NCBI RefSeq assembly: GCF_963676685.1
Contig: NC_092345.1
Coordinates: 75,950,001-76,014,000, forward strand
Length of the DNA stretch: 64,000 nt
Origin: Mytilus edulis
Lineage: Eukaryota
Direction of reading: 5' to 3'
A program made the translations under genes and the position numbers. Under the pieces are notes generated by a model that was given only the letters and a program-made list of their open reading frames with translations, searched no databases and was not told the origin of the DNA. The number at the start of each line of letters is the position of its first letter. Position 1 is the stretch's first letter. Shown here one piece after another: positions 1 to 64,000 of the stretch.

Positions 1-101
1 TAATCTATAATTATTGACCAGTTATTTTATACACAAAAGATTTTCTTTAGATATGCAGGAAAAATATACTGCTGTACTAACTTCTTTTGTTTCTATTATA
101 G

Positions 102-3100
102 GTACTAGAAGACATCATAATGAAGGGTCAGAGGATGAGGTATCTACAATGGCAGATTCTCTTACAAGTCATCAGTACAAAAGTTATATTGTCAGCATGG
201 TCCATCGCCTTAGAGCTAATACAGATGTTCAGCTGGGTAAATTATTAGGAATCTATTCAGGATGTGTTCTTGATAAATATCTTGTTTTCTTAAAATCTAA
301 GCACTATGTATTTTGGTGGCTTTTTTTTTAATGTGCAATCAACAATTTTTGACCCACCGAATTATTTTGGAATAATCCTCATTGAAATCCTTAAAAAACG
401 GATGGTTTCAAAAAGGAGTAGGGGCAATATCAACCTACCGGTAATTAAAAACCGATCTCTCGTTGCTCTCGTTTTCTGATATGTCACGTGGGAGATCTAA
501 CGAAACCCGATTTGAGGTCACGTGTAAGTTAACTAGAAGTTATGAATTTATAATGTTATGCAAATGATTTGACGAGGACCTATTAATTAGCCAATCAAAA
601 AAGTTTATGAATTATTTGGACTGACGATTTCTTCGTAAATAAAATGAGTTACATCCCTTTACCTCACGATTAACTTTCAAGATCATCAAAGACTCATTTT
701 CATTGGTCGAAAAAGACACACCTACAAGGTCACTCACATGTGACCTCAAAGCGTGTTTCATAAGATCTCCCACGCGACATATCAGAAAACGGGAGCGATG
801 AGAGATTGGTTTTTAATTAGATTGGGGCACTATTAAGGGCCTTCATTGCCCATAATATAACATCAAATTCAAAAATTATCATTCATATTTTTAAAGTTGT
901 CCTAAGTAGTCTGAGGTACAAGTCAAGAAAATAAAAACAAATTACACATTGAACAACTTATCATGGCAACAAACCAAAATTTCTTGATTTTCCTTGTTTA
1001 AAAAAAAAAAATGAAAAACTTGTTTGGAAATTTTAACAATAACTATTTGTTTACTATATTTACACCCCTCCACCATTTCATTTGACTTTTTATGCCCCAC
1101 CTACGATAGTAGAGAGGCATTATGTTTTCTGGTCTGTGCCTCCGTTTGTCTGTGAGTCTGTTTGTTCTGCTTCAGGTTAAAGTTTTTGGTCAGGGAAGTT
1201 TTTGATGAAGTTGAAGTCCAATCAATTTGAAACCTAGTACACATGTTCACCATGATATGATCTTTCTTATTTTAATGTCAAATTTAAGTTTTGACCCCAG
1301 TTTTAAAGTCCACAGAACAAAGAAAAAGATAGTGCAAGCTCAGGTTAAAGCTTTTGGTCAAGGTACTTTTCAATGAAGTTGAAGTCCAATCAACTTGAAA
1401 TTTAGTACGCATATTCCCTATGATATATTCTTTTTAATTGTAATGCCAAATTAAAGTATTGACCTCAATTTCACGGTCCACTGAACATGTAAAATGGTAG
1501 TGAGAGTGGGACATCCGTGTACTATGGACACATTCTTGTTGTTTATGCTTTCTGTTGTTTTTCTAGGAAGTTGTCAACTAAAAGAATTGTTAAAGACACA
1601 AAAACCTTGTTTGACCCAGTTTCTCAATTCAAATAGATAATATCACACGACTATAACTTATATTATTTTTACAATATTTATATTCATTATGTCAAGTAGA
1701 AACACGATACTGTTCATTCACAAATTATTATGTGCATTTATTACTATAGGATTTTGGATGAATGGACAAAAAAGCGAGATTAATTATTATAATATCTGGA
1801 CAACTTGTATGCAATAATTTCTGAATTTTAATGTATATCATGACATTTTTCAGGTGTTAGTGGAGAGAAGGTAGAGGTAGACCCAGTTGGTTCAAAAGGG
1901 ACTAAATTTTTCAAACAAAGGGCCATGACTTATGATGCTGATAATATTGCATCTTGTGAAATCTTGGAAGAGAAATCAACAGGTAGTCTGTCAATATTGT
2001 GGAAATATATTATATATAACTTAACTGTGAAATCCACATCTAATACAGAAAATAAAGCATAAAAAGTACAGAATAACTGCCAAAAAACATTGTAAAATTC
2101 TAATGAAAAGTTCGATCATTTTAGAAACGGGAATAACATTAATGTTTACTTTTCAAACACACCCAAGTTTATGTCTCATTTGAAAATAACAACAATCTCT
2201 TAGTAAAAGCACACTCAAAGTTTTGATTAAACTATAGACTATACATTTTAACCTTTGAAAACTAGATTGATAAACTTAATTTTTGAAAATGTATAAAATA
2301 TATATTGTTCTGTAGTCAAAAGTGAAACCAGGTTCAATCTACCATTTTTGTCAAGCCTTCCACTTTAGTCGAAAAAGCGACACATAGGGATCCTACATTC
2401 CGTCCGTGTCGACGTCGTCTTCGGTGGTGGCAGTGGCCACAAATATTCACCCTGTGGTTAAAGTTTTTGAAATTTGGATAACTTTCTTTAAATATACTAG
2501 ATTTCTATTAAGCTTGGATAGAAGCTTGTTTATGATCATAAGATAATATTCAAAAGTAAATTTTGCAAAAATAAAATTCCATTTTTCCGTATTTTACTTA
2601 TAAATGGACTTAGTTGAACATTACATTCACTCTATGGTTAAAGTTTTTAAAATTTTAATAACTTTTTTATACCATTTTGGATTTGTACGAAACTTGGACT
2701 GAAGCAAGTTTATGATCAAAAGCTAGTATCTATATATAGCATGTATACTATGCATGATTCACATGCGTGGCAAGAAACATGTGTATAATGCATGTAAAAC
2801 ACCTGTGACATGTGTGTTTTTAGATACATGCATAACACATGTAGAAGGGAATTTTGTTAAAATGTACATGTATCTGTATTTTACTTATAAATGGACTTAG
2901 TTTTTCTTCCAGTTAACATTACATCCAGTCTGCAGTTAAATTTGTTTTAACATTTATAAGATTCATAAACTATCCTGGATGTTTACCAAACTTGGACAGA
3001 AGCTTCTTACAATAAAAAAATAGTATCAAGAGGAATGATTTTATTGATTTTTTTCCTCATTTTTATGAGCCTGCGATTTACAGCAATAGTAGGCGAGACA

Positions 3101-3737
3101 CTGGGTTCCGCGGAACCCTTACAAATTTTTTCTATAATGTCCTGTACCAAGTCAGGAATATGGCAGTTCTTATCAAATAGTCAATATCTGTGTATGTTGT
3201 AATTTTTTTTTGTTGAAATTCCGTGTTTCTGTTGTTATTTTGTTTTCCTCTTATAGTTGATTTGTTTCCCTTGGTTTTAGTTTGTTACCTGCATTTGTTT
3301 CCCTTGGTTTTAGTTTGTTACCTGAATTTGCTTCCCTTGGTTTTAGTTTGTTACCTGGATTTGTTTCCCTTGGTTTTAGTTTGTTACCTGGATTTGTTTC
3401 CCTGGGTTTTAGTTTGTTACCTGGATTTGTTTTCACTTTATGACTATTGAACAGCCATATACTACCGTTGTCTTTATTTGCTAACATCATATATAATATT
3501 CTTTCAGGTAAATCTGTGTTCAGGATAACTTACCTCACAAGCCATGATTATAAACACAGTGATTTCGAGTCAGATTCAGAAGTGGGTAATGAAATTGTGT
3601 CAAAAATTAATAACATTCTTGAATTAAGACTTAGTCCTGTGAGGAAAGACTTTGTGGCTACTAGAGCAGCAAAGCATTTAAGAAAGAGAGATTCATTACG
3701 AGATTCCTTTAGACTGTCTAAGTACACTGATAACTGA
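102..3737 (+). CDS. MAPKAP1: Target of rapamycin complex 2 subunit SIN1, last three coding exons (C-terminal PH domain); 5' part lies outside the window
   Basis: Exons 102-236, 1854-1982 and 3508-3737 have AG/GT boundaries and consistent phase 1 junctions. They translate to [35 protein letters not shown]...ASCEILEEKST-GKSVFRITYLTSHDYKHSDFESDSEVGNEIVSKINNILE, which I recognise as the SIN1 PH domain. Stop TGA at 3735-3737. Confidence 0.93.
442..819. mobile_element. MITE with ~85-bp imperfect terminal inverted repeats
   Basis: TAATTAAAAACCGATCTCTCGTTGCTCTCGTTTTCTGATATGTCACGTGGGAGATCT at 442 is mirrored by AGATCTCCCACGCGACATATCAGAAAACGGGAGCGATGAGAGATTGGTTTTTAATTA ending at 819. No coding capacity. 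Confidence 0.75.
1086..1540 (-). mobile_element. Helentron/pearl-type non-autonomous element (same family as 22645-22975)
   Basis: Reverse complement of the 22645-22975 element: TTTTATGCCCCACCTACGATAGTAGAGAGGCATTATG hairpin end, degenerate GTCT/GTCC microsatellite, two internal repeat units, and a GGACACATTCTTGTT end. Confidence 0.75.
2346..3128 (-). mobile_element. Helentron/pearl-like non-autonomous element with internal degenerate repeats
   Basis: Starts TTTTTGTCAAGCCTTCCACTTTAGTCGAAAAAGCGACACATAGG with a short CGTC-rich tract, contains repeated ~180-bp internal units, and ends ...GGGTTCCGCGGAACCCTTACAAATTTTT. Same architecture as the other such elements here. Confidence 0.5.
3258..3432. 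repeat. 33-bp tandem repeat, about 5 copies
   Basis: Unit GATTTGTTTCCCTTGGTTTTAGTTTGTTACCTG. It accounts for the spurious 11-aa-repeat ORFs at 3223 and 3251. Confidence 0.9.
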
Positions 3738-5342
3738 AAGACAGAACTATTTTTGTACTATCAGTCATAATTTCATAAAAGATGTAAAGAATCATGGTTA
3801 TATACCTCTATATAAATCTGACATTGAGCTGCTAGATATACAGTCATTTTATCAAGATTACCAATACTGTGTTACCATGAAAGACAAAGGTGTGTGTAAT
3901 TGATAAAATATTGAGTATTTATTAAGTCTGAAGAACAGACAAGGTCTTTTAAATTAACATACAAACAGAAAAATAATTATTGTTGAACAATATACAGTTT
4001 TTTTAATGGTTTCAAATTATTGTTGTATCTTATGAAATAAAATATAGATAATTGTGTAAAATTTAATTCATGAGTTTCAGCTAGAGAAGTTTACTTCATG
4101 TCTCCAAGGTATATATTAGCAGATTACCAAGCTTTGTGAGTGTGTGTAAAAAAACATCTTCTCTTCTGGCATGTTACAAGGATTTTTTATTTATAAGTAG
4201 TAATTCAACCCAAAGTAAATTGATAATGTGATTTGGTGCTCTGTAAAACATGGTTCAATCTACCACTTACTTTTGAAGTGTGTCTGTACCAACTCTGAAT
4301 TATTGACAGTTTTTAGTCCTCTACCAAATTCGAAGGGGACTTTAGGTTTGCACTCCATTCGTCTGTCCATCTATCAGTCCGGCAAATCAGTTTTCCACAC
4401 TTTTGTCTTCATGCTTGAAGATGTTTGTTAATTTGATATTTTGTTTATTGTCTTATTATGACAAGTTACAAATTAATTTCAAATTTTGTTCCATTCTGAT
4501 GATTTTGTGCAGAGTTATGGTCCTTTGACTTAGAAAGTTCAGTAAAATAATCATTGTTCCATTCTTTTTTTTTTATCATTCTTCAAGATATTGATTAGAT
4601 AATTGGTATATAGTTTTATCATGACAAGTTACAGTTCAAGTTTGAATTTTGTTCTTGTCAGATGACTTTGTACAGAAATATGGTCCTTGCACTTAAAAAG
4701 TTCACTTAAATAATCAGTTGTCCATTTTTTTTTGGTCATGCTTGAAGATGCTGACTTCATATTTGTGATACAGTTTTCACCATGAAAAGTTAGAGATCAA
4801 GTTAGAATTTTTTCCAATACAATGTATTTTTTCTGTGTTAGGGGATTATATATTGCCATTAAATACTCACAGAATGATTGTTCTCTTTGATATCAAAATA
4901 AAAGATTTTCCTTTACGCAGCCGATATTTGTGGATATTTATTGAATATACCTTGGGAATTTTGTGAATGCAAATATCCTACTTTCAAAAGTAGCCTCATC
5001 AGGGACTTGAAAAATTAGACTTGCTGCTTCTCTGCATTGGTCTGCTAACCACTCAGAATTTAAGAATAAAAACAAAGATTGGTTTGATTCATATTCAGAA
5101 TATGTCAGGATAGGGTAAAATAGCACCACCATGTGAACTAGTATGGCTAATTTATAAGCATGTCAGTCTAGTACAAAGCAGGATTCACAACACATCAATT
5201 TGTTCTCGTCCTGATGTGCATATAATATTGGTAGTACATGTATTTGATTATGGATGCCAAATACTCATTCATCCATTATTCATTATAGGTTAATTCATAC
5301 AAAACATTTATAGAGTTAAATTATCCATTTATTGCACAATAA

Positions 5343-8300
5343 TCAGACCCTGTTGATTCTATCTTGACATAATATTGAGGTCACAATGTCTTCTGGTTTA
5401 ATTAGTCTTGTACTTCCAACAATTACCTGAAAATAAAAAGGAGTTTGTATATATATTATTTAGCACAATACTTCAACATCCTTACTTGATTTTAAATCAT
5501 AGAAAATATTTACAAGACACACTACTGAATAAAAGAAGAATGTGTCCATGGGACACAGACAATGCTGCCACTTGCATATAATGTTATAAAGGGACACAAC
5601 TCAAGAACAGCAAAAGTAAAGCAAAACAAATTTGAACTTAATCTGTGTTTTGTGTATAAGTTTATAACATAAAGTTGAGGCAATCTAAAGGTAGAGAAAA
5701 GAAACTTGTTTTGGGACGTACTGACATACAAGGGCCATCAGTTACTGCAGAGGCATAAAAAGACTAGAAGAGACGACACGAATGGCCCTGTCTCAAAAAG
5801 TTGAAAAATCTGCAATTTCAATAACACATTTGGACACAAACATGATGGTGGTCTCACATATCAAAAATCAGCTCAATATCTGATGGCGTATAGAAAAAAA
5901 GTCTGTATAACTGTGATTTTCAAAAATTTAACATAGTCCAAAGCCCGTAATTTCGGCAAAAATTAGTGGAGTGAAATGAAACTTCCACTTGATCTATAAC
6001 TCATCATGAGTAGCTCACATACCAAAAATCACCCCAATATCTGAAAGCATTTAGAAAAAAAGTCTGTATAACTGTGATTTTCAACAATTTAACAGGTCCA
6101 TACCCCGTAATTTCGGCAAAAATTAGCCAAGCGTAACAAAAGTTTCACTTGATCTGTAACATATCTTGGTTAACTCACATACCAAAAATCATCCCAATAT
6201 CTGAAAGCGTTTAGAAAAAAAAATTTATAACCGATTTTCAACAATTTAACATAGTCCAAAGCCCGTAATTTTGGCAAAAATTAGCGGAGCTGAACGAAAG
6301 TTAAACTTGATCTGTAACTCATCATGGTTAACTCACAAACCAAAAATCAGCCCAATATCTGAAGGCCTTTACAAAAAAACTCTTTATAATGGTTTGTTGC
6401 TGAATGACGGAATGATGGAATTTCTGAATGACGGAATTTCAGAATTTCGGACAAGGGTATAACTATATGGCACTGACAACTTCGTTGTGGGGCCATAAAA
6501 AGAAGAGAAAGTGGGCAATTGAAAATTATAAGTCCACTATGGGCATTAAGATTTCAAAAAATAAACAAACAACAATAACACACTGCTACATACTAAACTT
6601 TAGATATACCAAACAAAGAACCCCACCAAAAAGGTCTAACTCAGACATGTCAGATCGATATTCCCGAAATAATAAGCAGTTCCTACTCTACTAGTGATGA
6701 TGCATTCAAAGTATTACCTGTGATGAAAGTTTAAGTGATGCACATAAGTCCTTTATTTGTTTGAGTTCTGTAGAAGTTACACCTCCAACAACAAATATAA
6801 TCAGTAATGGATGGTCACTAGGGCGTGGTTTACTCACTGTCCTAAATAACCTATCATAAGAAATAAAAACAATATTAAAATCAGTTTACCATTAATGGCT
6901 TTACACAATTGACCAAAAACAGACATACAAACAAACACAAGCAACATTAAGAAAACATGAGGATGTAAAAAGTATCTATAAAACAAGAAAAAGTACAAAA
7001 TCTAAAAGAATCCTTAAAACATAATCACTTTTGATATTTGTGTTGCAATAAAAACTGATTATTTTCACTTCATTTTGTCATTTTAATGAAGTACTTGGAT
7101 GTTTAGAATAATAGTGTATAATGTAATGTAAACCTCACCCAAAGCCAGACTTCAAAAGATCCCCAAATCCTGATGATTTCAGCTCCACATCAGGAAGTTC
7201 TGGTTTGCTGGGATCAAACATTACATTGATCAGCTGTTTTAGTATTGGCATCAGCTGTGAAGGTCCTAAAGCACTTTCCTCACACACAGAACTACAATGA
7301 TAATGAGATTATGCACAGCTATTTACAGTAATATAGATATTGCTTAACAATTGAAGTAAGCCAAACATCATTATACAGTCATGTAGCTCATTAAAGCACA
7401 CCTTACCGGATAGCTTGAATGGACGCCTCACGAATAACTTTTTTTCAATCCGTTCATGTCTGTTAAACATCGGGACTTATCCCTTAGACGTCCGTCTATA
7501 TCTGTTGTATGTTCGTTAAGCGTACGTTTTATCTGTCCGTTGAAAAATTTTGAGCATGTTCAAAACTTTTAACAGACGTCCAAAGGATAAAATGTTCGTT
7601 GAACGTCCGTTAGGTGTCCGTATCGTTTCCGTTTTGTATCTGTTACGTGTCCATTATTCATCCTTTGGAAGATAATAGAGAATTTTTTAAGTCTTGCTGA
7701 TGAATAGTATAATAAAGAGCAAAGTGGTTTTATTATTCGTTGTTATACGAAAAAAAATCATTTACCTGAATTGTTTAAGGTTGTTCCTTGCAGATGATAT
7801 TGCTTTAAACTTCTGCCAAGCATCATCCAGAATGGCTGTTACTACTTCTTCATTTATTGTATCACCAACTGTAAAACACGAAATCAAAAGTTAAAACAGA
7901 TAATGTTAATGCTGACAAAATATGAGTAAGTCTCTTTCAAGACACAAGTGATAAAATATGTGTAAGGTGAGTTGTTTCCAAGACATGTGTGAAAAAAAAC
8001 ATGTATTGGATGAAAGAACAGACAGGTGATTGCAATAGAGTGCACAGACAGTTATAGTATAATAATTTCTCAAACCTCTAAACCCCATTTACATTAAATA
8101 ATTTAATTTTGGATGTAATGCCTCTTCTGATAGGCTTACATCATTGTGTTTATCAGATCATAGACATAATTTATTCATGTGACCATTACGTCATCAACAT
8201 TTTTTCATGGTTTACTCCTGTTTAAAATGGAATTTGGAATTCAATTATAAGAAATAACTGTAATATTTTATCTGTCTATTCAAAATAACGTAAAAAAAAA

Positions 8301-11300
8301 TGTTGCTCACACAGGTTATTCAGTATGCACCACATTTTTTATGTCATTTCTTCATAGACAGAAAAAATATCACAATCATTCCTTAAATATAAACATAAAA
8401 CATTAACAAACCTATCTGCTGGGTCAATGGTGGCAATGTATTCTTCTCTCTCAAAACATACTTCACCAAAACAGCCTAAAACAGGAATACATCTATTCTT
8501 AATTACAAAGTTGATGAGCATTTAGAACCAACAATTGAATAAGGTACCTGTTAATTTCCTAAACTAAAGCATTATTTTATCTTTATTACTGAAACCCAAT
8601 ATAAGTATGTAGTGTTAGCTTTGTCTCTTTTTTTCAGGAGGGTAGTTATAAGGATATTCAAGAAGAGAATAAGAGAATAAAACGACAAAAATATCTTTAA
8701 GTGCCACCCTTGGAAAACTGGAGAAAAATTATACTTCAAAATCTGTTCTTATCTTCAACTAGTGATAGATAATCATGCAAAATTTTATTAATATTTTAAA
8801 GATGACACAAACTAGCTATCTCTCTCTCTCTATATATATATATATATAGTATTTAGTAACAAAAGTCTTCATACGATTAGTCAGAAACCACCCTCTTTTG
8901 AATATTTGTCAAATTTCTATGTTTATAACATACATACTGACAATGTTTCAATACTTTTCAAGTTATCATCCATTCTGGGATTACATTTGTATTCATATAT
9001 CATAACTCTTATAAGAGCACAAATTGACCTTTTACAAGATTTCTCAGGAATAATGTTTATATTATTTTGTAGACTTTACCATAGCTTTAAGTAGTAATAA
9101 AATTCTGGAAAAAGTCTACATTGTGTATCATTAAGTTTTAATATGTTCTCACCTTAACTTGTTCTTCTTTATCACTCTTAATTCTGGTCCCATACACAGA
9201 ATAAACAAACATTATTAGACAGAATATATCATCTAATGTGCAGGATCTGTAAATAAACCATTCAAATAATATTAAAATATTTTTGTATATTTTGTAATTC
9301 CAATAGTCTCTATATACATGTACTGTGGATTCATTATTATACCTTGGATACCAATTTTCGTGGATTTCGTGCATGGGTACAGGTAAAGCTTGAAATTTTC
9401 AATGAATGACAAATTTTTGTATAGGCTTGTATGTAGACCTTGGCAAAACCACAAAATTAAACATCCAGGAATACATAAGATTTCAATTATCCACGAAAAT
9501 AAATATCCAGGAATACATAAGATTTCCTTTATCCACGAAATTAAATAACCAGGAATACAGAAGATTTCCTTTATCCATGAAAATAAATATCCAGGAATAC
9601 ATAAGATTTCCTTTATCCATGAAAATAAATATCCAGGAATACATAAGAGTTCCTTTATCCGCGAAAATAAATATCCAGGAATACATAAGATTTCCTTTAT
9701 CCACGAAATTAAATAACCAGGAATACATAAGATTTCATTTATCCACGAACATAAATATCCAGGAATACATAAGATTTCCTTTATCCATGAAAATAATTAT
9801 CCAGGAATACATAAGATTTCCTTTATCCATGAAAATAAATATCCAGGAATACATAAGATTTTCTTTATCCACAAAAATAAATAACCAGGAATACATAAGA
9901 TTTCCTTTATCCATGAAAATAAATATCCAGGAATACATAAGATTTTCTTTATCCACGAAAATAAATATCCAGGAATAAAAATAAATATCCAGGAATACAT
10001 AAGATTTCCTTTATCCGCGAAAATAAATAACCAGGAATACATAAGATTTCCTTTATCCATGAAAATAAATATCCAGGAATACATAAGATTTCCTTTATCC
10101 ATGAAAATAAATATCCAGGAATACATAAGATTTCCTTTATCCGCGAAAATAAATAACCAGGAATACATAAGATTTCCTTTATCCATGAAAATAAATATCC
10201 AGGAATACATAAGATTTCCTTTATCCATGAAAATAAATATCCAGGAATACATAAGATTTCCTTTATCCGCGAAAATAAATAACCAGGAATACATAAGATT
10301 TCCTTTATCCATGAAAATAAATATCCAGGAATACATAAGATTTCCTTTATCCATGAAAATAAATATCCAGGAATACATAAGATTTCCTTTATCCACAAAA
10401 ATAAATGAATCCACAGTAGACCAGGTATATTTAGTCACTTTTTGGTGAAAATTAACAAAATTCAGATTTTTTTCTTGTAAAGCAAATACCAACATTACTT
10501 GACTAGTCTCTACTTGTCCTGTATACATTTAATTCAACAAAATGTTTAAATAATAAAGGAAAATCAAGGGTTCCATTGAACTATGTGTCTACCATGTGAT
10601 TGCTACTGTCAGTGTAAAAGAGAAATATTCACAGTAAAAAGTGAGTCTATTTATCAGTAAAATACAGGATTAAATTCTCAAACTTTCATTTAAGTTGCTA
10701 TTTTTTTATTTGGAAGATAAGCTTCTGTCCAAATTTCATAAATAATCTTGAAACATTTCAGTCATACATTACAATCAATTCTCATGGTAAGATTGTTTGT
10801 GAAAAGGGCCCAACATCCTTTGCCAACAATTCAATCATAAGAATCAGCTGTCACCAATCTGTTTTATTTTCTGGTTTTAAGACCTTAACAAGATCTCCTA
10901 GTTTTTTTGTGATATTTAACACCTTCAAAAATTTGCAGGCAGACATTTCATTGGTTGACATACTTATCAGAACAGAAAGTAAAACAGACAATTGTTAGAT
11001 TCAAGCTTGGGCACAGGATTTGTATTTCAATCAAGAGAACAATTGTAGCTGACTTGATCAAAGTTTTATTTCAACATCATTGTAAGCAATGGTTACCAAC
11101 ATTCTTATTTAACAAGCATGTGACTAAATCTGTTTGTATATCAAAAGTAGACATTTGGGTTTGTTATTTTACCGTTCAGTTGTTGTCTTCTCTGTCTCTG
11201 TGATAATAAGTCTGTATATCTCTTCTAAAGGATCTGTCTCATCACTGTAACCCTGTATCAACAGTTTCTCAATCCCAGATAGACTGTCTAATTGTTGTTG

Positions 11301-14300
11301 TCTCTGACTTTTTAACAGATGGAAGACTGCCATAGAAACTTGTAACGTATTGATGTGTTTAAGAATCATGTCATATTTCCCCCTAAAAATATAAATTGAA
11401 TCAGCCCTTAGATTAGTTAGCAATTTCAATTCTGTCCAGTAGAACCATTGTTGCTGAAATTTACAAATTTTAATATAAAACTGTTTTAAATCTGTATCAA
11501 TTTTTATTTATATTGATTATTTTATTGTGTTGTTTATTTCACAGAGGCAAAACCAATGGGTGTACAGGTTACTAAGGGGTGTTAAAATACCCAAATCTAC
11601 AGATATGAACATAGATAACAAATTTATCTCTGAATGTTGTTTGTATCTGGCAATTTATAGGGATTTTCTGACAAAAAAGTGTAACGTGAAAGCAATGTTT
11701 GTTTTCCAAACATTCCAAAAAATTTGGAAATGTGCAATATTTTTTACCATCTGTAGAATATACATCCTTTGGTAGAATCCTGCAGGCAGTCATACATTTT
11801 TAATCAAGAGACGGAGAAAATAGAATAAATCAAATTTGGAGCTGAAGATTGTGAGTGTTACACCATAGACAATGTGAAGTCAATGTGGGTACTTTGCATA
11901 TTGCATAACTAGGTAACTATACCTAGTCCTGTTCATTGAAGTGATAGATAAATGATAAATTTTAATGTGCGTATTGTTATGTGTTTACTTTTCTACATTG
12001 GCTAGAGGTATAGGGGGAGGGTTGAGATCTCATAAACATGTTTAACCCCGCCGCAATTTTGCGCCTGTCCCAAGTCAGGAGCCTCTGGCCTTTGTTAGTT
12101 TTGTATGATTTTTAATTTTAGTTTCTTGTGTAAAATTCGAAGTTTAGTTTGATGTCTATTATCACTGTACTAGTATACATATTTTTTAAGGGGCCAGCTG
12201 AAGGTCGCCTATGGGTGCAGGAGTTTCTCGCTATATTGAAGACCCATTGGTGGCCTTAGGCTGTTTTTTACTCTATAGTTGGGTTGTTGTCGCTTTGACA
12301 CATTCCCCATTTCCTTTCTCAATTTTACATGTACTATGATGAATGCCAATGAAAGTCATAATAGAATAAAAGTGTTAATGAATTACATATTCAGTTACAA
12401 TCATCATGGATAATCTACAGAATTCTATCTTTCATTGAAAACAACCATGGAACTTATGAAAATGCATGTGAAGTATCCTAGGGTAATGGTTAACAGAAGG
12501 GATTTTTTAGCAACATATATTAGCCAACTAAAATATGAGAAACAGTTTAAGTCGTAGATAAAATGATATGAACTAAAAACATTCAAAAGCTAAATCATTA
12601 TACTTTTCAACCTTATTAAAAAACTTGGCTATAAACTCACTTGAAAAGAGAAAGAGTATTTTCCAACTGATCTGCAGTAACTCGTCCAGGCTTGCCTGTA
12701 AGCTTTAATGGTAAATTTTCTTTTGAAGCTATGTCTACCAACTGTCTGTTTACTTCCATCAAACCTTCCTTTATAAAAAATGATGTACATTTTTGTACTT
12801 TTATTATCATTTTTGGATACACTGGTCAAAGAATATAATAGTGCATATAAAGTCAAAGAGTTTTTTTTTATTAGTGCCAATAACGACATCCACAATTTGC
12901 AGAAAATACAAAATCAACATTATAGAACTAACAGTTAAATCCTGAGGTCATTTTAAAAAGTTTTCACCAATCTTTAAAATCAACATTTATTGCATAATAT
13001 CAAATAGTAAATTTCATAGAATACAACTGACTCCAACAGTTTTGAGAATTTTCTACTGAGAGTAATCTATTGACAACCTGTTTACATTTAATTTACTACA
13101 AATATCACAAGCCCCAAAGTAAAATGTTAAAATCCTACTTTTAGTTTTATGTCTTATATTTCACAACCAAAGATTTTTTTCTAAAAAGAAATCACAAAGC
13201 AATTTAGACTATGTTCTCATACAATAGCTACATTGTATATGTTTCTACACATAGGGGAAACAATCAATATTAGTCAGTGATGTTTTCATAGAAGGAAAAA
13301 GTATGTATGCTCATGATGCTAGCTGTTACTTTTCTCATTATTTTATAAATCTGCTTCACTAACCAGACAGACTATAAACAGATCTGTACATTGAAGAAAC
13401 TTACCTTTACTTTATTTGTTAGAAGTGGCTGTAAATGTTGTTGGTTGTGTCCATTAAAAGAAGCTAGACACCCAGGTAAGACAGTTGAGGAAGCATCTCT
13501 GAAATATTTACATATTCTATTATCAACTAAAGAAAGCGAATAATAACTTAGAAAAAGATAGATCCCAGATTTAATTAAAGAACCTTAGTGAGCACGCTCA
13601 CATACCCCACGTCCCCACATTGTCATTTGAGAAATTAAATAAGTATAAGAAAAAATATTGAATAATAATTTCCTGTCAATATACACATCTACATAGTACA
13701 TGTATGTCCTTATTATCTACAAAATTTCATGAAATTCTGTTGTGTGTTTTCAGAGGAGTTGAGATGACAAACTTGCAGAAGTACATTGAAGCAAATAAGT
13801 TCAAAGGGGCATAACTCCTAGAAATAAAATTGAATCCTAATTTCCCGTTGATATGCACAACTACATAATATGTCCTTTTCATATAAAAAGATTTCGTGAA
13901 ATTCTGTTGTGTGGTTTGAGAGGAGTTGCGATGACAAACTGTTGCAGTAGTACATTAAGTAAATAAGTTCAAAGGGGCGTAACTCCTAGAAATAAAATTG
14001 AATCGCAATTTCCCATCGATATGCACAACTACATAGTATGTCCTTATTATCTGAAAAGGTTTCGTGAAATTCTGTTGTGTGGTTTGAGAGGAGTTGCGAT
14101 GACAAACTGTTGCAGTAGTACATTAAAGTAAATGAGTTCAAAGGCGCGTAACTCCTAGAAAAAAAATTGAATTGCAATTTCCCGTCGATATGCACAACTA
14201 CATAGTATGTCCTTATTATCTGAAAAGGTTTCGTGAAATTCTGTTGTGTGGTTTGAGAGGAGTTGCGATGACAAACTGTTGCAGTAGTACATTAAAGTAA

Positions 14301-17300
14301 ATAAGTTCAAAGGCGCGTAACTCCTAGAAAAAAAATTGAATCGCAATTTCCCGTCGATATGCACAACTACATAGTATGTCCTTATTATCTGAAAAGGTTT
14401 CGTGAAATTCTGTTGTGTGGTTTGAGAGGAGTTGCGATGACAAGAAACAGGACTGACGGACTGACGGAAGGATCGACGGACTGACGGACGGACTGACGGA
14501 CGGACGGGTCAAAAACATTATACCCTGCGCAACTTCGTTGAGTGGGTTCGTTGCGGAGGGGGTATAATTAAAGGTCTTAAAAGACTTGATTTACAATCAA
14601 GGCATATAGTTTCCAAGTGAACTCTTTGTTTCAACATGAAAGAGAGGAGAAGCATCCAATGGTGGCTTAAATAATAAAACAATAAAAAGTAAATAAATAA
14701 AGTATGATAGTCTATCTCTTAAGTTAGGAACATAAAAAATAATCAGATAAAAGTATGGATCAAAGACACAAAGGGTCACTATACAACAATACTAAAATAT
14801 TTAATAATTTGAACTGTTCTATATAAGTGGTTACCAAAATAGAATGTAGTATAATTTGATTTTTTGTGTTTTTAATGCCACTTTTAAGTACTGCTTTTGT
14901 GCTATTTCTTTGCAGCCAGTTTTTATTGGTGGAGGAAGACAGAGTGCCCAGAGAAAACCACCGGCATTCAAGATGAAAACTGAAATCCTAGTCAATTAAG
15001 ATTGGAGTCGAGTACACCCACACAATTAGGGTTCGACACAAAATCTCAGTGTTCACTGGCTAGTGATTACAGTAGTAACTACTTAGACCTTAAAACAATC
15101 GTGCCCCTTCAATAGTAGCATGAGATATTCATTTATTTCTAAGCAAAACAAAGAAAACTTCATTTTACATGGAGAGATAAAACAGTAATGACCCATCATT
15201 TCATTGACCTGTGTACATGTCAATGACAAAGTGATGATCTACCATTTAACTTATGTATGCATATGAAATAGTTATGATCCATCAGTTAAGGAATTTATGT
15301 AAATGACTTAGTGATGAAATATCACTAAACTAAATTATATTCATGAGTTTAAGTTGAAATATTACTTTATCCACTTGTTTACATGGCATATAGTTAACAT
15401 ACTTCTTATATGTGTAAGTGTTGATTTATCACATTACTAACTTGTGTACATGCCACAGTGATGATCTATCACATTACTTACTTGTGTACATGACACAGTG
15501 ATGATCTATCACATTACTTACTTGTTAACATGACATAGTGATGATCTATCACATTACTTACTTGTGTACATGACACAGTGATGACCTATCACATTACTTA
15601 CTTGTGTACATGACACAGTGATGATCTATCACATTACTAACTTGTGTACATGACACAGTGATGATCTATCACATTACTAACTTGTGTACATGACACAGTG
15701 ATGATCTATCACATTACTAACTTGTGTACATGACACAGTGATGACCCATCACATTTATTACTTGTGTACATGACACAGTGATGATCTATCACATTTGAAC
15801 TTGTGTACATGACACAGGGATGACCTATCACATTACTAACTTGTGTACATGACACAGTGATGACCTATCACATTACTTACTTGTGTACATGACACAGTGA
15901 TGACCTATTACATAACTTAATTGTGTACATAACACAGTGATGACCTATCACATTACTTACTTGTGTACATGACGTAGTGATGACCTATCATATTACTTAC
16001 TTGTGTACATGACACAGTGATGACCTATCACATTACTTACTTGTGTACATGACACAGTGATGATCTATCACATTACTTACTTGTGTACATGACACAGTGA
16101 TGACCTATCACATTACTTACTTGTGTAAATGACACAGTGATGACCTATCACATTACTAACTTGTGTACATGACACAGTGATGATCTATCACATTACTAAC
16201 TTGTGTACAAGACACAGTGATGATCTTTCACATTTATTACTTGTGTACATGACACATTGATGATCTATCACATTACTTACTTGTGTACATAACACAGAGA
16301 TGACCTATCACATTACTAACTTGTGTACATGACACAGTGATGATCCATCATATTACAAACTTGTGTACATGACACAGTGATGACCTATCACATTACTTAC
16401 TTGTGTACATGTCACAGTGATGACCTATCACATTTATTACCTGTGTACATGACACAGTGATGATCTATCACATAACGAACTTGCGTACATGACACAGTGA
16501 TGACCTATCACATTACTAACTTGTGTACATGACACAGTGATGACCTATCACATTACTTACTTGTGTATATGACACAGTGATGACCTATCACATTACTTAC
16601 TTGTGTACATGACACAGTGATGACCTATCACATTACTAACTTGTGTACATGACACAGTGATGATCTTTCACATTACGAACTTGTGTACATGACACAGTGA
16701 TGACCTATCACATTACTAACTTGTGTACATGACACAGTGATGACCCATCACATTACTAACATGTGTACATGACACAGTGATGACCCATCACATTACTAAC
16801 TTGTGTACATGACACAGTGATGTGTACATGACAGTGATGATCTATCACATTACTAACTTGTGTACATGACACACTGATGATCTATCACATTACTTACTTT
16901 TGTACATGACACAGTGATGATCTATCACATTACTTACTTGTTTACATGACATAGTGATGACCTATCATTTTATTAACTTGTGTACATGACATAGTGATGA
17001 TCTATCACATTACTTCCAAGCATTTGTGACATTAAGTTGGCATATCAGTTTAACAACTTTTTTACATGACATAGAGTTGACATGTTACTTACTTGTGTAC
17101 ATGACATAGTGATGACATGTCAATAAGGACATCATTGGTATGGCCTGGTAATCTTGGGAATACACTAGCAATTCTATCAAACAAAGTTTCTGTCTGGTGT
17201 GTACATGATGATCCTATGTCTAAGGTTCTATCAACAAATACAATGGAGGCCTTATTTTGTGTTGACTGCAAAAAACCACCACATTGTTAAAAAGAATCAT

Positions 17301-20300
17301 TCAATGAATAAGGTTTAGGTCAAATAAAACTTTCACACTTACATTTAAAACTTATTATGATTGAGAAACAAACCTAGTCAGAAAAACGTCACATTAACCA
17401 ATGAACTATGATAAAGAGATAAAGGTCATATTAACACTTTCAAATCATATGCCTAAACAAAAATCCCAGCACAAAAGCATCTGTTTACAAGATATGGATT
17501 ATGTTCAACTTTCTGAAATGTGAAACTTTATAGAATAGGTTAATGGACTCTTTGCAATATAGCATCCCAATGTCTTGAATTCTGCTAATCAATAAATGAA
17601 AGTAGATGTGAAAAATATCCATAAAGTAATGCAGCAGATTGAATGTATATAGTTTTGCAAAATTCTTTGTCCATGATAGTTTGTATTTCAAGTTACACTG
17701 CATTCATGTCCAGTGCATGATGATTAATCAATATTGTAGACATCGCAATATCTACAATGTTAACACGATATTGTGTCAACATTGTTTGCATTGTTTGAAC
17801 CCTTATGTATTGTTTACATCGTTGACATAGTTAACATCGCGATGTATACAATCTAGAAAAAATATATTGTGTTTACATTGTTTACATCGCGATGTATACA
17901 ATGTTAACACCATGTTGTGTCAACATCGTATACATTGTTTCAACCCTTATATATTGTTTACATCGTTGACATCGTTAACATTGCGATGTATACTATGTTA
18001 ACACACAACATCGTATAAATTATTTGAACCCTTATGTATTGTTTACATCGTTGACATTGTTAACATCATGATGTATACAATCTAGAAAAAATATATTGTG
18101 TTTACATTGTTTACATCGCGATGTATACAATGTTAACACGATGTTGTGTCAACATCGTATACATTGTTTGAACTCTTATATATTGTTTACATTGTTGACA
18201 TCGTTATCATCGCGATGTATACAATGTTTACACGATATTGTGTGTACATCGTTTACATTGTCTTAACTCTTATATATTGTTTACATCGTTGACATCGTAA
18301 ACATCGTTTTGTATACAATGCTAAAAAGATTTTGTGTTTACATCGCCATATAAACTATGTTGACACTATTTTGTGTTAAATTAAAGCTATAACATCACAT
18401 TTAATTAAAATATTTGTTGTTAAAAAAAACATAAAAATGCAAACTGTATATATGTAGTCGACAAACTTCATTGAATAATTATTATATGAATGGATAAAAA
18501 AACTTTTTTTTATTGATATTGTCAACATCACAATGTATACGATGTGAACGATGTAAATGATGTATAAACAATATTCAAACATCAAGATATAAACGATGTT
18601 AACGATGTAAACAGAAAGTTATAGAGTCGATATACAACATAAACACGATGTTGACACGATATTGTCAACATTGTGATGTATACGATGTGAATGGTGTAAA
18701 CACAAAGGTAAAGACTTGGTTCACAACAACAATACGATGTTGACGATGTAAAAACGATATTGTCAACATCACGATGTATACGATGTGAACTATGTAAACA
18801 GAAAGGTATGGACTTGGTTCACAACATCTATATGATGTTGACGATGTAAAAACTATATTGTCAACATCATGATGTATACAATGTGAATGATGTAAACAGA
18901 AAGGTATGGACTCTATATTCAACATAAACACGATGTTGACACGATATTGTTTACATCACGATGTATACGATGTGAACGATGTAAACACAAAGATTAAGAC
19001 TTGGGTCACAACATTTATACAATGTTGACAATGTAAAAACGATATTGTCAACATCACGATGTATACGATGTCAACGATGTAAACAGAAAGTTATAGAGTC
19101 AATATACAACATAAACACGATGTTGACAGGAATTGTTAACATAACGAATATACGATGTGACAAAGGTACAGAACATAAAGATAGGATACAATGTTAACAC
19201 AATAACGACACTATAAAGTTGACATTGCGATGTTGACAATATCGACAAAACATCATGCACTGGACATACTTCTTACACTGGGCAGCAGTTTTCAAATCAT
19301 CAGAGGAAATTTTCAGTTGTGCATCTGTTAAAAACGCTAGCATGCTTACATTTTCTATATATAACTCTCTATTCTAAGTGTAAGAAAAATGCAAAAGACC
19401 TTATAAACCAAGCTAATCCAGTAATAAAGATAATACTTTATTTAGCTGACCTTACAATGGTTAAATGCTATGGAAAAAGTAAGACAAGTTAAATCATCAG
19501 ACTGAAACATTGTTATTGTAATTGTAATGAGGCAAACCTTTCGTCTTGTCTTAGCTGGAGCATAATTAGCCAATTCAGTAGCCAAGATCCTACTAGTTGG
19601 TCCTATAGAGTAGCAGTCTTCACTGACAGCTAATTCTGACAATAAACTGTCAATACTAGAAACAAATGTCTGAAAATCAAAACAAACAAATCAATGGCAA
19701 TAAAAAAAATTCACATCAGTTACAGCAGATTCCATTGAGTGTGTAGCCAAAGGTAATATCTTTAGTTAGCTTGCTTGTTAGCTGAACCGTGAAGTCATTG
19801 TTACGGAATCCGTTGTAATTGGCAAACTAAATTGAATTTATTTACATTTTATCCATCAGATAATCATGTGAAACCTTTAAGAATAAAATTGAGAATGGAA
19901 ATGTATATTTAAAGGGTCTGTTGATACAGCATGATGGTTGACAGTTAACACACTAAAATGCTAGACCAAATAATTTGATTCTAAGAAAAGAACCATGAGA
20001 AACTATAAATATCAGTCCCTTTGAGTCCCTTTTAGCTTGGAGACTGAAATCTATATCAACAAGAAGCTATAGAAAAATATCCAAAACCAAAGAAAAGTTT
20101 TCAGTCCCTTTAACACCTTATCATGCTTATAGCTTGGAGATTGAAAACTTTTTCAAGCGGAAGACATGCCAAATTATGATTTCTAGCCCCTTTTAGCCCT
20201 TTTTTTCAATCTCCACGCTGTTGGTGTTCATAAATGACCTACTTCAATAACTAATTCCTTATGGCTGTTACATACATGTATCATTAAAGAACCTTAGTGA

Positions 20301-23300
20301 GCACGCTCACATACCCCACGTCCCCACATTGTCATTGGAGAAATTAAATAAGTATAAGAAAAAATATTGAATAATAATTTCCTGTCAATATACATAGTAT
20401 GTCCTTATTATCTACAAAATTTCATGAAATTCTGTTGTGTGTTTTCAGAGGAGTTGAGATGACAAACTGTTGCAGAAGTACATTGAAGCAAATAAGTTCA
20501 AAGGGGCATAACTCCTAGAAAAAAATTGAACCGTAATTTCCTGTTGATATGCACATCTACATAGTATGTCCTTATTATCTACAAAGTTTCATGAAATTCT
20601 GTTGTGTGGTTTGAGAGGAGTTGCGATGACAAACTGTTGCAGTAGTACATTAAAGTAAATAAGTTCAAAGGGGCATAACTCCTAGAAAAAAAATTGAATC
20701 GCAATTTCCCGTTGATATGCACAACTACATAGTATGTCCTTATTATCTGAAAAGGTTTCGTGAAATTCTGTTGTGTGGTTTGAGAGAAGTTGCGATGACA
20801 AACTGTTGCAGTAATACATTAAAGTAAATAAGTTCAAAGGGGCGTAACTCCTAGAAAAAAAATTGTATCGCAATTTCCCGTCGATAAGCACATCTACATA
20901 GTATGTCCTTATTATCTGAAAAGGTTTCGTGAAATTCTGTTGTGTGGTTTGAGAGGAGTTGCGATGACAAACTGTTGCAGTAGTACATTAAAGTAAATAA
21001 GTTCAAAGGGGCGTAACTCCTAGAAAAAAAATTGAATCGCAATTTCCTGTCGATATGCACAACTACATAGTATGTCCTTATTATCTAAAAAGGTTTCGTG
21101 AAATTCTGTTGTGTGGTTTGAGAGGAGTTTCGATGACAAGAAACAGGACTGACGGACTGACAGACGGACAGACGGATGGGTCAAAAACATTATACCCTCC
21201 GCAACTTCGTTGCGTGGGGTATAATAAATCACAAACTAGACCATGTTACATAAAAACATAAACTAAAAGATGAACTTTATAATCATCGAAATGATATCCA
21301 CAGCTGTAAATAACTTACTTTGAACCAAATCTGTAGATTAGCTGGTAGACAGGTCATGTCAAGGTCATTTAAACATTCAAATTGTTTCTTCTCTGCCTTT
21401 AAAATTGAAACAATAATACAAAATAACATTATAAACATACCAAACACTATTTTGATGAGCTATTAAACACCAAATGGGTTTTCACATATATCAAAGATCT
21501 AGGAAATCTTCCATAAGATTTCAAAATACTTCATTCGTACAAGAAAGAAAAAACACATAAGCTTAACCAATGCAATTTTAACATAAAAACACATGATTTT
21601 GAATATTACAAGTAAAACTTGAAATTGAAAATATGTCAGAGTTAAGTAATGAGTTAGGGTCTTCATAAGTAAAATTTCCTAATATGCACAATGTAAAACA
21701 AATTTTCTTTAAATTTATGAGGAGTTACTAAAAACATTTATTTTAGTCTTAAGAAGCGTCCTTTATAAAAGGTTATACTGTGAACATTCATTGCAGTAAT
21801 GCCCTTCATAAAAGGTTAATACTGAAAAGATTTCCTGCAGAAAAGTCACCTTCATAAAAGGTTAAAACTGAGAACACTAATTGCTGAAGTGCCCTTCATT
21901 AAAGGTTACTAATTGGTCTTCAACAAAGAAGCAGAACACTGTATATTAAGCACTTGTTATATATTTTAACTAATCAGACATGATTAATTTCTGCACTACG
22001 GTATGTATGCATTTGTTAAACCCTGGTTCAATAAATAACTGTACCTGTTTCAAACATGTTAATTTCTGACAACTACTAAAAATAAGGAATAAAAGTTATC
22101 AATGCATGCATAAATGCAGTCTAGTGTAAAAGAGGGACAAAAGATACCAAAGAGACAGTCAAACTCATAAATCTAAAACAAACTGACAAACTGACAACGC
22201 CAACGTAAAATGCTTCTTAACATTATCAATACTGTGGATTCATTATTATTTATTCGTTGGATACCAATTTTCGTGGATTTCATGGGTATGGAAGCCTTGA
22301 ATTTTAAAAATGTTCAATTAATTGCAAATCTGCTGTATAATTATATGCAGCCTTTAGAATAACCATGAAATCAAGTATCCACAAATATGCAAGTCTTCAT
22401 CAATCCACGAAAATTGGTACCCACGAAAATAAATGAATACACAGTAATTAGTTGAAAGCTAATCATGAGCATACCTTTTTACTAGCATGTTGTATTCTGA
22501 GCTGTTTGACATCTGTTTCTATCAAGGGGAATAACTCTGTAAATGCTGGTGTTATAAATACATTATTGCTTATGCAAGACATCAGAATAGGAATATGTTT
22601 TATCTCAGCTGTGTAATTCTGAAAAAATAAGCACATTTTAATGTAAACAAGAATGTGTCCTCAGTACACGAATGCCCCACTCGCACTATCATTTTCCATG
22701 TTCAGTGGACCGTGAAATTGGGGTAAAAACACTAATTTGGCATTAAAATTAGAAAGATCATATCATAGGGAACATGTGTACTAAGTTTGAAGTCGATTGG
22801 ACTTCAACTTCATCAAAAACTACCTTGACCAAAAACTTTAACCTGGAGCGGGACAGACGGACGAACAGACAGACAGACAGACAGACAGACAGACGGACGA
22901 ACGGACGAACGGACGAACGGACGCACAGACCAGAAAACATAATGCCCCTCTACTATCGTAGGTGGGGCATAAAAATAACTATATTTGCACGTTTGATAAC
23001 AATGGAACATACTTATGACATTTGATGTAATAACAACAAGTCCTAGCTGAAAATAACAGAATACCATTAAATTAATTAGACATGTACTACTCATCTAAGT
23101 TATTTAAGATTTGAGATATATGAAAAAACATATTTCTCCTGCTTGATAGTCCTCACAATAAAGTTTTACAAGGATCACATAAACTTACATCATCAATAAG
23201 CCATCAAAATAGAGTCAAGGTCAGTCAGATGAAACCTATCAGAAAGACATATACACCTTATAATAATTCCATTCACCAAATATAGCTGATGTACAGTATC

Positions 23301-25089
23301 TGAGAAATGGACCTAATCATTTAACTTTAACCTTGTTTACTGATCCATGAAATGAGGTTGAGGTCAAATAAAATGTAAACCTTGCAAGGAACCTATAAAC
23401 TAAATTTAAAAATTGATACAGCTATCCTAATACACTGAGTTAGAACTTCACATGACAAAAAAACATAAACAGATGTAAATGAGGTCTAGGACAAAGGAAA
23501 TATGATAGACAGGAAAATGAAATTCCAGGTCTTTCATGCTCTGAAATATAAAGCTTTATACATATAAATTTTATACTACCATCACTGCTGCATGATTTTT
23601 ATCTCTATGACTTGAATAAGAGATTTTTTTTATTAATATTGAGACAAAAACTTTGCAAATGACTGTCTCTATTTTTTGGTATAGAAGAAATCAATTGACT
23701 TTTGGCCTTCAAAGACAATAGGTGGAGGTTTATCATTTCAAATGGGTAAGTTAACTCTACAACTCTCTCAACTATCAAACATAGTTATCAGCTTTTGAAA
23801 TAATATCTATATTAATTGTTTACCATATTTTCCATCCATTCTAAGAGATCTTCTTCAAATGCATCAAAAATGGAATGTGTGTCACCATCATAGCTTCCTG
23901 ATTTTTTGAAGAGATGCATTCTTGGAGTCACTGCTGTTATTATGATGACATACTGAAAATGACTAGCCTGAATTATATCTTGGATTATTTCCCTTGTTAT
24001 CACTTCTTCTAAGCAGCTACTTGTAATAAATACAGCTTTCTTTTGATGACTCTGGGCACTCTGTGAAATAAGTTAAACATAGTTTAACATCCTGAATATA
24101 CAATGTATGTTTTATTAGATACATAACATTGTATTTTTAGATTATATTATTATATAATCTTAACATGAAGATGACCTTAGTAAAACCTTGTAATTGAGAT
24201 TAAAAATAGGAATAACTACAGTAGAATAAGATGACTTAACAAGACATCATTTTTGCTTAATAGAGGTGCCCCTTTTAGGAGGGTTGACTTATGTTAGCCC
24301 TTGTTTTATGACTGATTAATCATTTTATTTATTTTCTTTTGTTACATCTTTTGACATCAGACTCGGACTTCTCTTGAACTGAATTTTAATGTGCGTATTG
24401 TTATTCTTTTACTTTTCTACATTGGCTAGAGGTATAGGGGGAGGGTTGAGATCTCATAAACATGTTTAACCCCGCCGCAATTTTGCGCCTGTCCCAAGTC
24501 AGGAGCCTCTGGCCTTTGTTAGTCTTGTATGATTTTAAATTTTAGTTTCTTGTGTATAATTCGGAGTTTAGTATGACGTCCATTATCACTGTACTATTAT
24601 GCATATTTTAGGGGCCAGCTGAAGGACACCTACGGGTGCGGGAATCCTCGCTACATTGAAGACCCATTGGTTGCCTTCGGCTGTTGTTTGCTCTATGGTC
24701 GGGTGGTTGTCGCTTTGACATATTCACCATTTCCTTTCTCAATTTTATAATCATTTTGAAAATGATTATAATCATATATTCAATCACCCTTGTTTTATGA
24801 CTGATTAATGTATAATCATTAATGATTATAATCATATATTCAATCACCCTTTTTTTTTATGACTGATGAATGTATAATTATTGATGATTATAATCAAATA
24901 TTCAATCATGTTTACCTCAAAAGATGAAAATTCTTTAACATCAACAGCTCCTGCTTCAGTAAGGGCAGACAACCCACCATTCCAATGAAGGACTTCTGCA
25001 CATGCATTGTCTATAAATACAACAGCCTTGTTAACATCTATAAATACTTCCTTCCAGACTTCACTTGATACCATTGATATTGTCTTCAT
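5343..25089 (-). CDS. SCFD2: Sec1 family domain-containing protein 2, complete CDS, 15 coding exons, 666 aa
   Basis: Exons (minus strand): 25089-24916, 24060-23824, 22618-22475, 21396-21319, 19669-19538, 17265-17093, 13498-13405, 12768-12641, 11382-11173, 9246-9153, 8475-8412, 7868-7766, 7291-7139, 6850-6718, 5426-5343. All are GT-AG, phases are consistent, and the total is 2001 nt. Recognised SCFD2 motifs: KAVVFIDNACAEVLHW, LLEWMENMNYTAEI, LANYAPAKTRRK, ASIVFVDRTLD, LPGHTNDV, MEVNRQLVDIASKENLP, PRPSDHPLLIIFVVGGVT, VIVGSTRLIKP. Confidence 0.95.
5762..6500 (+). mobile_element. Helentron/pearl-type non-autonomous element with ~155-bp internal tandem repeats
   Basis: About 3.5 degenerate internal units (…CCCGTAATTTCGGCAAAAATTAG…), a GACGGAAT microsatellite-like tract, and a 3' hairpin ...ACAACTTCGTTGTGGGGCCATAAAAA. 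Confidence 0.65.
9321..10418. mobile_element. MITE (TACTGTGGATTCATT TIRs) containing an expanded 42-bp minisatellite
   Basis: TACTGTGGATTCATT at 9321 and AATGAATCCACAGTA ending at 10418. An unexpanded 217-bp sibling lies at 22230-22446. Confidence 0.85.
9452..10404. repeat. 42-bp minisatellite, about 23 copies, with a 126-bp (3-mer) higher-order repeat in its 3' half
   Basis: Unit AAAATAAATATCCAGGAATACATAAGATTTCCTTTATCCATG. The variant CCGCGAAAATAAATAACC recurs at 10015, 10141 and 10267, exactly 126 bp apart. Confidence 0.95.
11960..12327. mobile_element. Dispersed SINE-like repeat (copy 1)
   Basis: Highly similar to 24384-24747. Its 3' end (TTGAAGACCCATTGGTGGCC...TTTGACACATTCCCCATTTCC..TCTCAATTTT) recurs at ~56700-56795 and ~63885-63976. 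Confidence 0.75.
13576..14568 (+). mobile_element. Helentron-associated (HINE/pearl/MgE-like) element with 169-bp internal satellite, copy 1
   Basis: 5' end TAAAGAACCTTAGTGAGCACGCTCACATACCCCACG; ~4.5 tandem 169-bp units (same phase at 13986, 14155, 14324); (GACG/GACT)n microsatellite; 3' hairpin ATACCC..GCAACTTCGTTG..GGGGTATAAT. Subterminal inverted repeat ATACCCC/GGGGTAT. Confidence 0.85.
14856..15107 (-). mobile_element. tRNA-derived SINE with V-domain-like core
   Basis: The minus strand begins GGGGCACG with a degenerate tRNA-like head (GTGTCGAACCC B-box-like), then TGGTTTTCTCTGGGCACTCTGTCTTCCTCCACC, which resembles the V-SINE central domain. A-rich tail. Confidence 0.55.
15417..17015. repeat. 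40-bp minisatellite, about 40 copies, derived from the SCFD2 exon 6 3' end and splice donor
   Basis: Unit ACTTGTGTACATGACACAGTGATGA(T/C)CTATCACATTACT(T/A) matches the real exon/intron junction at 17085-17116 (TTACTTACTTGTGTACATGACATAGTGATGAC). Degenerate copies extend to ~15170 and ~17090. Confidence 0.95.
17706..19267. mobile_element. Foldback-type element with 17-bp TIRs and long inverted arms of short degenerate repeats
   Basis: ATGTCCAGTGCATGATG (17706-17722) versus CATCATGCACTGGACAT (19251-19267). The left arm is built from GTTTACATC/ACATCG units and the right arm from their complements (GATGTAAAC/CGATGT). Confidence 0.75.
20285..21225 (+). mobile_element. Helentron-associated (HINE/pearl/MgE-like) element with 169-bp internal satellite, copy 2
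   Basis: Near-identical to 13576-14568. 169-bp period at 20682, 20851 and 21020. 3' hairpin ATACCCTCCGCAACTTCGTTGCGTGGGGTATAAT. Confidence 0.85.
22230..22446. mobile_element. MITE with TACTGTGGATTCATT TIRs (unexpanded sibling of 9321-10418)
   Basis: TACTGTGGATTCATTATT...GGATACCAATTTTCGTGGATTTC at the left end and CCACGAAAATAAATGAATACACAGTA at the right end. Confidence 0.8.
22645..22975 (+). mobile_element. Helentron/pearl-type non-autonomous element with (GACA)n(GACG)n microsatellite
   Basis: Starts AACAAGAATGTGTCC...ATGCCCCAC, contains a tetranucleotide microsatellite at ~22852-22930, and has a 3' hairpin ATGCCCCTCTACTATCGTAGGTGGGGCATAAAAA. Confidence 0.8.
24384..24747. mobile_element. Dispersed SINE-like repeat (copy 2)
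   Basis: Highly similar to 11960-12327 over ~365 bp. Confidence 0.75.
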
Positions 25090-27727
25090 TTTCCTTTCAT
25101 TAATATACCTGTGATAGAATTAATAAATGTATTAATAAAGATATACAGTGTCTGAGGTTTATTAATTGTTTTCCAAATGTTGTTGGAAAATAGGTGTGCT
25201 TCAAAGTTAGGGATTGTTTATTTGAATTTTTAATATTAAATCTGACATAAGACATAATCAGACATATCATCATGATCATGATGGCAAAACTCCAAGGAAC
25301 GTAATGCCTAAATGGCAAAGACTAAATTACTTTGATTTCTTCCTAATTCATAACCTTAAATTAAGCAGTCAATCAGTAAACATAAAATATGTAAAATACA
25401 TGGATGATCCAGGATCTATGAATTTAATGTTTTGATACTTCACCAGGATGTAAAGGTATGTATAAGTATTCTTCCACTTACAGTCTGTGTTTTTGTACAT
25501 GTAAGATGTATTTATACTTCATATTGATATGATGACTGTTGAGCTCTTTATCTGATTTTTATAGTTTCAATGAACTTATGTTAATTGTTGTACTGTTCAT
25601 GCTAATACACCACTGTCTCATGTTACAGGAGGGTTGTCATCTTCAATTTACATGTACAAATGTAGTTCAACCCTGCCCCATTCTGTATGTTCCTGTCTTA
25701 AGTCAGGAGCCTATAATTAAGTGATTGTTGTTTGTTGTAGCAGATTTACCTGACGATATCAGGATATTGGTATTTAGTCAAATCTTAACCGGAATTTGTG
25801 ACACAATTAGAATTCTAAAATTTATAAAACGTAAACAACATGTCGAAATATTTAGGCTTGAAAGCCTTGAAATAAATATATTTTTGGATAAGATAATGCA
25901 AGCACACGAGGTGTATAGTGTCTTATGCGATTACAGGTTTGTAATGTTTAACAGCCATATTATATCAGTGTGTAAACACGTTAATTATGAGCTTTGAAAG
26001 TCAAGTAGTTCGAGCATTTTTCTGAGTAAGTGTTAAAAATTTCAAACAAATATTCTTTACTGTGGTTAGCATTCATTAGTCGTCAGTATCTATAGATTAA
26101 CAACTTGTGGTTATATTGATATATTGATAATTTAGAATCTTCCTTGAAGGTGGCAGACAAATTCGCAGCTAAATAATTCGATTGATGTGTCATTTGTATA
26201 CAAGAGTTATATTCCCTTGGACTATAAGTCTATGTTTAATTTAATGAAGTCAATATGTTGATTGTCTACCTTGAACAGGGTTATAATTTTATCTTATACA
26301 TGTAGTTTTTTTTTATTGAATTTAAAATCGTTACAAAATCTGTAATGTACTAGATACTCGCATTTTTCATTAGTTTATCAAAGACATTTATTCATATCTA
26401 GAATTTCTTTTATTTGTTTTGAAATGTTTAAAATTAATATATACCAATATAAAGAATTATTTTGTTATCTTATTAATATGTTTTTTTGTTATCTGAAAGC
26501 ATTCTTACTGTGTTTATATGTCAAAAATAAGCAAGGTCAAATCTACCTTCATCACAACTAACTTTCTTAGAGCGAAGAGACAAACTGCTCTAAATCACAG
26601 ATCACATGCACTCGTTTCACAATAAAAAATTTCCTTTATTATACCTTAATACATGTATACCATTAAGGTAAACAGGGGGAAATATTTTGAAACAAGTGAC
26701 TATGTCACAGAAAAAGCAACTTCCAAGTATTGTATTCATGAAATTGCTCTCTGTTAAAGCCATATCCTGGAAATTATTAAAAAAAAACATTTTTCCTACT
26801 TTTAATTTGAGGTACAATATGCTGGTGAAAAACATTTATTGTGCTGTCAAGAATACACTGTTTCAAGTTGGGGTATGCATAAAAAAAATGCCCAACAGCA
26901 TTCGTCCTACTCTTAAAGGCATTTGTTTCTAAGATCGATATGGTGTATACCATTATGTCTGAACTCAAATGAAACAGAAAGCTGATGTAACTTATCTGCT
27001 TTACTCGACCCCTTAAGACAAATACATGTAAGAAGTGTAATAACGCCTAACACAAACACACATACGCACAAACATAAAACAGTACACCATAGCCACCACT
27101 TTATTCCAGAAGCTTCTAACTGATGCCGAATGCAAGAGTGTAAAATTTTAATTGAGACCTCCATAAAACAATTAGAATTTTTCTGAAAAAGACTATAAAT
27201 GAAAACAGAACTATATCATCTTTCCATAATGATTGAATGTTAGGAAAATTGACCAGAGTTAGCTTACTTTAATCACAGACAGGGGAAAGCAAACAATTTT
27301 TAATTTAAGCCTAATTAACATTAAAACAATTTTCCACTAACAAATAAAGTTACCTTATTGAAATATAAGGACTTTGTTAGCTAAATCTTTTGTGTTTTTC
27401 ATTTAAATTGTTTTTCATATGTCATTTCAGGGCCTTTTATAGCTGACTGTGAGGTATGGTTTTTGCTCATTGCCGAAGGCTGTAAGGTGACCTATAATTG
27501 TTAATATCTAAATCATTTGGTCTCTTTTGGAGAGTTGTCTCATTGGCAATCATACATTACCACATACTTTTATCTTTATTGTTATGATGGTGGAAATTTA
27601 TTATATAACACAAAATAAAGTTGGCATAGTATAAAAACAAGGGTATAACATAAGCTCTAATGAGCTTTTAACTGACAGTACTTGTACATGTATACCTGCC
27701 AAATATTTATGGAGAGAGGTACATTTT

Positions 27728-29993
27728 CAGACCTGCCAACTTTTGAAAATCTCCATAGGGGATTTAGCGCGCGACCAGATTTTTAAGGGTTACAATTTTA
27801 GCGACTTTTCTGTGTGCATTATTTTTTACTCCTAAAATAGTATAAGTTCTCTTCTTTTTTCTTTTGGTATATTAATGATAAGCTTGTAGGCCTTGATTTC
27901 TTTTATTTGCATGATTCTTGTACTATTTAATTATAAAATTGACAAAATAACTGAAGAATAGAGAAAAATGGCATTAAAATAAAGGATTCAAAGCCTTTTC
28001 CCCCCTCCAAAGACCTTCTTATCTATGAACCTTGACTCAAAACTCAAAAAACCTAAAACTACATGTCCTAAAGTTAGAAGGATGAAGAGAGATCAGGGAT
28101 CTCCATGGCCTGTTTAACGATGGAGCCCCGCCATCGTTCAAATGTCTTGCGCCATCGTCAAATGACTCGCGCCATCGTTAAATTGTTTTGCGCCATCGTT
28201 AAATTGTCTTCCGCCATCGTTCAAAACTTCATCGTTTTTTGTAGCCCGACGCCATTTTTTTATCAATTATAATCAAATGCATGTAATTGCATAACCCTTA
28301 GGCTTTTTATGTTATAATCCAATACAGTTCTAACGCCTGCGGGATATCCGGATTAAGATCGCTAATCACTTGTACCTGAGCTTGTACAGGTAGATCAACA
28401 AACCAGACAGGAGAATACTATATGAGGATAGACGATCCATTTGTCGAATTAATTAATTAAGTTTCAGCAAATGATTATGATAATTTAGATTAAATAAATA
28501 AATCAATTATCCAGTTACAAAGAAAACAGTTTAACAAGTCGAACACGTGCTTTATTTTGACTTACGCAATCAGCATCCCCCTTTTTTAAGCAGTACAAAA
28601 TAAGACGCAAAACAGTAAATATCATTCATCGTAAATAACTCGAGTACTGCTGTAACGATAATTTAGAATTACTTTGAAAGTTTAAAAGTAAAAACTTAAA
28701 TATTTCCAGTCAAGAAATATCGTATCGTAATTCCGAATTCATTTCGTATATTACAATCAAATTGATACATCCGCGTTTCCGGTTTCTATTCAGACTCGAA
28801 AGATGCATGTTGCACAGCATCAATTTGCCAGATAAAGTAATTAAAAACCTTTTCATTTGTCAACGTTTGCTTTACAAATCTCTTTAACCTTTTACATAAC
28901 CCGTACGAATCGTTTTTTTGTTGCTGCAAATCAGCCATACCGGTAATGGGTTCTGAATTTGACAGTGTCCATGAAAAATAAGCTCCACATCATATGATTT
29001 TTAACCCCCATAACAATTACCAAAAATACAAGAAATCTACATGGGGACCTTCATGACAGCTTTTGGTCATTCTCGACTAAGTGGGGATCATGAAGACTTG
29101 GCATTTGAATGGTTAAAAACGGCAATAAATGAAAATATTGATACTTCTAATTCTATAATGAAAATTCAAATAAATATAATTTAAATAAGCAATGAATTAG
29201 CATGTTCACCATTCCTTGTATGGAGGGATAAAACACTTCCGATCGCGCTACATTGTACAGCGTAGACACGGTTTGTAATGGTGAAAGTTCCTCCATGGTT
29301 CAATTTTCATCCATGGAGATCCCTGGAGATTTTGATTTAGTCTTACTTATGGTCTTATCAGTATCAATGAGAAAATGGATAAAATTTGAGTTATCTTTCT
29401 TTGTATTCAGAGGTGCTCTTACCGGGGGAGGCTTATACAGTAACACAGTATGAGTAAATACAAAATGGCGTCGATTTTAAATCAACAGACACACGACGTC
29501 TGGTTTCAAAAATTAAACGGATTTCAAGATAAACGATGTTTTCTTGAGAGTTCATTACAGTTCTCATCTTTTATTAATTATGATTTTGTTGTGGAACTAC
29601 AGGAAATGTTGCAAATTATGCTTGCATGATAAATTGATTAAAATTGAAAAGCTGTTTGACCAAACTTGTGTATACAAATTAATTTTGATGACTGTATACG
29701 ACCTATTAGGTAATCTGATTACATACAACCACTAATTATGACACCTGTTGTGACTGTTGATTAGGGTAGGGTCGTTAACTTGTCATACATGTACATTGTA
29801 TGTCCCCGGGTAAAATTATAGATTTTTTAAAATTGACCAGAAAAACTTCAAAATCGGTAAACAATAATTTTTTCGGGTATATTTGGTGAAATCAGGATTT
29901 TGACTAGTTTTACGATCCCGATATCGGGATTCGGGTTGAGGGATAAAAAAATCGGGATGATATCGCGAAAAATCGGGATAGTTGGCAGGTCTG
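27728..29993. mobile_element. Non-autonomous DNA transposon, 14-bp TIR, 6-bp TSD (hAT-like termini)
   Basis: CAGACCTGCCAACT (27728-27741) and AGTTGGCAGGTCTG (29980-29993), flanked by the direct repeat CATTTT at 27722-27727 and 29994-29999. Subterminal ATCGGGAT repeats. Confidence 0.85.
28094..29325. mobile_element. Nested non-autonomous DNA transposon, 15-bp TIR, 5-bp TSD
   Basis: CAGGGATCTCCATGG (28094-28108) and CCATGGAGATCCCTG (29311-29325), flanked by GAGAT at 28089-28093 and 29326-29330. Five ~20-21-bp CGCCATCGT subterminal repeats at 28128-28222. Confidence 0.85.
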
Positions 29994-30376
29994 CATTTTG
30001 TAATTATTACATTATACATATATCATATGTAAAATGAGGGTCATAATGGGGGTACCTTCATCATGTTCATGATGAAATACAGTGAAAATTCTAGCTAAAT
30101 GACATTAAAAGTAATTTTTGGTGCATGACGATAAAATGTACACTTTCTTTTAGACGATAAAAAAGTCAACTGGGTTTGACAAATCATGTTTTTCAATTTT
30201 TTTCCAAAAATAAAGGCAATGATAATTATTTGAGAAATCTGTCCAATCACGATAAGGATACTTTAGCAAATCACAGTAATATTTTAACCAATTTTATGCT
30301 GAAAGTAGCCGTAATTACTGTTTGACGCCTGACAGTTAATGGCAATACTATCATCATACATCTATATTATTCCTAA

Positions 30377-32929
30377 ATTATATACAGGAGCTATAAAAAT
30401 TTCGATATTGATAACTTTAAAAATGATATTGCTAAAATTAAAATTGAAATTGTAGATGGAGTAACAACTGCAGAACAGGTAAATGAGATCTACCAAACAT
30501 ATGAAAATAACTTTATTAAAACACTAGACAAACATGCACCTTTGAAGTCAAGGTATCCCAGAAAAAGTCCTCTTCCATGTATGAATGGAGAATTAAGAAA
30601 AGCCATATACAGAAAACACATGCTATTTTCTCAGTACACCAAAAAAAGAAATAATCATACTTGGGAAAAATTCAGACAGCAAAGAAATTTGGTAAATAAG
30701 TTAAAAAAGAAATCTATGAAAATATATTTTTTAGAACGCTGTTCTGGAGGATCAAAAAGTGCTGATTTTTGGAATACTGTCAAACCTTTCTTTTCAAAAA
30801 AATGCAAATCCCAAGGGCAAAAGACTATTTTATTTGAAGAAAACAAAATTATAAATAATTCAAAAGATGTATCAGATATTTTTAAAAATTTTTTTGCTAC
30901 TGTTGCTGAGAAGATAGGAAATGATGTTATATATGATCCATTAAACAATCATAGCTTAAATGCCATACATGAGCAAAATCACTTGAAAACAGATGCAAAT
31001 TTTAAATTTCAAAAGGTGACATCAGAAAAAGTGGAAAAAATCATAAATAAAGTTAATGTCAAAAAAGCAACTGGAGCAGATGGGATACCAGCAAAAATAG
31101 TAAAAGCTAGTAAATCTGTCGTTGCACCTCAGCTAACCAGTCTTATAAATTTGACTCTGGACACGGGCATATTTCCAGACAAACTTAAAGAAGCCCAAGT
31201 TACACCCTTACATAAAAAGAGTGACCCACTACTTAAATCAAATTACAGACCAGTCAGTGTGTTACCTATTTTTTCAAAATTTTACGAAAAAATATTTGAA
31301 ATACAGTTATACGATTTCTTTGATTCCATTTTTAACCCTTATTTATGTGCTTTCCGTAGGGGACATGGATGTCAGACTACGTTGCTCAGATTACTGGAAG
31401 ACTGGCGTAAAGCTTTAGACAAAAACTTATATATAGCTGCAGTTCTTATGGATTTATCAAAAGCTTTTGACTGCTTACCTCATGAAATTTTACTAGATAA
31501 ATTACTAGCATATGGTGTTTCTCCACATTCAGTATCTTTATTAAAATCATATCTTTCTGATAGAAAACAGCAAATTAAAGTAAACGGTGTTCTGAGTAGC
31601 TGGGCTGACATCCAAAAAGGGACACCCCAAGGTTCTATATTGGGGCCCCTTTTATTTAATATCTTCATAAATGATATTTTTTATTTTGTTAAACATGGTA
31701 CATTATATAATTATGCGGACGACAATACTCTGTCTTTTAGTAGTCCGGATTATGACCATCTCATATCAACATTAGAATCTGAGTCTCAAGTGCTTATTGA
31801 TTGGTTTAAAGAAAATAAGATGCAGGCAAATCCTGATAAATTCCAAGTTATTGCTGTAGGGAAAAGAACCTTTGCCAAAAATCCATCTATACAAATTCAG
31901 CAAAATATTTTATCATGTGAAGAAACAGTAAAGTTACTTGGAATTGATATTGATTACCAACTAAAATTTGATGCACATATAAGTAACTTGTGTAGAAAGG
32001 CATCACAACAGCTGAATGTTCTCAAGAGAATTGGATCATTTTTAAACAGATTAAATAAACTTACAATTTTTCATACTTTTATTTTGAGTAATTTTAATTT
32101 TTGCCCTTTGGCTTGGCATTTTTGTACTGAGAAAAATTCTAAAAAACTTGAAAAAATACAAGAGAGAGCATTACGATTTGTATACGACGACTATTTATCA
32201 TCCTCTGAAACTCTTCTTGAGAACGCAAAGGTTCCAACCCTACAAGTAAGACGCATCAGGACAATGGCACTTGAGACTTATAAAATTTTAAATAATTTGG
32301 CTCCTGTATGTTTACAAAATTTAATAAAAATTAAACACACTAAATATTCTTTTAGATACAGCAATATTTTGGATGTACCACAGGTAAGAACTACCTCATA
32401 TGGAAAAAAATCTTTTAGTTTTGCTGCTGCTACTTTATGGAATAGCTTACCTGACCACTTCAGGACTGTTAACAGCTTCTCACATTTTAAGAGTCTTGTA
32501 CAGTCCTGGAGTGGAACAGAATGTTTTTGCTCTGCCTGTAGATAACTTTGTGTTACAATATTTATGCTTTTTATGTTGCATTAACAGCCTGCGTTGCAAC
32601 TGAAATTTTGTTTTTTACCTTTTAAAATTTGAAAGATTTGAAATTTTTTACTTTATAATTCATAAATTATTTTAAAAAAAAATTTTTAAACAGAAATTTT
32701 TTAGTGCTTCATATATATGTTTTGGTATTTTGCAAGATACATGTATTATCTATTTGCTTAGAGTTAATTTTTGGTGCTGCTTCTTATTATTTATTGCATG
32801 CTGCATGCCTTGTTTTATTTGTTATTGCATATGTTTTTATATTCGGTGAAAAGCTCATTAGAGCTTATGTTTGTACTGTTTGTCAATATGCCGAATCCAA
32901 ATAAAGTTTTACTTACTTACTTACTTACT
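30377..32929 (+). mobile_element. 5'-truncated CR1-type non-LTR retrotransposon
   Basis: The frame is open from 30377 (IIYRSYKNFDIDNFKNDI...LDKHAPLK) to 32545. The endonuclease domain is absent. The 3' UTR ends in AATAAA followed by an (ACTT)n microsatellite tail at ~32908-32929. Confidence 0.9.
30542..32545 (+). CDS. LINE ORF2 reverse transcriptase (N-terminally truncated, no internal stops)
   Basis: Motifs KATGADGIP, NYRPVSVLP, AVLMDLSKAFD, GTPQGSILGPLLFNIFIND, NYADD, KLLGIDID, and a C-terminal WSGTECFCSACR. Confidence 0.9.
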   Translation: MKSRYPRKSPLPCMNGELRKAIYRKHMLFSQYTKKRNNHTWEKFRQQRNLVNKLKKKSMKIYFLERCSGGSKSADFWNTVKPFFSKKCKSQGQKTILFEENKIINNSKDVSDIFKNFFATVAEKIGNDVIYDPLNNHSLNAIHEQNHLKTDANFKFQKVTSEKVEKIINKVNVKKATGADGIPAKIVKASKSVVAPQLTSLINLTLDTGIFPDKLKEAQVTPLHKKSDPLLKSNYRPVSVLPIFSKFYEKIFEIQLYDFFDSIFNPYLCAFRRGHGCQTTLLRLLEDWRKALDKNLYIAAVLMDLSKAFDCLPHEILLDKLLAYGVSPHSVSLLKSYLSDRKQQIKVNGVLSSWADIQKGTPQGSILGPLLFNIFINDIFYFVKHGTLYNYADDNTLSFSSPDYDHLISTLESESQVLIDWFKENKMQANPDKFQVIAVGKRTFAKNPSIQIQQNILSCEETVKLLGIDIDYQLKFDAHISNLCRKASQQLNVLKRIGSFLNRLNKLTIFHTFILSNFNFCPLAWHFCTEKNSKKLEKIQERALRFVYDDYLSSSETLLENAKVPTLQVRRIRTMALETYKILNNLAPVCLQNLIKIKHTKYSFRYSNILDVPQVRTTSYGKKSFSFAAATLWNSLPDHFRTVNSFSHFKSLVQSWSGTECFCSACR

Positions 32930-34559
32930 GAATAGGACTGATATAGTCATGATAGAAGGGCACATTGACCCTCCTGTTTACTAATTTAACTGTCACTTCA
33001 GTGTCACCCTAACACAGATTTGACAATACATGTTTCTTCAGTGATGCACTGATACTACTATTGCTGTAACTATAACATACATCATGTACATGACATATGT
33101 TATCATTGTCTAGATAACACATGTAGTAGTCGAAGACGGGGCCAACTATTTGAAAATACAAAACCTACAAACAGTGTGCCTCAGCTGGAAGTTATTACTT
33201 TTGTATGAATTCATTTATAAGTATAAAATTAAACTAAGATTTTCCAAGGACTTATAATATCAGATAATACAAATTACTCTTTTTTTCTCTGACGTTTCAA
33301 TCGGGGATGAAATAATGTGGGGAAAGAAATGAAGTCAAATATAGTGTTTTCTGTTCTGTTGCATTATTCCTCCGCTATCTTGGAGAACCTTCTTCTTTTC
33401 TGGATCTTTACACCCTTTATAGGGTAACCATACTTTGTATGTCGAACAGTTCCACCACCAAAATAATAATTGAAAAATAAATTAACAATCGTAACACAAC
33501 AACATTATATACACTATATTCATTTTTAAGTCTTTATGTGTTTTTATAAAGGAGGTTTACAGGTTTTATTTTGACTATTACATGGGAAGTTTACAGTTTA
33601 AGACTTTTAACATACAATTAAAGGAAAAATTAGGATTTTCAATTTACTTTTAGCAGTTATTTTTCATATATTTTTTTTATTTTTGGTTTACTGATCAATA
33701 TTTAATATAATATTTACAGATAAGGTCACATATTCACTTCTTAGATAATTCACTTTTTAGATAATTTACAAAATGAAAAAAGACAAGATTTTGGTCTTTA
33801 ATCTTTAGGAATTCGCCTTTATATCTTTAAAGATAATTTGACATTAATTCATTCACTGTGTATTATGAGAACAATTAGAAAGATGATGTTTTTACAACTA
33901 TTTACAGTTAATTCACAGTTCACTACTTTGATAGAGCTGATAGGTAATAATTACATTTCATGTATGTTTCATTATATTAGGTTATTTTGATTGGCTAACA
34001 GCAATCTTGCGTCCTTCTAAAATATAGACATTATCATTCACGAAGACACGAGATCCTACAATAAAGTGCACTGGTAAATTAGATAAAAACCTGATGGAAA
34101 TCGTGTTTTCATGATTTAAAATCTAAAATGAGCCTCAATGTTATAAGTGTAACAAAATTATAATACATGTTAAAATAAATTTACAACATGAATTAATAGT
34201 TTGTTGGTTTTTTTTTTAGATCTAATGAGGAACCTCGATTGATCTTAACTCTTTATCATCACTGCCATAGATGAACCTTAAACATATTTTTATCTTTTAA
34301 CAAGTGGACTCTATAAACTTATTAACATTAGGTTTTATCCATTTTTAAATTTTAAATCTAAACAGTGTTTTAATCTTGTGACAGTATGCTCTGTACAGTG
34401 TAAATACAAGTTTTTACCTTTTATCCTTTTTATTTTGTTTTACTAAAACTTGACTAAGTTACATATTTAAACCTAACAATTTTTATATTTTATAAATAAC
34501 TACGCATTTTAATTTTTTTTACCTAAAACTAGGATATTTTTAATGCGTTGACCCTGCAA

Positions 34560-34992
34560 NNNNNNNNNNNNNNNNNNNNNNNNNNNNNNNNNNNNNNNNN
34601 NNNNNNNNNNNNNNNNNNNNNNNNNNNNNNNNNNNNNNNNNNNNNNNNNNNNNNNNNNNNNNNNNNNNNNNNNNNNNNNNNNNNNNNNNNNNNNNNNNNN
34701 NNNNNNNNNNNNNNNNNNNNNNNNNNNNNNNNNNNNNNNNNNNNNNNNNNNNNNNNNNNNNNNNNNNNNNNNNNNNNNNNNNNNNNNNNNNNNNNNNNNN
34801 NNNNNNNNNNNNNNNNNNNNNNNNNNNNNNNNNNNNNNNNNNNNNNNNNNNNNNNNNNNNNNNNNNNNNNNNNNNNNNNNNNNNNNNNNNNNNNNNNNNN
34901 NNNNNNNNNNNNNNNNNNNNNNNNNNNNNNNNNNNNNNNNNNNNNNNNNNNNNNNNNNNNNNNNNNNNNNNNNNNNNNNNNNNNNNNNNNNN
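34560..34992. other. Assembly gap (N run)
   Basis: Run of N characters. Confidence 0.99.
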
Positions 34993-35358
34993 CTTTTAAA
35001 GTACATACAATCTAACTCTCTTTCATCTTGCAATAGTATTAAAACATTGGACTTTTCTACACTTTACACAAGTATTCCACATTCCAAACTAAACTAAGAG
35101 ACAAATTGAAAGAGTTTGTATTGCTTTGTTTCATCAAAAAGAATGGCCAACGTAGATACAAGTATCTTGTCTTAGGGAGGAACAAATCATCCTTTGTAAA
35201 GGATCACTCTGATTCAAACAAAAAATTCCGAGTCTGAAACTGATACAAAAAATTCCGAGTCTGAAACTGATATTATCAAGATGCTTGATTTCTTTGATTG
35301 ACAACATATTTGTTACGTTCGGAGGACGTGTTTTTCAACAGATTGTCGGCATTCCAAT
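34993..35358 (+). mobile_element. Penelope-like (Naiad) RT fragment, inverted relative to the 36658-39560 copy
   Basis: Encodes a degenerate KT.DFSTLYTSIPHSKL...MLDFLIDNIFVTFGGRVFQQIVGIPM and is the reverse complement of ~37740-38000. Confidence 0.8.
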
Positions 35359-35459
35359 GATAAGTATTGAATGCTTCTGTTTGTTACTTCATAGAGTTGT
35401 AAAAGCGTAGACCGTGCGCACATTTTTAGGACGAAGCGCTTCTGCGATCATGCGAAACA

Positions 35460-36577
35460 TATGGCAAGCCGTTCTCGTCAAAACTATGTTTAAACCCTTT
35501 TTTCGAAAAAAATACACACAGAGAATTAAAAACCTAAAATAACACACTGAGAAATCGAAATTACACACTGAGATTTAAAAAAATAAAAAAACACACACTG
35601 AGAATTCAAAATTACACACTGAGATTTTAAAAAGACACACTGAGATGAAATAAATTGAAAAACACACACTGAGAATTGTTAATTACACACTGAGATTTCA
35701 AAATTACGCACTGAGATTAATATGCAAATTACTAATGAATATTCATGAGATGAATAATTCAACAGATTTATATCTTGATCTCAAGAACTCTTATCATTAT
35801 AATGAAACGCGATTCCTTCAACCAACATTCGTAGTAAATTTCAAGACTTAACATCGCTCATATTCATAAGTTTGTTGCCTATAATTCAGATCATTACTAC
35901 CAGTAATTAAACATGTGTCCCTTTTCAAAGTCTTCCAACTGTTTCCCTGATTTCGCTAGTTAATCTTTTATATTTTTGTTACGTTTATATGCTATAATAG
36001 ACACTTGAGTAAAAATTTCACTGCATTCTTTTGCAGATTGTTCCAATGTTTTCTTATAATTTTAAGTTTTTCACCATTTGGTTATATTTTGTAATAAGAG
36101 TAAGTGGGTATTTTTCTTGTTCTTGTATTTCTAAAGTTTTTTTTATTGATTATTTGGAACCAAATCGAAGGACTAACGAGTTTTGTCCCCTTGTTGTTTT
36201 AAGCTTGTAATAGATTCAGATTAAGTATGCTAATTAGATATGTGCGCATAAAAAGTGCGCACAAATCTCAGTGTGCAATTTTAAATTCTCAGTGTGTAAT
36301 TTTAAATTCTCAGTGTGTAATTTCAAATTCTCAGTGTGTGTTTTCAGTTTATTTATTCTCAGTGTGTCTTTTTGAAATCTCAGTGTGTAATTTTCAATTC
36401 TCAGTGTGCGTTTTTCATTTTTGTAAACTCAGTGCGTCTTTATGAAATCTCAGTGTGTAATTTTTAATTCTCAGTGTGTAATTTTCAATTCTCAGTGTGT
36501 GCTTTGTTGTAAATCTCAGTGTGTAAATTTTTCGAAAAATGGTTTAAACATAGTTTTGACGAGAACGGCTTGCCATA
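35460..36577. mobile_element. Foldback-like non-autonomous DNA transposon, 37-bp TIR, 6-bp TSD
   Basis: TATGGCAAGCCGTTCTCGTCAAAACTATGTTTAAACC at 35460 has its exact reverse complement ending at 36577. TSD GAAACA at 35454-35459 and 36578-36583. Mirrored arrays of ~21-bp ACACACTGAG/CTCAGTGTGT units. Confidence 0.88.
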
Positions 36578-36657
36578 GAAACACATCACAACTGAAAGAC
36601 CTGGAAACCGGAAAGCAATCAGATCTGCTTATACTTGACTTTTCAAAAGCTTTTGAT

Positions 36658-39560
36658 AAAAGCGGGACGAAAGATACCAGAAGAACAGTCACACTCACAA
36701 ATCGAAAATAAACTGACAACGTCATGGCTAAACATGAAAAAGACAAACAGACAAACAATATAGTTCACATGACATAACATATGTACATAGCAAGGGGGGT
36801 TCGGGAGGTTCGGACGACCCCCCCCCCCCCTTGAAAACAAATAAGCACTGTTAAAATCAATGTTCTGTTCGAATTGTGACTGTTAAAGTCGAGTTCGTGA
36901 GTGCAAATACCCCCCACCCCACCCCTGAAAATTCCTGGCTACGGGCCTGATATACAATTAAAGAATAAGCAACGCGAACCCCAACAAAAACTTGGGGTGA
37001 TCTCAGGTGCTCCGGAAGGGTAAGCAGATCCTGCTCCACATGTGGCACCCGTCGTGTTGCTCATGTTCTAACAAATCCGGTATATAGTCTTATTCGGTAG
37101 GTCACATTCATAAAAGAAAAGGGGATTGTAGTTACAACGTAAGGAACATATCAGATATCATCTGTGAAACGGTTATTCCATAACGGTCAACCAACTCGTT
37201 ATGGCGGCCGTAAAATTTATGAAGGGATGATTTCAACTTCACCATTTGCAACTCTTGGTTAAATAACTTCCTTGTGAGCAGCAATTCTATATCAAGAAAA
37301 TCATGATAGGAAATACAAGCACGAGAATATCGTATCAATTGGGAGATAAATATCCCATATGCAGGTGCTGCTGGAATATTGCTTCTTAGAAATGAAAATT
37401 TCACAATTAGAAAGCTGAAATCATCTCTTTTGTCGTAAAGTTTTGTTTTCAACCGACCCTCATTGTCAATTTCTAGGTGTAAGTCAAGATATGAGGTCGA
37501 CTTAACTGTATCTGTTTTTATCCCTTTTCTCTAGTTCGATTGGATAGATGCGTTCAACATAGTCACCAACTTTTCAATTATTTAGGGAGAGAACATCATC
37601 TATATAGCGGAAAGTAAAGTTAAAGGATATAGCTAACTTCTTATCTTTTTTCCTAAGAAGTTCCTGTATGAAGTAAGCCTAATAATACATTCTGTAATAA
37701 TAAAGGAACAAGTCGACAAGAAGGACACAATTGGTTCCCATTGAAATGCCCAAAAGTCTGTTGAAAAACACGTCCTCCGAACGTTTGAATCAGAGTGATC
37801 CTTTACAAAGTAGGATTTACCCCTCCCTAAGACAAGACACTTGTATCTACGTTGGCCATTCTTTTTTTATGAAACAACAAACTCTTTAGATTTGTCTCTT
37901 AGTTTAGTTTGGAATGTGGAATACTTGTGTAAAGTGTAGAAAAGTCAAATGTTTTAATACTATTGCAAGATGAAAGAGAGTTAGATTGTATGTACTCTAA
38001 AAGATCTTTGGAAGTTTTTAGTATCCACATCTAATTCAAGCCACCTCTAGAATAGTTTCACAAGAACTTTAATTTGAATCAAGGCTTTGATTGTTGATAA
38101 AATAGATGTTAATAATTTAAAAAGAGGTTTCGTGGAGCACTTGGAAGACCCAGCAATATACATTTTTTTAACGGACATTCGTAGTTTAGGTATCCAATAC
38201 AGTGATGGAAGATCCAGTTCTTCATCTTTGGTTGAAATTCCAAAGGAACATATAGCAGACCTATGATTATCCAGGATTTCCTATTTGGTAAGTGTCGTGA
38301 GGGTATATGTTGAGTTTTCCAAGTTGCCAATACCTAATTTGTTTATCAAGCAGTTAATGTAATGAGTTTAACACACAAAAGCAATGTTGTTTGGGTCTTT
38401 ATCTGCGGGGAAAATAACATATTTGTCATGGAGGTAGGGTAAGTGTTTTGCAACATTTGGGTCTTCAAAGATTGACGTAGCATGGGCATTGATAGACCCA
38501 TTCAGTTTCTTAATTCTGATTTGTATCAACGACCTCACAGCCTTAATCCATTCGGAAAGAGTGTCTACGTCTTCCTTCTCGCGTTTAGTTCATTGCCTGG
38601 CATATTCCTCGACTGAGTCTATCAAAATTTTGAAGTTGTTTTTCCAATGGATGGATTTAGGCTCTAGATATTTCGAACCTTTCGATAAAACATTTCGCAG
38701 GGAAGTGTTATTGACAATGTTGAGGTCACAGGTAATAACGTGGCCAGCTGGATTATATGTGATTTGGGAACTAGCACAAGTGCAATCAGGAGGTTTAGAC
38801 TTGAAGTCGTCAATATTGATATCCTGCAAAACGTGTTTGTAATTGAAAATCGCTGCAATAGGTTTGTTATAGGTATGAGAAATGATTGGTACTGCCTAAC
38901 CTTTGAAATAAGGAGGTATTTTCGACTGAACTTATTTATGATGAAGGATATTGCCTAAGTTGATGGCATCGAGACCTTTGTTGGCAAAGGAAATATTAAA
39001 AAAATATCTTTCCCCTTTTTAATCTTTTCCAATGCGAACGGGTTTGAAAAGTCTGTGACTTGCAATATCTGAAATAATAGCTGTAAGTTTGTATTTGTTT
39101 GCATGAGGGTTTGTAACAGTGGTTTCAAAACATAAATTGAAAAGAGAACGAAGTTTTGAAAGGGTAAATGAATTAAGTTTCGTGCGAATATGATGAACAC
39201 ATAACGGCTTTTGTATAAATGGCAGCAAGTCATTAATAGATACATCATGTAAAGTAGGTGATCTATAATGACAATGACCATGACTTCGTGTACGTCGAGG
39301 ATTAGAGTTGAAAATATTCATCACATTCACCGAGCTACACGAAGAACTAGATAGAATACCTATACCATCAATTTTGTTATTGCAACCATATGGTGTCGCA
39401 GTTCCCAATTGTCTAATCCCGAAGTCCTCTTTTTGTGTACGGAAAGGCGTTGCAAGATGAGGATTGATAGTGCTGTAACATATTTTTTCGATTGTGCGAA
39501 TTGTCATAGAAACGATTGGATAAACAAACAAACGGATAAAGGAATTTCTCACGAACAGAA
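36658..39560 (-). mobile_element. Decayed Naiad-type Penelope-like retroelement (GIY-YIG, CxC linker, RT)
   Basis: On the minus strand, in order: GIY-YIG C-terminal half (IRTIEKI...KEDFGIRQLGTATPYGCNN, 39552-39019); CxC linker (KPPDCTCASS...GHVITCDL...LRNVLSKG, 38829-38590); RT motifs FDFSTLYTSIPH, MGTN and TFRYIDDVL (~37950-37590); C-terminus [11 protein letters not shown]...SNIPAAPAYG..ISQLIRYSRAC (37452-37132). Many frameshifts and stops. The 3' tail is interrupted by a short GC-rich MITE at ~36780-36950. Confidence 0.85.
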
Positions 39561-39589
39561 CTCAAGTCCATCAAAGGGAATGCCTATAC

Positions 39590-40040
39590 AATATTAGTTA
39601 GACCGCAAATTGAATACGTCATGCCAGTATGGGACTTATATTAGCTAAACCACATATATGAAATGGAAAAGTTACAAATACGAGCTGCACGATATGTAAA
39701 TAGCAGACAGAGAAATAAATCAAATGTCAGCAACATGATAACTGCATTAGGATGGAAAAGCTTACAAACAAGACGAAAATAATGCCGACTCATCATATCA
39801 TGTGTTACAAAATAACAAACGATCTTGTAGCCATAGACAAGAATAAATATATAAAAAACCATCAAGAAGTTCAAACCGCAGAGGACAACATACTTGCTTA
39901 TTACAGCCAGTCGCCAAAGAATGTAAGAAATGGTCCTTGTTAAACACTGTTAAGGATTGGAACAAACTGCCACCAGATGCCACCACAACAAAGTCTCTTG
40001 AGATATTCAAGTCTCAAGTTACCAAAATCAAAAACTAAAT
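39590..40040 (+). mobile_element. Old LINE ORF2 3' fragment
   Basis: Degenerate LVRPQIEY...VWD...EKLQIRAARYV...LGWKSLQTRR...WNKLP, with frameshifts. Confidence 0.6.
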
Positions 40041-40122
40041 CATTAGAACAATTTGTTTTATCCTGTTTTAATCTGTTGTTAATCATGTGTAGCTTGCCAG
40101 AATATAAATCATATTGAATGTG

Positions 40123-40276
40123 NNNNNNNNNNNNNNNNNNNNNNNNNNNNNNNNNNNNNNNNNNNNNNNNNNNNNNNNNNNNNNNNNNNNNNNNNNNNNN
40201 NNNNNNNNNNNNNNNNNNNNNNNNNNNNNNNNNNNNNNNNNNNNNNNNNNNNNNNNNNNNNNNNNNNNNNNNNNNN
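40123..40276. other. Assembly gap (N run)
   Basis: Run of N characters. Confidence 0.99.
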
Positions 40277-42435
40277 CAATTGTTTGGGTACTTGCTTTCA
40301 TTAAACGCTATGTATCTACCTAATCGAATTCTTGCAGATAGTTAAATCGTGTAAACTCAAAACATTCTATCACTTCTTCAATTAACTACAGGTATTTTCT
40401 TAAATAGAAGATGATTAAATCTGATGTTTAGTTATAGACCTATCACTTGTTTGACAGTCTCATGAAATCTGTTATATTGAAAATGATGTGTGAACAAAAC
40501 AAACAGACAGATATTAGAGGTAAAAGTGTCATAAATAGGAATACATTAATCTTAATCACTATAAAACAAGTAAACTATGAACAGACAAGGCATATATAGA
40601 CAAAGCACCTAAGCAAAACCAAAAGACAAAAGTAATTTACTATAGCACAATTACAGGATGTACAAGAAATGAGCCAAGTCAAATGGATATCACCAAAACA
40701 GAATAAACAGTAAAAGTAATAGTATACAAAGACAAATAAAAGAATACTATATAACAAGTTATTAAGAAGAAAAACAACGTCAATACGTTGAATCTATATT
40801 ACAAAAGATCATCGTGTCACAGTTAGTCAACTCCCTGTATTCTATTATTTCAATAAACTAGAGACAAGATAGTAATAATTGTATGCAACCGATACAGTCG
40901 TGTCTCAGTTGATCGATTGTATCGATTATATTACTGTAATTAACTAGGGGCATCAATCGAATTCAATCGATACGATTCTGTCAACTCATTCGATTCTATA
41001 ACTGCAATTTACTTGGTGCACGATCGTATTCAATCGATACGAGTGTGCCACAGTTGATAGACTCAATCGAGTTTATAACCTTCTTCTTTGAAATGAAATA
41101 GAACGAACTAATTGAGTGGTTTTTTTCTGTTTCTGTATTTTGATGTATTTGGAAGAGTTAATTGCAACGGCAGTTGATGTTAAGTTTTCTTTTGGTGGTG
41201 TTGATAGTAATAATCGTGCCTTCCATTTAAAGGAAAAGTTAATTGAATCGACAGCCGAACATTGAATCAATATCAATCGTATCAATTATAACGTTTCGAT
41301 TAGACGTGAGAACTAAAATCAAAATTTTAATCAGACGTTTTATCGAATGCACAACATGTAAATGTATTAACCATCTTTAGATAAAACTATTGGAATAAAA
41401 GTTTAACCGGAGAACAAATTTCCTGTGCGTAATTGTGTTAAAATAGCTTTCCGTTCATTCATACTATCTGTTATGAATGTTCAATGAGCCACTCTGCTCT
41501 ATTCTTATTAGCATTTATCTGGAGTAATAGGAAGCAATGACGACATTTAGAATGATTTTCTTTAAGAATTAGTTTATCAGCCATAACCTGGATCTGTTAA
41601 TGATGCTTTCAAATGATATGCTCGAGTTAAAACTGTGGTGTTTATCATGAGGACCGGTAGTAAGTGTTGAATTGGTTAAATGTCGGAAATATTTATCTTA
41701 TTAGATCTCTCAAATCATAAGGTAAGGTAGTATGTGTAGAATTTGTTAAATTTCGGATACTTTTATACTTATTTTAATTCGCTATCTTCATGAGGTAATG
41801 TAGTATGTGTAGAATGAATTGGTTGAATATCGCATATACTCGTACTTATCTAAATTTACTATCTTCATGAGGTAAGATATTATATGTAGGATTAGTTAAA
41901 ATTAATGTCGAATATACTTATTTAAGTTCATTATCATTTGTATGAGTAAAGATTCTTATTTACTTGATTTACTTCGTTTTATATATGATACACAAGACTT
42001 CAAAGTCTTATGGTAATGAAAAAATAAGATGCTAGCATATTTTAGACACTCTTAAATATAAATGTTAAATACCAAGGGAGACCTTTAAAACTTACGAATC
42101 GAAGAGAAACTTATAATGCCATGGTAATACACGAAAATGTAGGCAAATCCGGCCCCACTTTTTGCTCCTGGTAAGTTCGAATTTGGATGTTAAGTTCCAC
42201 TCCGTGCTGTCACAATTGAGGAATAGAGGACGGGATTGTGGTAATAGCAATTGAAACATATCCATTGTCATCTGTGACGCCGGTATTCTATAACGGTCGG
42301 TCAATCAACTCGTGAAGACGGTCGTGAAACCTTTGATGGTATTATAAAAATACCAATGCAAAAATCTATCAATATTACACATTAAGTTTACCTAATAACC
42401 ATGTTTTTCTAATTTTGTTTTCAGCCTGGTACAGA

Positions 42436-43680
42436 ATGAGCAATAATAAAAGTTACACGAACAATGATGCTATGAACGCATTGAACACAACATTTTTTAA
42501 CAAAGATATCATTCTTTGGATTTACAACGAAACTCATCTTCAAAGGCGTCTTCCAGCTATGATTTTGTCTGGATTTCTAATGCTGGTCGGTATTATAGGT
42601 AACACACTTGTTGTATATGCCTACGGAATGAAGTTCAAGAAATCATCAGCTAACTTTTTCATATGTTCCCTAGGAGTAATAGATCTAACATGTTGTGTTT
42701 TAAGCATTCCTTTCGAGATATTTACGTTGCGCTTCCATTATGTAAATTTCAATACAGTAGCCTGCAAATTGTTTCGAGGAGTTGGAATGGCTGTTTATAT
42801 TGCAGAAGGATTCATGCTTGTATTCATCGCTTTCGACAGGTATTACAAAGTTTGCAGACCATTAAAAGTAAGCTACATGTCAAAATCAACTACTCATCTC
42901 AGTATAATCGTCGGTCTAGGACTGATATTTGGATGGCCGGCAGTATTTGTGTTTGGTGAACATTCCACAGAGACAACTTTTCCTGACATTCATGGTAAAT
43001 CCTGTATGGTAGACGATAACCTTAAAACTACAATATATCCTACCTTGTTTTTCTGCAATCTTCTTCTTATTTTTATTGTATGTTTCAGTTTAATTTTAAT
43101 ACTGTATGGGCAAATATTCTATTCAATTCTGAAGTGGAAAAAAGAACGGGATATTTTGAAGATGAAATATGCAAGACCAGAAATTGGACTTAATCGCAAT
43201 TCGTCTAGTTCAAGTTTAAGCTCATACACTTTGTCGGCATTATACAGTCGGAAAGTAGAGTATCATATAAATTTACAGTTAAATAATGATAACAATAGAC
43301 AATGTGAAAAAACCGCTAGATCTTACTTACGTTTCAGTTTTTTAGAAAACTTTAATACTTCTATAAATCGGATTCAAACCGTCAATATGAAGATAGTTTC
43401 AAGAAATCATAAGAACACTCGAATGGTGAAAACAACTCTTATATGTGTAACAGTTACCGTTACGTTTATCTTGAGCTACGTACCTTACCTAACGTTACAA
43501 ATCTTACTTAAATCCAACCAACTTAAAGAGGAAAGCGAGAGTATACTATTACATCAAATGATAGAGGTGGCAGCCAAGAGTTACTGCATCAATAACGCAT
43601 CAAACGCTATCATTTATAGCATTTTTAATCCAAAGTTCAGACAGTGTTGTAAAGAAATGCTTTATCCAGTAAAAAAATGA
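42436..43680 (+). CDS. Class A (rhodopsin-like) GPCR, peptide-receptor-like orphan, single coding exon, 414 aa
   Basis: Seven hydrophobic segments. TM1 GIIGNTLV, TM2 LGVIDL, TM3 CKL...AFDRYYKVCRPL, ECL2 Cys, TM6 FILSYVPY, TM7 NNASNAIIY followed by NPKFR. N-glycosylation sequons in the N-terminus. Splice acceptor TTTTGTTTTCAG at 42424 precedes the ATG at 42436. Confidence 0.9.
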   Translation: MSNNKSYTNNDAMNALNTTFFNKDIILWIYNETHLQRRLPAMILSGFLMLVGIIGNTLVVYAYGMKFKKSSANFFICSLGVIDLTCCVLSIPFEIFTLRFHYVNFNTVACKLFRGVGMAVYIAEGFMLVFIAFDRYYKVCRPLKVSYMSKSTTHLSIIVGLGLIFGWPAVFVFGEHSTETTFPDIHGKSCMVDDNLKTTIYPTLFFCNLLLIFIVCFSLILILYGQIFYSILKWKKERDILKMKYARPEIGLNRNSSSSSLSSYTLSALYSRKVEYHINLQLNNDNNRQCEKTARSYLRFSFLENFNTSINRIQTVNMKIVSRNHKNTRMVKTTLICVTVTVTFILSYVPYLTLQILLKSNQLKEESESILLHQMIEVAAKSYCINNASNAIIYSIFNPKFRQCCKEMLYPVKK

Positions 43681-44414
43681 AATTATTGTATAGTTTGAAT
43701 AAACTGTATTTATATTGTAAACTCATTTAAGTATATGTTGTTATACATCGTGTATATTGATTTTCTTAGCTTTTCTTACATTTTGTTTTCGGTTAATCGA
43801 TTTATGACTATTGAACAGCGGTATTCTACTGTTGCCTTAGTTTCATATACACGCACCTCAATGCTAGGGAATGGAACAAAACTGGATCCCTTTAATAATT
43901 GCATATTTCCAAAAATTGAATAAGAGATACAAAAGCATCATAACAACCTTGAAACTTTGAAATTAATAGTTAAAAACTCAATTATAAAAAAAACACCAAC
44001 CAAATATAAACAATCAACAAGATCATGCAAACATTGTAACTTTTATAACACACGATGAAGCCAAATATGATGTTTATATAACATATAATAAATTGGATGA
44101 TAAAACTGTACTACCGAGAAGTATGTATGATGCATCTGCTTGAAAGCAACCAGACTAGACACTATTGCTTGCGAAGACTAAAACAAATGGTTTCACTTCA
44201 CTACCATTTGTCTTACAAGATCTGATGCAAATAAGGCACACGAATTTTTGAATTAATAAAAGTGATCAGGTAAATTCTTCTATTTCCATATATGTCTGGG
44301 AAATTGAAATATATACACAAGTGAATAGAAAAACATCTACAACCATAATATGCAGGTCATTGTGACTTTAAAATCATTATAAATAATTTTGGAGAAGTAT
44401 CTAAAACATTATGG

Positions 44415-44712
44415 AAAGCCATTGTGTAGTGGTTAGGTTTTATTGACTGGATTTTCGTCTGTCCATTGACACCTTTTGCGAGTTTGTTCTTGAAAAACGA
44501 TGATAGTCGGTCGGAAGGATACGATAAATGACTGACCCGTGTTAAGAGAGAGCAATATCTCTAGCACGTGAAAAACACCCTTGTAGTTAATGAAAAAGAG
44601 CAGGCTAACGCCGCTTCATTTACTAGGCAGCACTCGCACCAGCAAGGTGGAAAGGGATTAATATAAGTTTTAATAATTTGTTTCCCAGTTAACTATGTAT
44701 AGATATGTTTAA
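44415..44712 (+). mobile_element. SINE-like element with Meta-domain-like core
   Basis: A-box-like GTGTAGTGGTT at the 5' end and a central CGATAAATGACTGACCCGTG...GCACGTGAAAAACACCC resembling the Meta-SINE domain. Recognised from memory, not aligned. Confidence 0.45.
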
Positions 44713-44879
44713 AAAATTTAAAATATCTAAATTATCTTTGAATTATTTCCTTATGTTTCTGAGAAATTGATGCAAACATAAAACTTCACAAAGGACATTA
44801 AAATGAAATTTTACCTAAGAGCATCTTTTTTTAATTTAAACGACACTGTTGCATCTGTTGTCAAGCTTATATTTAGGCA

Positions 44880-45800
44880 ACTGGACCAAGAACACTTATT
44901 GCATGGCCACAATTTGCTCTCAGTGTATAAATGCATCATCACTTGGGACCAAGGTTTTTGTTGAACACTTTGAACACTGATTCGCTTAGAGGTAGAATTG
45001 TTTCTTCTTACACAGTGGTTCAAATATTTCAACTACATGCTGCTGCTCATGACAGAACGGACAAACGTATTGGGGATGACAATTTCATTATAAAGCTGAT
45101 AACATAGACCATAATCTGCTTTGGATAGTCATGGAGCATATCATAGTATGGGCATGATTATAGCTCTAACTCTAGGATTAAGACTTGAGAAAGCTGTCCA
45201 AAGGATGTCTCCGACACTAGAGGAAGTCCCAGAACTAGCGAAGACAAACATAGGTTATTGTAAAAGAGGGGCAAAAGATACCAGAAGGAAAGTCAATTAT
45301 CATAAGATACAATCAACACAGTCGTTGCAGTCAGAGTTCAAAATCATAGTTTATGAGCCGAATATGGTCGATACAACGTGATAATCAATGATTTCCAAGG
45401 AAAGTCATCTGTTGTTTTTGCAAAAGAAAAACATGTATTCTAGTGATCTCGCATGTATAAATTCCACTCTTAACTCATAAACAAGCATGCAAAAGCTCAA
45501 TAGTGTTCACCTGTGTTGAAATTTGATCAACCCCTCTATTGGAAAGCAAATGCATATTTATATATAAAAGTTAAACCATTTAAAGTCCTTTAACTTTTAA
45601 ATTAGTTATATTGAGAATTGGCGGTTTTAATTTCGAAATGAGTTTTGTAGGCGGTATTGGTTACTTAATGGAAAGATATATTTTTAATGAACAACAGTGT
45701 ATACACCGAATGCAGTAACTCATTGACAAGTGAATAGGCAAGCTATTGCACATGCAGTTAGAACACATCTCCTAATAGACACAGCTCTCACGACAATTAT
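44880..45800 (+). pseudogene. Degenerate Academ-like DNA transposase relic
   Basis: Frameshifted segments, in order: MHHHLGPRFLLNTL; ADNIDHN...DSHGAYHSMGMIIA; VILRIGGF.FEMSFVGGIGYLME; YTPNAVTH...AIAHAVRTHLLIDTAL. These resemble conserved Academ transposase blocks as I recall them. Confidence 0.6.
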
Positions 45801-46169
45801 CTTGTAACATTATACGGCATTTTTCAAAACAATAATTTCGTCACTCATCAAGAAGGTTTCTAAGGTTTTTAATTGAACACTGCGAGCGTTCATACTTATA
45901 TTTTACAACCAGTCTTTCAGGCTCTGTGTTGTCTCCTTAAGCGCTAATTTGGTTGATGTTTTTCTCTTTTTTTTGTGCTTTAAGGTCATACTTTTTACAC
46001 AATATTTTGATATTCTCGTCCGTTTTTGATCTAAAAATCGACATCTGTGTTAATCTTATTATTCACAACACAATTGTCAGCTACAGGGAGAAAGAAAAAA
46101 AAAAAATAAAAGAATGCTTCTAACACTTGATATACCATGTGGCAATACGAGGACCACAAGTAAATATAG

Positions 46170-46289
46170 AATAAAGGACTTTTTGTTTTTGATACTGACT
46201 TTATCACAGTAAAATAGCAGGTGAGCCCGAAGGGCGAGCCTGATATTTTCTGTGATAAAGTCAGTATCAAAAACAAAAAGTCCTTTATT
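46170..46289. repeat. 120-bp palindrome (perfect 40-bp arms around an inner GCCC-GAA-GGGC hairpin)
   Basis: 46170-46209 is the exact reverse complement of 46250-46289. Confidence 0.92.
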
Positions 46290-49243
46290 TTGTTTGTCGG
46301 TAATTAAAAAAAAAATTAAAATCACTACAATAATAGAGAAAATAACAAACGAACGTCATTTGAAATTTTGTCACAGTGCAGTAAACATGGCGGTCTCTTG
46401 CCAAAAGTATTGAAAAGGAATTATTGCAAGTGTTTCATTAATATTCTGCTTTGAACATGACTCTAACAATGGCAAATATAATGGTAGCATACCATTCTGG
46501 GAAGTTTTACATTCCTACCTAAGAGTCTACTCCCGTACTATTCGGAAGAAGAAGGATACCGGTAAGTCAAATTTCTTTATTTTTCACAAAGCATCAACAT
46601 AGAGGGGGGATAGGAGGGGTTTTAATCCCGAAATCCCGAGTTTACAAACAAGAAATCGCGAGGTCCCGAATTTAAATAAAGTAAATCCCGACATCCTAAA
46701 ATCACGACTAAGTTATTTCAGTAAAAATTTAAAGGCCCTGTGGTTACCTTTAATTTCAAAAGCGAATTTAGGGGTAGGCGACGCGCGTCACAGTCACCCC
46801 TTATAAAGGCTACAATTCTGGTCAGAGCAGACCTTTATACATGTAGTTTTGTGCCCCTCGGTTACCCCTCTTTTTAAAATTTATCCTAGATCCGCATATG
46901 AATAAGTTATAACTTTTTTGTTCTTTGTTATATGAATATCTGTCTTTAAATTGACAATGAAACCACATCTTTTAAAATTGTATATGATGGTCCCACACAA
47001 ATGTCGAAAATGCGTAAATTTCATGTTTTTCTAGCTTCTCTCATGCAATGGCGGTACCTTTTTTGGTCATTATTTATGTGTTGCGTTTAAATATGAATTG
47101 TAACACTTTACAGTGACTGAACAGGTAAAACAAATACTTCTCAGGAAACAGAAAAAGAAAACTACTTGGAACTGCCACCAGGCTACAATGCTATATATTG
47201 GTATTGTATGAATAAAAACTCGGATTGGAACATCATGGACGATATGTTAGTTGTACTTCATATATCAATTATAGATAACGCATTTTTTTTAAAAAGTATA
47301 TATATATATATATATATCTACTTTTTCATGCATATTCTGTTCACATTTTAACAACAATCGTTCAAAAAGGCTAAACAAACTTTGTGAAAGTTTCAAACAA
47401 TGTCATTGTCAAGTGTTTCATTCGCTAAAAATCTAGTGCATTTCTGCGAAAAAAATCACGCCCAATTTTATGAATGAAAGGGGAAAGTAGATCCTTACGC
47501 GTTGCATTCGCGCATGTCATTTGCGTACTAACCCAATAATTTTCATATCACGGCCAGTCCACTGATACTGACATTATCAGCGAGTACACATCAAAGGAAA
47601 AGTGTACAAATTACCGATAAAATAATTATATTAGCATATTAGGATGAATCGATCATCTGAAGTAGATATTTCACTAAGTCTTGATGTACAAGCCACAGAA
47701 TATTCCTTGGACATAATAGCTAATCAAGAATCTGCTAAACAATCTTCACCTCACCCCATGTACAAAGGTGGATGAACACACACTTGATAAGTTTTACTTT
47801 CTGAGGAAGGAAAAGGCCATTATCGTTATGTCATCATTATTGTTTCACAGGTTCTGTTTCAGCGCTTTCTTTGTTGATGCGTCAAATAGCTTATATTAAG
47901 ATTAGTCCGAAATATTTACTTTGAACTATGTAGTCATCTCAGTTCAATGTTTGATCAAAATGTCCTCATGCAAGCAGCACAAAAGTCTAGTCTTGCAGTT
48001 TTGGCTAGAATGACTCGACTTTATGTCACATTTGTGACTTGCATTATTCATACAGTAGGTTGGTTCAAGGTGGTCTTTTCGTCAAAATCTTTTAATATCA
48101 ATGGCATCTATTTATCTATTTAAAAAAACCATTATTTTATTAAATGCTTATTGTATATCTGTTACAAACGAATACGAGAGTCTTTCGTGTGTTCATTTCG
48201 GTGGTACCAAGCATCTTGACCAAAATGCATTTGGCCCATTGAATTTTCATAAAACTTTGACAAGATATTTACTTTGAACAAAAATACAAAAAAATCAAAA
48301 AAATTGTACCACAGACTTAAGTGGAAAAAATCATGGGGTATATAGCTGTTTGTCAAATACTTATTTTAATCATTTAGAAGCTTGAGACATCCTTAACAAT
48401 AATACCTGAGAAAAATGTTCAGCTGATTGATCTTTTTTACACAGTAATCTTACTGAAGTGTTATGCACTACATTAAAAGATTTTTTTTATCTTATGGTGT
48501 TTAACAAGAGTGATTTATATATTAGATTAAGGCAACAGTTGTATATCGCTGTTCAATAGTCAAAAAATGTTTAATAAAAAAATTTAAAAAATTTAAAAAA
48601 AATGTGTTTAACTAAACTGTTTTAGCGAATGGGATATTGACATAAAAAGGACAAGTAGTTCACACACTATAAACATTTTGAAGAAGGATTATGTGTAAAA
48701 TAAATGTATGTGCACTGATAAAGAAATACAATCTGCGGTGAGTATAATACTTTTACAAAAAAAGTATTGCAATCATGTATAATGTAATATTTTTTGCCGC
48801 AAGTTTATTGTTTTCTGTTTGGTAATAAATTAATATTAAAATCCATTTTGTAAGATCTTGTGATCAATTTATTTGGCAATCGTCAATGGCAGTCAGCAGG
48901 GTTTAAGAACATCAGTTGTTCGACCTGTTAGTCAAATGCATTTTGTTAAAATTTTGTTTTTAACTTTTTTAGGTCTTTTGGAAAATGTTGTTTGTGCCGT
49001 AATTAGACCCCTCTAATAACGAAATTTGTTTTAAATGCCACGTATAAAAATTGTGGCTTTTATCCTATGTTTGAACGTTGTTTTCAATTTAGACTTGTTT
49101 ATATATTTTTTCGTTTTGGCTTGTATTATATTTTCCCTCAGGATAATATAATCCCTTCATCCTATCTCGACTCTTTAAAATTCAAGAGTCTTTCCTAAAT
49201 TGAGGTAAATTATATGATCTTCCAAATACCGTTTCGATCCCAA

Positions 49244-49287
49244 ACATCACTGAAGAGACATTTATTGTCGAAATCCGCATATGATGT
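49244..49287 (+). ncRNA. Type I hammerhead ribozyme (canonical core)
   Basis: Stem I ACATCA/TGATGT; core CTGAAGA (49250-49256); stem II GACA-TTTAT-TGTC; GAAA (49270-49273); minimal stem III AT-CCGC-AT; cleavage triplet ATA, with predicted cut after 49281. Confidence 0.85.
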
Positions 49288-49854
49288 ACACATTGTTGCA
49301 CCTCATGTTAGTGGTAAACCTTTTTTGCCGCAAGTTTATTGTTTTCTGTTTGGTAACAAATTAATATTAAGGTTCAAATGGACCCTTTGGCTAAAATGGC
49401 TGCATTTTGACCACAGTATTTTCTCTGAATACAGACAAACCTGTGCATCTGGAAAAAATTTAAGGCATATGCCCTCAAAAATAGAATCATGGCAGTCAGC
49501 AGGGCATAAGAACATCAGTTGTTCATCCTGCTAGTAAAATGCGTTTTGTTAAAATATACTTTTTCACTTTTTTGGTCTTTTGGAAAATGTTGTTTGTGCT
49601 GTATTTACACCCCTTTACAAAGAAATTTGTTTTTCATGCACACGTATAAAAAAAAAACGATTTTTATCCAACGCAATTATAGGTTTGAATGTTGTTTTCT
49701 ATTTAGACTTGTTTATATTTATTTCGTTTGGGCTTGTGTTATATTTTCTCCCGGTTTATATAATCCGGTGATCCTTATTCGACTCTTCAAAATTGAAGAA
49801 TCTATCCTAATTTTAGGTAAATAATATGTCCTTCAAATACCGTTTCGATCCCCA

Positions 49855-49898
49855 ACATCACTGAGGAGACATTAATTGTCAAAATCCGGATATGGTGT
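49855..49898 (+). ncRNA. Type I hammerhead ribozyme copy with G12->A core mutation (probably inactive)
   Basis: ACATCA-CTGAGGA-GACA-TTAAT-TGTC-AAAA-TCCGGA-TA-TGGTGT. AAAA replaces GAAA at 49881. Confidence 0.75.
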
Positions 49899-50223
49899 AA
49901 AAATATTTTAGCACCTTATGTTTGTGGTTTACCATCTTTGTCGCAAGTTTATTGTTTTCTGTTTGGTATTAAATTAATATAAAGATCCATTTTGTTACAT
50001 CTTTGTGTTTAATTTATTTGGCAATCGTTAATGGCAGTCATTAAGGTTTAAGATCATCAGTTGTCTGACCTGTTAGTCAAAAGAGTTTTGTTAAAATATA
50101 CCTTTTCACTCTTTTAAATTTTTTTGAAAATGTTGTTTGTGCTGTATTTTGCCCAATCTACAACGAAGTTTGTTTTACATGCAAGAAATAAATATAATTA
50201 AATGCCATGTAGTTTTTTTTCAG

Positions 50224-51181
50224 ATTTAAAGCATGGCTGTGCATATTTGCCATACTTCTTGCAATTTTGGTGTTGAGAAGATGTTGGACTGGAGAAAAAT
50301 TTTACGTTTTCCAGTTTTCGTTCCCATTAAACAATGTAATCGACGTAGTTCACGAAATTGAGACAACTGGCCGGACTACAGAAAAGCCTTTGAACAATAT
50401 TACACTACATTATGTCATAAATAAAGATCCGTCCATCAAGTTTTGTAGCAAGGGAGTATGTGATAGTTTTGATATGGTTTTTATTGTAAAGTCATTTGTG
50501 GGAAATTTTGACCAGAGGATCGCCATTCGAAACACTTGGGGAGCACAGATACATCTGCGTATAAAAACGATGTTCGTTTTAGGATATGTAGATAGGTTAC
50601 ATCCGCTCCTTGATTTTGAAAATGAAGAATATGGCGATATTCTCCAGTTTGGTTTCGCTGACACATACGATAATCTAGTGTATAAAACGATTATTTCTAT
50701 TGATTGGTTAGTGAAACGTAATATAAATACAAAGTATGTACATTTTTTAGATGATGATCGTTTAGTTAATACCAGACGTTTACATCAATTTGCTGTTGAT
50801 AGTCTTGGTGTTACAGAAAATAAAATCGTTGGCCACAGATTAAGATTTAAACAACCGCATCGAACAAAATCTTCGAAATATTTTACGACCTTAGAAGAAT
50901 ATCCTTTTGATTTTTGGCCGCCATATATACATGGAGGAACCACACTAACGAATATGAAAGTAGTGAAAAGGCTTGCTTATGCCATACCTTTTACAAAAAT
51001 TATCAGAATGGAAGACTGTTTCATAGGAATACTTGCAAAGCTACTTAAGATTAACGTTTTACATAACAGTGAATTTATGCAGTTTTATACATCCGGTTTT
51101 GATATGAAAGATAAATTATCCAGTCAAGGCTATAAATCTTATCATTTGATAATTGACGGTTGGAAACAACTACAAAACTAA
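50224..51181 (+). CDS. GT31 family beta-1,3-glycosyltransferase, brainiac-like; main coding exon (start codon on an unidentified upstream exon)
   Basis: Acceptor TTTTTTTTCAG at 50223. N-terminal TM segment FKAWLCIFAILLAILVL; motifs FIVKSFVGNFDQRIAIRNTWG, EEYGDILQFGFADTYDNLVYKT, FLDDD (DxD), SKYFTTLEEYPFDFWPPYIHGG and MEDCFIGILA. Stop at 51181. Confidence 0.88.
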
Positions 51182-51339
51182 AGTAAAGACACATAATTTA
51201 CATACATCTATTTTGAAATAATACAATGTATCATGAATACCAATTTTAATCAAATTTGGTAATGGAAATTGTCCAGTTAATATAATTGTACATAACATAC
51301 TTTACATATAACTCCGAAAGTCGAGTTTAATTAAATTTT

Positions 51340-54300
51340 CTATTTTTCCTTGTATCCATCCACAAGACTCTCATTTTTACATGGGTTGATAAAGTCTTTA
51401 CCGGACATATCTGTGAAATTAGTACATTCTTTAATGGCTGAATTCGGCACCTGTAATAAACACATACTAAATAGCAGTCAATTCTATTGTCTTTCGTTTG
51501 AAATGGACGCACGAAATTTTGACAGATGTTAAAGTAGGTAATAAATTTGTTCTGAGAGTTTGAGTGAATTCAACGTGAATGAACTTGGCTGTCAAAGTTT
51601 TTTTGATAACAATAAACCTTAAGCAGTGAATATGAAAAACAACAACACTCTTTTAAAAACAAGGAGACGTGATATGATTGCCGATGCTTAAACAGTCCAG
51701 TAGAGTTTTATAAATAGGGTATATAAGCCAACGTACGGGTTTCAACAATAAGAAACAATCATACCGGCTATTAAAATGCGAAACGATTCAAACGAGAAAA
51801 CTAACGGCATTTTTAAAAATAATCAAAATTGTACCTTTGAACATGGGTATACTTTTGTATTTTGTACTTGCTATCACCTCGTCGCATCATTTATTTGAAA
51901 TTATAAATTGATTGTCAAAAAGTATATATACTAGTACCTTCTGTAGAGGAGTGTATCTTGGATGATGATGTTCAATGACTGGATTATTTGATACTTTGTT
52001 ATACGCCATTAGATATGCCCATCGTCTCTTGTTACTTCGATTGGCACTACTGTGGTGCAGGACATTCGAGTGAAAAAATATGGCGTCTCCTTTAATAAAA
52101 ACACAGGACGAAGCATATTGATATGATTGGAAATATCACTATCATCATACTTGATTAAATGAGTATTTTATAATTCTAAGACGAAACTGATTGTGGCTAA
52201 TTGTACAATTGTAATTGCACGGATTCGATAGAAAAGAAAACTTATAAAATTTGAAAAAGAAGAAAATCAAACTGAAGGTATACTGTGTTCAGATAAGTAA
52301 AATGTGAAAAAATTATAAGAAAAACACAGAAAAAGATTAACATCTTTGTTAATATAAAAAAAAAACGTGCTGCGGGTTTCGATAGTGTAAAACAATGATT
52401 ATCGTTGTCTTTCGTCTGCGAAGTTAACAATGAAATACCAGTTGTCTCACTTTTGTTTGACGCATATCCCGAATTTATATCCTGAACTATCATTAGTTCA
52501 TTTCTTTACATTGAATAATGCTTTTTCCAAAATAAATATCTGAAAACTAATTCAGATGTGCCAAATAATTTCAATTCTTCTTATACTTTGTTATACGAAA
52601 GTATAATGATACATTGTTAATAACTCGCTGGATGCGATCGTCCAATAAAATTCTTTTTTATCCTTTCTTGATTATATATATTGAGTGTCAGATAGGAAAT
52701 TGTAAACGAAGGGTTTACTATTGAAACATTACTACTAACCCGGTTTAAGCTCAGCATAAATTAATGGACATTTTTCCTTAATAGCGTCAACACGTGTTTT
52801 ATCTGCCCCAAATTGACCATCAATTGGATTGTGCTCTATTCTTCCGCATTTGTGAGAACCAGGAAGAATCTTAAAAACATTTCCAATCTTATTGATGTTA
52901 GTTTCCATAATAAATTATAGTAATGACTTTAAATGCATCGTATATTTACATTAAAAAAACCTTTTAATGACATGTTTCTAAATTGACTGCTTTATGAGCA
53001 ATGTTATTTTCATGAATACAGGATTTATTTCCAAATATGGTTGACAATCATAATGATAAACAATGTCATATAATGTACAGTTTTTATAATCAAAATCGTA
53101 TAAAAGATTGATACAAGCAATCTTTACTTATTGTACCAAGTAAACATTACAAAACGTACTGTATTGTTTTATTATTCAACTCACATAACTGCAAAAAAAG
53201 AGAGTTCAGACAATCATTAAGTTTGAAATTATTTACTATCATTATAAACAAATTTCATTTAACTTATTGGCTTTTTTATGTACTTTTTGTTTATCTTACA
53301 TTTCAGCTATTTCGGTTCCGATATATCCTTTGCATTGGAATATTTGGCTTACAGCGTTCCTGAAGGAGGAATAGCCAGAAAAGCTTGTAACCACATGACG
53401 ACCATGTTGTTAAAATCATGCTTTCCGTGTTTAATTTTGCTCAGAAAAAATTGTGTGGATTTCTAAATGTCAAATAATTCCTTTGTATCCTGTTTCATTT
53501 CTATTATTTTTTATAACTAAGGGTAGTTTCATTGTAACCCTCGTTATGCATGAATTGAGAAATGTAACAGACATTGATAAATGCGTACATATTTTCTACA
53601 TAATATGAAGCCAAGCCAACATGAAATGACCTTTTTATATGAAGTTATCAATCTCCCGCAAAAATCAATACAGTTAAATACAAAATATACCTCTAAACAG
53701 CCGTTTTCTTTCGTACACGGGTCTAAAGCAACAAACACCGTCATCATATCTGGATAAAGACATCCGTTATGATACCAATATCTATTTTAAAATAAGTGTG
53801 TTATTTATGATAAGGCAGCATCAGTTTAGCAATGTTCAAATCTCATATATCTATTTAGAATATTCTTGTATTTTTAAGGTAGCTCAATACAAAGATTTTT
53901 CATCCCCAATCAGACATCTTTAAACTGATGTAATTCCACTCATCTTTCTTTAAATTTTATAAATGAGGTACCAAAAGAAAGAAGAAGGATTAATCTTTCA
54001 AATTGTGATATCTTCATTATGACATAATTATTACATAATTAATTGTTATGTAATTAGTTGCCATTCTGTGAAGTCCATACTTGAGAATGAATTTAGCTTC
54101 TTTGTTCTTCAGGGCATCCAAATTTTTTTTATAGATTCTTGCACAACACAGTTTGACCTCCAAAACTGAATTACATCAGTTTAAAATTGTCTGATTGGGA
54201 GTGAAAAAAATCTTTGTATTGTGCTACCTTAAGTTAAGTCAAAACTTATATATTTCATAGATTCGGGATAAAAAAAAAATAACCTACAAATGTAATCAAT

Positions 54301-57300
54301 TAATGAACATAAAAAGATCATTGTACAACTTTTGGTTGCTGGAAAACAATGTTAAAGTGAATTCAGTTGCATTTCTTGTCACATAATGTACTGTCGATTA
54401 AACAATACTAAAATCGTTTTTATGAAAGTTCCAGATAGCCGTGAATTTTGGTGCAAAAAGTTAAACAAACATGGCAACTGTTTTAATTTGGAAAATAAGA
54501 GCGCATCAATTTTGAATAAACAATTCTAACACACAGGATCCAAACTAAAAAAACATCCATTGAATTAAAACATTGAAAGATTGCGAGCAAACGTCTGATG
54601 GGTAAATAGTTTGATTTCATCAGTGTGAACCTATAAAATTTTGGATAAAATAAATTGAATAATTTGAAAGGTTCAACTGTTTTGCCATTGTAAATCCCGA
54701 ACATTAGTCGAATTTCTGAATTAAGATATGATATTTTTCTTTGTAACAAAAGACTTACCCATAGTCTTGATGCCAGTAGTGTGGAGCAGCAACTTTAGCA
54801 TCTTTCAGCATAAACTTAGAATGGTAATGGTAAACATCACCACCTAAAAGCTGAATTAGAAATAAATAAATGAAGAATGTGTCTGAGGACACGATTGCCT
54901 CCATTTGTAATATTCCAAGTTTAGAAGGATATAAATGTTAAACGATACATGTATCATATTTCAAATTGCGTACTCTGTTTTCGTACTTTATTTGGCCTTT
55001 TTAACTTTTTTGGATTCGAGCGTCACTGATGAGTCTTTTGTAGACGAAACGCGCGTCTGGCGTATACTAAATTTAGTCCTGGTATCTATGATGAGTTTAT
55101 TTTGTTCTTGTTCTTATCATTTCGTATGAGTTTCATACAATTTGAATATTAAAAACTTCAGTTCAAATTCGGAAACAAAAACATTTGAAATATTCGAAGT
55201 TACAATGGAGCAGGAACGTCTATCTCTAGATCTGTCGCTATCAATGAATAAATATTATTAAACTAAACATAACTCTAGGTTAAGCCTCATCAACTACTAG
55301 CTCGCAAGGAAATAAGCTACACCATCTTTGGCAATACTCGATATTCTTAATATGATGGCTATTCATTGCAACAACTATGAAATGTTCCTGTATTAATGAA
55401 AGATTCCACATAAATGGGAGATTGTATTTTTTGAAATTGTAGGATATTTGATTCCGACTGGTTCAAAATTGTGACGGTAATGTCTTATAAAATCTAAAAT
55501 ATGATCAATGATTACACATAGTTACCAAATGATTTTTAAACGTTCTTCACATCATTACAGCATAAAATGATAGTCAATTTGTTTTGTTACTTTGTTATAA
55601 AAGCAGAACTTACCGCTTCACAAGTATTAACAACCTTATCTGACCTAGCAACCATACCAGTGACATCAGTGCCTGGCTGGTTCCATATAGTGCGGAAGGT
55701 TTTCATCTCTCCTTTCTCTAACTAATATATGAAATAGAATGTTTGTGTTTTTGGGTAAATCTATTTTCAAATCTGATGATTTCTCTACATATCTTAATGC
55801 ATACCGGACTTTGACTTTTAATTTTCTATCGTATTGTTTCTGTTATGTTGCTATGCCATTAATTTGTATCCCGCATGTCATTTATTCATATTTATAAAAT
55901 ACATCATAAGGAAAGAATTTGATAATCCGCAGCATGTCATCAATGTGTCTGACCATTCAAAGCCACAACAAGTGATGGTTGTCTTTGTTTTAAACTTTGT
56001 CTTTTAAAGAATTCGGATTTGATGACATATCTTTTGTTGTTTCTGTTAAATGTTTTAGCTTGAAATCTGATGTAATCCATTGTAGTATATTTCCTTTAGA
56101 TATTTGTCTGGTCTCATTGTCTTATTCGGGTATACTTCACGTCTCTTTCTTCACAATATTTAGTTAATACTGATCTGTAATTATGTTATTAATCTCTTTA
56201 CGTATGGTAATTTGGAATTAGTTTCTTGTGTGGTACTTTTAACAATCGAAGAAAAAAATCTTTGAAACTCAAATTGTCATCCAACACATTATGTCAGCAT
56301 TTGACAAAAGGATTTATTGAAAAAAATAATGTTAACTATCGCAAAAATATAATGATGCTTATAAATAAAGTAATATAAATCATCTTTAGTTCATAAAGGA
56401 GAAAAGCATTTATAAGAAAATGTCAGAATCAAATGATATGAAACGTTGTGTAAAATCAACAGATACACGATTAAAAAGTATGAAAATGTTTAATATCTTG
56501 TAACCAAAAAAAAACACTGTACAAATTGCATGCGTACGAAACGCAAGCTCTTTCATTTCATTTGAGTTGATAAATGTTTTCTCCATACGCAGAAGAAGTT
56601 GGTATATTGCTTCTAAGGTGAGGAAAAATTATAATTTCAAAATCGAAATCATCTCGTTTGTTTTAGATTCCGATTGTATATAATTTGTTTGCTCCTCGCT
56701 ATGTTGAAGACCCATTGGTGGACTTCCGGTGTATTTTTCAATCTTTGGTCGGGTTGTTGTCTCTTTGACACATTCCCCATTTCCATTCTCTATTTAACAT
56801 AGAAATAGAAAGATCACTATTCTGTTTGTTGAAATCATCCCTTTTGTCGTAAAGTTTTGATCCCAATCGACTCTCATCGTCAATTTCTTGATTGAAGTCA
56901 AGATATGAGGCAGATTCAACTGTATCCGTGGCTTCCTTTATTCAAAGTCCTATGGGATATATATGTTCAATTAAGTCATCAAACTTTTAATCATTTAGTG
57001 AGAGGACATCAACTAAATAGTGGAACGTGGAGTTAAAGAATAATGTAAGCTCATGAAGCAGCAAGAGTAAACGTGTACTTCTTCAATTTTGACCCTAACC
57101 TGAATAGATCTCACCTTCAGTCATCAAGGCAAGCATATATTATGTCTTGCTTTATTACTTTTCTCATTTTGTTTTAAAACTTAAAACAGAATAATAATCT
57201 CAAGTTTAAAATATGAATGATTTACGTAATACTTACCGTGAATAATTCTTTAGTAAAATCGTCATTTCCAGTAATGCACTTCAGTATCATATTAACTTCC

Positions 57301-58698
57301 TCTTGGTCCAATAAAGATCTGTACAAATAAAGCAATACAACACAGTAACATTCAAAACATGTTTCAGCTGAACGTTACTCTTATAGATACCAATTAAAAA
57401 AGACTTTTGAACATAAAGTTGCAAGTCAAAAATAGATTGTATCATACTATTCCTTTTTTCTTTGTTTGTCGATATTTCAGGCTGCCGCTATCATGTGTGA
57501 TGATTTAGCATTTTCTGGTTTCTTCACATTTTAAAAACTATTCACTCCGGTTATAGGAAAATAAGATGTGATATAACTGTAAATAAATCAACTATATCCA
57601 CCAGAGTTTAAATGTCGAGAATGAAAGCATATTACGTCATTTTAGGGCCTTCAACGATGAGAAAAAAATCATTTAGTATAGTCAGCTATAAAAAGCCCCG
57701 ACATGACGTGTTGAAGACCGTACCTAGACATTTTATGGTTTACTTTTATGAATTGTGACTTGGATGCATAGTTGTCTCATTGGCACTCATACCACATTTT
57801 ATATATCTATATGGTAAAACATGATAATTATTACTCCCAAGTTAAGTTCTATTAAAAATTTAAAAACAATCATTGGATATATTGCTAGTAAAACAGGCAA
57901 AAAGTGGATAGGTTTTTGTACAGGTTACTGCTGTTTCTTTATTTCTTATTAACTTTGTTTGGTTTTAAAATAATTAACCATGCACATATATGTGAAAAAA
58001 ATTACTTGACTAACATACCTAATAATAACTAATCCATGCTGCTGAAAGTCTGCAATCATATCGTTTGTCACGTTGAGATCATCTACGAATGTGTACTCTG
58101 AAATTCATATTAACTTGAAAAACAACATTACAATAAATATCAACATATTTTTTTTTTAACTAAGGCCAAAACGCATAAGAAAATTAACAGTAACATCCCA
58201 GTTTTATGCAGGGTTCGTGTTGTTCAGTCTTTAGCTTTCTATGTTGTGTTTTGTGTGTTTTGTGTACAGTTTGTCTTTTTGGTGATTTGTCAGTTTGTTT
58301 TCGACCTTCAAGATACCTTTCGCTTCTCAGTTACATTTTTATACAATTGTTACAACTTCTACATAGAAAAATGTCGTTACCAAGTCAGGAATATAACATT
58401 TGTTTTCCATTCGTTTGCTGTGTGTGAGCTTTTGATTTTGACATTTGCTTACATGGACTTTACGTTTTCCTCAGAGTTCGGTATTTTTGTTATTTTACTT
58501 TTCTATCAATAAATAAGTACAATAAGTACCAGAAACTAATTTTATTTTAAACAGCCCATGCTTTGCTCTCACTTTTTCTCATCGTTTATGAGTTTGACTG
58601 TCCCTCTGGTATATTTCGTCCCTCTTTTACGCTATTTTCATAAAAAAGAACTAAAATGTTTCGCTTCAAACGTACTACATACCTCCTAAAAGACTCAT
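51340..58698 (-). CDS. Phytanoyl-CoA dioxygenase (PhyH) family Fe(II)/2OG dioxygenase, proline-4-hydroxylase/EctD-like; 9 coding exons, 286 aa (paralog A)
   Basis: Exons 58698-58683, 58097-58019, 57318-57237, 55721-55614, 54850-54759, 53781-53691, 52869-52740, 52089-51938 and 51450-51340. All are GT-AG, phases are consistent, and the total is 861 nt. Motifs: [19 protein letters not shown] (HxD), [39 protein letters not shown]. Confidence 0.92.
53878..54228. mobile_element. TTAA-flanked MITE (Kolobok/piggyBac-type target)
   Basis: TTAA|GGTAGCTCAATACAAAGATTTTT...TTTAAACTGATGTAATTC is mirrored by GAATTACATCAGTTTAAA...ATCTTTGTATTGTGCTACC|TTAA. Confidence 0.8.
55020..55063 (+). ncRNA. Minimal type I hammerhead ribozyme (canonical core, palindromic loop 3)
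   Basis: Stem I GCGTCA/TGGCGT; CTGATGA (55026-55032); stem II GTCT-TTTGT-AGAC; GAAA; stem III AC-GCGC-GT; GTC triplet, with predicted cut after 55057. Confidence 0.88.
56815..57040 (-). mobile_element. Old Penelope-like (Naiad) RT fragment
   Basis: Similar to 37420-37630. Minus strand gives FHYLVDVLS...ASYLD...KLYDKRDDF. Confidence 0.6.
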
Positions 58699-59810
58699 AT
58701 TACTTTTCTAGTTACGTCTGCAAAAATATTATATGAATGTATTCATTATTATTCCTGCCTTGCTTATCATAAACTAGAGACCAAGTCAGTAATATAGGAG
58801 GCATTGATATATACAAAGGATAACACTTTTTTGGGGGGCTAAATGTGAACGATGTTATCTTTAAACTGTTTTGAAATACTAGCTGTTTTGTAATTAAATG
58901 TCTCCGAGTTCACTGTATCCATTTCATACGCAAATATATACAATGAATTTAAATGTAAAGTGTAAAGAACAAAACAAAAATAAACTGACAAACCAATCCG
59001 TTATCTTACATCCCTTACAAAACAAGTGATTTATAACAACAAAATCGACACGTATATATAAAGCTATTTGGAGGCTCGAACTTAAAGATATGGTAAACTC
59101 GTTACTTCACTGCTCCCATCTCAACCCAAATACTAATGAAGTAAAGCAAGTACGGATATTTTATTTTAAATTAGATGATAAATATTCCAAAACTCAACAT
59201 AAACATCAAATTCAAATCTGGACTACTTACCATGAATTTATCTCCAATTGTTTACTAATAAACTATAACTCGACAGCAAGTGTGATTAAACATAGATATA
59301 AAGTAAATTGATGACGAATAGGTCGCAAGGTGAATACTGATAATACCTCAGCTCCGAGACAAGTTATACTGCTTTTTTCCATGGTTGTATTTCTATTATG
59401 TCACGCCTGCTTTAACGACAACAATGGATAAGGTTCACTATGTGTTAACATTGACCCTAAGATTTTAATATTTTATTATCAGACCAAAAAATATCAAATT
59501 TCACCTTGAAATAGTTGTGAAAATATAACTATTTATACAAATAGCCTCTGTTTGGCAGATCTTATTAAAAACTGCAAATTGTCGACATTCCTATGGGAAC
59601 AAACTGTGCGCCTCTTCTTGCAGACCTCTTCTTATTTTTTTGAAGTCGTGAAGATTTTTGAAAACTAGAGTTCAAAGAAATCAGATCATTTATTTTTAAG
59701 AGATACGGCTTCCTCTGCCTCATTTTTAGACATATACCTACAATTTGACATAAGTGGTAATCTCAGTACCCCCATATATGACAAACGAAACGATTTCAAT
59801 TTTTAAATTT

Positions 59811-60385
59811 AGAGTAGGGGCATTAAGGCCTAGTTTTGGCCCAAGAAAATATAATGTTTGATAACCATTTCAAATTGGCACATAATGTTTAGAAATGCAT
59901 AGAGTCAAGAAACATAAATGAAAAACATAATTTTTATCTGATGACGTCACAATTACGTCATAATATGTACTGTTTTCACAAAAACGTTGAAAAATACAGA
60001 ATTTATGCAGTTTTCAGTCTTTATTTCCGTTGTGGAAACATCCAGCGCAGCCGAGAAACAACACAATAATTTAACAGAAGCTTTTTTATAACTTTTGGCA
60101 TAATCTCACCAAATATAAAGTTGTTTCTTGGGTGCGCACATACTTTTTCAATCGAAAATATACTTAAAATTGGATGAAAAATCAAGGAAAATCACGAATT
60201 TTAACAAAATATGCAAATTAGGTCATGATTTGTTACCATGGTAACTTGTTCGATGTCAAATTTGTTTTGATTTTCTTAGTACCTTATACCTAAGTCAAGT
60301 TTTCGGTTATTTAAGAATAAGTATGATCAATTTTAAATTTGCAGTAATTTTTGGGCCAAATAAGGGCCTTATTGCCCCTACTCCT
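59811..60385. mobile_element. MITE with GAGTAGGGGCA.TAAGGCC TIRs
   Basis: AGAGTAGGGGCATTAAGGCCTAGTTTTGGCCC at the left end and GGGCCAAATAAGGGCCTTATTGCCCCTACTCCT at the right end. A related terminus occurs at 414-430. Confidence 0.7.
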
Positions 60386-61573
60386 TTCCCCCACCTTAGC
60401 AGCAATCGACATTATTCACCTGCAAATGAGATATACGTTTCCCCAACTCATTTGGTTTGCATGAGCTTGCAACTGCTACTCAGGCTCTAGAAAACGTCAA
60501 CAGTGTCTTAGCAGAAAATTAAATGACACAAAACTCCCAGGGGTAGATAAAACATCGTCCTGTGTTTTTCTAAAAAAAAAGTGTTCATTGGAAGATACCA
60601 AGACGTTGTTTATGACAGTCTTTCCGTTTTGAATTTTCCCCAGAGTATTATTCTTATATTTCTTTCTTATTTTTTTCATTTTCGCAAATAACACATTTGG
60701 TCGTGAGTATAGAATCTACATACTAATGCTGTTTATAATCTCAAAACGTGTTAAAATGTTCTTTTCATCCGTCTTTTTAACCTTTACTGTCAAGTCCGTG
60801 TTTGGAAATATCCTACTTTGTACTTTCCGCCATTGTGTTATTGTGAAATGGCCATTTTTGGTAAACTTGTCTATCATTTTGGTTATCTCCTTTGTCTATA
60901 GCGTGTCTTATATCATTTTGTTTTTCATTGATTACATAGTTGTTTGTTTCATAGTGATTTAGACAATATTACAGTGTTGACTGCTGAACCCCAACCAAAA
61001 TTAACCTATTATGTATGGTTGATTTGCTTGCAAATTGTTTCCATATAATGGAATTATATGCGATTATCATACAAGTGGCTTAGTTAGATTTAAAATCTGG
61101 GTTAATCCAGCATTTCCTACATTAAGAAATGCCTGTACCACGCTGGCGCTGTGTTTGAGCGTTTGATTTGGCCTACAAGACTTTCCGTTTTGAATTTTTC
61201 TCAGAGTTCGGTATTTATTTTTGTTATTTCACCTTTTCCTTATCATAACTCCTCTATAATGCATTATTTGTGTTGCAACTTCTGTTTCGAACAAGTTTTC
61301 ACAAACAGCTTTTTCATACAGGTAATCCACTTACATTGTAAAACATGATGTGAATGAGGCGCAACTGCCAATATTTCAGAATCGATTGGCCACAATTCGT
61401 GAATCGGTATTAATGGAAATCTTGATGTGAAAAAAAACCAAAAAAAACCATTAAGAGTGTCTGCCGAAAAAGATCTAGAACAAAAAAGGAACACAAAAAA
61501 CTTTTTCGAAAAGAGTTAAAACGCTGTCAGCAATGTCATAAAAAATGGAAAACAACACGTTTAATAATTTATT

Positions 61574-61615
61574 GCGTCCGAAGCGCTTTTTTAGATATAC
61601 CTTCATCAGGAACGC
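61574..61615 (-). ncRNA. Degenerate type I hammerhead-like motif
   Basis: Minus strand GCGTTC-CTGATGA-AGGTATATCT-AAAAA-AGCGCT-TC-GGACGC. Stem I and a palindromic loop 3 are present, but GAAA appears mutated. Confidence 0.55.
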
Positions 61616-62507
61616 TCAAAGCCAAACATTTGAAATCCGAAGATGGATAAGTACCGAAAATCGTTGAAGAGCTATATGTTAAAAATACCTAAAATAAATT
61701 GCCAAATTCATCTAAAGCCAACTTTGGCTGAGGGAGTTGAAACTTATAAAATTATTTTGAAACCATAAGAATGAAAAATTATTGTTTCCCTTTTGGGACA
61801 TATTATATACTTAGGATAAAAAAGAAAACACGGTTTTCAGAATTTAAAACTATCGTATGCACAAATAAGTTGTGGCACACATGATTGACTTATCATTTAT
61901 GAACTGGTTATTAAAACATCAAATATACAAAAGCGCTGCATAGGATATTGACCGGCAGCAGTAACTACGTAAAGGTAGATATAAAGTTCAATCCAGATCA
62001 AACATTTGGGACGCAAAATTATTAGAATTGGTAATAACTTCATTTTGAAGTGCAACATTCTACCCAACTGTAAATAATAAAGAAGGATAGTCAGGACTAT
62101 AGTTTTCACAATTTTAATATCACATCAGTATGCATTTTGTTGATGCTATTGCGTTATGAAATACCTGATTCGCATACCATGAAAAGTATTACTATAGAGT
62201 TTAATGCGTTTAAAACACATTAACATTTTATATTTAAAATTAATAAATTATCTACCATCTAATTATAAAAATCAAGCCCATCTGTGTTATATCAATATTA
62301 GAACTTCTAATTAGCAGTATAAAATGTGTGTTCTTCCCATGGCGGGATCTTAAAAATATGCTTCTATATGTACAAGGAAATAAACTCATTAAATTACTTG
62401 GATATAGTTGTCTCTCATATATCTCATACTAAATATTACTTATTATTAAATTATTATCTCTGTTATAATTGATATTATGTTTTTAGATTTCAGTCCGTGG
62501 GAGCATG

Positions 62508-63783
62508 TTATCTCTGGTATAACTCTGTTAACGTCGTGTTCTTTAGAGGATGAATAAAATCCTTTCCTGACAAATCTGTATAATTAGTACATTCTTTGAT
62601 AGCAGAATTAGCAACCTAAAAATTGAAAAATATATGATAATTAGTAAAAGAAAGAGAGACAGTCAAACTGCAGATGAACAATAAGCCAATTTTATGATGA
62701 CGTTTTCGAGAACATTTCGGCCTAATCGAAAGTCAAATTCAAATTCTTTATTACCTTGAACTTAACAGTCCATCTTTGTCAATACAAAATTTCAAAGTAA
62801 ACAAGTAAACAGACAAAGAATGTTAATTTTATGATATTGTCCATGACTTTTAAAAATGCAGTAAAAATGTATTTTCCTAAATTGGTTAACTGTTTGATGT
62901 TCTTTAAACTTAAAAGTTCAATAAATTTAAACACACCTGGTCTAGACTTAATAAATTTTACTATAAGCTCCTTATATTTCGGACACACTAAAATTAAATG
63001 GAATACGTATTCAATACACTGATGGCAAATTGTTCATATACGACATAACAACTCCATGCTTTAGTCTGTAATCAATTATATTTTTTTTCTAACAAAACAA
63101 TTTCAAAAGTCTAAAGTACCTTTTCTAAAGGAGTATACTGTGGATGATGATGTACCATTGTTGGGTTGTTTGAAGCTCTGTTGTAGGTCATTATGTAGGC
63201 CCATCTTCTCAAATCACTTTTGTTGGCACTACTGTGATGAATTGTATTGCAGTGGAAAAACAGAGCATCTCCTTCAAAAACGTTAGAGAAAAAAGAATTT
63301 ACTTCCAAACATGTTCCTTCATTTCAAATTAATCGTGTCGTCTTACCTTAGATTTGTGCACAGAATTTTTTTTTTACCCTATTTATGAGCTTGATAATCA
63401 GCGTATATGTAGGTTTTCGTTTCTAATGTTAAAATTATCAGTTACAATACTTCTATACATGCATTTTCTTAATTATATTTGTTTCAGCATTACATTTAAA
63501 AGTATTTAATAGTAAACTACCCACACAATCTATTTAATTCTAGATATTTAAGATTTTTTTCTTTTTTTTAATTTATTTAAAATAAAGAATTATAGAATTC
63601 ATGCACTAGTATCTGTTTCGATAATCTCTTTCCCCCCCATACATTTCACTAACCTGGATTCATTTCCATGTAGTGGTGAGGACATCTCTCTCTTATCAGG
63701 TCCACACGTGATTTCAGACCGACGTATTGTCCATCAAATGGATGGTGTTCAATTCTTCCACATTTATGAGATCCACTAAGAAT
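62508..63783 (-). CDS. PhyH-family dioxygenase paralog B, last three coding exons (5' part beyond the window)
   Basis: Exons 63783-63654 (130 nt), 63271-63120 (152 nt) and 62615-62508 match paralog A exons 7-9 in phase, and the first two match in length. [13 protein letters not shown]...PGDALFFHCNTIHHSSANKSDLRRWAY...[23 protein letters not shown]. Confidence 0.92.
62775..63050 (-). mobile_element. Old LINE ORF2 C-terminal fragment
   Basis: IEYVFHLILVCPKYKEL...FKFIELL...LGKYI resembles the C-terminal zinc-knuckle region of non-LTR ORF2. Confidence 0.5.
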
Positions 63784-64000
63784 CTATAATGATAGTATAT
63801 GTTCTATGAGGTCTCGATAGGGTCTTACGACTTGGGACTTATAATGTTCGGTTGTACAGTTTGCTGGACATACTATAATTGACATTGAAGACCTGTTGGT
63901 GACCTTCTGCTGTTGTCTTTTCTATGGTCGGGTTGTTGTCTCTTTGACACATTACCCATTTCCATTCTCAATTTTATAACATTTCTAGGTGAGAATTGAA

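Follow-up and report, generated by a model that had tools for sequence, protein, structure and literature searches.

A 40-bp minisatellite derived from the end of exon 6 and the start of intron 6 of SCFD2 in the mussel Mytilus edulis

Intron 6 of the gene coding for Sec1 family domain-containing protein 2 (SCFD2) in M. edulis contains a 40-bp minisatellite, which is specific to this locus, derives from the boundary between exon 6 and intron 6, and carries the 5' splice site of exon 6 in repeated form. The array is probably an unremarkable addition to a class of repeats that has already been described in genes of humans and lancelets. With a probability of roughly 84%, we regard it as a drifting, junction-derived minisatellite that would be tolerated by the choice of the first donor, with nonsense-mediated decay (NMD) as a presumed backstop. 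All coordinates given below refer to the window, the stretch of 64,000 nucleotides that was analysed (contig NC_092345.1, positions 75,950,001 to 76,014,000 of the forward strand).

The host gene and the structure of the array

Fifteen coding exon matches were obtained in a tblastn search of the window with the Mytilus Sec1-family-domain protein 2 (P0001), which place the SCFD2 coding span at 5346..25089 on the minus strand. SCFD2 is a single-copy gene, as a genome-wide search lists this locus only, and exons 1 to 8 are identical to the M. edulis entry P0004 (387/387). Coding exon 6 (17093..17265, minus strand, 173 nt) is supported by tblastn and by the RNA contig X19; it is preceded by CAG, ends in CAA/GTAAGT, and its last ~30 nt served as template for the repeat. 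Its product (STQNKASIVFVDRTLD...SSLCHVH-K, beginning with STQNKASIVF) matches P0001 at 98% (PF00995), and a Pfam scan with the 57 amino acids of exon 6 alone gave no family match. The authentic donor CAA/GTAAGT (17087..17095, minus strand, phase 2) is used in the RNA contigs X19, X15 and X17 and reached by both reads of run X24. Intron 6 is 3,594 nt long and ends with the acceptor TATTTCAG, followed at 13498 by coding exon 7 (13405..13498, minus strand), where the RNA contigs X15 and X17 arrive from the end of exon 6. Expression of SCFD2 is low, with one read pair on exon 6 per 8.7 million reads in X24, which corresponds, very roughly, to 1 FPKM. The 686-amino acid isoforms P0006 and P0007 had been considered as microexon-containing forms and were rejected, as they carry N-terminal extensions instead.

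Tandem Repeats Finder (TRF) detects a 40-bp period at 15427-16822 (34.9 copies, 92% matches), which runs on to 17015. Unit parsing, combined with TRF, defines a homogenised core of 39 full 40-bp units and one 17-bp partial unit at 15427..17007 (minus strand), and the GT dinucleotide at the donor position is kept in 38 of the 39 units, which bears out the original prediction of about 40 repeated 5' splice sites derived from the end of an SCFD2 exon. The consensus hexamer GTAAGT is found in only 16 of the 39 units; the weakened variants named in that prediction are indeed present (GTTAGT in 14 units, GTAATA in three, GTTCGT in two), and GTTAAT, GTTTGT, TTAAGT and GTTCAA occur once each. Consensus and weakened donors had also been said to alternate along the array, which did not hold: the order of donor types comprises 15 runs compared to 19.8 +/- 3.0 in 20,000 shuffles and is, if anything, clustered (P(<=) = 0.07). 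After omission of one unit with a 1-base deletion, the remaining 38 comprise 26 distinct sequences, and core units differ from the consensus at 2.2 positions on average. Two columns of the unit are dimorphic, namely +3 within the donor (A in 20, T in 18 units) and +17 outside of it (G in 21, A in 17 units), and their variants are unlinked across units (12/9/9/8); this pattern fits repeat turnover rather than tuning. Variant alleles number 18 in the 23 exon-like columns, seven in the six donor columns and eight in the remaining 11 columns. Selection for weaker donors was considered and finds no support, as column +3 resembles column +17 and the number of variant alleles per column is similar.

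The core is bordered by decayed copies on both sides. Two of them adjoin exon 6 (17008..17082, minus strand; score 73 versus 28.8 +/- 4.8 in 300 shuffles) and carry the hexamers GTTGTT, 35 nt downstream of the authentic donor, and GGAAGT, which lacks GT, 75 nt downstream. The distal edge (15160..15425, minus strand; score 233 versus 75.2 +/- 8.9 in 300 shuffles) consists of about six degenerate copies, most of which have lost their donors. Both edges score higher than all 300 shuffles, whereas the scores of two control stretches were reached by 51 and 130 of 300. The three copies nearest to the authentic donor, with GTTGTT, GGAAGT and GTTAAT, thus have poor donors, so that the first consensus rival is encountered only 155 nt downstream of the authentic donor. 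These poor donors could reflect selection against leaky splicing; however, the far edge has lost its donors as well.

Several further tandem repeats were observed in the window. Arrays with periods of 169 bp and 158 bp are located in or near SCFD2 introns (13697-14507, 20391-21139 and 5853-6448), one of which ends in a GGAC microsatellite; we presume that they resemble bivalve non-autonomous elements with internal repeats. A 42-bp, frame-preserving tandem array in another stretch of SCFD2 intron sequence (9449-10406) produces spurious open frames on both strands, and unrelated RNA contigs match intron 6 in places around 13573-13690. Elsewhere in the window, reverse-transcriptase-like retroelement frames, identified from motifs by eye, are found at 30377-32545 (plus strand, 722 amino acids) and, as fragments, at 37132-37530 and 39019-39561 (both minus strand). 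Two long single open frames on the plus strand presumably code for a class A GPCR-like protein (42337-43680, 447 amino acids) and a beta-1,3-galactosyltransferase-like protein (50213-51181, 322 amino acids).

Origin from the exon 6/intron 6 junction

It had been proposed that the array arose by amplification across the junction, and this origin is well supported. The consensus unit matches the junction at 35 of 40 positions in its best register, which comprises 28-32 exon and 12-8 intron nucleotides; the register originally suggested, 23 exon nucleotides plus 17 intron nucleotides, reaches 33/40, so that the derivation of the unit from exon end and donor stands while its exact boundaries are shifted. 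The letters in front of the donor differ between exon 6 (...GACATG-TCATCACTAT) and the array units (...GATAGR-TCATCACTGT), and the two core units nearest to exon 6 share with the exon an A at position -15. When a 30-mer spanning the junction was compared with the next 2 kb, 38 positions matched at 22/30 or more, whereas the same test with 29 other boundary probes of SCFD2, among which later exon ends are approximate, gave no nearby copies; the likeness is therefore not due to chance. Furthermore, the end of exon 6 can be aligned with vertebrate SCFD2, which indicates that the exon predates the repeat and that the repeat was derived from the exon.

The array unit is confined to its host gene. 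A pattern search of the genome gave 35 matches and a BLAST search gave 13, every one of them at the SCFD2 locus, and neither search revealed a copy elsewhere, with the proviso that BLAST-type DNA searches may skip repeats. Independent DNA runs also contain the array: a contig from run X6 (organism C) covers 16986-17717 with two differences and extends from intron 5 through exon 6 into the first unit, and both X6 and X5 (organism B) yielded short contigs of units (depth 49-119 versus 6.8 in X6), whose summed depth is far above that of the flanks and does not translate into a copy number. In X5, the first units are present in two forms, one of which has a 4-base insertion. Of the explanations considered, the least probable is consequently that the array is an error of the assembly, or a dispersed satellite of other origin whose similarity to the exon is fortuitous. 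The array was not seen in full on any single read, and the exact copy number is that of the assembly; however, the 26 distinct sequences among 38 units, the decayed edges, the presence of the array in X5 and X6 and the restriction of the unit to SCFD2 all speak against it.

Splicing of exon 6 and the function of the repeated donors

The use of the repeated donors was assessed in six of the seven RNA runs listed, on stretches beside the array, and four runs from three studies were informative; X16, whose contig stops two letters beyond the acceptor, and X18, in which the exon is not covered, were left out as uninformative. X19 provides one contig (17093-17267), which leaves the window sequence at both ends and at 17093 runs into exon-7 letters, three of 30 of which differ from the window. 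X24 contributes the two reads of a single pair among 8.7 million reads, which stop at the donor bin and for which the letters of the junction partner were not listed, and has zero depth at 16930-17091. X15 and X17, which come from one study, each contain one contig that reaches 13498 from the end of exon 6 with letters absent from array units; exon-6 letters immediately precede exon 7, and the joint between exons 7 and 8 is present, too. All four informative runs accord with use of the authentic donor at 17093, and no junction of a decoy donor or a microexon was found in them, with the reservation that contigs drop rare forms and that stop-bearing RNA would likely decay. The power of this test is low, as it comprises three contigs and one read pair from animals whose array genotype may differ from that of the window. 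In line with the RNA records, all 12 Mytilus SCFD2 proteins that span the junction (15 of 18 cluster members were listed) contain SSLC(H/Y)VHK once, followed by DASS, and none contains a second copy of SSLCHVHK.

Transcripts that read through the donor encounter AAG TAA in frame and would code for a product of 313 instead of 666 residues. The truncation postulated for the downstream donors is thus correct; however, the stop is supplied by the GTAA of the authentic phase-2 donor, and it would be encountered even if there were no array. No stop-bearing isoform was seen in the RNA examined, which was shallow and obtained without an NMD block.

A near-neutral passenger repeat would account for these observations as follows. 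The array was probably founded when a segment of about 30 exon and 10 intron bases was duplicated in tandem, and it would then have been expanded and homogenised through slippage or unequal exchange, and variant letters such as A/T at +3 may have spread by repeat turnover rather than by selection on donor strength. By analogy with human F7, the spliceosome may commit to the most upstream donor, thereby closing the 173-nt exon 6, and the array would be removed together with intron 6. Any leak would end at AAG TAA after 313 of 666 residues and would likely be cleared by NMD, so that small leaks would cost little. The choice of the first donor is likely to apply here, although this step is borrowed from work in mammalian cells and the host is a mollusc, and silence of the decoys is not guaranteed, as human 6-16 and CBS use their nearest pseudo-sites.

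It was originally suggested that the array acts as a splicing and NMD rheostat, in which decoys divert transcripts to stop-bearing RNA and the length of the array sets the level of SCFD2. The ingredients for such a mechanism are present: most of the 16 consensus decoys equal the real donor in their match to U1 by a simple count, every decoy product would carry a stop, and X5 contains the first units in two forms. In addition, the nearest pseudo-sites are active in 6-16 and CBS, according to the introduction of PMC1557585, and human tandem-repeat length has been tied to splicing in general, as far as the text of PMC10078293 at hand describes. We nevertheless consider a rheostat improbable, since decoy junctions are absent from the four informative runs, the nearest consensus decoy lies at 155 nt and the donor types display no sign of order or selection. 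The text available of PMC1557585 further reports for F7 that the use of pseudo-sites dropped with distance and that exon skipping took over, and, within this genome, similar arrays are found in genes unrelated to SCFD2. It would be an even bolder step, and one we judge slightly less probable still, to view array length as a heritable dial of SCFD2 that works through a hidden share of NMD targets from donors at least 155 nt inside the intron, and the similar mussel arrays as a class of copy-number splicing regulators.

Two further roles had been put forward, as a source of microexons and as a U1 sink, and we regard each of them as highly unlikely. The potential microexon, an AG/24 nt/GT segment that would add another SSLCHVHK, was expected in every unit; it is found in 33 of the 39, of which 32 are free of stops, one contains an in-frame stop and 16 have GTAAGT, and a similar model for the gain of exons or introns was put forward for amphioxus mirages in the text at hand of PMC3087553. 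As anticipated, the decoy acceptors lack a proper polypyrimidine tract: they are purine-rich, end in GTGATAG and contain on average 34% pyrimidines at -20..-4, compared to 41-76% in seven of the seven real SCFD2 acceptors checked, all of which also have a T-rich stretch immediately upstream of AG. Moreover, exon-6 letters directly abut exon 7 in X15 and X17, inclusion was seen in none of three junction contigs, a comparison of low power, and the motif is doubled in none of the 12 proteins. With 16 consensus sites within 1.6 kb, the array might instead titrate U1 snRNP or, as a variant of this idea, shield the transcript from early polyadenylation at the four AATAAA motifs created by variant units (16974, 16438, 16238 and 15759, minus strand). 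However, SCFD2 is weakly expressed (~1 FPKM, very rough), the genome contains 38,102 AGGTAAGT sites and U1 is highly abundant, all of which count against a sink, and a shield would merely offset the cost of motifs that the array itself has made. Taken together, rheostat, sink and microexon source gain no support from the four RNA runs, all of which used the authentic donor; low-level leakage and copy-number effects are likewise unsupported, though compatible with so few records. The passenger repeat described above is therefore our preferred reading.

Boundary-spanning minisatellites in other genes and in the mussel genome

Minisatellites that span exon-intron boundaries have been described in human and lancelet genes, and the SCFD2 array shares five of their features. 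Its first unit lies across a real boundary, for which there is protein and RNA evidence, the donor is repeated head to tail in the intron, and the unit is host-derived and confined to the locus. A homogenised core is flanked by diverged edge units, and the four informative of six RNA runs make use of the authentic donor, the most upstream one, at a low depth at which minor forms are undetectable. A close counterpart is the 37-bp VNTR in intron 7 of human F7, whose pseudo-sites are competent and are used only once the upstream donors have been killed (Borensztajn et al. 2006, PMC1557585; text available in part). There, too, the first monomer lies across the boundary, the period is similar, the donor is repeated and the most upstream donor is used. 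However, the 5-9 copies in F7 all carry one donor sequence and include four exon bases each, whereas the 39 copies in SCFD2 include about 30 exon bases each and vary in their donors, and the edges of the array are decayed; furthermore, the competence of the F7 pseudo-sites was determined experimentally, whereas the SCFD2 array is known from its sequence and a few RNA records.

The introduction of PMC1557585 also mentions human 6-16, with 25 pseudo-sites, and CBS intron 13, in each of which two pseudo-sites are used in addition to the authentic donor, and the boundary minisatellites of lamin B2 and PDGF, in which only the authentic donor is used. In these arrays of 10-25 repeated donors, use is confined to the authentic or nearest sites; two pseudo-sites are active in 6-16 and CBS, whereas in SCFD2 the three nearest copies are poor and no decoy use was seen in the few RNA records. 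Amphioxus 'mirages' in Adh3, troponin C, the globins BflGb6 and BflGb9, and PGBD5 leave splicing undisturbed; their length instability has been demonstrated, and gain of exons or introns was proposed as a long-term outcome (PMC3087553, PMC3902484; text available in part). Like the SCFD2 array, they are tandem duplications at boundaries of invertebrate genes, with a homogenised core from which the boundary units are excluded and with normal splicing, but they belong to another phylum, the host of the SCFD2 array being a bivalve mollusc, and the globin mirages have only 3-6 copies. Since extra donors are mostly silent in this class, as in F7 and the mirages, and the RNA seen here is normal, the SCFD2 array alone probably matters little. 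No report of boundary-spanning minisatellites in Mytilus or other bivalves was found in the open-access literature, and the SCFD2 splicing literature does not mention the repeat among the matches listed (best 15 of 32).

Similar arrays are present elsewhere in the mussel genome. A search for three spaced copies of AGGTAAGT gave 589 matches, the first 100 of which, as listed, represent 19 other loci, and all of these were examined. Conserved coding sequence ends at the donor of the first copy in at least seven of the 19, as judged from sequence evidence. These loci code for CFAP100/CCDC37 (L029), SETD9 (L032), a ubiquitin hydrolase (L033, where the scripted cut was three bases early), mucolipin (L037), Vps16 (L038, with a Pfam match below the cut-off), a P5A ATPase (L041) and copine (L046). 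The remaining 12 are unconfirmed: L043 and L045 have no Pfam or PDB match, nine have no Pfam match, and the frame at L039 is too short with 10 amino acids. Frames that end at the first donor were observed at L043:2749-2901 (plus strand), L045:2189-2416 (plus strand) and L031:1695-1802 (-/+), which are likely to be more such cases; we take the L043 frame to resemble rabenosyn-5. A regular 1,423-bp tandem array with AGGTAAGT in each of its 39 listed copies was also noticed at G000:C1:2768842-2822772 (plus strand). The motif is not enriched in tandem arrays, as 589 triple matches compare with 775 for the reversed control and 38,102 single sites with 73,856, and there is accordingly no case for a mechanism that targets junctions.

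The SCFD2 array represents a larger natural case than F7, with 16 consensus rivals, for studying the choice of the first donor in molluscs. As at least seven of the 19 sampled arrays are located at coding-exon ends, the mussel genome offers a genome-wide set in which leakage can be related to distance and donor strength. If it were true that array length tunes expression, such arrays would constitute regulatory variation that is missed by SNP studies.
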